A model generated the notes under the pieces. It did not search any database, was not told the DNA's origin, and worked only from the letters and a program-made list of their open reading frames with translations. From the NCBI GenBank assembly GCA_050251945.1, contig JBFWLW010000002.1:288001-352000 (forward strand): a stretch of DNA of 64,000 nt, written 5' to 3'. The DNA is from Deferribacterales bacterium. GTDB taxonomy: Bacteria > Chrysiogenota > Deferribacteres > Deferribacterales > Geovibrionaceae. Each line of letters starts with the position of its first letter. Position 1 is the first letter of the stretch. The translations under genes were made by a program, and so were the position numbers. Shown here piece by piece: positions 1-64,000 of this stretch.

Positions 1-126
1 GAAGACGGATGCATAACCGAACACAACGGGCGGGCGCTGTATTACGACGACGACCACCTTTCGGTCTACGGTGCGCAGTATGCAGTTCTTAAAGATAAAG
101 AGATAACAGCAGAGATGGTGAAATGA
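1..126 (+). CDS. 3' end of an acyltransferase-3/SGNH O-acyltransferase (partial, runs off the window)
   Basis: Frame 1 reads EDGCITEHNGRALYYDDDHLSVYGA...K*. This has the SGNH DxxH motif and resembles the C-terminus of the next gene (LYMDDNHLS). Its TGA overlaps the next ATG (ATGA). Confidence 0.8.
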   Translation, partial: EDGCITEHNGRALYYDDDHLSVYGAQYAVLKDKEITAEMVK

Positions 127-2096
127 GCCTTAAATACAGAAGCGACATAGACGGACTGCGCACTCTGGCAGTTATGCCCGTCATTTTTTATCACGCAGGG
201 ATAACCCTGTTCTCCGGCGGCTACGTCGGAGTGGATATCTTTTTCGTAATCTCCGGTTATCTGATAACCTCCATCATTGTCCGCGAACTGGACGAAGACA
301 AATTCACAATCGCAAACTTTTACGTCAGGCGTGTGAAACGTATCTTTCCGGCACTCTACTTTCTGCTGGCGTTCACGTTCATACTGTCTTTCTTTTCGCT
401 TATGCCAACACATTTTGAAGGTTTCGGCAAGAGTGTCGTCTCCACCGTGCTTTTCGGTTCAAACATCCTTTTCTGGCGGGAGAGCGGCTATTTTGACGCG
501 CAGGCGGAGACAAAACCCCTTCTCCACACATGGTCTCTGGGTGTCGAGGAACAGTTTTACATTTTTTTCCCCATTATGCTGATGCTCATTGCCCGATACG
601 GAAGCAAAAAATATGTCCGGTTTGCCCTGACGCTGTTCGTTCTGTCGTTCGGACTTTCAGTCTGGGGTACTAAGAACTATCCCGAAGCGGCTTTCTATCT
701 CATCCCCTTCCGCACATGGGAGCTGATGCTTGGCGCTCTCATAGCTCTGGGCTTCTTCCCGAAAACGGAAAAACCTGTATATCTGCATGCAATGTCCGTT
801 ACCGGCTTTCTGATGCTGTGTGCAAGCGTGTTCATGTTTGAAACCACAACGCCTTTCCCCGGCTATGCGGCACTTCTGCCGTGTGTCGGCACCGCGCTTA
901 TAATTATGGCGCAGGGCGGTGTGATAAACCGCATACTGAGCCTTAAGCCGTTCGTATGGATAGGGCTTCTGTCATATTCGCTCTATCTCTGGCACTGGCC
1001 TCTGTTCGCCCTTCGCAACTACTGGGAAAGCATCCATATTCCGGAATTCTATAAATCCGATGTATTTCTAATATTTTTAACCTTCGCTTTCTCTTCGTTT
1101 TCATATTATGTGGTTGAAAAGCCGCTCCGCGTTAAAAAAATACAGAACAAAAAAGTATTCTTCCGCTATGCCTATGCGGTTATGGCGGCGGGATGCATAA
1201 TAGGCGGCTATGTCATAGTTAAGAAAGGACTTCCCGAAAGAATACCTCCGCAGGCTGCGGCTTATGCAAAAACTGAAAAAGGGGCGTTCGAGATACCGCA
1301 ATGCTTCGGCATGGCTCCCGAAAAGATAACGCTGGACGGACTTTGCATCATGGGCGACAAACAGGTGAAACCGTCTTATATCCTCTGGGGTGATTCTCAC
1401 GCTATTGTCCTTGCGGACGGATTTGACGCATACGGAAAATCACACGGGATATCCGGTATTCTTGCGTCAAAGGCGGCATGTGCGCCGCTGCAGGGCGTAA
1501 CCCGCTCAACGAAGCCCAAGAACTTCAACTGTGTTGAATTCAACGACAAAATGATAGGACTTATACAGTCGGCAGACATAAAGAACGTACTCCTCAACGC
1601 CAGATGGCGTGCGGCATCCGCAGGGGATGCGCCTCACTTTTATATTAAGGACGATAAAACGATAAAATCGTCCAAAGACGAGAACTTCAAGGTGTTTGAA
1701 AGGGGACTTGCGCGCACTCTGGATGCTTTGAAAGGGAAGAACGTGTATTTTCTGATGGATAACCCCGACTTTCCCTATGATGTGCCGAGGGAACTTGCAA
1801 AACTCACCGTTCTGCAGAAATATCTTCCCGCTTTGGCTGAAAACTCCAACATTGGCATAACCCGCAGGGACTATGAACACGGAAACGAAAAAGTGCGAAA
1901 AATACTGAAAGAGCTTTCCGGCAGATATACTTTCACAACTGCGGAACTTGCGGACGGACTTTGTCCCGAAAAAAGCTGCATCGGAGAAAAAAATGGAGAG
2001 TCCCTGTACATGGACGACAACCATCTTTCCTGCGCAGGAGCGGTTTTAGCGATAGAAGGTATCGCACCTATGATTTCTAAAATAGCGTTTCAATAA
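123..2096 (+). CDS. OafA-like membrane O-acyltransferase (acyltransferase-3 + SGNH domain)
   Basis: YRSDIDGLR, GVDIFFVISGY, HTWSLGVEEQFY, SYSLYLWHWP; periplasmic GDSH and DDNHLS motifs. Confidence 0.93.
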   Translation: MSLKYRSDIDGLRTLAVMPVIFYHAGITLFSGGYVGVDIFFVISGYLITSIIVRELDEDKFTIANFYVRRVKRIFPALYFLLAFTFILSFFSLMPTHFEGFGKSVVSTVLFGSNILFWRESGYFDAQAETKPLLHTWSLGVEEQFYIFFPIMLMLIARYGSKKYVRFALTLFVLSFGLSVWGTKNYPEAAFYLIPFRTWELMLGALIALGFFPKTEKPVYLHAMSVTGFLMLCASVFMFETTTPFPGYAALLPCVGTALIIMAQGGVINRILSLKPFVWIGLLSYSLYLWHWPLFALRNYWESIHIPEFYKSDVFLIFLTFAFSSFSYYVVEKPLRVKKIQNKKVFFRYAYAVMAAGCIIGGYVIVKKGLPERIPPQAAAYAKTEKGAFEIPQCFGMAPEKITLDGLCIMGDKQVKPSYILWGDSHAIVLADGFDAYGKSHGISGILASKAACAPLQGVTRSTKPKNFNCVEFNDKMIGLIQSADIKNVLLNARWRAASAGDAPHFYIKDDKTIKSSKDENFKVFERGLARTLDALKGKNVYFLMDNPDFPYDVPRELAKLTVLQKYLPALAENSNIGITRRDYEHGNEKVRKILKELSGRYTFTTAELADGLCPEKSCIGEKNGESLYMDDNHLSCAGAVLAIEGIAPMISKIAFQ

Positions 2097-2179
2097 AATA
2101 TCTTGAAATTGTTTCGCGATAGAGTATAAGGAATGTGTCGGAATGTCTCAAATTTTTGAAATAGCCGGTGTAAAGGGAA

Positions 2180-3019
2180 ATGAAAGTCAGTGTAATCACT
2201 GTTGTTAAGAACAACGAAAAGACTATCAGGCAGGCGATTGAGTCTGCTATCAGTCAGCGAAACGTCGATCTTGAGTACATCGTCATAGACGGAAAGTCCA
2301 CTGACAAAACCCTCAGGATAATCAAAGAGTACAAAAACAGGATATCCGTTCTTATCTCAGAGAAAGATAAAAACCTGTACCATGCACTGAACAAGGCTGT
2401 TAAGCTTGCCACTGGAGATATCATTGCGATACTCCACTCCGACGATGTTTACGCCAGCGATACAGTACTTTCCGACGTTGTGAAATGTTTTGAAGACACA
2501 AACTGCTCAACAGTTTACGGCGACCTAGCAATCGTCCGACACGACGATTCCGACAGACTTGTCAGATACTGGAAAAGCGGCAGATTCAGCAAAGCCAAGC
2601 TTTATATGGGCTGGATGCCTCCGCATCCTTCCTTTTTCGTTAAGCGTGAGCTTTATCAGAAATACGGGCTTTTCGATACAAATTTCAAAATCTCCGCAGA
2701 CTATGACCTTATACTGCGCATAATGAACAACGAGGGTGTGAGATCGTGCTATCTGCCAAAACTCCTCGTTAAAATGAGAGCAGGCGGCGCAAGCAACAAC
2801 ACCCCGAAAAACCTCATCAGAAAGATGAAAGACGACTATCAGGTTGTTAAGAAGCACAGACTCGGCGGGCTTTTCACTGTTGTTATGAAAAAAATAATTA
2901 AGATGCACCAGTATCTTGTGCCGGACGCTGTGTTCCCTTTCAGAAAGATACCGGCAGACGTTTTCGCACAGAACCATATGGCAAAAGCAAGCTTTATATC
3001 GGGCAAAACCGTAAGATAA
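2180..3019 (+). CDS. Glycosyltransferase family 2 (WcaE-like)
   Basis: KVSVIT, IDGKSTD, LHSDD, PPHPSFF, ISADYD, KMRAGG motifs. Confidence 0.9.
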   Translation: MKVSVITVVKNNEKTIRQAIESAISQRNVDLEYIVIDGKSTDKTLRIIKEYKNRISVLISEKDKNLYHALNKAVKLATGDIIAILHSDDVYASDTVLSDVVKCFEDTNCSTVYGDLAIVRHDDSDRLVRYWKSGRFSKAKLYMGWMPPHPSFFVKRELYQKYGLFDTNFKISADYDLILRIMNNEGVRSCYLPKLLVKMRAGGASNNTPKNLIRKMKDDYQVVKKHRLGGLFTVVMKKIIKMHQYLVPDAVFPFRKIPADVFAQNHMAKASFISGKTVR

Positions 3020-3021
3020 TC

Positions 3022-4593
3022 TTAGATTATATCCTTTACGCCATCAGGATTTTTGTGTGCAATAACATACATGAATGCCGTTTTGAAAGGGATATAGAAA
3101 AGCAGACTGACTGCTACCGCCATTATATATTCCCATAATCCTCTTTTACTCAGCACCCCTATGGCTATCACCATGAAAAAATTCAACAGATCAAAAGGAA
3201 CAAATATCCGCGTCACACGGCGCATACGCGGAAACATCAGAACGCTTATAACCGCGCCGCAGGTCGCAAGAACAGCAAAACCGTCTTTATCCGCGAAATA
3301 CGCAGCCGCAAAGAATAGCCAGTAAGCTCCCAGACACGAATAAAACAATTCACTTTCACTGCTGACTCTGTAAATGAAAAGCACTGAAAATATTATACAG
3401 AACAACAGAACAGCTGTAAGCCCTATCCGGGGGTAAGCACCGGTTCTGTAAAAAAAGAACATTGAAAAGACCGTGCTGAAAAATAACACTGCGATACTGA
3501 TCTTCAGACCAAACGCACTGGACTTCATCTGTGCTATGCACTCCAGCCTGCGTTTCTGAAGCATCCTGCTGTTGATATCGCCGATCAGTTTGCCGATATC
3601 TGCAAAATTGAGCAGTTTTATCATAAGCAGAAATATGTAAAGTATCACAACCGCCAACAGCACCATGTATAGCTTCTGGTCGCGGAAAAACAGAAGCGCA
3701 ACAGCAGAAAGTATTATGGAAAGAGCGTAGAAGATCATAAGTGTCTGTCCGGCGCTGAGATTCAGATCCAGCAGTTTATGATGAAGATGTTCCCTGTCCG
3801 CCTTCATAGGGTTCTGGAAGCGCAGAAGTCTTCTGATTATAGCCAGAAAAGTATCAAACAGCGGGATAAGTATAAAAAGTGTAGGCATAAGAACCGACAT
3901 AATGGTATTGGTTTTAAATGAAGATGACAGTGAAATAACGGCAATATTGAAGCCGAGAAACAGACTGCCCGTGTCTCCCATGAAAACCGACGCTTTCGGC
4001 AGATTATATCGCAAGAAGCCCAGTATGCCGCCCAGAAAAGCCATAGATATCATAAAATTCATATTGTTATCCGCGAATGACGCAACCATCAGCGAACCGA
4101 ACGCCATGAACGAGATGCCGCCTGCAAGCCCGTCAACGCCGTCAATAAGATTAACCGCGTTTGTCACAAGCGCTATCCAGAAATATGTGAGAAGAACCAT
4201 AACAATGTCGTTATTAAGCCATGTAAGCCAGGGAACGGAAAATTCAAACCGGACTCCCATGAAAAAGATCACGACAGTCGCCGCAAGCGCCTGAAAGAAT
4301 AATTTCTGAAAAGCTCCGGCTCCCCTACTGTCGTCGTAAACGCCTATAAATATTATGAAAAGATTTGCAGCCGCCAGATACAGATATTCAATATCCGGCT
4401 TGCAGAATATGAGAATGGAAATAAATACGCCCGATATAATACCCATTCCGCCGAGTCTGGGAGTGTGTCCGGAATGTATCTTCCTTTCGTCAGGAATATC
4501 TATAATGCCAAGCCTGACAGCGAGATCCGTAAATAGAGGTACTGTCAGAATACTTATCAGAAAAGAAAAGAGGAGAATGTTTAAACCGTTCAT
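3022..4593 (-). CDS. MraY/WecA-family undecaprenyl-phosphate GlcNAc-1-P transferase with extended C-terminal membrane region
   Basis: RKIH..TPRLGG, YDD, NAVNLIDGVDGLA, FMGDTGS, ADREHLHH. Confidence 0.9.
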   Translation of the reverse strand: MNGLNILLFSFLISILTVPLFTDLAVRLGIIDIPDERKIHSGHTPRLGGMGIISGVFISILIFCKPDIEYLYLAAANLFIIFIGVYDDSRGAGAFQKLFFQALAATVVIFFMGVRFEFSVPWLTWLNNDIVMVLLTYFWIALVTNAVNLIDGVDGLAGGISFMAFGSLMVASFADNNMNFMISMAFLGGILGFLRYNLPKASVFMGDTGSLFLGFNIAVISLSSSFKTNTIMSVLMPTLFILIPLFDTFLAIIRRLLRFQNPMKADREHLHHKLLDLNLSAGQTLMIFYALSIILSAVALLFFRDQKLYMVLLAVVILYIFLLMIKLLNFADIGKLIGDINSRMLQKRRLECIAQMKSSAFGLKISIAVLFFSTVFSMFFFYRTGAYPRIGLTAVLLFCIIFSVLFIYRVSSESELFYSCLGAYWLFFAAAYFADKDGFAVLATCGAVISVLMFPRMRRVTRIFVPFDLLNFFMVIAIGVLSKRGLWEYIMAVAVSLLFYIPFKTAFMYVIAHKNPDGVKDII

Positions 4594-4659
4594 ACCTGTC
4601 CGTAGCTATGAAAAACTTAAACAATAATACCGCTTTATATCAGTTTTGTACAGCAGATT

Positions 4660-5550
4660 TCAGCAAATTCCAAACAGAGCCTTTACTCCGCGGCTTCTGG
4701 AGACATGTCCCATGATATTGTAAACAAGCTGGGCAGCAGTGAAATCGGCACTGTGCATACCGCCCATAGGTGCATACTCAAGAACATCGAACCCTATGCA
4801 GGTGCGCTGTCTGACAATGCTGTCAATGAGCCGCATGGACTGGTACCATGTCAGTCCGCCGGGAACAGGAGTGCCTGTGGCGGGCATAATTGATGAATCC
4901 AGCGCGTCTATATCAAATGTGATGAATACCTTTTCGGGAAAATCATCAGGCAGGCGAAAAGCGTCGGTACCTTCTCGGTCAATATCTTCCGCGTCCATGA
5001 ACGGAATGTTGTAATGAAGGCGGATCTGGTGTTCTTCCAGACAATAGCTTCTGGTACCAAGCTGATATATGGGGATACCCTTATCTATGGTGCGTTTCAT
5101 AACACAGGCATGGCTGTATTTTGATCCTTCGTAGCTTTCGCGAAGATCGGCATGGGCATCAAACTGCACAACACCGAAATCCTTGCCGTATTTTGCAATG
5201 AGCGCGTCAATTACCCCGTTGGTAACGGTATGCTCGCCGCCGAGAACAACGGGCATCTTTCCGCAGAGCATACATTTAAGCACAGCATCCTTTATGTTTG
5301 CCAGCGCCTCTTCATGCCTGCCTGAACAATCCACAGGCTCATATGTGCAGATACCGTACTGGGCGGGAGTGCTCTTCCCGTCAAAAACTTCAAGCTGGCA
5401 GGATGCCGAAAGTATGGCATCCGGTCCGGCAGCTGTGCCGGAACCGTATGAAACTGATTTTTCATACGGCACGGGAATAACGTGAAAAAGCGCCTCTTCC
5501 GGCTTTGACAGGGGTACGTCGTCCCCGTGGAAAGTTACAAATTCGCTCAT
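4660..5550 (-). CDS. speB: Agmatinase
   Basis: GGEHTV, DAHADL, SHAC, DIDALD, ATGTPVPGG ureohydrolase motifs; polyamine operon context. Confidence 0.93.
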   Translation of the reverse strand: MSEFVTFHGDDVPLSKPEEALFHVIPVPYEKSVSYGSGTAAGPDAILSASCQLEVFDGKSTPAQYGICTYEPVDCSGRHEEALANIKDAVLKCMLCGKMPVVLGGEHTVTNGVIDALIAKYGKDFGVVQFDAHADLRESYEGSKYSHACVMKRTIDKGIPIYQLGTRSYCLEEHQIRLHYNIPFMDAEDIDREGTDAFRLPDDFPEKVFITFDIDALDSSIMPATGTPVPGGLTWYQSMRLIDSIVRQRTCIGFDVLEYAPMGGMHSADFTAAQLVYNIMGHVSRSRGVKALFGIC

Positions 5551-6719
5551 GACAACCTGTTCTTATAATCTTCGTAACCGAACCTGCGCACCACTTCCAG
5601 CGTTCCTTTTTCAAGGCTGAAAACCGTGATGTCCGGCAGTTCGACACCGTTAAAATTAGTATTTTTTACAAACGAGTAAAGCGCCATGTCCGTGAAAACA
5701 AGCCTGTCGCCGACCTTAGGTCTTTCTGGAAACGAATATGTTCCTATGAAATCTCCGGCAAGACATGAGATGCAGCCTATTTTACAGTCATAAGCAAATT
5801 TGCCCGCCTGACCCGCGCCTATAAGCACCGGACGGTAAGGCATGGCAAGAACGTCTGGCATATGCGTCTCAGCGGATGAATCCGCAATGGCTATGTCCAC
5901 GCCGTTGTGTATCACATCTAGAACCTGGGTAACGAACACTCCGGCATTAAGAATAACCGCCTCGCCCGGCTCCAGATATACCTGTATGCCGTTGTATCGT
6001 CTTCTGAAATCGGTCACAGTTTCACAGAGCAGTTCCACATCGTAATCTGAACGGGTGATGTGGTGTCCGCCTCCGAAATTCACCCATTTCATCTGCCTGA
6101 TAAGATGTCCGTAACGATTTTCAAAACTCGCCAGAACACGGGTAAGAACGTCCGCGTTCTGTTCGCACATAGCATGAAAATGCAGTCCGGTGATACCTGT
6201 CAGATCAACGCCCTCAAGGTCTTCAGGATTAACGCCGAATCTCGACCCCGGCAGACACGGATTATAAAGATCAACCTCAACTTCGGCATGTCCGGGATTG
6301 ACCCGCAGACCGACCTCGATCCTTCTGCCGGAAGCCTCGATGGCATCTCTGTGCGCATGCCACTGGCTTATTGAATTGAAAACTATATGGTCGCTGAACG
6401 CAATGGTGCGCTCCATCTGTTTTTTTGTGAAAGCGGGCGAATAGGTATGCACCTCGCGTCCGAATTCCTCACGCCCCATCTGTGCCTCTATTGGTCCGCT
6501 GGCGCATACCCCATGAAGGTACTGCGATATAAGCGGAAAAACTTTTGGCAGAGCAAACGCCTTCATGGCAAGAAGTATCTTAGCCCCCGTGCGCTTCTGT
6601 ACGCTGTCCAGAAGTTCGCAGTTGCGGCGTATCACATCTTCGCTTATCAGGTAACAGGGTGTGTCCACCCTGTCGGTTATTTCTTTCGGAAAATCCGATA
6701 TAATAAGCTGACTAATCAT
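5547..6719 (-). CDS. nspC: Carboxy(nor)spermidine decarboxylase
   Basis: TPCY, LLAMKAF, LYNPC..SRFG, HFHAMCE, GGGHHIT, LEPGEA, HMPDVL, SCLAGD. Confidence 0.93.
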   Translation of the reverse strand: MISQLIISDFPKEITDRVDTPCYLISEDVIRRNCELLDSVQKRTGAKILLAMKAFALPKVFPLISQYLHGVCASGPIEAQMGREEFGREVHTYSPAFTKKQMERTIAFSDHIVFNSISQWHAHRDAIEASGRRIEVGLRVNPGHAEVEVDLYNPCLPGSRFGVNPEDLEGVDLTGITGLHFHAMCEQNADVLTRVLASFENRYGHLIRQMKWVNFGGGHHITRSDYDVELLCETVTDFRRRYNGIQVYLEPGEAVILNAGVFVTQVLDVIHNGVDIAIADSSAETHMPDVLAMPYRPVLIGAGQAGKFAYDCKIGCISCLAGDFIGTYSFPERPKVGDRLVFTDMALYSFVKNTNFNGVELPDITVFSLEKGTLEVVRRFGYEDYKNRLS

Positions 6720-7936
6720 TATACGGGGAGTTCGCCGTCAAAGTCCACAACCTGCCAGGGCAGACCGCACCTGTTCAGCTCATCCATAAAGGTATCCGGG
6801 TCGAGCTGTTCAACGTTGAAAACGCCTTCACCCTTCCATATTCCTTTCAGCATCATCATTGCGCCTATCATAGCGGGAACACCTGTGGTGTATGAAACAG
6901 CCTGCGCCTGAACCTCAAGGTAGCACTCTGCGTGGTCGCATACGTTATAGATATATTTCTTAAATCTTCTGCCGTCCTTTTCGCCGTCAAATATACAGCC
7001 GATAACAGCTTTACCGGTATAGTTAGTTCCCAGACTGCCGGGGTCGGGAAGAAGTGCCTTGAGAAACTGGAGGGGTATTATTTTGACACCGTTGTACTCC
7101 ACTTCGTCTATGCGGGTCATGCCAACGTTCTCAAGAACCTTAAGGTGCGTGATGTAATTCTGTGAAAAAGTCATCCAGAAGCGTATCTGTTTCAGACCTT
7201 TTATGTGCTTAACGATTGATTCCATCTCTTCGTGATAGAGCAGATAACTCTCTTTAACACCCGCCTGCGGATAGTCAAAGGGAAAATGAACGCATTTGTC
7301 GTCAAGTATAGCAGGGGTTTCAACCCATTTGCCCTCTTTCCAATGGCGGACAACCTGGGTAACCTCGCGGATGTTTATCTCAGGGTTGAAGTTTGTTGCA
7401 AAAGGGTGACCATGGTCGCCCGCGTTGCAGTCGAGGATATCTATGGTCTCAATGCTGTCAAATATGTGTTTCTGTGCGTATGCGCAGAAGATGTTTGTAA
7501 CTCCGGGGTCAAACCCGCATCCGAGAACTGCCATCAGCCCTTTCTCTTTGAATCTGTCCTGATAAGCCCACTGCCATGAATATTCAAAGTGAGCGGTATC
7601 CTTGGGTTCATAGTTTGCGGTGTCCATGTAATTAACGCCGGTTTCAAGACAGGCGTCCATTATTGTAAGATCCTGATAAGGAAGCGCAACGTTAAGCACA
7701 AGTTCGGGTTTAACGCTGTTGATAACTTTTACAAGGTCTGCAACGTCGTCCGCATCCACAGCGTAAGTGGAGACGTTCACTCCGTAAAGGTCTTTCACCT
7801 CTTTGGCTATCTGGTCGCATTTTGATTTGGTGCGGCTTGCAAGATGTATATCTGAAAATACGTCCGCATGCTGTGCGCACTTTTTAACAACAACGTTACC
7901 GACGCCGCCGGCGCCTATTATAAGAATTTTTGACAT
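6719..7936 (-). CDS. Carboxy(nor)spermidine dehydrogenase/synthase (saccharopine dehydrogenase family)
   Basis: IIGAGGVG, NVALPYQDL, DTANYEP, GFDPGVT, FATNFNPEINIRE. Start moved to ATG 7936 behind a GGAGA RBS. Confidence 0.92.
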   Translation of the reverse strand: MSKILIIGAGGVGNVVVKKCAQHADVFSDIHLASRTKSKCDQIAKEVKDLYGVNVSTYAVDADDVADLVKVINSVKPELVLNVALPYQDLTIMDACLETGVNYMDTANYEPKDTAHFEYSWQWAYQDRFKEKGLMAVLGCGFDPGVTNIFCAYAQKHIFDSIETIDILDCNAGDHGHPFATNFNPEINIREVTQVVRHWKEGKWVETPAILDDKCVHFPFDYPQAGVKESYLLYHEEMESIVKHIKGLKQIRFWMTFSQNYITHLKVLENVGMTRIDEVEYNGVKIIPLQFLKALLPDPGSLGTNYTGKAVIGCIFDGEKDGRRFKKYIYNVCDHAECYLEVQAQAVSYTTGVPAMIGAMMMLKGIWKGEGVFNVEQLDPDTFMDELNRCGLPWQVVDFDGELPV

Positions 7937-8093
7937 TATATATTCTCCATAAAATTTTCTGTTTATTTTCAACTCCAATCCCACGGAAACAAATCAGGTT
8001 TCAGGAAGAAACCCGCCTGCGTGAGCGAAGGGAGGCTATAACGACCGGAGCGTATACAAGTTTTTCCTACGGATGGGAAAAACTTGCAGCTAA

Positions 8094-10019
8094 TCAGTCT
8101 TTCTCGAAATATGTATACCCGCGAAGACCTTCGTCAAATCCGTTGAGAATGTCCTTGCGTTCCTTACCGGAGATGAAGCCCTGCTGGACAGCGTCTTCCG
8201 CTATCTTTTTAAGTCTGTGCTTCATTGCCTTAACATCGTATTCAACATATGAAAGCACGTCCGCCACTGAATCCCCCTCAAGCTCGCGTACCACCTGATA
8301 AGAACCGTCCAGATTCACATTGATGGACACGACGTTAGTATCGCCGAACAGGTTGTGCAGGTCGCCCAGCGTCTCCTGATACGCACCGACGAGGAACACG
8401 CCGAGATAATACTCTTCGCTGTCTTTAAGGTCGTGCAGAAGAATTGCGTTCTTGTCGTGGGAATAGTCGGGGAAATTATCTATCTTCCCGTCGCAGTCGC
8501 AGGTTATGTCAGAAATTATAGCCGGACGGGTGGGAGCCTCGTTCAGCCTGTGGATAGGCATAACAGGGAAAATCTGGTTTATCGCCCAGACGTCGGGAAG
8601 CGACTGGAACAAGGAAAAGTTTCCGTAATATATATCGTAAAGCAGCTTGTCTATATCCTGAACGTCCTTGGGAACGTGGGTCATAGTTCTCGCTGTGGAA
8701 GAAATCTTCATAAGTATATGGCGGACAAGGTTTTCAGCCATAGCACGCTGGCGCAGGGTTATCTGTCCGTGCTTGAAAAGCTGTTTCGCCTGATTTCTGT
8801 AAAACAGGGCATCGTTACAGCTCTCCTGTATGCTTCTGGGCGATACGTCGTTGTAAGTCACCAGCAGATTGTCGAGCAGACCACCGTTGCATTTCGGAAG
8901 CTCGTCGGGAATAGCGTGCGGTACAAAGGTTGACACATCCAAAACATTGAACAGCAATACCGAATAATAAGCAACAGTTACACGACCGGACTCTGTAATT
9001 ATGATCGGATGAGGAATCCCTTTTTTGCCTATTACGTTTATTATGGATTCCACCACGTCGTAGCAGTATTCCTCAACTGAATAGTTGCGGCTTGAGTGAT
9101 AGTTGGTGCTTGATCCGTCGTAATCCACCGCAAGACCGCCGCCGAAGTCGATGAATCCCATGGGTGCGCCCTCGTTCACCAGTTCTTCGTAAATGCGGCA
9201 TGCTTCCAGAGCGCCCGCGCGGATATCGCGGATGTTCGGAATCTGCGAACCTATATGATAATGAAGGAGTTTCAGGCAATCCAGCTTGTTTTCCTCTTTC
9301 AGTCTGTCAAGAACGTCGACCATCTGGCTGATGTTCAGTCCGAAAACGCTGTTGTCGCCGCCGGATTCCGACCACTGACCCTCTGCCTGTGTGGAAAGCT
9401 TTCCTCTCAGTCCCAGCAGGGGGCGCACTTTAAGCTTTTTCGCCCGCTCAAGGATAAGATCCACCTCGCCCGGCACCTCTATAACAAAGAAACACTGATA
9501 GCCCATTTTGACTGCATTGAGACCAAGATCAATAAACTCTTCGTCTTTGTATCCGTTGCATATAAGACATGCATCACGGTTTTGCAGCATGCTTATCGCA
9601 GCAAGCAGTTCCGGTTTGCTGCCCGCCTCAAGTCCGTGGTTGAACTCTTTGCCGAACTCGGATATCGCCTCGATAACCTGTTCCTGCTGATTTACCTTAA
9701 TAGGAAAAACGCCCTTGTATTGCCCCTGATATCCGGTTTCGTCTATTACCTTGCGGAACGTCTGATGCAGAAGCTTTATCTGTGACCCCAGAATATTCTC
9801 GATACGCAGGATAACGGGCATACTCATACCCCGTTCTTCAATCTCCTGAACAATATCATAAAGGCTGATACGCGCTCCGTTGTCCTTTCCGAAAGGCGTA
9901 ACGGTCACATCTCCAAGCGGATTTATTGAAAAATAATCCGCACCCCATTTGTTGATTCCGTAAAGCTCTTCGGAATCCTGTATAGTCCAGTTTTTACATT
10001 TTTCAGGGTCACGCCACAT
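8094..10019 (-). CDS. speA: Biosynthetic arginine decarboxylase
   Basis: FPIKVNQ, GLEAGSKPEL, CNGYKD, HIGSQI, GGGLAVDYDG, DITCDCDG, GAYQETLGDLHNLFG. Start taken at ATG 10019 behind GGGAG. Confidence 0.95.
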   Translation of the reverse strand: MWRDPEKCKNWTIQDSEELYGINKWGADYFSINPLGDVTVTPFGKDNGARISLYDIVQEIEERGMSMPVILRIENILGSQIKLLHQTFRKVIDETGYQGQYKGVFPIKVNQQEQVIEAISEFGKEFNHGLEAGSKPELLAAISMLQNRDACLICNGYKDEEFIDLGLNAVKMGYQCFFVIEVPGEVDLILERAKKLKVRPLLGLRGKLSTQAEGQWSESGGDNSVFGLNISQMVDVLDRLKEENKLDCLKLLHYHIGSQIPNIRDIRAGALEACRIYEELVNEGAPMGFIDFGGGLAVDYDGSSTNYHSSRNYSVEEYCYDVVESIINVIGKKGIPHPIIITESGRVTVAYYSVLLFNVLDVSTFVPHAIPDELPKCNGGLLDNLLVTYNDVSPRSIQESCNDALFYRNQAKQLFKHGQITLRQRAMAENLVRHILMKISSTARTMTHVPKDVQDIDKLLYDIYYGNFSLFQSLPDVWAINQIFPVMPIHRLNEAPTRPAIISDITCDCDGKIDNFPDYSHDKNAILLHDLKDSEEYYLGVFLVGAYQETLGDLHNLFGDTNVVSINVNLDGSYQVVRELEGDSVADVLSYVEYDVKAMKHRLKKIAEDAVQQGFISGKERKDILNGFDEGLRGYTYFEKD

Positions 10020-10324
10020 TAGCAAACTCCCGCCGTTTATCTTAAGACAGGAAAATCTACGGAAAAACATTCAGGATGTCAACATAATACTATCACTTAA
10101 TCGTGATTTTTCATTATAATTATAACATTGCCGTCCAAAAAACACAAAAAAACAGGAAAACATATGATTGCCCGACTTATCATATTAAGTCTTTGATAAA
10201 CAATATATTATGTTTCAGTTTTACAGTTTTCTGACATAGAATACATCTTAATTTTACAGAATAAGCCGCTATTTTGCTTAAAAAACTGCTGATTATCGGC
10301 TATTAATAGTCGGCTTTTTGAAAA

Positions 10325-10343
10325 CTGTGCAGAATCTGCACAG
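10325..10343. promoter_or_regulatory. Palindrome CTGTGCAG-AAT-CTGCACAG, candidate regulator binding site
   Basis: Perfect 8-bp inverted arms in the AT-rich divergent intergenic region before the sensor kinase. Confidence 0.5.
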
Positions 10344-10398
10344 CAGATGGCAAATTTTACCAATGTAAATTTTTGACACTGTGGTGTATTATTCTTTT

Positions 10399-11661
10399 AT
10401 GAACAACACAACGGTAAATAAACTGAAAAATCTGCTTATAGCCGCACTGGTGCTGAACCTTCTGGTGATATTCGCTCAGATTTACAATACTGTATCCACG
10501 CTTAAAAGCGCCAGAAACTCGCTTGCGCTGACAGGATTTGCCGCACTGACAACCTTTGAAGGCGGAAGAAGAGCCATGATGGCTCTTAACCCCGAATTTG
10601 CGCCGCGCTTCAAATCTTTCTTAAGAGAAACTGCGGGCACCTCGGCAGTCCGCTCAATATATCTTTTCGACAAGGACGGAAACGTCCTGCTGAACACCGG
10701 CGACATCGAACTGCCTAACTTTCCGATAGGGAGCAGATTGGTTTCCCAGACATCAGAAGGAATTCTGGTGATAAAACCCATGATATCACATCACCTCGGC
10801 AGGGGGATGGGCAGAGGGATGGGCAGAATGATGGATGAACCGCAACCGGATATTGAATCCGCACTGAATCCCATAGCTTTCGGCGGCGCTCTGGTTGATG
10901 ATTCCAATCTGAAAAGCCTTCGCGCGTCACAGCTCAGCTTTCTCGGCAGCGTTATACTGCTTCAGATACTCCTCGGGGTGGTGTTCTTTTACAGCTTCCG
11001 CATGTCCAAACAACACACGGAACAGACTCGCCTGCTGGAACTTGCCGAGCGGGAAGCGGAAATGGGTAAAATGTCCCTTGTAATGGCGCACGAACTTAAG
11101 AACCCGCTTAGTTCCGTTAAGGGACTGATAGAGTTCTCCGCCAAAAAAAGTGAAGGAACGGCAAAGGATATTGCTGAAAGATGTGTTGAGGAACTCTCCA
11201 GACTGGACAGAATCGTTAATGACTTTCTCACTTACGGGAGAGACATCACAATTGAAAAAAGTGAAGTTTCCATGACAGAACTGGCAAAACGTACGGCGGA
11301 ACTCCTGCAGGCGGATGCGGAAGCAAAAAATATATATATTGACGTTGCGGGCAAAACCCGCTCAGTACAGGCGGACAGCGCAAAGATGATGCAGGTGCTT
11401 TTTAATCTTCTGCTGAACGCCGTTCAGGCGGCACCCGAAAACAGCACCGTCAAAGTGGATTTCACCGGTTACTCGCTTACAGTGACCAACGATGTAACTG
11501 AGCGCCTGACCGATACGGACAAAATAGGCACTCCGTTCTATACCACAAAAACAGTCGGCACTGGACTTGGCATAGCAATAATAAAAAGAATACTCGCCCT
11601 CCACGGGTTCGGATTTTCCATTCACGCGGACGAGAAATTCATCGCGGAGATAACATTCTGA
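10399..11661 (+). CDS. Sensor histidine kinase (ZraS/HydH-like)
   Basis: Two TM segments, AHELKNPL H-box, NLLLNAVQA N-box, GTGLG; periplasmic HHLGRGMGRGMGRMM motif. Confidence 0.88.
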   Translation: MNNTTVNKLKNLLIAALVLNLLVIFAQIYNTVSTLKSARNSLALTGFAALTTFEGGRRAMMALNPEFAPRFKSFLRETAGTSAVRSIYLFDKDGNVLLNTGDIELPNFPIGSRLVSQTSEGILVIKPMISHHLGRGMGRGMGRMMDEPQPDIESALNPIAFGGALVDDSNLKSLRASQLSFLGSVILLQILLGVVFFYSFRMSKQHTEQTRLLELAEREAEMGKMSLVMAHELKNPLSSVKGLIEFSAKKSEGTAKDIAERCVEELSRLDRIVNDFLTYGRDITIEKSEVSMTELAKRTAELLQADAEAKNIYIDVAGKTRSVQADSAKMMQVLFNLLLNAVQAAPENSTVKVDFTGYSLTVTNDVTERLTDTDKIGTPFYTTKTVGTGLGIAIIKRILALHGFGFSIHADEKFIAEITF

Positions 11662-12959
11662 TGAACATATTAATTGTTGACGACGAGCAGAACCACAGAC
11701 TGATGCTTAAGCTGCATCTGGAAGATGCCGGACACTCAACAAATGAGGCAGCTAACGGTATGGAAGCGCTCTCGCTGCTGGAAAGATTTACATACGACGC
11801 CGTGCTTCTTGACATGAAAATGGACATCATGGACGGGATAACAACTCTGGGTATGATGCGGCAGCGCGGCATGGAATCTCCCGTCATCATAATTACCGCT
11901 TTTTCGACTGTAAAAACTGCTGTGGAGGCGATGAAGCTGGGCGCAGCAGATTACCTTACGAAACCGGTGGACATACAGGCGCTCTTTGATGCACTGGCAA
12001 ACTGCACAGCTTCCAATGCATCCGCTGAATATGCTCCCGTTGACGGTTATGTCTTCGGCGGCGTATACTCCGCAACAGGGCTTGGCAGTGTAATAAACCA
12101 CCTCAAGCTGGTTGCTCCAACGGACGCGACTGTTCTTGTTCTCGGCGAATCAGGAACGGGAAAAGAACTTGTGGCAAGATCGGTTCATGACAACTCACGG
12201 CGCAAAGACAAGCCATATCTTGCAATAAACTGCGCCGCACTTAGCGAAAATATCATTGAAAGCGAGCTTTTCGGACACGTTAAAGGAGCTTTCACAACCG
12301 CGGTTAAGGACAAAACAGGACTTTTTGAGGCTGCAGACGGCGGAACTCTGTTTCTGGACGAAATAGGAGAACTTTCTCAGACAGTTCAGGCAAAACTGCT
12401 CAGAGTTTTGCAGGAAGGCACTTTTGAGCGCGTTGGCGACACGAAAACCATAAAAACAGATGTGCGCATCATAGCCGCAACAAATAAGAACCTGAAAAAA
12501 CTCTCCGAAACTGGGGATTTCCGTGAAGACCTCTATTTCCGTCTGGCAGTATTTCCTGTTGAGATACCGCCTCTGCGGGAAAGAAAAGAGGAACTTCCCG
12601 CTCTGGTAAAATTCTTTATAGAAAAACATGCAAAACGCTTCGGAAAACTTGTTAAATCAGCAGACGACGCATATCTGCGCGCTCTTAAAAACTATCCTTT
12701 CCCCGGAAACATCAGAGAACTCGAAAACCTAGTGGAACGAAGCATGATCCTGACCACTTCCCAAAAACTGGAAGCCTCCACACTTCCGCCGCTGGGAACA
12801 AAACAAGCGGTCGGGCTGAGCATTCGTAACAATGAACGTGAATTAATTGTGAAAGCTTTGCAAAAAACCGGCGGAAATAAATCAAAAGCGGCGGAAATCC
12901 TTGAAATATCACGTAGAACGCTCCATAATAAATTGAAAGAATTCGACATTGAGGACTAA
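11661..12959 (+). CDS. Sigma54-type response regulator (ZraR/NtrC family)
   Basis: Receiver domain, GESGTGKE, ESELFGH, LFLDEIG, FREDLYFRL, PGNIREL, C-terminal Fis HTH. Confidence 0.93.
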   Translation: MNILIVDDEQNHRLMLKLHLEDAGHSTNEAANGMEALSLLERFTYDAVLLDMKMDIMDGITTLGMMRQRGMESPVIIITAFSTVKTAVEAMKLGAADYLTKPVDIQALFDALANCTASNASAEYAPVDGYVFGGVYSATGLGSVINHLKLVAPTDATVLVLGESGTGKELVARSVHDNSRRKDKPYLAINCAALSENIIESELFGHVKGAFTTAVKDKTGLFEAADGGTLFLDEIGELSQTVQAKLLRVLQEGTFERVGDTKTIKTDVRIIAATNKNLKKLSETGDFREDLYFRLAVFPVEIPPLRERKEELPALVKFFIEKHAKRFGKLVKSADDAYLRALKNYPFPGNIRELENLVERSMILTTSQKLEASTLPPLGTKQAVGLSIRNNERELIVKALQKTGGNKSKAAEILEISRRTLHNKLKEFDIED

Positions 12960-13874
12960 ATGAAATTTACTGCCATATTGCTATGCCTGCTGTTCGCCCT
13001 CCCGGCGTTTGCGGAAGATAAGATATCCGGATATATCTCCGGCGGCGTCATCGTAATTAACTCAGACGATAAGCTTATCCCTGACGGGGAAGCAAAGGAT
13101 ACACACTTCGATACCCTGACGAAAATAGGCGCTATGATCACAGGCGAAGTGAATTATAAACCCGACGAACATACAAGATTCCACATCGGCGTTCCCATGC
13201 AAGACATTTCTCCGAAATTCGAACTGGGAGTAGCTAGAGAATTTGAGAACAAGACCAAAGCCGATTTCTCCGTCATCTTAAGCCCGATGGAAAAAACATG
13301 GCAAAACCCATACATAGAGAGAAGACACGAAACCGACGCGGAAAGCTACGGGCTGGCACTGAAACTCAGAAGAATTGCAGGAACCGGATTCTTTACAGAA
13401 ATGTCCGTTATGAAGCATAATGTCAGCAACGACAAAGCGGAGGATGCATATTCATCCCTCGGAAGAAACGGATATGACAGTGAATTCAAAGCCGGATACG
13501 CCTTTCCTCTCAAGGAACGTTTTTTTGCTGATGTATTCGGCAAATTTGCCGCGGGCAACAGAGACGGCGACGCCGAATCGTTCAAAAGCTACGGCACAGG
13601 AATAAAAATCACAGCCTTCACTAAAGACAAGAACCTTCTCGTTTTCCTGCTGGCTCTGGACAGGGTGGAATTCAACGCGGACAATCCATATTTTAACGAC
13701 ACACGCGAAGAAACATCATACGGCGCCATGGCACTTTACAGACTTAACGACGCGTTCGGCTTTAAAGACAAGTTCATCTCTTTCTCCGGCGGATACGGAG
13801 CACGTGAGGCAAATATCGAATTCTTTGACGCGGAATCGTTTTTTGCAGGCATAGGAGCCGGTCTGAATTTCTGA
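12960..13874 (+). CDS. Exported outer-membrane beta-barrel protein (DUF2860-like)
   Basis: Signal peptide ending AFA, alternating beta-strand pattern, C-terminal Phe, WQNPY and RNG motifs. Confidence 0.65.
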   Translation: MKFTAILLCLLFALPAFAEDKISGYISGGVIVINSDDKLIPDGEAKDTHFDTLTKIGAMITGEVNYKPDEHTRFHIGVPMQDISPKFELGVAREFENKTKADFSVILSPMEKTWQNPYIERRHETDAESYGLALKLRRIAGTGFFTEMSVMKHNVSNDKAEDAYSSLGRNGYDSEFKAGYAFPLKERFFADVFGKFAAGNRDGDAESFKSYGTGIKITAFTKDKNLLVFLLALDRVEFNADNPYFNDTREETSYGAMALYRLNDAFGFKDKFISFSGGYGAREANIEFFDAESFFAGIGAGLNF

Positions 13875-13941
13875 TTTAATCTGTCTGTACAAAAAGACCT
13901 TTCCGGTGTAAATTTAGTCATAATATACACTGAGGTTCTTT

Positions 13942-15258
13942 ATGAAGAATATTCTTATTCTCGGAGGCGGTTTCGGCGGTCTTACTGCTGTTTCTTTTTT
14001 CAGAACACACATTAAATCGGGCAAGGTTTCCGTTACCCTCATAGACAAAAACAACTATTCTCTGTTTACCCCCATGCTGGCGGAGGTTGTCAGCGGAAAC
14101 GTAAAACCGGAGAACATAGTATTTCCGCTCAGAGAGATATGCGTAAAAAGCGGCATTCGTTTCATCAAAGACGAAGTTCGGCATATCGACACTGTTGCCA
14201 ATAAAGTGACCTGCGAAAACGGCGAATACCCGTTCGACTATCTTATCGTTGCAACAGGCAGCCGCACCAATTTCCGCGGCAACCAGTCCGCTATGAAAAA
14301 CGCTTTTGAATTCAAAAATATCACCGACGCCATACACATAAAATACCTTATAATAGACTTCCTCGAAAAAGCCAGTACACTCACTGATCCGGAAGAGAAA
14401 AAACGACTGCTCTCATTTTCCATCATAGGCGGAGGCATCACAGGTGTCGAACTTGCCAGCGAAATGAACGACTACATCCGTGCAAAAATAAAAAAAGAGT
14501 ACAACACCGTCAAAACGGACGAATACGACATAACCATCCTCGAATACAGCAAAACCGTTCTGCCCGCTATTGACCCTTCTCAGGCTCGTAAGGCGCAGGA
14601 AATACTGATTAAAAACGGCATTAACGTGATAAACGGCGCCGCTGTGGATGAAGTGGAACTGGACAGCATAACCTACAGAAAAGACGACCGGCAGTATACG
14701 AAAAGCTCGTCTGTCACCGTCTGGACGGCAGGGGTTGAGGGACAGGAATATCTGAAAGAAGTTGGCGGCGATACAACACCCGACAACAGGTTGAAGATAA
14801 CAAGATCGCTTAATCCGCAGGCTCTGGATGCACCGCATATATTTGTTATAGGCGACAGCTGCGCATATGAGTTTAAAGGCAGATTTCTGCCTCCTGTGGC
14901 TCCGTTGGCAATGCAGCAGGCGGTTATGGCAGTCAAAAACATAATGCGCCTTATAAACGGCAAAGAGCCCGTTGACTTCACCTATCTGCACTTCGGATAT
15001 CTCGTGTCACTGGGCAAAAACAACTCTGTCGTCAACCTTTTCGGAATCAAGATGCGTGGCGCACTGGCTTACTATATATGGAAAGGCGCATACTTATTCA
15101 AAATAGGCATGTTCAAGAAACAGGTGGCAGTTTTTTTTGACTGGGTCATGTCCTTCTGTTTCGGCAACGAATCCGTGCTTATAATAGATCAGGATAACTG
15201 CACAAACTGTATTTTGCAGAAGAACCACAAAAAACCGGCGAAGAAAATGCCGCTGTAG
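13942..15258 (+). CDS. ndh: Type II NADH dehydrogenase-like FAD oxidoreductase
   Basis: GGGFGG, FTPML, GGGITGVE, WTAGV, IGDS, APLAMQQ. Confidence 0.85.
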   Translation: MKNILILGGGFGGLTAVSFFRTHIKSGKVSVTLIDKNNYSLFTPMLAEVVSGNVKPENIVFPLREICVKSGIRFIKDEVRHIDTVANKVTCENGEYPFDYLIVATGSRTNFRGNQSAMKNAFEFKNITDAIHIKYLIIDFLEKASTLTDPEEKKRLLSFSIIGGGITGVELASEMNDYIRAKIKKEYNTVKTDEYDITILEYSKTVLPAIDPSQARKAQEILIKNGINVINGAAVDEVELDSITYRKDDRQYTKSSSVTVWTAGVEGQEYLKEVGGDTTPDNRLKITRSLNPQALDAPHIFVIGDSCAYEFKGRFLPPVAPLAMQQAVMAVKNIMRLINGKEPVDFTYLHFGYLVSLGKNNSVVNLFGIKMRGALAYYIWKGAYLFKIGMFKKQVAVFFDWVMSFCFGNESVLIIDQDNCTNCILQKNHKKPAKKMPL

Positions 15259-15264
15259 AATCTG

Positions 15265-15295
15265 TTGCATGTATTCTTTGTATTACATATAATAC
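15265..15295 (+). promoter_or_regulatory. Sigma70 promoter with overlapping palindromic operator for the TA locus
   Basis: TTGCAT-N17-TATAAT; inverted repeat GTATTA-CATA-TAATAC (15280-15295) covers the -10. Confidence 0.65.
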
Positions 15296-15312
15296 TTACA
15301 TGAGGTGCAACC

Positions 15313-15531
15313 ATGCTCACAGTCAGATTACCGGAAGAGATTGAGGCACGTCTTAATGAGCTTTCCGAAAAAACAGGAAGACCAAAAAGCTATTACATCA
15401 GGGAGGCAGTAGAAAACTATCTTGAAGACATGGAAGACCTTTACCACGCCGAAACCGTGTACAGACGCGTGCTTGAAGGCAAGGAAGAGATTTCCGCACT
15501 TGAAGATATAGAGAAACGCCTTGGCTTATAA
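15313..15531 (+). CDS. RelB/CopG-like ribbon-helix-helix antitoxin
   Basis: MLTVRLPEEIEARL..L..KTGRPKSYYIREA..YLEDMED..A pattern. Confidence 0.88.
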   Translation: MLTVRLPEEIEARLNELSEKTGRPKSYYIREAVENYLEDMEDLYHAETVYRRVLEGKEEISALEDIEKRLGL

Positions 15532-15565
15532 AATTCTTTTCACCAAAACAGCAGAAGTTGAATGA
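15521..15565 (+). pseudogene. Truncated RelE/ParE toxin (N-terminal 14 codons only)
   Basis: TTG start overlapping the antitoxin end gives MAYKILFTKTAEVE*, a RelE-like N-terminus, followed at once by IS sequence. Confidence 0.65.
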
Positions 15566-15576
15566 GATGATTACCG

Positions 15577-15754
15577 GATTACGTTTACCTTAACGACAGA
15601 CCTGACGCTAAGACTGTTATTTCTATGTTGCCTGAATGGTTTGAGAATTATAATGAAATGCATCCGCATAAGGGCTTGAAAATGTTGTCTCCGAGAGAGT
15701 ATATAAGAAAAAATAAGCACTAAATCGTTTACACTCTAAACAGGGGCTACTGCA
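15577..15754 (+). mobile_element. IS3-family (IS2-like) remnant: transposase C-terminus plus right end
   Basis: 15577-15723 reads DYVYLNDRPDAKTVISMLPEWFENYNEMHPHKGLKMLSPREYIRKNKH* (YN..HPH..L...SP motif). It is followed by ..CAGGGGCTACTGCA, an IS3-type end in CA. Confidence 0.8.
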
Positions 15755-15840
15755 AAGCCGTGATTCTTACAACTGCGCATTAATTTTGAGAATAGAACTA
15801 CAGTTAACACGGTTAGTCTAACAGGCTCAAATATAAATGC

Positions 15841-17403
15841 TTAAAACACCTTTTTGAAAATTCTTTTAAAGATATTTTCCTCGACATTTAAGACTTGGTA
15901 ACCTTTTAAACTATCAACTTCATCCTCTGCTGTATCAGATAAAGATTGATTATCATTCATAGAGTGGAGTACTGTGTCTGAAATAAATTTTCTAATTGCA
16001 ATTAAATCTTTTATTTGAGTTTCAAATTTAATGATGAGTTCATTATTTGGTTTAATTGTATTAATTTGCACAGAGAGCATATTGTTAAGTTTGTGAATAG
16101 ATAAATTACAATATTTTACTATATCTGTTTTGCTAGCCCCAAGTAAATTAATAATCTCTATGCCTAAATTGTTGTGGGGTATTCTACTGCTAATTTTGAC
16201 AATTCTATCTAGTGTATCAGCAACATAGCCTAAGCTGCGGTAGTCTAAAGTATCCTCATGAATTTGCCCATTTTCAACCTGTTTTATAATTAATTTTTTT
16301 AATAATACTATTGCAGAATCAATATCTCCCACTTCAATGCAAGCATCAATAAATCCAATAACATCCCCGTCTTGGTAGTCTTTCATGCTGTAATAGTAAA
16401 TTATATCCACCTTGAATGGCTCTATACAGTTATAAATATTTTTAAAATCAGAATAACTTATTACGCCTTCTTTCCAAAAAACTATAACACTAAACAAAAA
16501 ATGAGTAAGTTCACTCACGTTAATTGATTCGTCATAATTTGCAGTCTCAATTGTATCATTATAATTTATGCTAGAAAGATAATTTATAACGAATGGCTCA
16601 AAAATATCATAAATGTATCTTAAATCAGACTCACGCAATACACCTTCTTTCCAAAAAGTTCTAGCAGCAGATAACATATGAGCAGGTTCATGAATTCTAA
16701 TTATCTCATTGTGATTTATGTTAGCGATATAATTTTCAACTGATTTCATAAAGTTGTTAAAGTGTCTTTCTGTAAGCGTATAATATGAAGCAATTTCACA
16801 CCAACAAGAAATATCTCCTCTCTTTGCACCCTCTTTATAATATCTTAATGCTTCTTGTTTATTTTCATTAACACCTACACCAAAATCATGCATTAAACCT
16901 AAAAGTTTTGGAGCAGTAATAGAACCTAGTTCATATGCTTTCTTAAAATTATGATATGCCTCTTTATAGTCTTGAAAACAATTGTCAGTACCACTGTAAT
17001 AATTATGTCCCAGTTTTTCGTAATGCTCCCATGGTTGTTGTTCTGAATACTCAAGCTCACTACTATCTGCATCGTCAAATACAAGTTCTTTTTCAATTGC
17101 CTTAATATCTTTTATTATATCAACGACATCAGAAGGTTCAGCCTCAAAAAATTCTCTGCCTTTATTCAATCTAAAGCCTTGAGCTTCTAAATGTGCATGT
17201 ATAGCCTTTTCAGCAGCGGCACAATTCTGAAAGAACTCTTTATAAATTAGAATAAAATTGATAGGCACACCTGTAGCACTTGAAAGTTCTTTAACTCTTT
17301 CTTCCGGTGTTTTGGTTGTAAGACCAATTTTCAGTAATCCTGGCATAGCAGGATTTATTAAAACATAAATATAACCTTGTGAACTCATACCCATTACCCT
17401 CAT
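15841..17403 (-). CDS. T5orf172/GIY-YIG-like domain protein with SEL1-like repeats and an unknown C-terminal region
   Basis: GYIYVLINPAMPGLLKIGLTT..PEERVKEL..TGVP..E..IH...REFF; SEL1-like LG.MHDFGVGV..NKQEALRYY; visibly AT-rich. Exact start uncertain. Confidence 0.8.
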   Translation of the reverse strand: MRVMGMSSQGYIYVLINPAMPGLLKIGLTTKTPEERVKELSSATGVPINFILIYKEFFQNCAAAEKAIHAHLEAQGFRLNKGREFFEAEPSDVVDIIKDIKAIEKELVFDDADSSELEYSEQQPWEHYEKLGHNYYSGTDNCFQDYKEAYHNFKKAYELGSITAPKLLGLMHDFGVGVNENKQEALRYYKEGAKRGDISCWCEIASYYTLTERHFNNFMKSVENYIANINHNEIIRIHEPAHMLSAARTFWKEGVLRESDLRYIYDIFEPFVINYLSSINYNDTIETANYDESINVSELTHFLFSVIVFWKEGVISYSDFKNIYNCIEPFKVDIIYYYSMKDYQDGDVIGFIDACIEVGDIDSAIVLLKKLIIKQVENGQIHEDTLDYRSLGYVADTLDRIVKISSRIPHNNLGIEIINLLGASKTDIVKYCNLSIHKLNNMLSVQINTIKPNNELIIKFETQIKDLIAIRKFISDTVLHSMNDNQSLSDTAEDEVDSLKGYQVLNVEENIFKRIFKKVF

Positions 17404-17496
17404 TATGCAAGAATATACACGGTTTCATCTGTTTAGAACGCTCTTGTAAACTCAACTAGAGCATAGTTCATAAGTTATGTCATATAGAAAAAAGAC

Positions 17497-17578
17497 GAGA
17501 CTGCTTCACCCCTATGGGGTTCGCAGAGACGTGATTTTTATTCTGTCTTTGCGAGGAGCTGAGCGACGCGGCAATCTC
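17497..17578. repeat. REPIN-like palindromic element, copy 1
   Basis: GAGACTGCTTC..TCGCAGAGAC / GTCTTTGCGAGG..GACGCGGCAATCTC inverted pair. Confidence 0.8.
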
Positions 17579-17585
17579 CTCTTGT

Positions 17586-17686
17586 CTCCCCTTTTAACAA
17601 CGGGGGATTAAGGGGGATTTTCTTTCTATTTTAAGAAACTTAGTAAAGTCAAATCCATCAAAACTTCCCTTTAGCTAAAAGGAGGC
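17586..17686. repeat. Degenerate second-type REP-like element (CCCCTTT..AAGGGGG)
   Basis: CTCCCCTTTTAACAACGGGGGATTAAGGGGGATTT ... AAATCC..CTTCCCTTTAGCTAAAAGGAGG. Confidence 0.45.
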
Positions 17687-17929
17687 TTCAATAGGAAATG
17701 CGTTAATTTTTATGAAAAATGCTCTAGCGGTTACGCTTTCATGCGCCCAACAATCAAATTAATAATACCATCAAGCGCCTAAATATCAAATTGAAAAATA
17801 ATTTCATTTTCAAGAGAAATGCATGATTCTTAATTATTAGCATGAACAAGCGTCAGTTATTGTCGCTTTATGATAATTTTTAAATGATAAAGAGGAAATG
17901 CGAAGTGTTATAAACGGCAAAATAAAAAT

Positions 17930-17953
17930 AGCCGAACCCGCAAAGGCTCGGCT
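17930..17953 (-). terminator. Intrinsic terminator downstream of the tRNA
   Basis: AGCCGAGCC-loop-GGTTCGGCT stem followed by a T-rich run on the minus strand. Confidence 0.7.
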
Positions 17954-17964
17954 TTTCTTTTGTA

Positions 17965-18038
17965 TGGCGGTGCAGGGAATTGAACCCCGGACACTGCGGA
18001 TATGAGCCGCATGCTCTAACCATCTGAGCTACACCGCC
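17965..18038 (-). tRNA. tRNA-Met(CAT), elongator type; CCA not encoded
   Basis: Minus strand GGCGGTGTAGCTCAGATGGTTAGAGCATGCGGCTCATATCCGCAGTGTCCGGGGTTCAATTCCCTGCACCGCCA folds as a cloverleaf with anticodon CAT and G1-C72 paired. Confidence 0.93.
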
Positions 18039-18090
18039 GTAAGATAGGGATGTTTATATACCCTATCTTTTTATTACAGTCAATAAGTTT

Positions 18091-19209
18091 TTAATTCGCA
18101 AGAACAAAGTCTTTATTCTTTATTTCAACAATGACGAAAGAATCCTTTGAAAGCCCTGTGTGGTCGCCTGACGACATATTAAACTCGCCTGCGATGCCGA
18201 TCATCTTTTTGATTTTTTCAAGCTCTCCGGCAAGTTTATCACCACCTGTTCCAGCCTTGGCATATGCTGTTCTGAACAGCATGAAAGCGTCGTATGCATG
18301 TCCGCCGAAAGCAGAAACGGGTGATTTGAAATTGCCTTCAAAATCGTTTTTATATTTCACAAGCGTCTTTTTAAATTTGTCACTGTCGGGGAGCTGGTCT
18401 GCGACAACAATTCTGCCAGCAGTGAGCTTTATACCATTTGCTGCATCGCCCGCAAGTTCAATGAATTTCATAGAGGCAACACCCTGTGTCATATACAGGT
18501 CGCCCATACCGAGCTGCTGGGCGTTTCTGGCGATTATGGCAGGAGCCGCGCCCGCCGCCCAACAGATGACGGCATCATATTTCTTCCCTTTGATGTTAGA
18601 AAGCTGGGAGGTCATATCCTTGTCTTTATCGCGGAATTTCTCGTCCGCAACGATGTTCATTCCGTATTTTTTTGCGATATCAAGAACGGCGTCCCTGCCT
18701 GTTGAGCCGTAACCGCTCTGTTCTGTAATCAGTGCAATGTTCTTTTTCTTTTTTGTCGCAAGGTATTCAAGCAGTTTTTCAGCAACCTGAGTATCCGACT
18801 GGGGTGTTTTATATACATATTTGTTAACGGGTGTAACGATATCAAGGCTGGCAGCGCATGATATCAGCGGGAGTTTATATCTTGCCGCAAGGTTTTTAAT
18901 GGCAAGGGCGGAGCCTGTTCTGGACGGTCCCAAAACAGCAACAACCTTGTCGACAGTTGCTAGTCTTTTGAAAGAGTTTATGGTGATGTTCTCGTCACCC
19001 TGCGTGTCATAGATAAAAAGTCTGATCTTTTCACCGTTGATACCGCCATGCTTGTTCACTTCGTCAACAAGCATCTCAAGGGTCTGTTTTTCAGGCATAC
19101 CCAGAAAGCTTGTCGGTCCTGTAACGGAAAAAAGACCGCCAAGTCTGATCTCCGCGTGCGCCACGGCGCAGATGAGCAGCGCGAGCATAATAAAAGATAT
19201 CTTTCTCAT
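18091..19209 (-). CDS. Branched-chain amino acid type ABC substrate-binding protein (orphan)
   Basis: Signal peptide, SVTGPTSFLG, N..GGING, YDTQG, YG..G, GHAYDA. ATG 19209 behind AAGGAG. Confidence 0.88.
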   Translation of the reverse strand: MRKISFIMLALLICAVAHAEIRLGGLFSVTGPTSFLGMPEKQTLEMLVDEVNKHGGINGEKIRLFIYDTQGDENITINSFKRLATVDKVVAVLGPSRTGSALAIKNLAARYKLPLISCAASLDIVTPVNKYVYKTPQSDTQVAEKLLEYLATKKKKNIALITEQSGYGSTGRDAVLDIAKKYGMNIVADEKFRDKDKDMTSQLSNIKGKKYDAVICWAAGAAPAIIARNAQQLGMGDLYMTQGVASMKFIELAGDAANGIKLTAGRIVVADQLPDSDKFKKTLVKYKNDFEGNFKSPVSAFGGHAYDAFMLFRTAYAKAGTGGDKLAGELEKIKKMIGIAGEFNMSSGDHTGLSKDSFVIVEIKNKDFVLAN

Positions 19210-19335
19210 TAATCTCACTCCTTGAAAAACGTCGGTTGTTGATTATATCAGATGTCATGATAATTTCAATGTTTTATCAGACTAATTATAGGCTTTATCA
19301 ATAAGAAAATAGTTACAATCGCAACTATAATTATG

Positions 19336-19362
19336 TAAAGTTTATGGTCAAAATGTCGATAT
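19336..19362 (+). promoter_or_regulatory. Sigma28 (FliA)-type promoter
   Basis: TAAAGTTT-N11-GTCGATAT versus consensus TAAAGTTT-N11-GCCGATAA. Confidence 0.75.
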
Positions 19363-19381
19363 GGGAACACAGGAGAATTAT

Positions 19382-19588
19382 ATGGACCTGACATCAATAG
19401 CTGCAGCCGCCAGCGATATGAAAGCAGCTGAAACACAGTATGCTGCCAACATAAAAGTTATGAAAATGGCTCTGGACACACAGAAAACCGGACTTTCCGT
19501 TCTGGCGCCTACGGATTTTGCATCCTCAGGTGTAAGCCGCGCCGCAGACGGTACGGGCAAAGGCACGCTTCTCGATATTATGGCGTAA
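19382..19588 (+). CDS. YjfB-like small protein (putative motility-associated)
   Basis: AGGAG RBS; MDLTSIAAAAS..A.IKVMKMALDTQK...GKGTLLDIMA matches the YjfB pattern. Confidence 0.75.
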   Translation: MDLTSIAAAASDMKAAETQYAANIKVMKMALDTQKTGLSVLAPTDFASSGVSRAADGTGKGTLLDIMA

Positions 19589-19638
19589 AAGTGAACGTCT
19601 CCTCACAAAACATACACATTTTAACTACTCCATAAACA

Positions 19639-19665
19639 TATAGTTTATTTAACTTATTACGATAT
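19639..19665 (+). promoter_or_regulatory. Second sigma28-like promoter
   Basis: TATAGTTT-N11-TACGATAT, same spacing as the first. Confidence 0.55.
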
Positions 19666-19685
19666 GCTGATAAGCGGAGGACTAT

Positions 19686-19916
19686 ATGCGAATAACATCT
19701 GCCTCAAACCTTAACAGTACGGTTTCAAACTCGGTATCCGGTTCAAGAGCAGCCTCTTCCAAAACGCAATCCGATGGCGGATTTTTTCAGGCTGTTGAAG
19801 ATTTTTTTCAGCCGGTATGGCCTTTTCCTCCTGAAAAATCTGAGGCATCAGAATCAGGACTGGAAGCGTTCGCCGAGGACGCAATTAAAACAGCTTCCAT
19901 AAATTTACTTGCGTAA
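19686..19916 (+). CDS. Small hypothetical protein, Ser-rich N-terminus, C-terminal INLLA
   Basis: GGAGG RBS, 76-aa ORF, same orientation as its neighbours. Confidence 0.65.
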   Translation: MRITSASNLNSTVSNSVSGSRAASSKTQSDGGFFQAVEDFFQPVWPFPPEKSEASESGLEAFAEDAIKTASINLLA

Positions 19917-19931
19917 TCATGAGGTGAAAAC

Positions 19932-20204
19932 GTGTCAATAACACCCGCACGAAGCAGCATTGCCAACTCGGCACAGCAAATTAAGAATGATGTCAAATCG
20001 GCTCACAGGCAGATAAAAAATGATGTTAAAGGAGCGGTTTCAGACGTGAAAAACACTGTTAAAAGTGCCGTTTCGGATGTTAAAAACGATGTTAAATCCG
20101 TAAAAACGCAGGTTAAGGACAATGCGCAAGACGCTGCCGAAGATGTTAAGAACACAACTCTCGGAGATATCGCAAAGGCGATAGGGCTGGATATATTCGC
20201 CTGA
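19932..20204 (+). CDS. Small hypothetical protein with 11-residue repeats, C-terminal LDIFA
   Basis: GAGG RBS, GTG start, repeats QIKNDVKSAHR/QIKNDVKGAVS/DVKNTVKSAVS/DVKNDVKSVKT. Confidence 0.7.
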   Translation: MSITPARSSIANSAQQIKNDVKSAHRQIKNDVKGAVSDVKNTVKSAVSDVKNDVKSVKTQVKDNAQDAAEDVKNTTLGDIAKAIGLDIFA

Positions 20205-21185
20205 TTATCTGATTATGCTTCCGTCGGCTATTTTTATGTACTGGACACGCTCAAGAGTCTGGAACTGTCTTATCTTTTTGCGTAAAACAAGTCCGACCGC
20301 ATCCTCAAGATTCATATCATGCCTGTCAAGCCATTCTGCAAGCCCCTGATTAAGCTCCGTTATTGCAGAAAATCCTTTTTTATAGAGCATAGACGCAACC
20401 TGCACTGTCGAGGCACCGGCAAGAACGTACTGCGTCAGAACGTCTGCGTTATGGACGCCTGTTGAGGCGGAAATATCTATAGAAGATTCTTTAGCAACCG
20501 CGGCAACCCAGCGTATAACATTATACGCTTCGCTCTCCTGCGAATAATAATGTACAGGCTCAAGCTCAAGGGTCTCAGTATTTATCTTCATCTGATAGTA
20601 TCTGTTAAAAAGCGTCACAGCTTTTGCGCCCGCGCTGTGCAGTCTGCGCACCATATAGGGTACTGCGGTGATATTCTGCCCTATCTTCACGGAAACGGGT
20701 ATGCTGACTGTCTTTTTGACCTCGTGAACCACTTCAAAGTATCTGGATTCCACTTCCTGCGAAGAGATTCCGGCGTCAAACGGCATAAATGATATATTAA
20801 GTTCGATGCCGTGCGCTCCGGCTTCTTCAATGGATTTTGCATACTCGGTCCACCATTTTCCGCCTTCACAGTTTACACTGGCAATAACAGGTATGGAGAC
20901 CGCTTCCACTGCTTTCCGCACAAGTTCGAGGTATTCGCCCGCACCGTAAACCATTGCGGCGTCAGCATTCATATAGTCATACGCCTCGCTGTGGAAAGAC
21001 ATATCTATATCAAGCCCGCTGTCCTGACGTATCTCCTCTTCAAAAAGCGACTTGAGGATAACTGCGCCGGCGCCGGCGTCTTCCGCCTTTTTCAGATTAT
21101 CGATGTCCTTAGTCAGTGTGCTGCTAGCAGCTATTACGGGGCTTTTCAGTTTCATTCCCATATAGGTTGTGCTGATGTCGGGCAT
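20205..21185 (-). CDS. Dihydroorotate dehydrogenase-like FMN protein
   Basis: LKSPVIAASS, GAGAVILKSLFEE, IPVIASVN, IELN, PVSVKI, TLFNR, AGASTVQVAS. Confidence 0.85.
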   Translation of the reverse strand: MPDISTTYMGMKLKSPVIAASSTLTKDIDNLKKAEDAGAGAVILKSLFEEEIRQDSGLDIDMSFHSEAYDYMNADAAMVYGAGEYLELVRKAVEAVSIPVIASVNCEGGKWWTEYAKSIEEAGAHGIELNISFMPFDAGISSQEVESRYFEVVHEVKKTVSIPVSVKIGQNITAVPYMVRRLHSAGAKAVTLFNRYYQMKINTETLELEPVHYYSQESEAYNVIRWVAAVAKESSIDISASTGVHNADVLTQYVLAGASTVQVASMLYKKGFSAITELNQGLAEWLDRHDMNLEDAVGLVLRKKIRQFQTLERVQYIKIADGSIIR

Positions 21186-21194
21186 ATTGGTCTC

Positions 21195-23486
21195 CTAGTC
21201 CTTAATGAGCAGTTCTCTGGGCTTGGAAGTACCGTCGCTGGGAGCCACGATACCCTGTTTTTCCATTATCTCAACAATGCGCGCGGCTCTGTTATAGCCT
21301 ATCCGCAGGTATCTCTGCACCATGGATATGGACGCAAAACCCTTCTGGCGCACCAGTTCCAGTGCCTCCTGATATTTCTCGTCCATCTCGCTGTCGTCAA
21401 CATCCTCCGCGTCGAGGCTCTGCTCGCGCACAAGATCCATGTTATATTCCGGTTTACCGATACTTTTAAGGTGTTCAACGATTCTGCCCACCTCTTCGTC
21501 CGAAACAAAGCATCCGTGTACGCGGGTGCAGTCGCTCATACCGGGCGGAATGAAAAGGCTGTCGCCTTTACCAAGAAGAACTTCCGCGCCGCCTGAGTCC
21601 AGTATGGTTCGGGAATCTATCTTTGACGAAACACGGAACGACAGACGTGCAGGCATGTTCGCTTTTATGATACCTGTAATGACGTTAACGGACGGGCGCT
21701 GTGTTGCGAGAACAAGGTGTATGCCCACCGCACGCGCCATCTGGGCGATACGGATGATGGATTGTTCAACCTCTTTGCCGGAAACCAGCATAAGATCGGC
21801 GAACTCGTCCACAATAACCACCAGATAGGGCATTTTGGGCAGTTCAGGGTCATTCTCCGCCCTCATGTTATATGAATCTATGTTGCGCACCTTAAGCGAT
21901 GCGAGGGCTGAATATCTGTTCTCCATCTCCTCAACGACGTTCTTAAGGACGTTCGCCGCCTTGCGCGGGTCTGTGACAACAGGTGCGGCAAGGTGGGGTA
22001 TATCGTCGTATACCGAAAGCTCAACCATCTTCGGGTCGACCATAATAAATTTAACTTTGTCAGGCGACGCTTTAAATATTATAGAGCATATCAGCGTATT
22101 CACCGCAACGGATTTACCGCTGCCTGTGGTTCCCGCCACAAGAAGGTGGGGCATGGTTGCAAGGTCGCTGACATAGCCTTTACCGGCGATGTCCTTGCCC
22201 ATGGCAAACGTAAGAGGCGACGGGCTGTTGGCATATTCTCTTGATTTCAGCAATTCGCTGAGAGAGACCATTGCGCGGTATTTATTGGGAAGTTCGATAC
22301 CAACGACGGATTTGCCGGGGATGGGGGCTATTATGCGCACGCTGACGGCTGACATTGCCAGAGCAAGGTCGTCGGTCAGGTTCGCTATCTTGTTTATCTT
22401 AACGCCGGGTGCGGGTTCAAATTCATATTGAGTAACCACAGGCCCGGGCTGTATCTCGCGTATTTTACCGTTAACCCCGAAGTCAGCCAGTTTGGAAAGC
22501 AGAAGCTCGCCCTTTATCTTCATCTCTTCCGGAGATTCGGCGCGGCTGTCTCTCTTCGCCTCATCAAGCAGAGAAAGAGGGACAGTATAGTTTCCGATGA
22601 CCTGCTCCATTGTGACAGGCTCTTTTATATTAATATGATTGAAAGGCTCTTTAACTTTCGGCTTGTTCACCGCAATGCTCTCAAGGTTTCCGAGTTCCTC
22701 TTCAACCTTCTGAACGGTTTGAACGGCAGGTTTTTCGGGCATGGCGACTTTGGACGGAGGCGTATAAGCATCATCCTTATCCGCACCGACAGACCTGTTC
22801 AGACTGCCTATGGGAGAATTTTCATCAGACGGCATGTTCTTAACAGGCATGAAATCACCGTAATCAGGCTCCTCATCCTCCGTTACAACACGGCTTGAAC
22901 CATCCTTTCTCTTCAGTTCGGGTATCTTCGGCAGGTTAATTCCGTCGCGGATGAAGCTGATTATAACCCGCGGAAAGAGCGCCAGAAGTGTCAGCAGTAT
23001 CAGGAAAATACAGACGATAACCCCGCCCACTCGCCCGACAAGGGACGAAAACAGGTCAGCGGAAAAAAGTCCCCAGAGACCGCCTGTGGGTTTCTGCGAG
23101 AATATGAAATCCGTCCCGCCCAAAAAGCCGGACAGAGTTGAAAGCAGGTAAAGCAGGATAAGGAACAGGATAAAACGGAAGATGGTGCGTTTCCATTTCA
23201 TTGCCTTGTTTTTACGGTGCAGGTGTGCGCTGTACGACAGCCAGATGAGCACGCTGGGAAGCAGAAACGTTGTCCAGCCGAAAAAAGTCGCAAGGATATC
23301 GCTGATGTAGGCTCCCGTCTTGCCGAACAGGTTTGAAACGCTCTGTTCATAGTTGGAAAAGACTATGAAGGTGTAACCCGGATCGGATTCCGAATGGGAA
23401 TAGATGGCAAGAGCGGCAAAAACCGTCAGAAAAGCGATTGCAAGAAAAACAATGTCGGCCCGGATGCTTTTGGTTTCTATATCCAT
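21195..23486 (-). CDS. ftsK: DNA translocase FtsK
   Basis: N-terminal TM region, PHLLVAGTTGSGKS, VDEFADLM, LATQRPSV, gamma domain RIGYNRAAR. Confidence 0.96.
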   Translation of the reverse strand: MDIETKSIRADIVFLAIAFLTVFAALAIYSHSESDPGYTFIVFSNYEQSVSNLFGKTGAYISDILATFFGWTTFLLPSVLIWLSYSAHLHRKNKAMKWKRTIFRFILFLILLYLLSTLSGFLGGTDFIFSQKPTGGLWGLFSADLFSSLVGRVGGVIVCIFLILLTLLALFPRVIISFIRDGINLPKIPELKRKDGSSRVVTEDEEPDYGDFMPVKNMPSDENSPIGSLNRSVGADKDDAYTPPSKVAMPEKPAVQTVQKVEEELGNLESIAVNKPKVKEPFNHINIKEPVTMEQVIGNYTVPLSLLDEAKRDSRAESPEEMKIKGELLLSKLADFGVNGKIREIQPGPVVTQYEFEPAPGVKINKIANLTDDLALAMSAVSVRIIAPIPGKSVVGIELPNKYRAMVSLSELLKSREYANSPSPLTFAMGKDIAGKGYVSDLATMPHLLVAGTTGSGKSVAVNTLICSIIFKASPDKVKFIMVDPKMVELSVYDDIPHLAAPVVTDPRKAANVLKNVVEEMENRYSALASLKVRNIDSYNMRAENDPELPKMPYLVVIVDEFADLMLVSGKEVEQSIIRIAQMARAVGIHLVLATQRPSVNVITGIIKANMPARLSFRVSSKIDSRTILDSGGAEVLLGKGDSLFIPPGMSDCTRVHGCFVSDEEVGRIVEHLKSIGKPEYNMDLVREQSLDAEDVDDSEMDEKYQEALELVRQKGFASISMVQRYLRIGYNRAARIVEIMEKQGIVAPSDGTSKPRELLIKD

Positions 23487-24268
23487 ACTATTGATATGAT
23501 TCCCACTATGAGGCAATACAGAGCGAAAGCCCTGAGATTAGCCCGTTTTATAAAGTATACCATAATATTTATGGCAAAAAGTCCTGTTATGAACGCCGCT
23601 ATCATCCCGACGATATACATAGGGATATGTGCAGAAGGTACTGCGTCAAGGTGCCTTAACTGAAGAATTATAGCTCCAATTATCGCCGGAATTGACATAA
23701 GAAATGTAAATTCACCCATTTCCGAACGTTTTATACCGAGAAAAAGTCCTGCTGCCGTTGTCGAACCCGCTCTGGATATCCCCGGGAGCACGGCGATGCC
23801 CTGCACAATACCGATAATGAAAGCTGTTCCGGCTGATATCAGTTTCTGTCCGTGGAATCTGTCGGAAAAGAGCAGCAGTATTGATGTCAATATCAGGAAA
23901 TATCCGACAAACGTAGGTGTGGCGAACATCCCCTCAACACTCTTTTCAAGCGCCAGTCCTATAATGCCTGTGGGTATGGTCGCAATGATTATTCCCCAGA
24001 AAAATCTTTTGTTCTCGAAGTAGATAACCTTATAGCTGCTGTTCACCATCCCCAGAGGACTGATTATAAGCTCGAATATCCTGTGGCGGAAATAGACAAA
24101 AACAGCGCCCAGTGTGGCGCCGTGCAGCAGAGTGTCATAAAGCATCCCGGGCTGCTGAAAGTCTTTCATAAGCGCCTGTGCAAGAACAAGGTGTCCCGAA
24201 CTGCTGACAGGAAGGAATTCCGTCAGCCCCTGAACGATACCTAAAATAATGGCATCAAAATAACTCAT
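23477..24268 (-). CDS. uppP: Undecaprenyl-diphosphatase
   Basis: QGLTEFLPVSSSGHL and PGISRAGST. Confidence 0.95.
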   Translation of the reverse strand: MSYFDAIILGIVQGLTEFLPVSSSGHLVLAQALMKDFQQPGMLYDTLLHGATLGAVFVYFRHRIFELIISPLGMVNSSYKVIYFENKRFFWGIIIATIPTGIIGLALEKSVEGMFATPTFVGYFLILTSILLLFSDRFHGQKLISAGTAFIIGIVQGIAVLPGISRAGSTTAAGLFLGIKRSEMGEFTFLMSIPAIIGAIILQLRHLDAVPSAHIPMYIVGMIAAFITGLFAINIMVYFIKRANLRAFALYCLIVGIISIVWI

Positions 24269-25906
24269 TTATTTCTCCGTAACAACGGGGATGACCAGCG
24301 GTCTTCTGTCCAGTGTCTTTTTAAAATACCGCTTCGTCAGGCGTCTAAGCCCGTCCTTTATCTCCGTGTTGTCATAATCTTCCGCATTAATAAACTCATG
24401 CATGTGTTCCGTCAGAAACTCCTGAAGCCTCGCCAGATTCTTCTCGTCCGGCTTAAAGCCCGCAGTCTCCACCACAGGCGGCAGTTCAAACGTGCCGTCC
24501 GGGTTTTTCCGCATAACAACGGTAACAGCTCCGTCGCGGCTCAAATGTTTGCGTTCGCGCACGGATTCCTCATCCATTGAAAAATGCCCGCGCAGGTCGA
24601 TGAATATCTTACCCGCCGGAACCTTGTCCTTGCGCTCAAACTCGCCCCTATGGAACTTTATCCTGTCGCCGTCCTCAAGCATCAGCACGTTGTCGTTGTC
24701 CAGCATAGACATGCTTTTCAGCATCCGCTTCATGGTAATGAGATGCATCGGCTCGCCGTGTATGGGAATGACGTATTTCGGGCGTGTGAAGTTCACCATC
24801 AGCTTTATCTCTTCCTGAGATGCATGACCGGAAACGTGTATCCGGTTCTTACCGATGTCGACTACTGTGCCACCTGATTTGTATATCATATTCACCAGAT
24901 TTATCAGATTCTTTTCGTTGCCGGGAATAACCCGCGCGGAGATGACGAACAGGTCACCCTCTTTAACGGAGATGTCTTTCCGTTCGCCGGACACAACCCT
25001 GTAAAGCGTACTGTTAGTTTCGCCCTGACAACCTGTGATTATGAAACATATTTTATCCGGATCCATCCGTTTTGCAGTTTTAAGATCCACAATCATGTCT
25101 GTCGGCAGTTCGATATGCCCCAGATCCGCCGCAATGGATACGTTTCTGTCCAGAGCCGCACCTTCAAGAACGACCTTGCGACCGCATTCGCGGGCTATGT
25201 CGAAAACCTGTTTGAACCTGTCGACGTTTGACGAAAATGTCGTGAAAAATATCCGTCCGGATGCGTTTCGGAAAATTTTTGAAAGGTCACTGCGGATGGA
25301 TGATTCGGAATAGGTAAATCCCTCCCTCTCGGCATTTGTAGAATCTATGAGCAGAGCCGTAAGCCCCTTTTCGGCAAGCGCCGTGAAATCCGCAGGGCAG
25401 AATGGTTCGCCGCCGACGGGGGTCTGGTCTATTTTGAAATCGGAGCAGTGAAGCGCCGAAAAGTCTTCCGTAACAATATGCAGGGCATAGGTGTCACTGA
25501 TGGAGTGGGTGACGGGTATGAAAGTGACCGAAAAACAACCGGCCTGCACAGTCTGTCTGGGGTCGACGAAATTAAGGTCAAAGGGACAGTGTCTGGCACG
25601 CCCTTTAGCGGCCAGAATACCCAGCGACAGCCTTCCTCCGTACACGGGCAGATCGAATTTACGCAGAAGTATCGGCACGGCGCCAACATGGTCTTCGTGT
25701 CCGTGGGTTATGAAAACCCCTTTCAGCTTATGCTTTATCTGCTCGATATAATCAAAGCCCGGGACAACGTAGTCGATACCGGGAAAGCTGCTATCTGCGA
25801 ACATTACTCCGCAGTCAACAATAATGGCAGAGCTTTCGGTCTCGTAGACATACATATTCATGCCTATCTCGCCGACACCGCCTAAAATTGAAATAGAACA
25901 AGACAT
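24269..25906 (-). CDS. rnj: Ribonuclease J
   Basis: LGGVGEIGMN, THGHEDHVG, DFKIDQTP, DSTNA, IPGNE, HVSGHAS, PIHGE. Confidence 0.95.
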   Translation of the reverse strand: MSCSISILGGVGEIGMNMYVYETESSAIIVDCGVMFADSSFPGIDYVVPGFDYIEQIKHKLKGVFITHGHEDHVGAVPILLRKFDLPVYGGRLSLGILAAKGRARHCPFDLNFVDPRQTVQAGCFSVTFIPVTHSISDTYALHIVTEDFSALHCSDFKIDQTPVGGEPFCPADFTALAEKGLTALLIDSTNAEREGFTYSESSIRSDLSKIFRNASGRIFFTTFSSNVDRFKQVFDIARECGRKVVLEGAALDRNVSIAADLGHIELPTDMIVDLKTAKRMDPDKICFIITGCQGETNSTLYRVVSGERKDISVKEGDLFVISARVIPGNEKNLINLVNMIYKSGGTVVDIGKNRIHVSGHASQEEIKLMVNFTRPKYVIPIHGEPMHLITMKRMLKSMSMLDNDNVLMLEDGDRIKFHRGEFERKDKVPAGKIFIDLRGHFSMDEESVRERKHLSRDGAVTVVMRKNPDGTFELPPVVETAGFKPDEKNLARLQEFLTEHMHEFINAEDYDNTEIKDGLRRLTKRYFKKTLDRRPLVIPVVTEK

Positions 25907-25966
25907 AAGAGTATATTAAAGAAGTCCGTGGCAAAACACAAGCAAGTTAAAGTTAAAGGAATAAAA

Positions 25967-25991
25967 AACCCTGTGCTTTTTACACAGGGTT
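25967..25991. terminator. Intrinsic terminator after the small secreted ORF
   Basis: AACCCTGTG-loop-CACAGGGTT with a flanking A/T tract. Confidence 0.7.
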
Positions 25992-25997
25992 CAAAAA

Positions 25998-26147
25998 TTA
26001 TTTTCCTTGTGGAGCTTGCTGTTGTGCCCCTCCGCAGCCGCAATTGCTCTGCGCAGGAGTTTGGGGCGCCGCCTTTGTTTCAGCAGCAAAGGCTGTTACA
26101 GCCGCAAAAAGCGCAATGGCGAGAACGAAAATAAAAGTAGATTTCAT
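25998..26147 (-). CDS. 49-aa secreted peptide with a CGCGG motif
   Basis: GGAGG RBS, ATG 26147, Sec signal ending AFA, own terminator. Confidence 0.7.
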   Translation of the reverse strand: MKSTFIFVLAIALFAAVTAFAAETKAAPQTPAQSNCGCGGAQQQAPQGK

Positions 26148-26209
26148 TGTATTATCCTCCGGATGTAAATCTATAGACAAGACAGAGAATGATTTATTAA
26201 GTTCAGATG

Positions 26210-27241
26210 TCAGACTATGAAAATTTTGCCGTCGATGTTTCTTCCGAAACGCTGGCTGTTGCCTATGCGCCAGAAGACGCATGACACATCCGTGATATCC
26301 GTGTCGTCGTCAAACACGAATATTTTAGAAAATTTGCCGTAGAACGGATCGTTTTTCAGTCTTTTCAACAAAATATCGTTAATTCCGTCCGCAAGAACAA
26401 AACAGAGCCGCCCGTATACGCCAACCTCCGGATGCCTTATGTCGCGGACTGAGGAATAACTTTCGCAAAAACGGTAAAAGTTGACCCGCGCCGCCGCCTG
26501 CCCCAGATACACGTTCTCCGTCGGAGGGATATCCGTTATCATAGTCTGCAAAAAGCCGCCGCGCATCATCTGCACGGATTTTATATTCAGAACCGGAAAA
26601 TCCTTCGGCTCGGTGAAACGTCCGGTGTGATTCAGAAACCTGCCGCCCTTCGCGCGCTCCGCACCGACGGTTCCGTGAATTATAACACGGGTATCAGACG
26701 GAACAGGAAAACCCGACGTACGGATATATTTCACATCGCCCAGACGTGAAGCCAGCCGCAGAGCGTCGGTATCGTAAGGGAAACTGCATGCGCATGTGAA
26801 CACCAGAAACGGCGAACAGCCCACCGCTATGGTTACTGGGATGTCTCCGTGTGCCTCTGATATGGATTTTGCGAGTCCGCTTTTGTCGGCGCAGTGGATA
26901 ACAGCGCGCTTTTCACCGATAGGCTCGATGCGGTAGATTCCGCCGTGGTATATTCCGCTGTGTTCGTTTATGACACATCCGAGGTTTATGGAACCTGACG
27001 TATCGCCGTCATGGAATTTGCAGAGCGGCAGGTCTTCAAGTCCCTTAAGAGTGTCGTATGCCTTGGGATCTGTGAATGAAAGCTGTGAAATATCATGGGA
27101 TTGGCGGTTTGCGCGCTCGGCGAGTGTGTCTGAGGGCATGCCCCATGCCGCCTCAAGCCGCGCAGGAGACGCGAAAGCGTTTATGAGCAGAGGAAACGCT
27201 GAACCTGCAACACGGGCGAAAAAGGGCGGTTCGCTGTTCAT
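26210..27241 (-). CDS. Divergent, short UbiD-family decarboxylase-like protein
   Basis: INAFASPARL, LPLCKFHDGD, GIYRIE, IAVGC, G.FLNHTG.F, PPTENVYLG, VFDDDTDI. Short for the family; the frame stays open to about 27355 without a standard start. Confidence 0.7.
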   Translation of the reverse strand: MNSEPPFFARVAGSAFPLLINAFASPARLEAAWGMPSDTLAERANRQSHDISQLSFTDPKAYDTLKGLEDLPLCKFHDGDTSGSINLGCVINEHSGIYHGGIYRIEPIGEKRAVIHCADKSGLAKSISEAHGDIPVTIAVGCSPFLVFTCACSFPYDTDALRLASRLGDVKYIRTSGFPVPSDTRVIIHGTVGAERAKGGRFLNHTGRFTEPKDFPVLNIKSVQMMRGGFLQTMITDIPPTENVYLGQAAARVNFYRFCESYSSVRDIRHPEVGVYGRLCFVLADGINDILLKRLKNDPFYGKFSKIFVFDDDTDITDVSCVFWRIGNSQRFGRNIDGKIFIV

Positions 27242-27396
27242 ACAGCCGCTTTTCGCCAGTTCTGACAGCTCTTCCCCTCTGTATTCCCCCTTAAGAAAGG
27301 GTATTTCTGTATATTTCAGGTAATAATCAAGATCGGGTATAACATCCTCCAGACACTATACCCGATTATACACATAAAAAAGAGGAGAACGCACCT

Positions 27397-29439
27397 TTAT
27401 TCTGTGCGGAATTCGTTGGCAAGAGCCATAAGCTCCGAAGAATCTTTCTGGAGCTGGGCAACCGTGTCGTTCACGTTTGAAACTGCCACAAAGCTCTGTT
27501 TTATACTGTCGGTGACGTTTTCAAGCCGCGCGCCTATCTCGTTCATAGACCTCGTCTGTTCCATTACGGATGAGGACATGCTCGAATTTGCACCCTTGAT
27601 ATGATCCATTGAGCTGATTATACCGTCGAAAGTGACTTTCGCATCTGTGATGGTGCTAACGCCCACCGTTACCGTTTCGGCTGCCTCTTTCATTGTGGAG
27701 TTCACCGTCTGGGTTTCGGACTGGAGCGCAGAGATTATTTTGCTTATCTCTGTGGTGGCGGACTGGGTCTTCTCCGCCAGCTTGCGCACTTCATCTGCAA
27801 CAACCGCAAATCCTCTGCCCGCTTCCCCCGCTCTTGCCGCTTCAATGGCGGCGTTCAGCGCAAGAAGGTTCGTCTGGTCTGCGATATCGCTGATAACGTT
27901 TATGATGTTTCCTATCTCCTCGGAAGATTCGGAAAGCCTGTCCACCGTGGCGGAAAGTTCATCCACCTGAGTGTTGATATCCTGAATGGCGCTGAGCGAC
28001 CTGTCCAGCTTAACTCCGCCGTCTTTGGTCTTTGATATGGTTTCGTCTGTCTGAACGGAGATATTGCCGAGGCTGTTCTCAACAGCGTCCGCCTGTTCGC
28101 GCACGGCGGAAAGCTCTGAGCTGATACCGGTTATCTCCTCTGTCTGCACGCGAAAAGTCGCCGCAAATTCCTCCATAGTGGAGGCAAGTTCGCTGTTTAT
28201 GCTCGAGAGGTCGGTAGTACTCTCTTTAACCCTTACGATTATCCTTTGCAGATTTGCGATAAAGGTGTTCATGTATGCCGCAAGCTGACCTACTTCGTCG
28301 GTTCTGTCCAGCGTGATCCGTTTGGTCAGATCCCGCTCGTCGGTCATTTTGTCGCGAAGGAAGATAAGGTCTTTCGCAAGTATTCCGGTTACTATTATAA
28401 CAGTGAGCAGAAGGGTTATTATCGCACCGACATGTATGAATGCCAGACCGTTTATAACTTTTTGCTGATAAACGAGAAATTCACTTTCATATGAACCTGT
28501 GGCTACAACCCAGCCCAGCTTTTCCAGAGTGAAATATTTAAGAAGCTTAACGGCGGGTCTGCCGTCCTTAAGTTCGCTGTATTCTATCTCGCCGCTTTTG
28601 TTCTCTATCATCTTCCTGATATACGCGACACCTTCGGTGTCTTTGTCCTCAAGTCCCTTCTGTCCCTGTTTCTGAGGATGGACGAGATAGTTGCCTTCGG
28701 TGTCTATTATGAACGGAAATCCGGTCTCGGCGACCTTCATCTTGGCGAATGAATTTCTTATGGAATCAAGAAGCACTTCCTCGGATATTCCCACATAAAG
28801 CACGCCGATAACATCGCCGCCGGATTTTATGGGTTCATATACCGTCCAGTACCATTTTCCGACAACGTTGGCTCTGCCTCTGTATGTTTCGCCGGACATC
28901 ACTGTCTGATACACAGCCGAATCCTTCGGGATGAATGTTCCGACAGCGCGTGTGCCGTCCTTTTTCATGACGTTTGTGGAGACACGCAGAAGTCCTTTGT
29001 CAATAACCTGAAATATTGTTGCCGTCAGTCCTTTGATATCCGCTCGTTTCGCCGCAGCGTCAACAGGTGCGAAGTTGCCGTAGATATCCTCGCCGTCATA
29101 CATCATGGCGGGGATAGTCACGGGAAATTCGTCGCCGCTCTTCTGGTCAACGGCTTTAACTGTCTTTGTGTTCGCGCTGTCGATGGAAAATTCCGATTTC
29201 AGATAAAGAAGTGTGCGGAACGTTGAAAAATTTGATCTGACAAGTTCAATTGACTGTGCATAAAAAAGATTTACGGTTTCGCCCAAAACCGCTGTGTTCT
29301 CCTCAAGCGAGGCTCTCGACTCGAGAAGCATCTCTTTTTTCACTTTTTCTCCCGTTGCATAGGCGAGAATAAGGAAAATAAGTATAAGTGGAATGCCGAA
29401 ATACAGCGAGTATTTCGCCCGGATGCTTTTAATCTTCAT
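27397..29439 (-). CDS. Methyl-accepting chemotaxis protein with Cache sensor domains
   Basis: [56 protein letters not shown] Cache motif; HAMP. Confidence 0.95.
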
Positions 29440-29543
29440 CTTTCCCCCAAAACCAATAGAATCTGATTGCTAAATGTGTTGTGTACGCAAAAATATAGCG
29501 CTTAAGAGCATAAATTCAATAAAAAAATTAACAAACTGAATTA

Positions 29544-30227
29544 TTATTTTTTAATACAGATAGTAGCGTCGCAGATGCCGAAGCTCATTGGGTTGAATTG
29601 CGCCTCTGAAAATCCTGCATCAAGAATCATTTGCCGGTATACGTCCCTTTTCGGAAATTTGTACACCGAATCGGGCAGATACTCGTATGCTTTTCTGTTT
29701 CCGGAGATGATGCCGCCGATAAAAGGCAGTATCTTTGTGAAATAAAGCCTGTAAAGTCTGCTGAAAATCGGTCCATCGGGCTGTGAAAACTCAAGAATAC
29801 AGAGCTTTCCGCCGTCTTTAAGCACCCTGTGCATCTCTTTCAGACCTTTCGCCTTGTCCGTTACGTTCCTGAAACCGAAGGAGATTGTTATTCTGTCGAA
29901 GCTGTTGTCAGCGAACGGGAGACAGTGGGCATCCGCCACACTGAACGAACCTTTCGGGAATTTCTGTTTACCAATCAGCATCATGTTATAGCTGAAATCG
30001 CCGCCCACAAGGTTGACGCCCTGAACCCTTTTGTCCATCTCTATCATCATGTCGGCTGTTCCGCACGCAAGGTCGAGAACTGTCTGACCGCCTGCGATTC
30101 CCGCCAGTTTAATAGCCTTTTTACGCCAGCGCACGTCGGTACGGAAGCTCAAAACCCTGTTCAGAAGGTCATACCTTCCGGCTATATTGTCAAACATCTG
30201 CTGTATTTCTTTTGATTTCTGTTCCAA
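29544..30227 (-). CDS. ubiE: Demethylmenaquinone methyltransferase
   Basis: MFDNIAGRYDLLN, LDLACGTAD, ISFGFRNV, LEFSQP, AYEYLPDS. Confidence 0.93.
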   Translation of the reverse strand: MEQKSKEIQQMFDNIAGRYDLLNRVLSFRTDVRWRKKAIKLAGIAGGQTVLDLACGTADMMIEMDKRVQGVNLVGGDFSYNMMLIGKQKFPKGSFSVADAHCLPFADNSFDRITISFGFRNVTDKAKGLKEMHRVLKDGGKLCILEFSQPDGPIFSRLYRLYFTKILPFIGGIISGNRKAYEYLPDSVYKFPKRDVYRQMILDAGFSEAQFNPMSFGICDATICIKK

Positions 30228-30238
30228 GAAAAAACCCC

Positions 30239-31804
30239 TTAAATCCTTATGATCATGCAGGTGAAATCATCCTTCTGCATCTCTCTGTCCAATACCATAT
30301 CCTCGTAAAGAACATCAAGTATATTATCCGCACCGGAATTTGCAAGCTGTTTGACTTTCTGCATGAGATTATCTTCGCTCATGTATTCTATCAGCCCGTC
30401 GGTGTAAAGAAAAAGCGTGTCGCCTTTTGCAAGCGGTTCAGTCTTAACCGTGTATTTCTCCTCCATCAGACCGATAGGGAGAAAATCCGAAACTATACTT
30501 TTGTCGCCGCTCGCTGAAAGGTGCATGATCGGTTCGTGTCCGCACGAGAGATAGCGCAGGCTGAGGTCATTTTTATCTATGAAGCCGAAGAAAGCAGTGA
30601 TGAACCTGTCTCCGAAGTTTTTCCCAAGAAGGAAGCTGTTCAGTGTTCCGGCAAGCTTATCCAGCGCGACGTCTCTGTCAAAAAGTTCTGCATTTTCTGT
30701 AAAAACGCTCAGAACAACGGTGAAAACGGCGGCGGAATAGCCCTTTCCGCAAACGTCAGCTATGCAGAAAAAAAGCCCGTCAGGAGTCTCTTTAACAGTC
30801 ATGTAATCGCCGCCCGCGGCACGCGCCGGATGATTTATTCCGCGCAGAAATATTCCGCAGTCTGCCGAAACGGATTTGGACACGAACTTGTTCAGTATCT
30901 CCCCTGTTGCAGACATCTCTGATTCCTGAATCTTCAGTTTTGTCATCTTCTGGTGATACATTGCGTTTTCAACCGCAGTCGAGACTATGGACGACACCAG
31001 TTCAGAAAATTCTTTATCGGGTATGATATCGAAATGTATGTTGAAAAGCAGGATGCGGATATTCTTCGTCTCTTCGTAGATGAAAAAAATGTTCTCTATG
31101 TTGAATTTGGAACAGTCTATCCTGTCCTCGATAAATTCAGTGTAGTCGATACCCATTACATAAGCGTAAGCACCCTGTTCGCCGATACGAACGTTGTTGC
31201 GCACGTCGCCCTCTTCCAGTCCGAAACCTATGAATTCGCTGTTGTGCAGAACACAGCCCGCCTCCGCGGAAAAAACGTCCATAAAGAATGTGAGCGCAAG
31301 CGCCACAACCTCGTCAAGCTCCACAGCGCGCAGTATCCTGCTGCTCTGTTTAACAAATTCGATCTTCTTCTGGTAATCCACATATACGTTTATATTCTTT
31401 TCACGGGCGATAAGCTCGGCAAGCCTCTGCCCTATGTAGTCGCTGAACGCGATAAGCTCGGCAAATATTTTGTATTCCGGCGCCTCGTGAAAACTGACGG
31501 CACAGTATACCGTTCCCATATGGCTGAAAAACACCGTTCCGTAGACGTCTATCTTCTCATCGAAAAATTCAAGGGTACGGCGCTCTTTGGAACTTCCGGT
31601 GCCGTCGAATCCGAGGTCGTGTATGTCGTATTTTCCTTCCGCATTCCTGTGCGCGCCTGTCACAGGCGTGCAGATACTCATATCTATCTGCCATATGGTG
31701 AACGGCGCAAAGCATGCGCTGTCCAGATACTCACGCATACCGTGGTAAAAATCCTGAACGCCGTTGGCAAAAAGAGCATCGAGAAGCTTTTTAGGAAATA
31801 TCAT
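30239..31804 (-). CDS. SpoIIE/RsbU-type PP2C phosphatase with N-terminal GAF-like region
   Basis: GGDY, ADVCGKG, RFITAF, CGH, YTDGL, DDFT. Confidence 0.88.
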   Translation of the reverse strand: MIFPKKLLDALFANGVQDFYHGMREYLDSACFAPFTIWQIDMSICTPVTGAHRNAEGKYDIHDLGFDGTGSSKERRTLEFFDEKIDVYGTVFFSHMGTVYCAVSFHEAPEYKIFAELIAFSDYIGQRLAELIAREKNINVYVDYQKKIEFVKQSSRILRAVELDEVVALALTFFMDVFSAEAGCVLHNSEFIGFGLEEGDVRNNVRIGEQGAYAYVMGIDYTEFIEDRIDCSKFNIENIFFIYEETKNIRILLFNIHFDIIPDKEFSELVSSIVSTAVENAMYHQKMTKLKIQESEMSATGEILNKFVSKSVSADCGIFLRGINHPARAAGGDYMTVKETPDGLFFCIADVCGKGYSAAVFTVVLSVFTENAELFDRDVALDKLAGTLNSFLLGKNFGDRFITAFFGFIDKNDLSLRYLSCGHEPIMHLSASGDKSIVSDFLPIGLMEEKYTVKTEPLAKGDTLFLYTDGLIEYMSEDNLMQKVKQLANSGADNILDVLYEDMVLDREMQKDDFTCMIIRI

Positions 31805-32891
31805 TATCCGCCTTCTCCGAAATCAGCACGGGGTCAACCGCCTCGTGCAGTTTTTCAAGGGTCAGTCCAAGCGCAAGCGCACAATCGGATATCGTGTCCT
31901 CAAGCGCCTCATGGCAGTCTATGTTTTTGTGCATCTGGTTGGCGAAATACAGCACGCGGCTGAACGTGTCCTTACCAAGCTGATGGTGATAGCGTACGGA
32001 CTCAGCGATACTCTTCACCACAGCCCATTTCGTGAGCACAAGCTCACCCACGGCACAGTGATCAGTTCCGAGCTGGTTCCGCTCGTCCTCAATGGTGACC
32101 GCTTCTTTAACGAGAAAGTCCACAATAACGGTCTTGCCCATATCGTGCATAAGACCTGCCAGATAAAGCGCGTCCTCGTCTTCACCAACCAGCTTCGCGA
32201 TAGCCTCGCAAAGCCTTGCAACGGCGAATCCGTGCTGCCATATCTTCTGACCTGTCGTTTTCAGCAGGCTGAAATTCTTATTGTAAAAAGACTCTGTGGA
32301 AACAGCCAGCGCAAGGTTCTTAACGGTATTAAGCCCCAGAAGGACAGTCGCCCTGTCTATACTGGATATCTCCTGCCGCACACCGTAGAAAGGGGAATTC
32401 ACCAGCTTTATGATGCGGGAGCTAAGCCCCTGATCCTTCTTTATCTGGTCAACAAAATCCTTAATTCTCGTCTTGTCGTTGCGCGTAAGCCTTACAAGTT
32501 CCCTCGCAAGCGCAGGCAGAGGGGGAATATTCTCCGCTTTCGCTATTATTTTGGCTTTCAGTGTGTCAAACTCGCTGCCGTTCGCAGTGGATGTCTGCAC
32601 GTTTCCGCTGAACATCTTTTTGACCACTTCCTCCGGTTTGACAGGGGGAAAAAATATCCCCGATATCTTAAAATCCGTAAGAGCGTCAAGAAGCTGTCTG
32701 TCTTTTTTTGTGATATAGAAAAATGTCGGGACAGAGAATTTTTTCGGTAGACGAAAAAGAGTGGACGCCTCGGATATCTCTATTACGCAGAGATCGGCGT
32801 TCTTCTCCGAGGTTATCTCCCCGTGTCCGGCGATGGCAAACTGAAACAGGTTTCTGCTCTCCTGCGAGCCTATGAAAAGAACACGCATCAC
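31791..32891 (-). CDS. HDOD domain protein with a degenerate receiver-like N-terminus
   Basis: IPPLP, DQGLSSRIIKLVNSPFYG, LLGL, W.H, AGLMHDMGK, DH..VG..W, YHH. Confidence 0.88.
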   Translation of the reverse strand: MMRVLFIGSQESRNLFQFAIAGHGEITSEKNADLCVIEISEASTLFRLPKKFSVPTFFYITKKDRQLLDALTDFKISGIFFPPVKPEEVVKKMFSGNVQTSTANGSEFDTLKAKIIAKAENIPPLPALARELVRLTRNDKTRIKDFVDQIKKDQGLSSRIIKLVNSPFYGVRQEISSIDRATVLLGLNTVKNLALAVSTESFYNKNFSLLKTTGQKIWQHGFAVARLCEAIAKLVGEDEDALYLAGLMHDMGKTVIVDFLVKEAVTIEDERNQLGTDHCAVGELVLTKWAVVKSIAESVRYHHQLGKDTFSRVLYFANQMHKNIDCHEALEDTISDCALALGLTLEKLHEAVDPVLISEKADNDIS

Positions 32892-33247
32892 GACCTGCTT
32901 TTTATGATGTCGATAAGCTCTTTGGGACTGAACGGCTTTGTCAGATATTCATCTGCGCCGGCGTCCCTGCCTTTTTTAATATCATCGGATTCCGCCATGG
33001 CTGTCAGCAGAACAACAGGTATGGAGGCAAGTTCGGGAACGGCCTTTATTTCGGCACACGCCTCAAGTCCGGTCTTCTCCGGCATCATCACGTCAAGCAC
33101 GATGATGTCGGGTACCAGCTCCTTTGCCATTTCCACTGCCTGCTGACCGTTTCCGGCCTCATAAACATCAAAACCGCTTTTCTTCAGATGAAGCGCCACC
33201 ACTTTGCGGAGGCGAAGCTCATCATCGGCAATTAATACTCTCATCAT
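32888..33247 (-). CDS. Single-domain response regulator
   Basis: ADDE, LDVMMP, LTA, YLTKPF. Confidence 0.93.
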   Translation of the reverse strand: MMRVLIADDELRLRKVVALHLKKSGFDVYEAGNGQQAVEMAKELVPDIIVLDVMMPEKTGLEACAEIKAVPELASIPVVLLTAMAESDDIKKGRDAGADEYLTKPFSPKELIDIIKSRS

Positions 33248-33809
33248 GGAACCTCAAAATAATGGATGTTTTATCATAGCTCATCACTATACCGGTTCTC
33301 TCAAAAATCTCCGCAAATATGGTAAATATGGGCTGAATCTCATTATAGCCCTTATCGGGCAGAATATATATTTTGTTCTCGTCGTGGGTTACTTTCAGCT
33401 CCCCTGCCGACGAAGCAAGCCCTTCCTGCAAAAGTATCTGAAAAAGACTTTTAAAGGAATAAGCGTCGCATCTGATGCTTACGCCGTTAAGACGGCTGTT
33501 TACAGCGGCGCTCTCCTGCGACACTGCGTTTTTGATATAAAGCCCTGTGAGAAGGGCAATATCCACCTCTTCAAGCTCTATGTCGTGCGGTTTCCCCAGC
33601 ACGTGGTTGAAACAAACGCTCATCCCTCTGTCATAAAGGTCAAGCAAATAACCGGACTCCATTATCATATCGGTCATAGACTTGTCGGTAAGCCCCTCCG
33701 CAACTACATCCAGCATGGCAACGACAACAGACGTACATGTCCTGATATGGTGGGAGAAATACCGGTATGTAACGTCCAGACGACGTTCAATATCCTCAGG
33801 TGAAGACAT
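33222..33809 (-). CDS. Hypothetical protein, degenerate histidine-kinase-like (possible phosphotransferase)
   Basis: FSHHIRT H-box-like segment; no G boxes; overlaps the RR gene. Confidence 0.6.
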   Translation of the reverse strand: MSSPEDIERRLDVTYRYFSHHIRTCTSVVVAMLDVVAEGLTDKSMTDMIMESGYLLDLYDRGMSVCFNHVLGKPHDIELEEVDIALLTGLYIKNAVSQESAAVNSRLNGVSIRCDAYSFKSLFQILLQEGLASSAGELKVTHDENKIYILPDKGYNEIQPIFTIFAEIFERTGIVMSYDKTSIILRFHDESINCR

Positions 33810-33901
33810 CCGAGCTACCCCCGATTTCTTGGAATTAAAATCATAAAAAGATTTTACACGAATTTTAAGTAAAATGCTCGAAATATTTACTAAGACAGAA
33901 T

Positions 33902-33927
33902 GTGCGGGCAGGTTTGACTGCCCGCAC
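33902..33927. terminator. Hairpin after metQ
   Basis: GTGCGGGCAG-GTTTGA-CTGCCCGCAC perfect stem. Confidence 0.7.
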
Positions 33928-33944
33928 GAAACGGATTATGCGTA

Positions 33945-34793
33945 TTAATTCGTAATAAGGGTCTGTGCGGGAAGGATGGAACCCTTATATTTTTCCTCTA
34001 TAAACTTTTTAACATCTCCGGAAACAAGAACGTCTTCAAGTTTTTTAAGAGCGGGGTCATTCACCCTGTCCGATTTCACAACCAGAATATTGGCATAGGG
34101 AGAATCGGAATCCTCTATGAAAAGCGCATCCCTTGAAGGGTTAAGACCGCCTTCAAGAGCATAGTTGGTGTTTATAACAGCTACGTCCACATCCTGAAGC
34201 ACGCGGGGAAGCTGTGCGGCATCAAGCGTTTTAACCGTCAGTTTTTTCGGATTATCAATGATATCCTGAACTGTCGCCTGTATACCCGCCCCTTCGTTCA
34301 GTTTCAGAAGCCCTGCTTTTTCAAGAAGCACAAGGGCGCGTCCTGCATTTGAAGGATCGTTGGGAATGGCAATAACAGCCTTGTCCTTTATCTCCGCAAC
34401 GGATTTCACCTTTGATGAATAAAGGCCGATGGGTTCGATATGCACTTTTGCAACAGCGACAAGATCAAGTCCGTGGTCTTCGTTGAAAGAATCGAGATAC
34501 GGCATGTGCTGAAAGAAGTTAGCATCCAGATCACCTTTGTCCAGCGCAAGGTTAGGCTGAACGTAATCTGTGAACTGCACTATTTCAAGATCAACTCCCT
34601 CTTTCGCCAGAATAGGTTTTGCAAACTCCAGAATCTCCGCATGGGGAACGGGAGTTGCGCCCACTTTTATGACCACGGGAGCATCCTGTTTCGGTTCCGC
34701 CGCAGCCTCCTCTTTTTTGGGTTTTGAGCATCCCGATATAAGCAGAACACTGAAAACCGCAACAATTAGAGCCGTAATACTTCTTTTTCTCAT
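33945..34793 (-). CDS. metQ: Methionine ABC transporter lipoprotein
   Basis: Lipobox ISGC, GATPVPHAEIL, FTDYVQPN, ANFFQH, PNDPSNAGRAL, INTNYA, SPYAN. Confidence 0.93.
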   Translation of the reverse strand: MRKRSITALIVAVFSVLLISGCSKPKKEEAAAEPKQDAPVVIKVGATPVPHAEILEFAKPILAKEGVDLEIVQFTDYVQPNLALDKGDLDANFFQHMPYLDSFNEDHGLDLVAVAKVHIEPIGLYSSKVKSVAEIKDKAVIAIPNDPSNAGRALVLLEKAGLLKLNEGAGIQATVQDIIDNPKKLTVKTLDAAQLPRVLQDVDVAVINTNYALEGGLNPSRDALFIEDSDSPYANILVVKSDRVNDPALKKLEDVLVSGDVKKFIEEKYKGSILPAQTLITN

Positions 34794-34821
34794 ATATACC
34801 TCCGCGGGCTGTCAGCCCCGA

Positions 34822-35493
34822 TCATCTTTTTGTGTGCATGGCACCCACCGCAAGTCTGGTGCCGAGGGTCTGAACCGCCTGAACGAATATCACAAGCACA
34901 GCAACGGTGATTATCATCACGTCGGTGCGGAACCGGTTATATCCGTACTGGATGGCGAGGTCGCCGAGACCGCCGCCGCCCACTGCACCTGCCATAGCGG
35001 TGTAGCCGATAACATTGATTATTGTTATTGCCGCTCCGAGGACAAGCGAGGACTTCGCCTCCGGCAGCAGTACCTTATAAATAATCTGAAAAGGGGACGC
35101 GCCCATGGACTGCGCCGCCTCTATCACCCCGTGGGGTATCTCCTTCAGCGAGGATTCCACAACCCTTGCCACAAAAGGAGCCGCCGCAACCACCAGCGGA
35201 ACGACAGCCGCAGTGGTGCCGATGGACGTGCCGATAACCATTCTTGTGAACGGTATCAGCGCTACCATGAGAACAATGAAAGGCGCTGAACGCAGTATGT
35301 TTATAACTGTTCCAAGCGTTCTCTCAACCCACGGCGCGGGCATGATATGCCCCCTTGATGTCACGACAAGCAGTATCCCCAGAGGAAGCCCTATCACATA
35401 GGACATAACTGCGGAAGCCGCCACCATATATAAAGTTTCAATCACTGCCGGAGTGAGAAGCCCCAGCATTGATGCGATATATCCGTCACTCAT
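34822..35493 (-). CDS. metI: Methionine ABC transporter permease
   Basis: ETLYMV, RSAPFIVL, GTSIG, EAAQSMGA, AMAGAVGGGGLG. Confidence 0.93.
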   Translation of the reverse strand: MSDGYIASMLGLLTPAVIETLYMVAASAVMSYVIGLPLGILLVVTSRGHIMPAPWVERTLGTVINILRSAPFIVLMVALIPFTRMVIGTSIGTTAAVVPLVVAAAPFVARVVESSLKEIPHGVIEAAQSMGASPFQIIYKVLLPEAKSSLVLGAAITIINVIGYTAMAGAVGGGGLGDLAIQYGYNRFRTDVMIITVAVLVIFVQAVQTLGTRLAVGAMHTKR

Positions 35494-36508
35494 AGTTCAC
35501 CCTCTCAACGGAAAGATTCTGTCCCAGAAGATACTCGTGCGCCCGTTTTCTCTGCCCGTCCGTCCCGCGCAGTTCCAGAAGCAGGTTGCCGAACAGTGTG
35601 CTTCTCACATGATCCACGCTGCCGAAAAGAATGCTCACCTGAACGTCGCTGCTGCGGATAAGCCCGTTTATCATGGGTTCAGATGCAGAACCGCCCAGAA
35701 ACGATACCCTGACAAGCTCCGAATCACTGTGGGATTCAAGCTCACGCAGAAGTTCTTCAGGGATATCCGCCTTAAATATACCGGAAACGAATTCCTTCGC
35801 CACCTGAGATTTAGGCGATAAAAAGACCTCTTCCACCGTGGCGTTCTCCACGCATTTTGAATCGTGCAGAACAGCAACGTGGGTGCATATATCCTTAATA
35901 ACGTGCATTTCATGAGTAATAATCACGATGGTAAGCCCGAGACTGCGGTTGATATCACGCAGAAGGGCGAGTATGGAACGGGTTGTCTTCGGGTCAAGTG
36001 CCGAAGTCGCCTCATCGCAGAGCAGAACGTCCGGCTTAAGAGCCAGCGCGCGTGCAATGCCCACCCGCTGTTTCTGACCTCCCGAAAGTTCCGAAGGATA
36101 TGCCCCCGCCTTGTCCTCGAGCCCCACAAGGGGAAGAAGCTCCGACACGCGGGAACGGATTTCATCGGCGGAAACACCCGCTATCTCAAGGGGGAAAGCG
36201 ATGTTGCTGGCAACTGTTCTGGACTGTAAAAGATTGAAGTGCTGGAAGATCATTCCTATTTTCTGTCTGGCGTTTCTCAGCTCTTTTTCGCTGAGCTTCG
36301 TCAGATCGTGACCGCCGACGATTATTTCGCCGCCGGTTGGACGCTCCAGAAGATTGAGACAGCGCACAAGAGTGCTTTTGCCCGCGCCGCTGAGTCCCAT
36401 TATACCGTATATCGACCCCTGCGGAATGTCGAAAGATACGCCTTCAAGCGCCCTGACATCACCGCTGCGCGCGGGGTAAACCTTTGAAAGGTTCTTTATC
36501 TGAATCAT
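35486..36508 (-). CDS. metN: Methionine ABC transporter ATPase
   Basis: GLSGAGKST, IFQHFNLL, LSGGQKQRV, CDEATSALDP, C-terminal NIL domain. Confidence 0.95.
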   Translation of the reverse strand: MIQIKNLSKVYPARSGDVRALEGVSFDIPQGSIYGIMGLSGAGKSTLVRCLNLLERPTGGEIIVGGHDLTKLSEKELRNARQKIGMIFQHFNLLQSRTVASNIAFPLEIAGVSADEIRSRVSELLPLVGLEDKAGAYPSELSGGQKQRVGIARALALKPDVLLCDEATSALDPKTTRSILALLRDINRSLGLTIVIITHEMHVIKDICTHVAVLHDSKCVENATVEEVFLSPKSQVAKEFVSGIFKADIPEELLRELESHSDSELVRVSFLGGSASEPMINGLIRSSDVQVSILFGSVDHVRSTLFGNLLLELRGTDGQRKRAHEYLLGQNLSVERVNYE

Positions 36509-36580
36509 ATGTTCCTCTTAAAAAAACAAATAACAGACACGGCAAAAAAACCGCGCCATCCGCAGTGTTTAACACAACTT

Positions 36581-36707
36581 GAGATCGCTTCGGGCGTAAA
36601 GCCCTCGCGAAGACGGGACGAAATTCAGTCTCTGCGAGGAATACTAGCCAAAGGCTGAATGAATCAACTTTCAGGCTAATTGTTGAACAAAGTGACGAAG
36701 CAGTCTC
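36581..36707. repeat. REPIN-like element, copy 2 (long variant with internal insert)
   Basis: GAGATCGCTTCG..CTCGCGAAGAC / GTCTCTGCGAGG..(insert)..GACGAAGCAGTCTC. Confidence 0.75.
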
Positions 36708-36797
36708 GCCTTTCAATATGCTACATTTTACGCTAAAGCCTATCTAATCTATGATTTTTATATATTATTCTTTCGGAAAAAGTCAACAATAAAAAAA

Positions 36798-37769
36798 CTA
36801 CATCTGCGCAGAAAAACTTATTGCACCGAAACTCTGATATCTGCTCCCCTGCCCGTCGAACTCGCGGGAGCGCATGACCTGAGTATACCCGAACCTGTAA
36901 CTTTTCCATGACATCACGGCGCCAAACTGAACGTCCATAACAAAAGGTTTCTTGTCGGCACTCACGCTGTCGCAGAAAGTGTTGCCGTCCAGAAATATGT
37001 TCCGCGCAACCGCTCTGCCGTCCACACCTGTGAACACATACCAGCGCAGCCTGTTCTCCGGCACAAAAAAACCGGAACCCGGCATACTGGGCTGTATTCT
37101 GGGCGGTCCGTAGTCAAGATCCGGCTGCTGTCCGTAGCGCACCATAAACCCAGTGTTCGCGTATGTAAATATATTGCCTGCCGCACCACCGATATGTGGA
37201 GTAAAATCAACAGGCATCCCGAAAACGCTCTTTTCTGCAAACTTCCGCCAGCTTCTCTGATACATCAGAATAAGCCCGGGTTCATTCTTAAGCTGGTTGT
37301 GCCAGCCTTTGGGGTCGTCGGAACCTATTATCTTATGCACAGTTTTCTGAGTCTCTTCCGCCAGTGAAGCCGGACCAACAATACCTGCCGTCAGCTCAAG
37401 CTGATCAAGCCGCTTCCCGTCCTCGGCAATAAGCCCCACAGAGCCGTAAAGCCAGCCCGCATAAGGTCTGTCGCCGTCAGGCGGGTTTTCCTGCGTTATG
37501 CTTGTGGGAGTATACATGCTCTGACCAAATGAATAAGTTGTCCGCACCGTATATTCTTCAGGGAAAAGAGGAAAGAGTTTAGCCGCCTGTCTGGCAAGAG
37601 TGCTGCCGCCGTTCGGCGCACTAAGCCATGAGGCTCTTATCCCGTTCGTATAGTATCTGTCGCTGTGGAATATGTCATTCTCAAGGACAATACTGAACGT
37701 CCCGTTGTCCTCCGCATAAGCGCAAACAGACACAGCAAGCACTGTGAAAAAAACTAAAATTTTTATCAA
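36798..37769 (-). CDS. Lipid A 3'-O-deacylase LpxR family outer-membrane protein
   Basis: ENDIF..DRYYTNG, GQSMYTP, DRPYAGWLY, GWHNQL, RNIFLDGN. TTG start behind GGGAG. Confidence 0.88.
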   Translation of the reverse strand: MIKILVFFTVLAVSVCAYAEDNGTFSIVLENDIFHSDRYYTNGIRASWLSAPNGGSTLARQAAKLFPLFPEEYTVRTTYSFGQSMYTPTSITQENPPDGDRPYAGWLYGSVGLIAEDGKRLDQLELTAGIVGPASLAEETQKTVHKIIGSDDPKGWHNQLKNEPGLILMYQRSWRKFAEKSVFGMPVDFTPHIGGAAGNIFTYANTGFMVRYGQQPDLDYGPPRIQPSMPGSGFFVPENRLRWYVFTGVDGRAVARNIFLDGNTFCDSVSADKKPFVMDVQFGAVMSWKSYRFGYTQVMRSREFDGQGSRYQSFGAISFSAQM

Positions 37770-37832
37770 GAAAAGCTCCCGAAATATTAGCGGGAAACTT
37801 TGTGCTTTTCCGCAAATGAATTTCAACAAAAC

Positions 37833-37913
37833 CAGACTGCCGCGTCAGCCTACGGCTTCCTCGCAGAGACAGAATTTGGTCTTCGCGAGGAGTGGCAGCG
37901 ACGCGGCGATCTG
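37833..37913. repeat. REPIN-like element, copy 3
   Basis: CAGACTGCCGCGTC..CCTCGCAGAGAC / GTCTTCGCGAGG..GACGCGGCGATCTG. Confidence 0.8.
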
Positions 37914-37995
37914 TATTATTGACTTTGCAACCAGCCGTAAAGCTCCCGAAATTATATCGGGAGCATGTTAACATTTTATACCTGAATCTTCCAGC

Positions 37996-38610
37996 CTATT
38001 TCACCGGACATCCTTCAAGTCCTTTCAGCTCCGTTTCGGTCGCCTCAAATGTGAACTCCTGCGCACCGTCAGTCTGTTTGCCGAAATTTTCCACTGCGTA
38101 TTTGGACAGTACCGCGGCTGTTTTTGAAAGATCTTTCTCACGTGTGAATATCTTTCCCTGCCAAACAGGGGCTTTGTCCGTATTGCCCGCCGTGAACAGC
38201 TTGATATTCAGGAAGCTCATGTCTTTGTCCTCGTCCGACACTGATCTGCCCACCGCCGTTCCGAGAGACAGTCCCGGGGCTATGCCGCCGGAGAAGAACC
38301 CTATCCCGCCGCCGATGCTTACCCGCGGTTCAGCAGAAGCTTTGCCGAGAACGACACCAAACACAGGGGTTATGATGTATGCAGGATTCTTTGCGTTTCT
38401 TTTCCAGCCGATACAGTTGAGCTGTGCCTCAAGAACGCCGACATATTTTATCATCTCCAGATCGGTTTTTGATTCGGAAGAAAGAGCGAAATCGTAGGTC
38501 TGATTTTTGAAATTGTTTTGTCCGCCATAGCCTGTAACGTTCACGTCATACTTTGACGCGCAACCGGACAGAACGAACATCCCGATTATGACTGCCATCG
38601 TTTTAAACAT
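37996..38610 (-). CDS. Lipoprotein (DUF4136-like)
   Basis: Lipobox LSGC, Gly-rich SIGGGIG segment, PVWQG. Confidence 0.65.
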   Translation of the reverse strand: MFKTMAVIIGMFVLSGCASKYDVNVTGYGGQNNFKNQTYDFALSSESKTDLEMIKYVGVLEAQLNCIGWKRNAKNPAYIITPVFGVVLGKASAEPRVSIGGGIGFFSGGIAPGLSLGTAVGRSVSDEDKDMSFLNIKLFTAGNTDKAPVWQGKIFTREKDLSKTAAVLSKYAVENFGKQTDGAQEFTFEATETELKGLEGCPVK

Positions 38611-38673
38611 ATGGTTCTCCTTAGCTATTAATCTAGGCAAAGAACCACACTTAACAAGACTAATTTAGTTTAA

Positions 38674-39585
38674 TTAAACCCTGAGAAGCTGTTCGGTCTC
38701 CGCAAGAGAGGGCATTCCGCCCTGCGCTCCCGCCTTTGTTGTGGAGATGGCTGCGGCGGCGTTCGCAAACCTTACTGCGTCAATAATGGAAAGTCCCCTG
38801 CCAAGTCCGAAGGCAAGTCCTGCGTTAAACGTGTCTCCGGCGGCAGTGGTGTCAACTGCGGCAACAACGAATCCCTCAACATGGGTAAGAATACCGTCTG
38901 TGAAGACGTAAGCGCCCCTGCTCCCCGCTTTCAGCACCGCAGTTTTGACACCCATCTCTATAAGTCTCTGTCCGGCGGCGGCGAATCCCGCCTCGTCCGC
39001 CGGTTTGACTCCTGTCAGTATCTCCGCCTCTGTCTCGTTGGGCGTGATGATGTCTATATATTTAAGAATTTCTTCACCAAGGGGTACAGCGGGCGCAGGG
39101 TCGAGAATTACCTTCACACCCGCCCCGGAAGCAGTTTTTGCTGCCTGAACGACAGCATCCGCAGGCACCTCAAGCTGAAGAAGAAGAAATTCTGAAGATT
39201 CAATTATCTCGCGGTTTTTCAGTATATAGTTTTTATCAACCACGGCGTTAGCGCCTGGAACGATAATGATATTATTCTCACCCTTTCCGTCAACGGTTAT
39301 AACGGCTATCCCTGTGGAGGTGTCAACTCTGCCCACTCCGGCTGTGCTGACCCGCAGACGTTTGAAATACGCCATATAATCGTCACCGTATATGTCGTTT
39401 CCCGTCAGCCCCACCATGGCAACATCCGCACCGAGTTTTGCCAGCGCGACAGCCTGATTAGCCCCCTTACCGCCGGTAAAGGTACTGAACGAATCGCCGT
39501 ACATCGTTTCGCCCGGCTTTGGAAACCTTGGTGCTTTCGTAACAAGGTCGGTGTTTATGCTTCCCGCCACACAGAATCTGCTCAT
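38674..39585 (-). CDS. rbsK: Ribokinase
   Basis: GSINTD, GGKGANQA, PNETEA, DTTAAGDTF, GAQ. Confidence 0.93.
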   Translation of the reverse strand: MSRFCVAGSINTDLVTKAPRFPKPGETMYGDSFSTFTGGKGANQAVALAKLGADVAMVGLTGNDIYGDDYMAYFKRLRVSTAGVGRVDTSTGIAVITVDGKGENNIIIVPGANAVVDKNYILKNREIIESSEFLLLQLEVPADAVVQAAKTASGAGVKVILDPAPAVPLGEEILKYIDIITPNETEAEILTGVKPADEAGFAAAGQRLIEMGVKTAVLKAGSRGAYVFTDGILTHVEGFVVAAVDTTAAGDTFNAGLAFGLGRGLSIIDAVRFANAAAAISTTKAGAQGGMPSLAETEQLLRV

Positions 39586-40625
39586 GCCTCATCCTCCCCT
39601 GCAAGGTTTCTGACGCTGGCGCGCTCCACAACCTCGCCGCCTATGACGGTCTTTTCATATGGCATGGAGCTGCCCTCTTTTATCCTCTGCACGAGTATGC
39701 GCACCGCCTTTGTACTGATGCTCTTTTTGGAAACGTCAACAGTTGTCAGCGGCGGTTCCGCCATCGCACTCATGGGCAGGTTGTCGTATCCCGCAACGGA
39801 GATATCATTCGGAATGGCAAGCCCCGCCTCTTTCAGTGCGCGCATACACCCAAGCGCAATGATATCGTTAACGCATAAGAGTGCCGTAGGCATCTCTTTC
39901 TGCTTTGTCAGAAGCCTGCGCATATCCTCATAAGCACCTTCATAGGTGGATTCCACCGTGAAAACGAACTCTTTGCGGAATTTGTGTCCGAAGTGCTTCA
40001 TGGAATTTTCAAAAGCATCAAAACGCTGCTGAAAGTTTATAGTCTCTATGCGCCCTGTCACGATACCTATATCGCTGTGTCCCATGCGCGTCAGATATGA
40101 CATCATGTTGTAAACAGAGGAAGCGTTGTTCATATCCACAAAATCATATGGCATGAAAGGACAGAGGATATCTATAAACACCAATGGAATATGTATCTTC
40201 AGAAAATGTTCCACATCCGCTTCGTCAAGCTCGGTTCCCAGAACCACAGCACCGCTGGCAAATGAATTGTTCACATAATTCATTATCTCAGCGGGGTCAA
40301 ATCTGTCGAAAACTGCGACCTCAAGTGAATACCCTTTTTTGGAAGCTTCCATCTGCGCACCGTTAATATAGTCCGCAACAAAAGCCTGATGATTATTGTT
40401 AAGTATCTGTCCGTGTTTGACAATATTCACAAACAAAATGGTTTTGTGCCGTCTGTTCAGCCCGCTGTCCGTTGTTCCTTTGTACCCGTGTTCACGCGCA
40501 ATGCGAAGCACACGCTCCCGCGCCGCGGGTCCGACTCCGGTTTTGCCGTTCAGCACCAGAGAAACCGTACTGACAGACACGTCCGCTATTTTAGCTATTT
40601 CAGTTATTGTTATGTTCTTTTTCAT
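39582..40625 (-). CDS. LacI-family regulator (ribose locus)
   Basis: TITEIAKIADVSVSTVSLVLN HTH; IPNDISVAGYD, PPLTTV. Confidence 0.9.
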   Translation of the reverse strand: MKKNITITEIAKIADVSVSTVSLVLNGKTGVGPAARERVLRIAREHGYKGTTDSGLNRRHKTILFVNIVKHGQILNNNHQAFVADYINGAQMEASKKGYSLEVAVFDRFDPAEIMNYVNNSFASGAVVLGTELDEADVEHFLKIHIPLVFIDILCPFMPYDFVDMNNASSVYNMMSYLTRMGHSDIGIVTGRIETINFQQRFDAFENSMKHFGHKFRKEFVFTVESTYEGAYEDMRRLLTKQKEMPTALLCVNDIIALGCMRALKEAGLAIPNDISVAGYDNLPMSAMAEPPLTTVDVSKKSISTKAVRILVQRIKEGSSMPYEKTVIGGEVVERASVRNLAGEDEA

Positions 40626-40746
40626 ATATGTTACTAAAATTTCAGCATGAACCAATGTTGTTATAGCTTTTTCAAATACCCGCTATAATCCCGCATTATG
40701 TCCATTGCCTCATATTCTTTATTATAGCATATTTCAGCAGACGGCA

Positions 40747-40760
40747 ACTAAAATTTTAGT
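40747..40760. promoter_or_regulatory. Candidate LacI-type operator ACTAAAATTTTAGT
   Basis: Perfect 14-bp palindrome upstream of TTGATA-N16-TATTCT; imperfect second copy ACTAAAATTTCAGC at 40633-40646. Confidence 0.6.
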
Positions 40761-40827
40761 AAAATTTGCTAATATTTTTACTTGATATCTCACAGCGCTC
40801 TGGTATTCTTAATGTTATAGAGAACAT

Positions 40828-40908
40828 GAGACTGCCGCGCTGACTGCGTCAGCTCGCAGAGACCACAGCCCGTCTTTGCGAGGAAGCAGGATGCTGACGA
40901 AGCAATCT
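40828..40908. repeat. REPIN-like element, copy 4 (in the predicted rbsD leader)
   Basis: GAGACTGCCGCG..CTCGCAGAGAC / GTCTTTGCGAGG..GACGAAGCAATCT. Confidence 0.8.
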
Positions 40909-40942
40909 AGTCTCTGTTTTACGGTTTTACAAAGAGGACTGT

Positions 40943-41338
40943 ATGAAAAAGGGACAACTGCTCAACAGCCGCATCTCGGCGGTCATATCCGAGATGGGAC
41001 ATACCGACACTATAGTTATAGCCGATGCCGGACTTCCTGTACCCGACAGCGCCGAACGGATAGATCTTGCGCTGTGCACAGGGATGCCTGATTTCATAAC
41101 TGTTCTGAAGACCGTCCTCTCGGAACTGCAGGTGGAGGAATTCACCATAGCTTCCGAGATGTCCGAAAAAAATCCTGTCACAAAGGATGCCGTCGTCTTT
41201 CTTCTGAAAGATGCAAAAATGAACATAGTCTCACACGAAGAGTTCAAAAAACTCACCGGAAACGCAAAAGCGGTTATCCGCACAGGAGAATGCACCCCAT
41301 ATGCAAATGTGATACTCCACTCTGGCGTGGTGTTCTGA
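40943..41338 (+). CDS. rbsD: D-ribose pyranase
   Basis: MGHTD.IVIADAGLP, RIDLAL, HEEFK, RTGECTPYAN. Confidence 0.95.
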   Translation: MKKGQLLNSRISAVISEMGHTDTIVIADAGLPVPDSAERIDLALCTGMPDFITVLKTVLSELQVEEFTIASEMSEKNPVTKDAVVFLLKDAKMNIVSHEEFKKLTGNAKAVIRTGECTPYANVILHSGVVF

Positions 41339-42843
41339 TGTCCGGTTCACCTGTTCTGCAAATGAAAAATATCTGCAAATCATTTCCCGGCGTAAAGGCG
41401 CTGAACGACGTCTCCCTGAACATCTATTCAGGCGAGGCAATGGCCCTTCTGGGCGAAAACGGAGCTGGTAAATCCACTCTTATGAAGATACTCAGCGGGG
41501 TCTACACGAAGGATTCCGGCGAAATGCTGTTCAAAGGCAAACCGCATGCGCCTAAGGATCCGAAGGACGCTATGAACAGTGGAATAGCCATCATCCATCA
41601 GGAGCTTAACCTTATCCCAGAACTCACCGTTGCGGAGAATATCTTCATCGGGCGGGAGCCTGTGAACATACTGCGCAAAGTAAAATATTCCGAAATGAAC
41701 GCCGAAGCGAAAAAATATCTCGAACAGCTCGGCGAAAAGACCTCACCCTCCGCGAAGGTCTCATCACTGAGCGTCGGTCAGGCGCAGATGGTGGAGATAG
41801 CCAAAGCGCTCTCCATGAATGCTGAAGTGATAATTATGGACGAACCGACGGACGCACTTACAGATGTTGAAACGGAGAATCTTTACAAAGTCATCCGAAG
41901 TCTGAAAACAGAAGGCAAGGCGCTGATATACATTTCACATAAGCTTTCCGAAGTGTTTGACGTGTGCGACAGGGCGACCATCCTCAGAGACGGTACTTTT
42001 GTTGATGAAAAACCTGTTTCCGAACTCGACGAAGAGAAGATAATTCAGCTTATGGTGGGGCGTCCCATCAGCGACCGATACCCGAAATGCGACTGCAAAG
42101 CCGGCGAAATTGTTTTCACGGCGGAAGGATTGACCAACAGCCGCATAACCGGCGTATCGTTCAGCATCAGAAGCGGCGAAGTGGTGGGTATAGCGGGGCT
42201 TATGGGTTCCGGAAGAAGCGAGGTCGCAAAATCGATCTTCGGCGAAATGCCGCTGAAAAAGGGCAAAATAACCCTCGCCGGAAAAGAATTGCGCATCAAT
42301 CACCCGTCAGGGGCGATTAAAAACGGCATTTCATACGTTTCTGAGGACAGAAAACAGCTGGGACTTATAGTCGGCATGACAATAAAAGAGAATATAACCC
42401 TTCCTGCGCTGAAAAAATTTCAGACCGTGCTTTCAAAGATATCGTTCGGGAAAGAGGAAGAGGTCTCTAAAGAATATATAGATATGATGTCCATCAAGAC
42501 CACCGGACCTTCACAGCGGGTAGTGGATCTCAGCGGCGGAAATCAGCAGAAGGTCGCCATTGCAAAGGGGCTTGTCACGGCGCCCAAGGTGCTGATACTT
42601 GACGAACCAACCCGCGGCGTGGACGTAGGCGCGAAAAAAGAAATTTACGAGCAGATAAATATCCTGAAATCAAAAGGCATGTCAATCATCCTGATATCTT
42701 CCGAAATGCCGGAGGTGATAGGCATGAGCGACAGGATACTTGTGATGAGCGCAGGACGCATCGCAGGCGAGGTATCCGGCGCGGACGCCACTCAGGAGAA
42801 CATCATGAAGCTCGCCATAAGCAATATAAAAAACGCCGTATAG
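41338..42843 (+). CDS. rbsA: Ribose ABC transporter ATPase
   Basis: GENGAGKST, two ABC domains, LSGGNQQK, DEPTRGVDVGAK; ATG overlaps the rbsD stop. Confidence 0.93.
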   Translation: MSGSPVLQMKNICKSFPGVKALNDVSLNIYSGEAMALLGENGAGKSTLMKILSGVYTKDSGEMLFKGKPHAPKDPKDAMNSGIAIIHQELNLIPELTVAENIFIGREPVNILRKVKYSEMNAEAKKYLEQLGEKTSPSAKVSSLSVGQAQMVEIAKALSMNAEVIIMDEPTDALTDVETENLYKVIRSLKTEGKALIYISHKLSEVFDVCDRATILRDGTFVDEKPVSELDEEKIIQLMVGRPISDRYPKCDCKAGEIVFTAEGLTNSRITGVSFSIRSGEVVGIAGLMGSGRSEVAKSIFGEMPLKKGKITLAGKELRINHPSGAIKNGISYVSEDRKQLGLIVGMTIKENITLPALKKFQTVLSKISFGKEEEVSKEYIDMMSIKTTGPSQRVVDLSGGNQQKVAIAKGLVTAPKVLILDEPTRGVDVGAKKEIYEQINILKSKGMSIILISSEMPEVIGMSDRILVMSAGRIAGEVSGADATQENIMKLAISNIKNAV

Positions 42844-42856
42844 TTTCGGAGAAGTT

Positions 42857-43795
42857 ATGAAAATAGACACCAAAGACGTGCTGAAAAGATTCAGACCGCT
42901 TCTGGGACTTATCATCCTCTCGGTGATAGTGTCGCTCATCAGCCCTGAGTTTCTCACCGTCGGCAACATACTGAACGTCATGCGCCAGACATCCATAAAC
43001 GCAGTCATAGCGGCGGGCATGACATTTGTTATTCTGACAGGCGGAATAGACCTTTCTGTCGGTTCGATTCTGGCTCTGTGCGGAGCCATAGCCGCAACAT
43101 TAATTTCAACAGGATTCGGTGTGGCGACAACAGTCTTTGCGACACTGGCACTGGGAATACTTCTCGGTGTACTTGCCGGAATCGCAATTACAAAGGGCAG
43201 AATCCAGCCATTCATAGCCACTCTGGTGGCAATGACGCTTCTGCGCGGCGCAACACTCGTGCATACGGACGGCAAACCCGTCTCGACGGGATACGACTCG
43301 GCGGCAGATGCTTTCGCATGGTTCGGCACAGGCTATGTTTTCGGCATTCCCGTCCCTGTGATACTCATGATACTCGTCTTCGTCATTTCCCATTACATAC
43401 TTAAACACACCCGCTTCGGGCGCTATGTGTACGCCATCGGCGGCAATGAGGAAGCGTCAAGGCTTTCGGGCGTTCGGGTGGACAGAATAAAGATAGCCGT
43501 CTACGGGATATGCGGTCTCGTTTCAGCACTTGCAGGCATAATACTCACATCAAGGCTTTCATCGGCACAACCCACTGCCGGCGCAGGATACGAGCTTGAT
43601 GCTATAGCCGCTGTGGTTCTCGGCGGAACAAGCCTCGCAGGAGGTGTCGGAACCATCTTCGGAACCTTCACGGGCGCTCTTATCATAGGAATCCTGAACA
43701 ATGCGCTGAACCTTCTTAACGTTTCATCCTATTATCAGATGATAGCAAAAGGTGCGGTGATACTTATCGCCGTTCTTATGGATAGAAAGAAGTAA
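42857..43795 (+). CDS. rbsC: Ribose ABC transporter permease
   Basis: GIDLSVG, PFIATL, GRYVYAIGGNEEA, YELDAIAAVVLGG. Confidence 0.93.
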   Translation: MKIDTKDVLKRFRPLLGLIILSVIVSLISPEFLTVGNILNVMRQTSINAVIAAGMTFVILTGGIDLSVGSILALCGAIAATLISTGFGVATTVFATLALGILLGVLAGIAITKGRIQPFIATLVAMTLLRGATLVHTDGKPVSTGYDSAADAFAWFGTGYVFGIPVPVILMILVFVISHYILKHTRFGRYVYAIGGNEEASRLSGVRVDRIKIAVYGICGLVSALAGIILTSRLSSAQPTAGAGYELDAIAAVVLGGTSLAGGVGTIFGTFTGALIIGILNNALNLLNVSSYYQMIAKGAVILIAVLMDRKK

Positions 43796-43797
43796 GA

Positions 43798-43868
43798 AGA
43801 TCGCTTCGTCGCTTACGCTCCTCGCGAAGACGTCTCTGCGAGGCAGTGCAGGCTGACGCGGCAGTCTC
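43798..43868. repeat. REPIN-like element, copy 5
   Basis: AGATCGCTTCGTC..CCTCGCGAAGAC / GTCTCTGCGAGG..GACGCGGCAGTCTC. Confidence 0.8.
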
Positions 43869-43884
43869 ATTTAAGGAGTGAAGT

Positions 43885-44760
43885 ATGAAAAAATTATTCG
43901 CTATTCTCGCGGCCCTCATGGTTATCCCCGCCATGACGGCATTTGCGGCACAGAAGACGGTGGGTCTCGTGGTTTCCACGCTGAACAACCCCTTCTTCGT
44001 CACACTTAAGGACGGAGCCGTCGGCGAAGCAAAAAAAGCGGGCATCAACCTGATAGTTCTCGATTCCCAGAATGACCCTGCAAAAGAGATAGCAAACGTC
44101 GAAGATCTTTTGTCTAAAGGCGTTGCGGCTATTCTCATCAACCCGACAGATTCAGACGCAGTGGGCAACGCCATCAAAATGGCAAACAGAGCCAAGATTC
44201 CCGTCATCACCCTTGACAGAGGCGCAAACGCAGGAACAGTTGTTTCACACATCGCCTCCGACAACGTTGCAGGCGGCAAGATGGCTGGTCAGTACATAGC
44301 TGAAAAACTCGGCAAGAAAGGAAACGTGGTCGAGCTTGAGGGTATTCCCGGAACATCCGCAGCCAGAGACCGCGGCAAAGGCTTTAACGAAGCGCTTAAA
44401 GGCACTTCCATCAAAGTTGTTGCACGTCAGGCGGCAGATTTTGACAGAACAAAAGGTCTGAATGTAATGGAAAACATTCTTCAGTCACAACCGAAAATAG
44501 ATGCGGTTTTCGCACATAACGACGAAATGGCGCTGGGCGCAATGCGCGCTATCTCAGCGGCTAAAAAGAACATAATGGTAGTCGGTTTCGATGCGACAGA
44601 CGACGCTGTTAAAGCTGTTAAAGACGGCAAAATGGCAGCAACGGTTGCACAGCAGCCTGCATTCATCGGCGCGAAAGGCGTTGAAACTGCCAAGGCAGTT
44701 CTTGAAGGCAAAAAGGTTCAGGCATACGTCCCTGTGGGTCTGAAATTAATCGTAAAATAG
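43885..44760 (+). CDS. rbsB: Ribose ABC transporter periplasmic binding protein
   Basis: [50 protein letters not shown]. Confidence 0.95.
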
Positions 44761-44786
44761 TTAGGTATTGCAAACACCAAACTGGA

Positions 44787-44813
44787 AAAGGCGGTCGATT
44801 GACCGCCTTTTTT
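44787..44813. terminator. Bidirectional intrinsic terminator
   Basis: AAAAGGCGGTC-GATT-GACCGCCTTTTTT between convergent genes. Confidence 0.85.
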
Positions 44814-44849
44814 CGTGAAAAGACAACAGGGAGGAATGATAAGGCTAAA

Positions 44850-45497
44850 CTACTTAATTTTTCTATTCCATTTCATATTTGTTTTATGACATTTATCGCA
44901 GAAATCGTTAAAATCTTCGTGAACATTATGGCATTTAACGCAGCTCATGTTTCCGAAATGAGATTTATGCGGATTTCTTTTCCTGTCAGCAGTTTTCTTT
45001 GCCAGCTCTTCATATTCGCCATGACAGCCTTTGCACTTCTTTGCCATTTCATCCACGTCGTCAGGTCCGAAAGTGTCGTGACAGTCAAGGCAGTAAACTC
45101 CGGATTTTTTATGTGAGTTCGCCAGATAAGACGAATCGTTCCATGTAGCAAATTTATCGGCAAGGTCTTTCATTTCTTCTTTTGAAAAGATTATCCCTTT
45201 CTTATGGGATAAGGATACATTACCTTCCTTATCTGCCTCGTGGCAGGAAAGGCAGGTGTCAACGGATACTCCAAAAGAACCCGTGTGTGCTACATGCACT
45301 TTCTGCCCCAAACTGCCCGCCTTCGATTCTGAGTCATGGCAGGCAAAGCATCCGGAAAATGTATCGTTTTTTGCATGATCTTTTTTCAACACTTCTGCGG
45401 GGTTTTTGTGGCAGTCTTTGCATTTGAATTCAATATCATCTGCGTATACAGCCACCGCAGAAAGGATGAAAATAAAAATGTATATAAATAATTTCAT
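44850..45497 (-). CDS. Periplasmic multiheme cytochrome c (7 CxxCH)
   Basis: Signal peptide; CKDCH, CFACH, CLSCH, CLDCH, CKGCH, CVKCH, CDKCH; RNPHKSH as in flavocytochrome tetraheme domains. Confidence 0.9.
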   Translation of the reverse strand: MKLFIYIFIFILSAVAVYADDIEFKCKDCHKNPAEVLKKDHAKNDTFSGCFACHDSESKAGSLGQKVHVAHTGSFGVSVDTCLSCHEADKEGNVSLSHKKGIIFSKEEMKDLADKFATWNDSSYLANSHKKSGVYCLDCHDTFGPDDVDEMAKKCKGCHGEYEELAKKTADRKRNPHKSHFGNMSCVKCHNVHEDFNDFCDKCHKTNMKWNRKIK

Positions 45498-45552
45498 AGA
45501 TTACTCCCGAAATAAAACAGGCGGTCGTAAAATACGACCGCCGCAGATTGTC

Positions 45553-46440
45553 TTAGAAAGCGTATACGAATTTAAACCAGAATCTATCTGTTTCCGGCTT
45601 GTTCTCAACATTGAACTCGTGATGGTATTTCAGATGAAACGCCATGTTTTTGTAATCATATTTCAGTTCAGGACCAAGTGCCACTGCCTGACCTTTGTTA
45701 CCGTCCAGATATTTTTCTCCATCCAGTTCATCATCGGTTATCTGTTTGTAATAATAACCGTTAATACCTACGGTATAAGGTCCGGTATGATATCCGGCAA
45801 AAGCGTCAAAGTGAAATTCCTGTCCGGATTTATAGTCTGTATCCTTGTTTTCAGTGTTTATGTCATACATAAACTTACTTGATACCTCAAATCCGCCGTC
45901 GCCAAGATATGTGACAGCAAACACAGGCTCAATTGTAAAGTAATTTCTGCCTATATTCACCATGTCGTCCTCATCATAATCCCCGACAGGAACAAAAAGC
46001 TCAGGGCCAAAGGCAAAATGCCAGTTTTTAAAATGCCATGAATCGAACAAACCTATTTCAACATCGCCCATACCGGTTTTGTCCTGTTCACTCGCAGCAG
46101 TCTTAACATTCATATGTACGAAAGGAACAATCACCTGTCCACCCAGATTACCGCCAAGAAACTGTTTCTTCGTTACATAAACGAATCTGAGTGTTTCGGC
46201 AAATCCCTTAAGTTTAAAACCGGGAACTACACTGTCTCCGTCTGAGTTGTTGAATCTGTCGGATGACATGTATTCAACGTAGTTAATAAAATACAACCCG
46301 GGGGGCGGCAGAGTGCCACCCATCGTTCCCTCCGGTCCGTTTGCAGATGCCTGACCTCCGCCCTCTGTAGCAAAAGAATATCCGGCACACAGAAAGAGAA
46401 ACAGTATTATCAGTATGCGTTTAATATTATTATTTTCCAT
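45553..46440 (-). CDS. SphA/MetA-phenol-degradation-type outer-membrane channel
   Basis: ATEGG, LPPPGLY, G.GD, P.GDYD, NIGRNY, YKSG.EFH.D, GYYYKQITDD, C-terminal F. Confidence 0.85.
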   Translation of the reverse strand: MENNNIKRILIILFLFLCAGYSFATEGGGQASANGPEGTMGGTLPPPGLYFINYVEYMSSDRFNNSDGDSVVPGFKLKGFAETLRFVYVTKKQFLGGNLGGQVIVPFVHMNVKTAASEQDKTGMGDVEIGLFDSWHFKNWHFAFGPELFVPVGDYDEDDMVNIGRNYFTIEPVFAVTYLGDGGFEVSSKFMYDINTENKDTDYKSGQEFHFDAFAGYHTGPYTVGINGYYYKQITDDELDGEKYLDGNKGQAVALGPELKYDYKNMAFHLKYHHEFNVENKPETDRFWFKFVYAF

Positions 46441-46448
46441 GACATCAC

Positions 46449-47978
46449 CTATTTACTAGTTTGCAAAGCAGCATCTGCACCGGCAACACGACCTGAATAG
46501 GCAGCGAAACCGAAAGCTGAGCCGGATGCAAAAAGAGTATAAGTGTCGCCATAGAGTCCGCCGACGTCACAGCCAACCACATAAAGACCTTTTATCTCTT
46601 TGTCATTGGCATCGAGAGCACGCATTTTGCTGTCAACTTTGATACCGCCGAGAGACACATAAGCCTGAGGAACTATCTTGATCGCATAGAATTTTCCTTT
46701 TTTAACAGGCATAATCCACTTGGGATCGGTATAGAACTCTTTGTCGAGATTATATTCTTTATATGAGTTGTAATTTTTGATTGTTTCAGCAAGAATTTTG
46801 GGATCAACCTTAATTTTTGCCGCAAGTTCAGCTATACTGTTCGCCATAGCTGCGTTGGGGTTGCCTGCTTTCTCAGAATCTTCAAACTCTTTTTGCAGGT
46901 TGGTCAGTTTTGTTCCGATAGGGATGATAACTCCGATACCTGCCTCAATACCGTCTTCCTCTGCATATTTGTCAAAAGTTTCCTGATCAAATATCTCCCA
47001 CGCGAAGCTGTCCGGAGCATGCTCAACAGCGTTGCCTGTTGAAACAAAGCTGAACACTATTGATTCGTCAACAAATCTTTTGCCGTATTTGTTAACCCAG
47101 AGAGAGGGCTGCCATGTCATTGTAAACAGGTTGCCGAAAGGAATTACTCCGGGACCCGCTGTCGCCTGATGGGTCATAAGCCCCCAGCCCTCAGCCGCGC
47201 CTCCGATCTCCATTGCCATGTTGATACCGTCGCCGTTTTTCTGAAGAGGCAGGTCTGCCACAACTTTTTTGCTGTCAAATCTGGTGTACTTGTCAATCAT
47301 TTCCTTGCTGTTAGGGAAACCGCCTGTGGCGATAATTACAGAACCGGAATTGATGATCACCTTATTGCCTTTGGAATCCACACCCTCAACACCTTTAACG
47401 ACGCCATTGTTGTATATGAGTTTTTTTGCGGGTGTTTCATACATTACCTTCACACCTTTCTCTTCGCAGACATCAAGAAGGCGGTTCACAAGAGCCGCGC
47501 CGTGATGGAAGGTTTTGTAATCCTTAACAAGGTGCCATACAGGAGAATCGGCATAAGACATTTTAACCGCGTCAAAATTCACGCCGTTCTTTTCGAGCCA
47601 CTCAATGTTTTTGTCTGACTCGTCAACAAACTGCCTTAAAAGAGCGCCGTCTGTCCTCCAATGACCGTATTCCATTATCTGTTTGTAAAAAGCCGGCTTT
47701 GAAATGTCCTGACCGTCATCTCTAAGCTGTTTTGTGCCGATTGCAAAGAGCCCCTCGGCATAGTTTGTACTGCCGCCAGCTATCGGCATTTTTTCAAGAA
47801 CGATAACTTTTGCACCGTTTTCTGCTGCCGAAACAGCAGCGGAAAGTCCGGAACCGCCTGCGCCGATAACGACAACATCTGTGCTATAGACCCTGTCCTT
47901 TGCATACGAAAAAACAGGAAGAAGAGCGAACATGGTTGTAACCAACCCTAAAAGAACATTTTGAATTGTCCGTTTCAT
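46449..47978 (-). CDS. Periplasmic flavin reductase (flavocytochrome c flavin subunit family)
   Basis: Signal peptide, DVVVIGAGGSGLSAA, IIATGGF, NGDG, VNKYGKRFVDES, GGIKVD, GLYVVG. Confidence 0.88.
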   Translation of the reverse strand: MKRTIQNVLLGLVTTMFALLPVFSYAKDRVYSTDVVVIGAGGSGLSAAVSAAENGAKVIVLEKMPIAGGSTNYAEGLFAIGTKQLRDDGQDISKPAFYKQIMEYGHWRTDGALLRQFVDESDKNIEWLEKNGVNFDAVKMSYADSPVWHLVKDYKTFHHGAALVNRLLDVCEEKGVKVMYETPAKKLIYNNGVVKGVEGVDSKGNKVIINSGSVIIATGGFPNSKEMIDKYTRFDSKKVVADLPLQKNGDGINMAMEIGGAAEGWGLMTHQATAGPGVIPFGNLFTMTWQPSLWVNKYGKRFVDESIVFSFVSTGNAVEHAPDSFAWEIFDQETFDKYAEEDGIEAGIGVIIPIGTKLTNLQKEFEDSEKAGNPNAAMANSIAELAAKIKVDPKILAETIKNYNSYKEYNLDKEFYTDPKWIMPVKKGKFYAIKIVPQAYVSLGGIKVDSKMRALDANDKEIKGLYVVGCDVGGLYGDTYTLFASGSAFGFAAYSGRVAGADAALQTSK

Positions 47979-48090
47979 AGATACCTCCTATGTAAAAACA
48001 CAGGAGAAGCATATAAGAAAATAGAGATTTTATTAATCGGCACACATACCGGATGTATACGAAAAGTTTTGCCGTAATAATTAAGTAATA

Positions 48091-49551
48091 TTACCGGATT
48101 TTTGTATGAAGGGATATAACCACAGAAAAGCCGCCGCCTTCAGTATTCTGAAACTCCGCTGTCGCACCTATTATTGAAGACCTGTACTTAATTATCCTCA
48201 TTCCATATCCGGAATCAGTTTCATAACCGGTATCGAAACCGCATCCGTTGTCGGAAATTGTCATTATCATCATACCTTTTTTTCTCTCGAATATAATTAA
48301 GACCGATTTGCAACCGCTGTGTTTAACAGCATTGTTAACAGCCTCCTGCGCAATAAGATAAAGATGTGTGGCAACGTTGCCTTTTGGAAGATGCAGATTT
48401 CGCCCATGGCTGAAGGTACAGTTAATGGAGTAAACAGAGCTTACCCTTGCCGCCATGCACGACAATGCGTCTCCCAGATCGCTTATATCGCCGATCACAG
48501 GACAAAGCCCGTCAAGAATATTACGCATAAGTTTTTGCGTGTCAGCAGTGTATCTGACTATTTTCTCCACAATCCCGTATTCATGAACCCTGCCGCTATC
48601 CATTATCTCCAGCAGGCTGGAAGACATCATTGATATCGCCGTCAGCATCTGCCCCAAACCGTCGTGAAGGTCATGCCCGATACTGCGTCTTTCGCTGTTT
48701 GCCATCTCAAGTACCTGTTTTTCAAGAAGTTTTCTCTCCGTAATGTCGCTCAGAACCATTACAAGAGAAGTAACTTCCTTTTTATCGTTAAACACTGGAT
48801 TAACATGAATTATTAATACCTTATCCCCCATAACAACTTCTGCGGTCTGGTTGCGTTTAGTTGTTACGGATTTCGGCAGACTGCACACGGAGCAGACAAC
48901 AGGGGAACCCTGACAAAAATCGGAACATCGCCTTCCTTTCATACGGCTTTGAGGTATTTCCATAACTTCGGATATTACCCTGTTTGCCCAGATAACTTTC
49001 ATAGATGTATCAAAATATATAACTCCGTCGGACATGACGTCCAGAATAACGCGCTTTTCATTCTCAGACTGTATCAAAGCTTTGTTCGCATGCACCGTAT
49101 CTGAAATATCAAGTACAAAACCTACACCGCCGGAAAAATTGCCGTTGTCATCATAGACAGCCCTTGCGCTGTGCAATACATCTATGATCTCCCCGGATTT
49201 TTTCAGAAGCCTCCACCTGCGCTTGCTCGTATAGCCGAATTGCTTGAACTTTTCAAAACACTTCAGGTGCCCTTCGATCTCATCGTTATCTGCAAGAAAA
49301 TCTATAAAATTTCTGCCTGTAAATTCCTCCGCCTTATATCCCATTACCATCTCAAAGCCTTTGCTTAGTTTGGTTATATACGCATCTTTGTCTATTGTGA
49401 GCTCAAACACAGGCACATCATCCAGAGCGAGCATCTTCCTCTGCTCTTTTCCGTGCAGTTCGTTGTAGGCATTTTTTATCAGGAGAAGCTCTTCCTGAAG
49501 CTTATTTATTGTGTCCGCTTTATTCATATAACTTTGTCTGCATGTATCCAT
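48091..49551 (-). CDS. Cytoplasmic PAS-PAS histidine kinase (HisKA_3 type)
   Basis: ERRSIGHDLHDGLGQ, QEAVNNAVKHS, DNGCGF, GYGMR; no TM segments. Confidence 0.9.
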   Translation of the reverse strand: MDTCRQSYMNKADTINKLQEELLLIKNAYNELHGKEQRKMLALDDVPVFELTIDKDAYITKLSKGFEMVMGYKAEEFTGRNFIDFLADNDEIEGHLKCFEKFKQFGYTSKRRWRLLKKSGEIIDVLHSARAVYDDNGNFSGGVGFVLDISDTVHANKALIQSENEKRVILDVMSDGVIYFDTSMKVIWANRVISEVMEIPQSRMKGRRCSDFCQGSPVVCSVCSLPKSVTTKRNQTAEVVMGDKVLIIHVNPVFNDKKEVTSLVMVLSDITERKLLEKQVLEMANSERRSIGHDLHDGLGQMLTAISMMSSSLLEIMDSGRVHEYGIVEKIVRYTADTQKLMRNILDGLCPVIGDISDLGDALSCMAARVSSVYSINCTFSHGRNLHLPKGNVATHLYLIAQEAVNNAVKHSGCKSVLIIFERKKGMMIMTISDNGCGFDTGYETDSGYGMRIIKYRSSIIGATAEFQNTEGGGFSVVISLHTKIR

Positions 49552-50189
49552 TTAATTGCGAATTTTGTCAGCTCCGCTGCGCTGTCCAGCCCTATTTTGT
49601 GCTTTATGTTCTCCCTCACGGAATCAATGGTTTTGATGCTCAGGTTCAGCTTTGCAGCCATATCTTTTGACGTAACGCCCTCTCCTATATATTGAAAAAC
49701 CTGAAACTCCCTGTCGGAGAGGCACTCCACAGCGTCGGAATCAGTTTTTTCCTTCGGATTCATAGCTCGCAGAACAACATGCTGGGTCATCTTCGGACTG
49801 AGGTATATTCTGCCTTTCAGGATAAGCCGCATAGCTTCAATGATAACCGAAGGGCTTTCGCTCTTCATAATATATCCGGATGCTCCGGCTTTTAAACACC
49901 GCTCCGCAAAAACAAGTTCGTCATGCATGGTCAGAACAAGAATCCGCACATCATCATATCGAGCCTTAAGGCATTTAATAAAATCCAGACCATTTGAGTT
50001 TTCCAGCGTCAGATCAACAATAATAATATCTGGCTTCAGACTGAACAGCTTGCTCATGGCGGACGGACCGTCGGAAGCCGTACCGCATACTTCCATATCC
50101 GGCTCTTTATTAATTAATATAGTAAGACCTTCAAGCAAAACGGCGTGATCATCAAGAAGAAAAATAGATACTTTACCGCTCTCGGACAT
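49524..50189 (-). CDS. NarL/LuxR-family response regulator
   Basis: LDDH, VDL, LTMH, GYIMK, LSDREFQV..G..KDMA..LNLSIKT. Confidence 0.92.
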   Translation of the reverse strand: MSESGKVSIFLLDDHAVLLEGLTILINKEPDMEVCGTASDGPSAMSKLFSLKPDIIIVDLTLENSNGLDFIKCLKARYDDVRILVLTMHDELVFAERCLKAGASGYIMKSESPSVIIEAMRLILKGRIYLSPKMTQHVVLRAMNPKEKTDSDAVECLSDREFQVFQYIGEGVTSKDMAAKLNLSIKTIDSVRENIKHKIGLDSAAELTKFAIKWIHADKVI

Positions 50190-50364
50190 AGTGTTCCCCC
50201 TTATGCCAGAGTTTACCAGCAATGGAGTGTTGTTTTCAATAATCTATGGGGTTGCAAATATCCGTTTTCATAAGTGCAATAACTCTTAAATACAACCTGT
50301 TTAAAGAAAAAATTTATGTGACGGCAGTATTATAGATAAAAAAACAGTAACATTACCTAAAGAG

Positions 50365-51129
50365 CTACTTTCCCGATATGTCACTGATAACCTGATTTGT
50401 CTCTTCATCGGAGATGCGCACAGGGGGCATCAAAGCCAGCTTGTTTATACTTCTTGGGTTCTTTATCCACTCCTTCAGCCGCTTCTCAGTCCATTGTTTT
50501 TCATTGGCAGGCAAAACTGACGAAACAAAATATTTAGTCAGCAAACCGGAAAGATTAGCCGCCTCACTACCCGTGCCTTTTCCGCCTCCCTTTCTGGTTA
50601 TCATCCTGTGGCACCCGCCGCAATGCTTTTCAAAAGCCCCTTTTTTTGAAGGAGTGATATACGCGACGTAAGGTTCGCTCACCTTTTTAGGCTGTCCGGA
50701 TGCGGCGTTCAGCAGATAGAGTATCACAAGCCGTCTCTCTGTATCGGTGAAATGGAAATCCGGCATGTATTGGTTGACGTTCTTAATCTTGTCGTCCAGA
50801 TATTCCCCTGCATATTTCATGACGGACGAGTTCAGGTCTGCGGCGGCGCTTCCGCCCTCCGCTCCTATGTTATGACATCTGCGGCAGGCGGAATCCGTAA
50901 CAATTCTTTCACCTGCTGCGACAGCCTTTTTATCTGTATAGAAAGATGAGTATTCAGCCGTAAGAAGTCCTACATGGGCTACGTTTTCGCGGGATGAACG
51001 CATCTCGCCCCTGTGACAGGCGGCACATGTGCCAACCTCGACATAGTGGGGCTTATGGCACTTCGTGCAGGCAAAAACCTCGGCGGCAAGCATCAGAAAG
51101 ATCAGTAATAAAACGGTACGAGTTCCCAA
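50365..51129 (-). CDS. c-type cytochrome, 4 CxxCH (ExtS-like)
   Basis: CTKCH, CAACH, CRRCH, CGGCH, MP ligands; TTG start behind AGGGGG. Confidence 0.8.
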   Translation of the reverse strand: MGTRTVLLLIFLMLAAEVFACTKCHKPHYVEVGTCAACHRGEMRSSRENVAHVGLLTAEYSSFYTDKKAVAAGERIVTDSACRRCHNIGAEGGSAAADLNSSVMKYAGEYLDDKIKNVNQYMPDFHFTDTERRLVILYLLNAASGQPKKVSEPYVAYITPSKKGAFEKHCGGCHRMITRKGGGKGTGSEAANLSGLLTKYFVSSVLPANEKQWTEKRLKEWIKNPRSINKLALMPPVRISDEETNQVISDISGK

Positions 51130-52130
51130 TTCGCCCCCCTGAAATATACGGCGATGATCGTCAGCACCACAATGAACAGCGCTATCAGAAGAACAGGAAG
51201 CCAGATGCGCATGTCGCCTTTTGAAAACCACACTGCGCGGTCTATATGCACACGTCTGAACGACGGCAGAAAATAACACAGCACAAACACTACGGCAACC
51301 GCGTTGAACAGAGATGCGCGCCAGCTGACAACCTCCTGAATCCAAAGCAGAAACCATGCGCTCTTCGCGGGGTTCGGCGGAGTGGCGGCATCTGCAGGAA
51401 GCTCCAGAGGGCTTTTGAATATCAAAGACAGCACAACGGCAGCGGTCACAGCCGCGAGCGAAACCAAAAGCGAAAACCTCATGAGCTGTTCACGTGATTT
51501 CACCTTTTCAGGTTCCAGCATAGGCAGAAGCCCGCCGTCACGTCTTATATTATATAGATGCGCCGACAGCAGAATAAGCGTCAATGTCGGCAGAAAAACG
51601 ATATGCAGTGCGAAAAAGCGAAGAAGGGTCAGCCGCCCGCCGACATCATCCGGCATCAGTAGAGCTTTCAGAAAACCGCCCGCAGGCAGTGTGTTCATAA
51701 GCTCCATTCCGGTCTTGGTCGCCCAGAAAGAGAGCTGATCCATGGGCATGAGATAGCCCGTGTATGCCTCGAAAATTATAAGTCCGAAAATGATATAACC
51801 TAGTTTCCAGTTTTTTTTCCTGACAGAGTAAACGCCTGTGAAGACAGTCCTTAAAAGATGCAGAGCCGCAATAACCAGAAACATATGTGAACACATGCGG
51901 TGCAGGGAACGGATGAACGCGCCGCCTGCCACATGTTCTTCCAGAAACATGACGGAACCGTATGCCGCCGTGGTTTCCGGTGAGTAATAGAAAAGCAGAA
52001 GCACTCCCGTAAGCCCCAGCAGAACAAACAGGGCGGCGGAAATAATCCCCAGATATCCGGTCTTGCGGAAAGACAGGGTGTCTCTATTAAACGTCACAGG
52101 AAAAAGGTGAGCAAAAAAACGGTTTATCAT
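51102..52130 (-). CDS. Cytochrome b/b6 with fused subunit-IV-like region (ExtP/ExtQ-like)
   Basis: [58 protein letters not shown] overlaps the Rieske stop. Confidence 0.88.
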
Positions 52131-52543
52131 ACTGCGCTCCTGCGGTAGACCGTTACCTTGCCATCCTTCTCGTCGGTGACGAAAACAGTCAGCCTTTTCA
52201 CAGCGGGTCCTTTTATGACTTCGCCGTCCAGAGAAAATACGCTTCCATGACAGGGACATGCAAATTTATCACCATCCAGCGCCACAGTACAGCCCAAATG
52301 GGTGCATGTCAGCGACATCGCGGTTATCCCGCCGTTAAGCTTCATGACAGCCGTCTGTTTGTCGGAAAATATCAGCGCACCGCCCTCAGGCACATCCGCG
52401 CCTGCAACGGTCAGCACCACATCTCCGCCGGACGTCTGCGGAGTGAGAAACCTGTACAGACCGAAAAGCCCCGCCGCGCCTCCTATAACAATGGACAGCC
52501 TTCTGAGAAATCCGCGTCTGTTCATACCTTCCGATAAACCCAT
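52127..52543 (-). CDS. Rieske 2Fe-2S protein with Tat anchor
   Basis: RRGFL, CTHLGC, CPCHGS. Confidence 0.92.
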
Positions 52544-52590
52544 CAAATACCTCTGAATTATTGAATATGGCAGTATAATGAAAATAGGAT

Positions 52591-52611
52591 CGGGGGTCAA
52601 GAAGACCCCCG
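52591..52611. terminator. Hairpin after the psrC-like gene
   Basis: CGGGGGTC-AAGAA-GACCCCCG; poly-U tract weak. Confidence 0.55.
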
Positions 52612-52623
52612 CGCTGATAAAAC

Positions 52624-53553
52624 CTACTGGATATAGTCCGTAAACTTCTGAGTATAAACCCCTGCGTGGACTATCAGAAAACGCAGGAAATATCCGCCCA
52701 GAAGTACCAAAGATTCAAAAAAGATAAGCTTGCCGCCCGTAACGTGCATCCTGCCGCTCTCGCCCAGCCCGAAAACAACAGCCGGAACAAGCAGACCAAG
52801 AAACACAAGCACCGCCCAGAATTCCAGAGCAAACTTACCGCTCAAAAGGCTCTTTGCGGAATACTGCATCTCCGGCACACCCTGCATTGCAATGAGGAAC
52901 ATTCCGAAAAGAAGCAGTATCTCAAGCACTATCAGATAGAAGTGTGTTGTCTCTATCTTGTGCATGCTGTCTTCCGTCCTGAACGCAAGTTCGCGCACTA
53001 TCATCGCACCAGAAATGCCTGTTGAGGTGGCTGAGATGATGAACAGAATCGGCAAAGAGGTCTGGTGCCAGAAGGGGATCGCCCTGAGGACACCGAGCAG
53101 AACCGCCGTATAGCCGGCAGTGCAGATACCCGTGATAATAAGCATCCATTTTATCCATTTGCTGCTTCCCATGTTATCAAGCAGTTTCGGCAGCCAGCCG
53201 CCCATGAAGCGGAAAAATCTTGCCAGACCAAGGTTGTATATGGCATACAGCATGGAAAATATCGTGAAAAGTGTCAGAATTCCCGTACCCCACGAAATCG
53301 CAGAGGTGGGGTTAACGAACAGAAGAATGAGCAGCCAAGGCTTCCACATACCCTGTCCAAGGTCTATATACAGAAAGAAAATACCTATGATAACCAGCGG
53401 CATACCTATTACGCTCGCCGATTTGATAAACGAGATATATTTCTCTCTGTCGTACATATCCGCCAATACAGCCGCAACTATCGAACCCGCGCCCACTCCG
53501 GCGAGGAAAAGATAAACGGCGATATACCATTCAAATGCTTCCTGAAAAACCAT
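52624..53553 (-). CDS. NrfD/PsrC-family membrane anchor
   Basis: [47 protein letters not shown]. Confidence 0.92.
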
Positions 53554-53562
53554 ACCGCCCTC

Positions 53563-54126
53563 CTACTTTTGTATATAATAGATATTCGGCTCTGTACCGA
53601 GATCCTGACGCAGTTTCCACACTTTATAATGTTTCTCCGCGGCATCGCTCAGCAGAACGGATATTTCACTTTTGGGATCGTTTACGTCCCCGAAGACCCT
53701 TACATTGCCCGGGCATGTCGTGACGCATGCAGGGGCAAGCCCTTCCGCAATCCTCGGCAGGCAGAATGTACATTTTTCCGCCACGCCAAGTTCGTGGTTA
53801 AAGAATCTCGCGTCGTAAGGACATGATACTATGCAGTATTTACATCCGACGCATATCTTCTGGTTGATGGAGACGATGCCGTCTTCCCTCTTGTGGCTTG
53901 CCTTTGTGGGGCATACTGTGACACAGGGTGCATCGTCGCAGTGGTTGCACTGGTGGGGGAGGAAATGCATCTGCAGTTTCCTTGTATGGTCTGGGCTTTT
54001 GCCCGTATCTATGTGCGTGCGGAAATCCTCGTCCGGCACATGCCATTCCGCCTTGCACGCCACCATACATGCCTTGCAGTCAACACAGCGGTCAACAATA
54101 TATGCCATTGCGTATTTCTTTTTCAT
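53563..54126 (-). CDS. 4Fe-4S dicluster subunit (NrfC/PsrB family)
   Basis: CVDCKACMVAC, CNHCDDAPCVTVCP, CVGCKYCIVSCPY, KCTFC..PACVTTCP. Confidence 0.93.
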   Translation of the reverse strand: MKKKYAMAYIVDRCVDCKACMVACKAEWHVPDEDFRTHIDTGKSPDHTRKLQMHFLPHQCNHCDDAPCVTVCPTKASHKREDGIVSINQKICVGCKYCIVSCPYDARFFNHELGVAEKCTFCLPRIAEGLAPACVTTCPGNVRVFGDVNDPKSEISVLLSDAAEKHYKVWKLRQDLGTEPNIYYIQK

Positions 54127-54139
54127 CTTCGTCTCCCCC

Positions 54140-56329
54140 TTACGCCTTCACGACTTTTACAAAGCCGTTGTGGAAACCGGCAGAACCGCTTATGGGGTCT
54201 GTCTCATCCGACGTGAAATCGGAATCACGCGCGCCCACACCTGAAATCCTCGTCAGCATCTTGCTGACGGAACCGAATCCGTGGGGGATGAAGATGGCAT
54301 CCTTATGGATGTGGTCGACGACTTTTGCCTTGCATGCATGGCTCTTTTTATCGCCTTTGACAATGCATACGTCATCGCCGTTCTTTATACCCAGATTCTT
54401 AGCGCGATCGCTGTTTATCCAAAGCTCCACCTGAGAATGGTGCAGGGCAAGCAGCCACGCGTTGTTCTGGGTTCTGGCGTGTGTGTGGAAGCTGAGACGA
54501 CCGAACAGAAGTCTGAACTCGTCGCCTCTTGGCATCGGAGGCGCCTCATACGAAGGCATAGCTTCATAACCGAGGTCGTCCATCATACTGCTGAAAAGTT
54601 CCGCCTTGCCTGACGGCGTGTGGAACTCCGGCTCGGCACCGGATGCAATTGGGAACGGGTCGCCCTCTGCGCCCACAAGGCATCCGTGTTTCTTCATGTT
54701 CTCCTCGGTGAGACCGATGGATTCCAGAAACTCTTTATTATACTCACGTACATCCATGAAATGATTTTCGTAGCCCATCGCCTTTGAAAGACGCGCCGCT
54801 ATCTCCCATCCGCCAAGCGTATCATAAAGCGGCGGAACAGCAGGTTCGCGGTATTGTATATAACCGCTCTTTCTCGAAGTGATGATTATCGGGTCGTACC
54901 TCTCCAGATATGTGGATTCCGGCAGAACAACGTCGGAATACCATGCGGTATCCGTCATGTATATTTCGCAGGTGACGATAAGCTCGCTCGCCTTTATCGC
55001 CTTTTCCACTGTCTCCGCACTTCCCTGATTATGAAACGGATTGCAGCCGTAAACGAACATCCCTTTGAGAGGGTGCTTCTGCTCTGCTATCGCCTGCATC
55101 ATTTTGTTGGCAAGACCAAGGTCGGTGGACGCTATGGGAAACTCGGTTCCTGCACCGTCCGCCCTCTCCGTATCCACTTTCTCAAGATCGTGAACCATAT
55201 GCGGAGTGTCGAGCTTAAGAGGAACGGGCTTGTATATACCGCCCGGCTGTTCCCAGTTGCCCATGAGAGCGTTAAGGATAGCTATCGCCCTGACGAACTG
55301 GGTGTCGTTGCCGTATCTGGTGAGACGGCGACCGGGGTGGATATAGCAGTGAGGAGCCGCTTCACAGAGCTTGTTCGCAGCCTCGATGATATCTTTTTCG
55401 GGTATCTCGGTTATCTCCGCCGCCCACTTAACCGTATACTGACGGACGTGTTCTTTCAGCTCGTCCAGACCATATGTGTAGTTATCAACGAAGTCTTTGT
55501 TATATATCTCTTTTACGAGGATATAGTTTATCATCGCCAGAACGAGAGCGGTGTCCGTTCCGGGCTTTATCATCATGTATTTGTTTGCTTTCGCGGCAGT
55601 CTTGCTGTATCTGGGGTCGACATATATCACATATGCGCCGTTGGCACAGCCGTTTATGAAATCCTGAAGTTCGCCGACGTGCAGTGCCTCTGCGATGTTG
55701 CGCCCGAGGAGCATGATGCACTTGGCATTTTCTGAATCCACAGGTTCCTTTCCGCCGACGGGCTTACCGTATGTGAGCGCCCAGCCGATGTCCCTGCTGC
55801 CCGTACACTGGGCATAGGAGGGGATGCATATATTGGGCGAACCCATTATATGAAGAAGATCGACAAAAGAGTGTTCACCCGAACCGTGAGCAAAGAGAGT
55901 GAATGTTTCGGGACCGTATTTACCCTTGAGCGCGTTGCATTTTTCGGCAACGTACTTTATGGCTTCGTCCCATGAAACTTCCTTGAACTGACCGGAGCCC
56001 CTTTCACCCGTGCGGATGAGAGGCTTTTTAAGTCTGTCGGGGTCGTAAAGCTGAAAAACGCCTGAGTTGCCCTTTGCGCAAAGTTTACCGAAGTTGCTGG
56101 GGCAGCTCTTCTGTCCTTCAAGTTTCGTTACTTTCCCATCGACAACCTTAGCAGTGAGGCCGCACTTCCAGAAGCACATTTCGCACCAGTTCTGGGCGTA
56201 TGTAACTCCGGATGGGGTGGAGTGCTCAACCTCTCCGGCGATAAGACTGATTGACGGCAGGGTAGCCGCCGCCGCACCTGCGGCAATGGTTCCCTGTAAA
56301 AACCGCCTGCGGGAGATTCTGCTTTTCAT
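54140..56329 (-). CDS. Molybdopterin oxidoreductase catalytic subunit, PsrA/PhsA-like
   Basis: Tat signal SRRRFL, CEMCFWKC...LCAKG, YDPDRL, predicted Cys Mo ligand (AQCTGSR), IKPGTD, DVVLPESTYLER, HTHARTQN. Confidence 0.9.
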   Translation of the reverse strand: MKSRISRRRFLQGTIAAGAAAATLPSISLIAGEVEHSTPSGVTYAQNWCEMCFWKCGLTAKVVDGKVTKLEGQKSCPSNFGKLCAKGNSGVFQLYDPDRLKKPLIRTGERGSGQFKEVSWDEAIKYVAEKCNALKGKYGPETFTLFAHGSGEHSFVDLLHIMGSPNICIPSYAQCTGSRDIGWALTYGKPVGGKEPVDSENAKCIMLLGRNIAEALHVGELQDFINGCANGAYVIYVDPRYSKTAAKANKYMMIKPGTDTALVLAMINYILVKEIYNKDFVDNYTYGLDELKEHVRQYTVKWAAEITEIPEKDIIEAANKLCEAAPHCYIHPGRRLTRYGNDTQFVRAIAILNALMGNWEQPGGIYKPVPLKLDTPHMVHDLEKVDTERADGAGTEFPIASTDLGLANKMMQAIAEQKHPLKGMFVYGCNPFHNQGSAETVEKAIKASELIVTCEIYMTDTAWYSDVVLPESTYLERYDPIIITSRKSGYIQYREPAVPPLYDTLGGWEIAARLSKAMGYENHFMDVREYNKEFLESIGLTEENMKKHGCLVGAEGDPFPIASGAEPEFHTPSGKAELFSSMMDDLGYEAMPSYEAPPMPRGDEFRLLFGRLSFHTHARTQNNAWLLALHHSQVELWINSDRAKNLGIKNGDDVCIVKGDKKSHACKAKVVDHIHKDAIFIPHGFGSVSKMLTRISGVGARDSDFTSDETDPISGSAGFHNGFVKVVKA

Positions 56330-56388
56330 TTGTGTCCCTCTTGATTTTTGCGTGATGAGGGACATTTGTACCGATTGAACTTAACACC

Positions 56389-56431
56389 ATAATAATATAG
56401 CCAATGGATTTGTCAATAATTATCGGACAAA
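56389..56431 (-). promoter_or_regulatory. Sigma70 promoter of the psrABC-like cassette with overlapping inverted repeat
   Basis: TTGACA-N16-TATTAT on the minus strand; TTTGTC-N11-GACAAA (56409-56431) covers the -35. Confidence 0.55.
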
Positions 56432-56601
56432 AAAATATATAAAAAATATTGTATACAATTTTAATTTTAATTAAGACTAAATATGAATTAATTACAAGGA
56501 ATCAAACTTGCAAGTATTGCATTTGTTTTTTCAATAGCACTATCGCTTCTTTATAATTACAATGGCGTATCGCTTATTTGATGATGCTTTTAATTAAGGA
56601 T

Positions 56602-56686
56602 GAGATCGCTTCGGGCATAAAGCCATCGCGAAGACGGAATAAAAGTCACGTCTTTGCGAGAAAACCGCAGGTTGACGAAGCAATCT
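56602..56686. repeat. REPIN-like element, copy 6
   Basis: GAGATCGCTTCG..TCGCGAAGAC / GTCTTTGCGAG..GACGAAGCAATCT. Confidence 0.8.
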
Positions 56687-56742
56687 GAACCACATAGAAT
56701 TCTCAGTGCAATATATTACCGCCGCGCCGCCGTATTCAGAAT

Positions 56743-58020
56743 CTATTTTTCTGCGTTTTCCACCGTGTCGGTCACCTGTCTCCATTTCTTCATTGCGGCT
56801 TTCTTATATTCTATATTTTTGGTCGTGATTCTTTTGTATTCAGAGTCGTTTACAAAACGACCGTTCACTACTTTGAATCCTTTGAAGTTATAAAAACTCT
56901 CAAAAGGCAGCCCGTCTTTATCTGTCAGATAAAGCCTGTCCTCTCTCTTCTCACGCATCAGTCTTCTCGCGTCGGCATGACAGCTTTCACACATAACCGT
57001 TTCACGGCGCACAGTGTGCGGGAATACCGCTCTGAAATCGGCGGACAGCATGTTATTCTCTCTGCCCACGACCTTGTCATCTTTGATATTGGTCAGAAAC
57101 GCAATATACTGAGGGCGAAGGGGCGAATACTTCTTCCGTCCGTTTACGCCTATGGGAAAATCCGCATACTGTTTCGTATGGCTGCTCTTCGCATAATCTA
57201 TGTGCGGGCGCTTAACCCATCTGAAATATTCTGAAAATTTCGTATTCTGCAAATATATCCAGAAAGTGCCGTATTCCTGATTTGCCCATGCGGAATGGCA
57301 TGTGTAGCACTCCATACGGCTGTGTCCGGCTATCGAATGTTCCACCGAGGAACTCTTCTTCATATCGTGGCAGTCAGTGCATGTCTTAGAAAATTTCCTG
57401 CCCTCGGCAAGGCTCTTCATGGAGTGACATTCGCCGCACTGCATCCCCTTTTCGTGGTGTACGTCCGGAAGCATGGAGGCATATTTCCCGCCCTTATATT
57501 CTTTTCCTCTGGAATATCTTTCATGGTCTTCGCGCTGTCCCAGCCCGCTGTATTCGATGCCAGTGTAATAGTCCCTGTGGCACTCCTGACAGTTGGCGGT
57601 TGTCGGTTTTTTAATGGCATGGGGATTCCCGCCGTCATGGCAGTTCATACAGCTTAACACATGGCAGTTCTGACAGTTTTTGTTCCAGAACTGTCCGTCA
57701 ACACGCCCGTATGTCTTATCGACAAACACCTTTTCAGAACTTCTGTGAACCATCGGACTTTCAATAATTCCCGCGTATTCAGCGTGGCAGTTCAGACATC
57801 CTTTCGCCGATACAGAGAAATCAGCCGCTTTATCGTAGTGCTCCTTATTGGGCGCGTGGCACGTTTCGCATTTCTGTTTTGCGTGTACTCCCGTCACCCT
57901 TTCCTTGTGGCAGGCGGCGCAGTTTTTGTCGCTTTTCTCCAGAGCAAAGCCGCTTTCAGCGGAGCAGAGGCTTATGCACAGGGTCAGAAAGAACGCTGTC
58001 GTATGAAAACTTCTTGCCAT
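56743..58020 (-). CDS. Decaheme cytochrome c (ext cluster)
   Basis: 10 CxxCH motifs and a signal peptide. Start inferred at ATG 58020, overlapping the upstream gene. Confidence 0.88.
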   Translation of the reverse strand: MARSFHTTAFFLTLCISLCSAESGFALEKSDKNCAACHKERVTGVHAKQKCETCHAPNKEHYDKAADFSVSAKGCLNCHAEYAGIIESPMVHRSSEKVFVDKTYGRVDGQFWNKNCQNCHVLSCMNCHDGGNPHAIKKPTTANCQECHRDYYTGIEYSGLGQREDHERYSRGKEYKGGKYASMLPDVHHEKGMQCGECHSMKSLAEGRKFSKTCTDCHDMKKSSSVEHSIAGHSRMECYTCHSAWANQEYGTFWIYLQNTKFSEYFRWVKRPHIDYAKSSHTKQYADFPIGVNGRKKYSPLRPQYIAFLTNIKDDKVVGRENNMLSADFRAVFPHTVRRETVMCESCHADARRLMREKREDRLYLTDKDGLPFESFYNFKGFKVVNGRFVNDSEYKRITTKNIEYKKAAMKKWRQVTDTVENAEK

Positions 58021-59815
58021 ATATCCTGCCTTCTCCTTTTTCGTGGCAAACAATGCACTGGTTCGCCCTTAACATGGAAGCCAGCTCATTGTTGTTCAGA
58101 ATCCTCGAATGGTCGCGGACGACATCAGACGTCACATCCTGCTTTCCGTTCTTTATGCTGTACAGCGAATCAAGCGGTTTTTCGCACTTGTCGCAAAGAT
58201 ATGCGCTGTTTATGTTTCTCTTGGTTACAGATACCAAGCCCTGACCGTAGCCCGCAAAAGCAAGCTTCGTATGGCACGTTTCACAGCTCACCGCCTTTTT
58301 GCCCGTGTTGTGACTGTAAAACGGTGCAAATTTGAAGTTCTTCACCCCTCTGTAGTTGAAAACGTGGTCGTCCAGAACCTTTTCACCCTTTTCGTCCAGC
58401 ACGGTCAGAAACGTCTGACAGCCGGGGGTTACGGGAGATATCTTCCCGCGCTGGTTCACGCCCAGAGGGAACGGAAAAAGTGTCCTGAAATCCTCGGTTT
58501 CACTGAACGCCCCGTATGTGTCCTGCCCTTTGATCAGGTCGGTCATCTTTTCACTTTTGTCGTATGTGGTGTGACAGCCGTAGCATTGAACGACGGTATT
58601 GGAATGACATGTGTAACATTCCATCCGGTCGTGACCGTATACGCAGTGGTTATTGGTATTCATAACCGTCTTTATCTCAATGCGCTTACCTTCGCGCTTT
58701 GTATACAGGTAATATTTGCCCTTTTCTTTGCGTACGTTGGAATACATACGCCCTTTGGACGTAAGCACCATTTCGTCGCCGTAGTTCACCCTGAAAGCAT
58801 AGTTCTGCGATTCCCTCACGGGTCTGCTGTTCTCTCTGGTCACCTTCTGCGTTTTCGGGAGGGCGTTCTCTGTTCCGTGGCAGTCCTCGCAGGCGGTCTC
58901 AATCTGCATGTACATGTTCTCGTACATATATCCGTCGCCCATCATATCAGCCGAGGTGTGACAGTCGATACACTCCATCCCGAAATCAAAATGGATATCC
59001 GCCTGCATATGGCGCACGTTGCGCACACCGTCTATAAGATCTGGTCCCGGATACCCCCCGCTTGTGGGTACCAGCGAGTTGTTGCCGTCGTAAAAGCCTT
59101 CGTATGAAAGAGCTATCCGTCCGCTTCTGTTGTGGCACGTCAGACATACGTCATTTGAAGGAAGAGCGGAAATCTCATGTTTTTCGGGATAAGGACCTTT
59201 GCCGTGGATGGTCTTGTCGCCGCCCTTGTAAGTTCCCTCGACCGAATGGTTAAAGTGACATGCGGAACAGCCGGAGGAGTGATGAGCGCGGTAGCCCTCC
59301 AGCTTGTCATAACCGACGTGGCATGCGGAACAGAATTTTCTGTAAAGCTCGCCGGAAAGCTCTTCAAGTTCCGCAACCGAAGCTCTCTTCTGCGGATTGC
59401 CCTCCGCGTCGAAACCGTCGGCTCCGTGAGTGCTGTAAAGTTTGCCCTCATAGTCGTCCCACGCCTGCTGAGAATTCTTTATCATCCCAGTCGCGGTGTA
59501 CATAAGCGTTTTTGAAACCCGCTCAAGCTGATACTGGTGGCATTGTCCGCAGGTCTTGTCCCATACGGACGGATCACTGGGGTTTCGTCCGCCCAGCATA
59601 TCCGCATGGGCAGCCTTTTTTTCCGACGCTTTCGGGTCGCCGCCGTGGCACTTTTCGCAGGGTATTTCATGATTTTTTGAAGGATACTCTATTCCGGCGT
59701 GGCAATCCGCCGACATACAGCCGACAACCGCTTCGCCCGTGTGATAGAACCCGAAATACACGAACGCAGCGGCGCATACCGTTAAAGTGATTCCCGCAAT
59801 TATGTATTTCAGCAT
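57956..59815 (-). CDS. extM: Multiheme cytochrome c, ExtM-like (11 CxxCH + 1 CX4CH)
   Basis: N-terminal anchor, 11 CxxCH, CMSADCH; position after extHIJ-like genes. Confidence 0.8.
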   Translation of the reverse strand: MLKYIIAGITLTVCAAAFVYFGFYHTGEAVVGCMSADCHAGIEYPSKNHEIPCEKCHGGDPKASEKKAAHADMLGGRNPSDPSVWDKTCGQCHQYQLERVSKTLMYTATGMIKNSQQAWDDYEGKLYSTHGADGFDAEGNPQKRASVAELEELSGELYRKFCSACHVGYDKLEGYRAHHSSGCSACHFNHSVEGTYKGGDKTIHGKGPYPEKHEISALPSNDVCLTCHNRSGRIALSYEGFYDGNNSLVPTSGGYPGPDLIDGVRNVRHMQADIHFDFGMECIDCHTSADMMGDGYMYENMYMQIETACEDCHGTENALPKTQKVTRENSRPVRESQNYAFRVNYGDEMVLTSKGRMYSNVRKEKGKYYLYTKREGKRIEIKTVMNTNNHCVYGHDRMECYTCHSNTVVQCYGCHTTYDKSEKMTDLIKGQDTYGAFSETEDFRTLFPFPLGVNQRGKISPVTPGCQTFLTVLDEKGEKVLDDHVFNYRGVKNFKFAPFYSHNTGKKAVSCETCHTKLAFAGYGQGLVSVTKRNINSAYLCDKCEKPLDSLYSIKNGKQDVTSDVVRDHSRILNNNELASMLRANQCIVCHEKGEGRIYGKKFSYDSVLSDPVHKPLLR

Positions 59816-59903
59816 CTGCCCACCAAAGTTTTTTTCTGATTATATGAGATATTGAATAGAAAATAAAGCCCCGCTCAGGCTGATGACAAAAACAGATAAA
59901 CAC

Positions 59904-59979
59904 GAGATTGCTTCGCTATGCTCGCAAAGACGGAAGTTCCTGTCATTGCGAGGAAGCCGCAGGCTGACGCGGCAATCTC
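59904..59979. repeat. REPIN-like element, copy 7
   Basis: GAGATTGCTTCG..CTCGCAAAGAC / GTCATTGCGAGG..GACGCGGCAATCTC. Confidence 0.82.
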
Positions 59980-60040
59980 ATTGGTTTAAAAGTGATTGTC
60001 AACAACATGAGCGGGGCATAAAGCCCCGCCGAAATATTGA

Positions 60041-60256
60041 TTAACAGCCCTGAAGTTTGAAGCCGGGTTTAGCGCCCACAGCTTCCACCTTCACCGCGTC
60101 GCCTGCCTTAACATCAATTGCGCTGTCCAGCTTAATTGTGATGTTAGTTCCGTCAACACTTGTAACTTTACCTTTTGAGGATTTTGCAGCAGCGATCGCT
60201 ATTCCTGCTGTAACAACCATCACAGCAAGCACGATAATTCCAAGTTTCTTTTTCAT
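60041..60256 (-). CDS. extJ: Small periplasmic protein, ExtJ-like, C-terminal LQGC
   Basis: Signal peptide, GKVTSVDG...K.GD.V, terminal GC; directly after the porin gene. Confidence 0.75.
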   Translation of the reverse strand: MKKKLGIIVLAVMVVTAGIAIAAAKSSKGKVTSVDGTNITIKLDSAIDVKAGDAVKVEAVGAKPGFKLQGC

Positions 60257-60284
60257 TTCATCATCTCCTTTCGCTTGTTTTCAA

Positions 60285-61487
60285 TTAAAATCTGACCTGC
60301 ATATACAGTTCAAATGTGTCAAAGTCCTGATAGTTGGTGTTAGAACCAACTTCTTTATCAAAGTCCGTCTGTGAATACTGTGCAGTTATTTTGATTTTGT
60401 CTTCGTCTATATAGTAGTTCACACCGGCAGCGGCAAATTTGACCTCATTGTCATAGTAGCCGTTGAGGTTTGCGAATGTGAAATCATCATAACGTCCGAA
60501 GAACTGCACTTGACCGGGGCCTACGTTAAAGGGAAGCATATAGCCCGCTTTAACATAGTAGCCGTCGCGTTCGCCGTAGAGACCATATGAATTGGCATCG
60601 GGGTCTGCACCTTTGTAAGCGTCGTCAAAGCTGATGTTCAGATATGCGCCGGACAGTGTGAAAGTACCTGCCGCAGTGGGAACCTCGCCGAAGATGTCAT
60701 ATGAGTAAGCGGCATAGTCTTTCTTGTCGGCATAGTTGTCAACGTCGGCATATACTGCATCAGGCTCATACTGATAGGATGCGCCTGCTGTCAGCACTGT
60801 TTTCTTGCCGAAATATGTACCTTTGTAGCCATAGCCTGATTCCTTGTCGAAAAGAGACACATGGACACGACCGGTATAGCGGAGATTTGAGCCGGGATCG
60901 GGTGAACCGTCGTCAGAATCGCCTGTGCGTCCTTCCTGAATCTCGCCTCTGACCTGTACCATATTGTCAAGGAACTCTGCGCGCGCTCCGATACCTTTGT
61001 CGCGGCTTGTTTTAAAGGGCGCATATACAAAGTATGAACGGTCGAGCGTCAGCGGGTTGAAACAGCCCTCAAGGTTTTCCCTTGTGAGGGAGTGCTTGAA
61101 CTTACCGAGAATTACGTCGAAATTCTCGAAAGGGGTATATCTGATCTGTGCGTCAAGAAGATAGAAATCTTTGCCGTCGTCGTCAGATATGTCCACATAC
61201 AGCGGGTTTATGTTCTTGTCTTCAATGTACTCTGTCTGAACATAAAAGCTGAGCTGTTCGTTGTATGTTCCGATGAAACCAATTCTGTTTCTTCTGAAGT
61301 TGAACTCGTTGGTGCCATCTTCCGCATTTTCTCCGCTTCCCGTGTTCCTGCCTGAATAGCCGAACTGAGCGTCATAAAAGAATTGCAGATATTTTCCATC
61401 GCCAAGCTCAATGGGCTTGAAGGCAAACGCGCTTCCCGCACACATGAGCATCAGCATCAGAACGGTTAATATTTTTGTCTTAAACAT
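60285..61487 (-). CDS. extI: OprO/P-type porin, ExtI-like
   Basis: Signal peptide, FRRNR, LLDAQ, GKFK..TRENLE, SRDKG, C-terminal QVRF. Confidence 0.8.
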   Translation of the reverse strand: MFKTKILTVLMLMLMCAGSAFAFKPIELGDGKYLQFFYDAQFGYSGRNTGSGENAEDGTNEFNFRRNRIGFIGTYNEQLSFYVQTEYIEDKNINPLYVDISDDDGKDFYLLDAQIRYTPFENFDVILGKFKHSLTRENLEGCFNPLTLDRSYFVYAPFKTSRDKGIGARAEFLDNMVQVRGEIQEGRTGDSDDGSPDPGSNLRYTGRVHVSLFDKESGYGYKGTYFGKKTVLTAGASYQYEPDAVYADVDNYADKKDYAAYSYDIFGEVPTAAGTFTLSGAYLNISFDDAYKGADPDANSYGLYGERDGYYVKAGYMLPFNVGPGQVQFFGRYDDFTFANLNGYYDNEVKFAAAGVNYYIDEDKIKITAQYSQTDFDKEVGSNTNYQDFDTFELYMQVRF

Positions 61488-61509
61488 AATTTTTACTCTC
61501 CGGTTTTAA

Positions 61510-63036
61510 TCAGCATCCGCTGGGACCGCTGGGAGTTGTTCCAGAATCATCTGAGCCGCTGTCGTCGTCAGTGTCGGTGTCGTCACCTGTATCATCGTCG
61601 GAAGCGACATATGCTTTGTCAGTCTCTTCAATTTCGTTGCCTGTCCCTGTGTAAGCAGGATTCACATTAAACATGATAACGCCTAGAGCGTCTTTCCATG
61701 ATGTTGTTGCAGACAGTGTTGCTGTCTGCGGCGCAACGGTGATAAGACCGCTTGCAACTGTAGGAGCAGCTGTTGAAAGTTTGAATGTGTCATATGCAAG
61801 GATGCCGGTATTTGTTGTGCTTGACTGAAGAGGTCCGCCAAGAGCAACTATAACGCCTGTTGTGTCGCTTGTTGCAGTGTTAGCAGCTCCAACGGCAGGG
61901 ACACTTGCAGAATTGGTGTAATACATGAATGAGGAAGTTCCCCAATACACTTCTTCAGAAGCGTAAGAAGCGCCTCTTTCATAACCAGCATGGCTTGACC
62001 AAGCAGACCATGAACCGTCATAAAGAGCTACGTTGTCATATCCGAGGACTTCTTTTATGTAATAGTAAACGGGTGTTGCGGAATAACCGGACACACAGTG
62101 AACAACTATTGTATCGGTCGATTTAACACCGGCAGCTGTGAGAAGCGCTTCGCCTGATGTTTTATCAAGAAACTTGCCGCTGACAATAACAGAGGCAGCG
62201 TTAATGCCTGTTACAGCGCCCTTGATACGTCCGCTGAAAGCAACTGAACCCTGTGTTCCTGCACCTCTGACATCGATAACTTTTACAGAACCTGCTCTTA
62301 CAAGATCTATAACGTTTTTAGTTGTTACACGGGCTGCATCATGCAGACCGGGAAGATTTTTTACTGAAAAAGTGTTGTCCGCAGGATCAACTGATGCAGA
62401 AGAAGTATCCACAAGAGATGCATCGACAGCTTTAACAGCAGCCACACCGCCGTCCAGAACTTTTATCTTGGATTCGGAGAATCCCCAATAGTAAAACAGC
62501 CACCATGCTCTTGTCAGATCATAGTTGCTTGACGAAAGAGCAGAGTTTGTAAATACGATGACAGTGTCTTTTGTAACGCCCATATCCTGAATCATCTTGT
62601 CCATAGTGGCGCCTGTAGTTGCCATTCTGGCAGAGGTTGCTCTTGCGTCTATAGAGTCGATGGGACCTTCCGCTCTGTACTCATCAAGAGCGAAACCAGT
62701 GATATCGGATTTGCTGAGAGAACCGATAATCCTGTCAGCTGTGGTTGAAAAATCTGTTTGTACATCAACGATAAGTACGGGATAACCCGCTCCTGTTTTC
62801 GCAGAAGAGGTTGTTTTGAACCCGTTATTAATCCAAGCTGCCACATCGTCGGCGGAGACAGCAGTTTCATCGGATACATCATAACCTGTCCACCATGCGT
62901 TGGGGTCTTCCGCTGCAGGTGTTGTGGGAGCCTCATACGACCCGCCGCCTCCACATGCTGAAAGCAGTGCCAAGGCAGAAACGAATGCAGCCGCCATGAC
63001 AAACTGACGACCTTTTCTCAATAAAGAGTCTTTCAT
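61510..63036 (-). CDS. extH: Tandem rhodanese-domain lipoprotein, ExtH-like
   Basis: Lipobox LSAC, RAWWLFYYWG..KVLDGG, IDVR, VHCVSGYSA active-site loop, LYDGSWSAW; acidic tail ending GC. ATG 63036 behind GGAGG. Confidence 0.8.
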   Translation of the reverse strand: MKDSLLRKGRQFVMAAAFVSALALLSACGGGGSYEAPTTPAAEDPNAWWTGYDVSDETAVSADDVAAWINNGFKTTSSAKTGAGYPVLIVDVQTDFSTTADRIIGSLSKSDITGFALDEYRAEGPIDSIDARATSARMATTGATMDKMIQDMGVTKDTVIVFTNSALSSSNYDLTRAWWLFYYWGFSESKIKVLDGGVAAVKAVDASLVDTSSASVDPADNTFSVKNLPGLHDAARVTTKNVIDLVRAGSVKVIDVRGAGTQGSVAFSGRIKGAVTGINAASVIVSGKFLDKTSGEALLTAAGVKSTDTIVVHCVSGYSATPVYYYIKEVLGYDNVALYDGSWSAWSSHAGYERGASYASEEVYWGTSSFMYYTNSASVPAVGAANTATSDTTGVIVALGGPLQSSTTNTGILAYDTFKLSTAAPTVASGLITVAPQTATLSATTSWKDALGVIMFNVNPAYTGTGNEIEETDKAYVASDDDTGDDTDTDDDSGSDDSGTTPSGPSGC

Positions 63037-63605
63037 AAAATCCTCCAAAATTCGGGCAAAAGCCCATACGTCATACTGTTTTGTGTAAGTTCAGCCGGAT
63101 ATCAAATGTCCGAATCACGCTTTTCGTTACGAATCACTCCGGGCAAAGGCTCACGCAACTGACCCCGCCCTGATTTATATACTTGTTCAAATTCAATCAT
63201 ATGAAAGCCATAGCGTCAACAAAACATAGCATATGCCCAATACTGTTAACACCAATCTTTCCATAGATTTAGATATCCGTATGTTGATATGTTTGCCCGT
63301 AAAGAAGAGGCATATGCCAATAAAGACGAATTACGTCTTTTAAAAAAGTATGAAAGTTTTTTTGATTTTCAGACCGAATGAATATTTCAAATAAGAAATA
63401 TTTTCATTCAACAAAATAATTTTATATATCTTTCTGAATAAAGAAATAAATTAATTTACGCATTTTTAGTAGGATTTTACCTAAATTTAACTTGATAAAA
63501 AACGTAACGTTAAGCAGTGAACAGATATGATTCATCAGAAAGACTTAAAACTTGTTTTCCCACAGCAAAATGCTAGAATAAAAAGAAAAATCACCGAGGT
63601 GCTTT

Positions 63606-64000
63606 ATGGATTGCATTTTCTGCAAAATAATAAGCGGAGAGATTCCCTGCAGCAAAGTTTATGAGGACGACCTCTTTATTGCTTTTCTCGACATCAAACC
63701 CATCAGAAAAGGGCACACGCTCATTGTGCCGAAAAAGCATTTCGAGAACATATTCGACACACCGGAAGCGGAGGCACAGGCTATTTATCAGGTAACAGGC
63801 AGAGTTGCCGCCGCCGTTAAAGAGGCTACTGGAGCGTCGGGTATCAACGTTATACAGAATAACGGCGAGGATTCCGGACAGGAAGTTTTCCACTCACACC
63901 TGCATATCATTCCCAGAAAAAAAGACGACGGTCTGAAATTTGAACGCCAGCATGAGGAATATAACGGATTTGAAGAGATGGGCAAACTCGCCCACCGCAT
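63606..64000 (+). CDS. HIT family nucleotide hydrolase (runs off the window)
   Basis: MDCIFCKIISGEIP..VYED..AFLDI.P..GHTLIVPK..NNG..GQEVFHSHLHIIPR; GAGG RBS. Absent from the supplied ORF track. Confidence 0.93.
   Translation, partial: MDCIFCKIISGEIPCSKVYEDDLFIAFLDIKPIRKGHTLIVPKKHFENIFDTPEAEAQAIYQVTGRVAAAVKEATGASGINVIQNNGEDSGQEVFHSHLHIIPRKKDDGLKFERQHEEYNGFEEMGKLAHR

What the first reader, a model, noticed from the sequence alone, without database searches (positions are those of the whole stretch)
50365..63036. Hybrid chalcogen-respiration cluster: ext-like operon with a PsrABC molybdoenzyme cassette inside and no ExtKL
Seen: 11 co-oriented genes in the order rhodanese lipoprotein, porin, small GC-tailed protein, ~12-heme cytochrome, 10-heme cytochrome, [Mo-bisPGD enzyme, 4Fe-4S subunit, NrfD anchor], Rieske, cytochrome b, 4-heme cytochrome. 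Known (from memory): the outer genes match the Geobacter sulfurreducens extHIJKLM...S cluster linked to selenite/tellurite/sulfur reduction, where a multiheme selenoprotein ExtKL follows extJ. Here there is no ORF between extJ and extM, and a PsrABC-type enzyme interrupts the cytochrome/bc part. Inference: this is a Sec-independent variant. S/Se would be captured at the surface, imported via the porin, carried by Cys-tailed proteins and reduced by a Cys-ligated molybdoenzyme, with two quinol interfaces (NrfD and Rieske/cyt b).
Basis: partly seen in the sequence, partly recalled or inferred. Interest (0 to 1): 0.85.

Follow-up and report, generated by a model that had tools for sequence, protein, structure and literature searches.

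The report
Sulfur-respiration cluster with a swappable reductase
This is a real eleven-gene respiratory cluster of a kind already sketched in a related bacterium in 2010; it likely reduces polysulfide with a molybdenum enzyme, and genome comparisons show that this enzyme family and an unrelated selenium-heme enzyme almost always take each other's place beside the same helper genes.

Summary
In detail: extH-I-J-M-N-psrA-B-C-O-PQ-S on the minus strand, with no extKL in the cluster, the genome, or 68 of 68 genomes of the phylum. The gene set is not new: Takaki 2010 (PMC2885270) described it in Deferribacter desulfuricans and noted a psr-less version in Geobacter. The host is not selenocysteine-free (selA, selB, selD, tRNA-Sec). 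psrABC-OPQS probably has its own promoter. What I did not find in print is the complementarity. ExtKL is now a proven polysulfide reductase (MccSep). In 161 genomes of another class, 30 of 30 extM-bearing genomes without ExtKL have a Psr-family enzyme, against 4 of 50 with ExtKL. The state changes at least 8 times on the ExtM tree, and at least three separate PsrA clades were recruited. Best reading: one uptake, carrier and electron-supply chassis with an exchangeable polysulfide reductase. Against it, Seleniivibrio woodruffii and Denitrovibrio acetiphilus are tabulated as not reducing sulfur. Substrate and wiring are untested.

The parts
61510..63036 (-). extH-like rhodanese lipoprotein, lipobox LSAC (Cys32 of the long ORF), rhodanese Cys318, C-terminal GC
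   Evidence: PF00581 E 4e-13; NF040901 131 bits, below cut-off 200; Cys positions
60285..61487 (-). extI outer-membrane porin
   Evidence: NF040900 527 bits, cut-off 150
60041..60256 (-). extJ, 71-aa exported protein ending in LQGC; inferred sulfur carrier
   Evidence: NF040942 57.6 bits, cut-off 52.5; terminal GC invariant in 33 of 33 aligned homologues chosen for ending in GC
59816..60040 (.). J-M gap: hairpin after extJ plus a dispersed repeat; no extKL remnant
   Evidence: 74 blastn hits in the genome
57956..59815 (-). extM multiheme cytochrome c (11 CxxCH + 1 CxxxxCH), N-terminal hydrophobic anchor
   Evidence: NF040943 930 bits, cut-off 800
56743..58020 (-). extN 10-heme cytochrome c (likely start 58020)
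   Evidence: NF040967 476 bits, cut-off 200
56389..56416 (-). sigma-70-like site TTGACA-16-TATTAT before psrA; predicted promoter of psrABC-OPQS
   Evidence: best of 20 sites, 11 of 12 (the number of sites overall is at chance level, 17.8 in shuffles); kept in 5 of 5 same-genus ext loci, not in G023 or G031
54140..56329 (-). psrA: Tat-exported Mo-bisPGD catalytic subunit with His148, Cys175, Arg334 (numbered from the start at 56329)
   Evidence: Pfam; best PDB match Thermus PsrA 2vpw-2vpz, E 2e-157, next 2e-48; motif columns
53563..54126 (-). psrB: 16 Cys, four 4Fe-4S motifs
52624..53553 (-). psrC: NrfD-family membrane anchor, 8 hydrophobic segments
   Evidence: PF03916 E 2e-34
52127..52543 (-). 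extO Rieske 2Fe-2S protein (CTHLGC, CPCH; twin-arginine leader)
   Evidence: PF00355
51102..52130 (-). fused extPQ cytochrome b6-like subunit plus subunit IV-like part
   Evidence: NF040969 and NF040970 on successive parts, both below cut-off
50365..51129 (-). extS 4-heme cytochrome c (likely start 51129)
   Evidence: NF040971 243 bits, cut-off 100

Best explanation
The cluster encodes an ext-type chassis (porin, rhodanese lipoprotein, Cys-tailed small protein, multiheme cytochromes, Rieske/cytochrome b) together with a PsrABC molybdoenzyme that likely serves as its polysulfide reductase, in the role that the unrelated selenoenzyme ExtKL/MccSep has in Geobacter. Shown: gene content, absence of extKL, a Thermus-type Psr active site, and near-complete complementarity of ExtKL and Psr across genomes. 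Inferred: polysulfide formed outside from S0 and sulfide enters through ExtI; ExtH and the GC-tailed ExtJ hold it as persulfide and hand it to PsrA in the periplasm; PsrA cleaves the S-S bond to release sulfide; electrons come from quinol through PsrC and PsrB. Least certain: ExtO/PQ/S and ExtM/N give a second route from the quinone pool that can feed either reductase.
For: MccSep (ExtKL) reduces polysulfide and is needed for S0 respiration (bioRxiv 10.1101/2025.11.18.688581). Window PsrA is closest to Thermus PsrA among solved structures and keeps the residues aligned to its His145, Cys173, Arg332 (their roles are recalled). Class of G068, 161 genomes: ExtM in 80, ExtKL in 50, all 50 with ExtM; a PsrA-family match in 30 of 30 ExtM+/KL-, 4 of 50 ExtM+/KL+, 14 of 81 ExtM- (these at 38% identity or less). 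In 20 of the 30, psrA lies on the same strand within about 9 kb upstream of extM. In 5 of 80 loci, psr genes sit exactly between extJ and extM. Among 129 distinct ExtM loci none held both. At least 8 changes on the ExtM tree; at least three separate PsrA clades. A small exported GC-tailed gene lies beside 28 of 29 psr loci of KL-less genomes and 0 of 5 control psr loci, and accompanies extKL where it has moved away from extM (2 of 2 fetched). In the window's phylum the window-type psrA is in 18 of 68 genomes, 17 with ExtM and the 18th with the other ext genes beside it; the link survives at least five gene orders. In G068, G069, G121, G159 and G184 PsrAB has no NrfD gene, and in G121 and G159 it is followed directly by extOPQS. 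Takaki 2010 made the same porin/carrier proposal.
Against: PMC6896113 lists S. woodruffii and D. acetiphilus as not reducing S0 and suggests their Psr-like enzymes reduce other acceptors, although both species names are attached to close orthologues of this PsrA (P0002-P0004) and a locus titled S. woodruffii has the whole cluster (L095). The same paper has D. autotrophicus reducing S0 without this Psr branch. Exclusivity is not absolute: G110, G125, G160, G162, G523 and G525 have both, and G019 and G022 keep extM with neither linked. The Mo enzymes linked in G003 and in family f7 lack the His/QCxGxR motif, so the slot is not limited to the Thermus type. psrA probably has its own promoter and PsrABC is self-sufficient in known systems (recalled). 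Sequence does not separate polysulfide from thiosulfate or selenite reductases; the PhsA model scores 475, below its cut-off of 694. One search scored only 6 candidates per genome, completeness was not reported for that class, and related genomes are not independent. No expression or binding evidence was obtained.
Confidence: 0.6

Rival explanations
1. Same architecture, different substrate: the enzyme mainly reduces selenite/polyselenide, thiosulfate or tetrathionate, and the chassis delivers that anion.
For: S0-negative phenotypes of S. woodruffii and D. acetiphilus; ExtI is implicated in selenite and tellurite reduction (PMC5877670 passages); MccSep also reduces selenite; divergent Mo enzymes occupy the position in G003 and family f7.
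Against: MccSep prefers polysulfide and has no thiosulfate or tetrathionate activity, so exchange with Psr points to their shared substrate; the nearest outside relatives are Sulfurospirillum and Hippea proteins; D. desulfuricans, which has the locus, reduces S0.
Confidence: 0.25
2. Co-located but not wired together: PsrABC works alone through PsrC, with H-I-J as its uptake helpers, while M-N-O-PQ-S is an independent bc-type quinol:cytochrome c complex kept nearby for co-regulation.
For: Probable internal promoter; psrABC-OPQS is a separate locus from HIJMN in 4 of 4 genomes of genus g3; distant ExtM-like loci (about 30% identity), five of the eight fetched with Rieske and cytochrome b genes following, have no H, I, J, KL or psr nearby (8 of 8).
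Against: OPQS follows psr directly in most Deferribacterales orders, and NrfD-less PsrAB-OPQS loci exist; ExtKL never occurs without ExtM (50 of 50); ExtM almost never lacks one of the two reductases in the class sample (0 of 80).
Confidence: 0.3
3. The unit runs in reverse or as detoxification: Psr oxidises sulfide to polysulfide during nitrate or microaerobic respiration and the Rieske/cytochrome b part passes electrons to higher-potential acceptors.
For: Reversibility of Psr-type enzymes is raised in PMC6896113; Rieske/cytochrome b complexes normally pass electrons to high-potential carriers (established knowledge); it would explain S0-negative phenotypes.
Against: Its counterpart MccSep is shown to be needed in the reducing direction; nothing here tests direction.
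Confidence: 0.1

Closest known systems
Deferribacter desulfuricans SSM1 locus DEFDS_0665-0677 (Takaki et al. 2010, PMC2885270)
   Same: psrABC with porin, rhodanese lipoprotein, two multiheme cytochromes and a bc complex; same proposed roles for porin and rhodanese. PsrA 55% identical to P0016, named as from that strain.
   Different: Gene order (the cytochrome pair lies between extJ and psrA here; by locus tags it lies on the far side of porin and rhodanese there) and fused PQ. That description is in silico and predates MccSep.
Geobacter sulfurreducens extHIJKLMNOPQS with MccSep/ExtKL (PMC5877670; PMC13510729)
   Same: Homologues of H, I, J, M, N, O, P, Q, S in the same relative order.
   Different: No ExtKL in the genome; psrABC between N and O; probable second promoter; P and Q fused.
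PsrABC/PhsABC polysulfide and thiosulfate reductases (Thermus PsrABC, PDB 2vpw-2vpz; Wolinella Psr with Sud, as cited in PMC2885270)
   Same: A-B-C order, Tat leader, Cys ligand motif, four-cluster B subunit, 8-helix NrfD anchor.
   Different: Embedded among porin, GC-tailed proteins, multiheme cytochromes and a Rieske/cytochrome b unit; below the PhsA equivalog cut-off.

Membership tests
Geobacter ext cluster | ExtI, ExtJ, ExtM, ExtN, ExtS homologues | tested here: met
   all over NCBIfam cut-offs
Geobacter ext cluster | ExtH rhodanese lipoprotein | tested here: inconclusive
   best match NF040901 but 131 bits against cut-off 200; lipobox, rhodanese Cys and GC tail present
Geobacter ext cluster | Rieske ExtO and cytochrome b ExtP/ExtQ | tested here: inconclusive
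   Rieske motifs present; P and Q fused and each below cut-off
Geobacter ext cluster | ExtKL (MccSep) between extJ and extM | tested here: not met
   no match in the genome, best E 1.7 with a 30-sequence profile; 0 of 68 in the phylum; positive control G071
PsrABC/PhsABC | Tat-exported Mo-bisPGD subunit with N-terminal 4Fe-4S and Cys ligand | tested here: met
PsrABC/PhsABC | four-cluster B subunit and NrfD-type C subunit, in order A-B-C | tested here: met
PhsA equivalog (NF012032) | score over curated cut-off | tested here: not met
   475 bits against 694
PsrABC/PhsABC | polysulfide (or thiosulfate) reductase activity | not testable with these tools
   needs enzyme assay
D. desulfuricans DEFDS_0665-0677 type locus | psrABC + porin + rhodanese lipoprotein + two multiheme cytochromes + bc complex | tested here: met
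   gene order differs
Arr, Ttr, DMSO/selenate reductase families | catalytic subunit scoring as ArrA, TtrA, DmsA, YnfE/F | tested here: not met
   all far below PhsA score and their cut-offs

The most novel reading that the evidence does not exclude
The ext genes are a general polysulfide-respiration chassis with an exchangeable catalytic head: a Sec/heme enzyme (MccSep) and molybdoenzymes of several Psr clades have replaced one another at least eight times, without loss of the Sec machinery, and small exported GC-tailed proteins are the shared sulfur shuttles while ExtM/N/O/PQ/S are the missing electron donor for both heads.
Probability: 0.5. Interest if true: 0.72.

Novelty: new member of a known kind. 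Interest (0 to 1): 0.5.

Why it matters
The MccSep paper leaves open how polysulfide reaches the enzyme and what donates its electrons. If two unrelated polysulfide reductases are swapped on the same set of partner genes, those partners are the obvious answer, and the idea can be tested by one cross-complementation. It would be a clear case of repeated non-orthologous displacement between a selenium-heme and a molybdenum catalyst, and it would change how sulfur respiration is predicted from genomes: extM plus either head, not psrA or mccsep alone. The locus in this window is itself an ordinary example.

Tried and rejected
ExtKL remnant or hidden Sec ORF in the J-M gap: rejected, it is a dispersed repeat. 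Sec read-through after the GC tails: rejected, mixed stop codons. Loss of Sec machinery as the cause of the swap: rejected. Complex prediction of PsrA with ExtJ: no answer, no evidence either way. ExtJ model: mean pLDDT 70, pTM 0.42, no fold match at E 0.001. RNA data: one run with 0.09 of the words, low-depth contigs of relatives, uninformative. Rfam: no match in 44000-64000. ExtI family search in five genomes rang nowhere, so it shows no absence. The Fisher test printed (p 5e-18) is not used, because genomes are related. Earlier scan findings: three look-ups returned nothing. PMC9751629 and PMC13186404 held no relevant passage for the terms searched. The PsrA tree left out 14 of 85 collected Mo enzymes as distant outgroups; 39 of 130 ExtM rows had no state and were not counted.
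Full report
Observation. The eleven ORFs lie on the minus strand in the order extH, I, J, M, N, psrA, B, C, extO, PQ, S. ExtI, J, M, N and S pass NCBIfam cut-offs; ExtH, P and Q are best matches below cut-off, with P and Q fused. Heme motifs are 11 CxxCH plus one CxxxxCH in M, 10 in N and 4 in S. Gaps are under 30 bases or overlapping except J-M (225), N-psrA (413) and psrC-O (80). The two large gaps hold a dispersed repeat (74 and 31 blastn hits). The N-psrA gap also has the best promoter-like site of the region, kept in 5 of 5 ext loci of the genus but not in G023 or G031. Loci of same-genus genomes are titled Seleniivibrio.

ExtKL and selenocysteine. A profile of 30 ExtKL sequences read through UGA finds nothing in the genome (best E 1.7; 99.97% complete), and an 11-row alignment finds 0 of 68 genomes of the phylum, with a positive control in G071. 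The host has selA, selB, selD with one in-frame TGA, and tRNA-Sec just past the window end. Five of five ExtKL-less, Psr-bearing genomes of another class also keep selA. The absence of ExtKL is therefore not explained by loss of Sec synthesis.

The enzyme. PsrA has a Tat leader, an Fe-S domain and a Mo-bisPGD domain. Its best solved relative is Thermus PsrA (E 2e-157; next 2e-48), with the residues aligned to His145, Cys173 and Arg332 kept (their catalytic roles are recalled, not read). Orthologues at 48-93% include proteins named S. woodruffii, D. acetiphilus, Limisalsivibrio acetivorans, D. desulfuricans and Flexistipes; the next relatives at 41-45% include Sulfurospirillum and Hippea. A second Psr-like paralogue in the genome (37%) has a different motif and no ext neighbours.

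Own phylum. ExtM passes the cut-off in 30 of 68 genomes and is near full length in 4 more. The window-type psrA is in 18 of 68; 17 of these have ExtM and G020 has N-H-I-J-psrABC-OPQS on a short contig. Orders seen include HIJ-MN-psr-OPQS, MN-HIJ-psr-OPQS, OPQS-MN-HIJ-psr, psr-MN-OPQS, and HIJMN apart from psr-OPQS. In family f7, 4 of 11 ExtM genomes were examined and all four have a divergent Mo enzyme upstream of O and PQ; in three it has an Fdn-like membrane anchor. G003 has a different Psr-family enzyme with a multi-rhodanese gene right after extS on the other strand. G019 and G022 keep parts of the chassis with neither head linked.

Other class. In 161 genomes of the class of G068 (Desulfuromonadia by recall; locus L088 is titled Geopsychrobacteraceae), 80 have ExtM and 50 ExtKL, all 50 among the 80. 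A PsrA-family match occurs in 30 of 30 ExtM+/KL-, 4 of 50 ExtM+/KL+ and 14 of 81 ExtM- genomes (only 6 candidates scored per genome, completeness not reported). In 20 of the 30, psrA is within about 9 kb upstream of extM on the same strand. Of the other ten, nine were fetched at psrA; G151 was not. A small exported GC-tailed gene lies near 28 of 29 of these psr loci and 0 of 5 control loci; G125, which has both heads, also has one. Many of these are not ExtJ homologues but Lys-rich proteins with the same tail. Among the 80 loci, ExtKL with UGA was extracted from 31 and psr genes fill the J-M position in 5. Further genomes with both heads are G523 and G525.

Independence. On a FastTree ExtM tree of 130 rows, 91 labelled, the KL/Psr state needs at least 8 changes, with sister pairs such as L093 (KL) against L081 and L122 (Psr), and Geomonas KL loci against G. 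silvestris (Psr). KL labels are mostly locus-level. On a 71-row PsrA tree the ext-linked enzymes fall in at least three separate well-supported clades. Both are fast trees with long-branch warnings; no clade test was run.

Prior work. Takaki 2010 (PMC2885270; passages and supplement legend; one supplement file not searchable, figure not seen) describes psr with porin, rhodanese lipoprotein, two multiheme cytochromes and a bc complex in D. desulfuricans, proposes polysulfide import and binding, and notes a similar locus without psr in Geobacter and Desulfuromonas acetoxidans. The MccSep preprint (abstract, results and discussion, parts 1-3 of 6) and its journal version (PMC13510729, passages) show ExtKL is a polysulfide reductase and leave delivery route and electron donor open; their supplementary datasets were not seen and may bear on gene context. 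PMC5877670 (passages) defines the ext cluster. PMC6896113 (passages and Table 2) gives the contrary phenotypes. PMC10553843 and PMC11976967 (passages) mention ExtKL homologues only. I found no paper on ExtKL/Psr complementarity in ten searches; the library lacks most subscription journals.

Mechanism and verdict. Most likely, polysulfide enters through ExtI, is carried on the Cys of ExtH and the GC tail of ExtJ, and is reduced by PsrA with quinol electrons through PsrC and PsrB; ExtO/PQ/S and M/N may supply a second route, as suggested by NrfD-less PsrAB loci followed by OPQS. All these steps are inferred. The published S0-negative phenotypes keep another chalcogen substrate plausible. The locus is a new member of a described kind; the comparative pattern is the part worth following up.

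Noticed in passing
G000:C2:352026-352121 (26 bases past the window end): tRNA-Sec gene directly after the HIT gene that diverges from extH, about 1 kb from the cluster; followed by a DmsAB-like operon with chaperone on the other strand.
   Followed up: partly
window 56333-56364: An 8-bp stem covers the psrA ribosome-binding site (z -2.6) and is partly kept in G036 and G023; possible translational control. No Rfam match.
   Followed up: partly
window 44850-50222: Downstream unit on the same strand: LuxR-type regulator, PAS kinase, flavocytochrome-type FAD subunit, MetA-type porin and a multiheme c3 protein; present after extS in G034 but not in the other relatives examined, so not part of the cluster.
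   Followed up: partly
whole genome G000: 18 Mo-bisPGD matches, several with multiheme cytochrome neighbours.
   Followed up: no
L059, L065, L069, L124, L130: Desulfobacterales loci encode a fused ExtM-ExtN of about 990 aa with 19 heme motifs, in three cases preceded by a TauE-family gene and in three with a divergent Psr-like pair on the other strand.
   Followed up: partly
L215-L222: Distant ExtM-like genes (about 30% identity) in other Desulfobacterota, mostly as tandem cytochromes with Rieske and cytochrome b, without H, I, J, KL or psr nearby; possibly an older, separate complex.
   Followed up: partly
L152, L153, L157, L162, L165, L167: A gene of about 550 aa beside GC-tailed genes and extM in several Psr-type loci; the two tested are methyl-accepting chemotaxis proteins, hinting at taxis linked to the substrate.
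   Followed up: no
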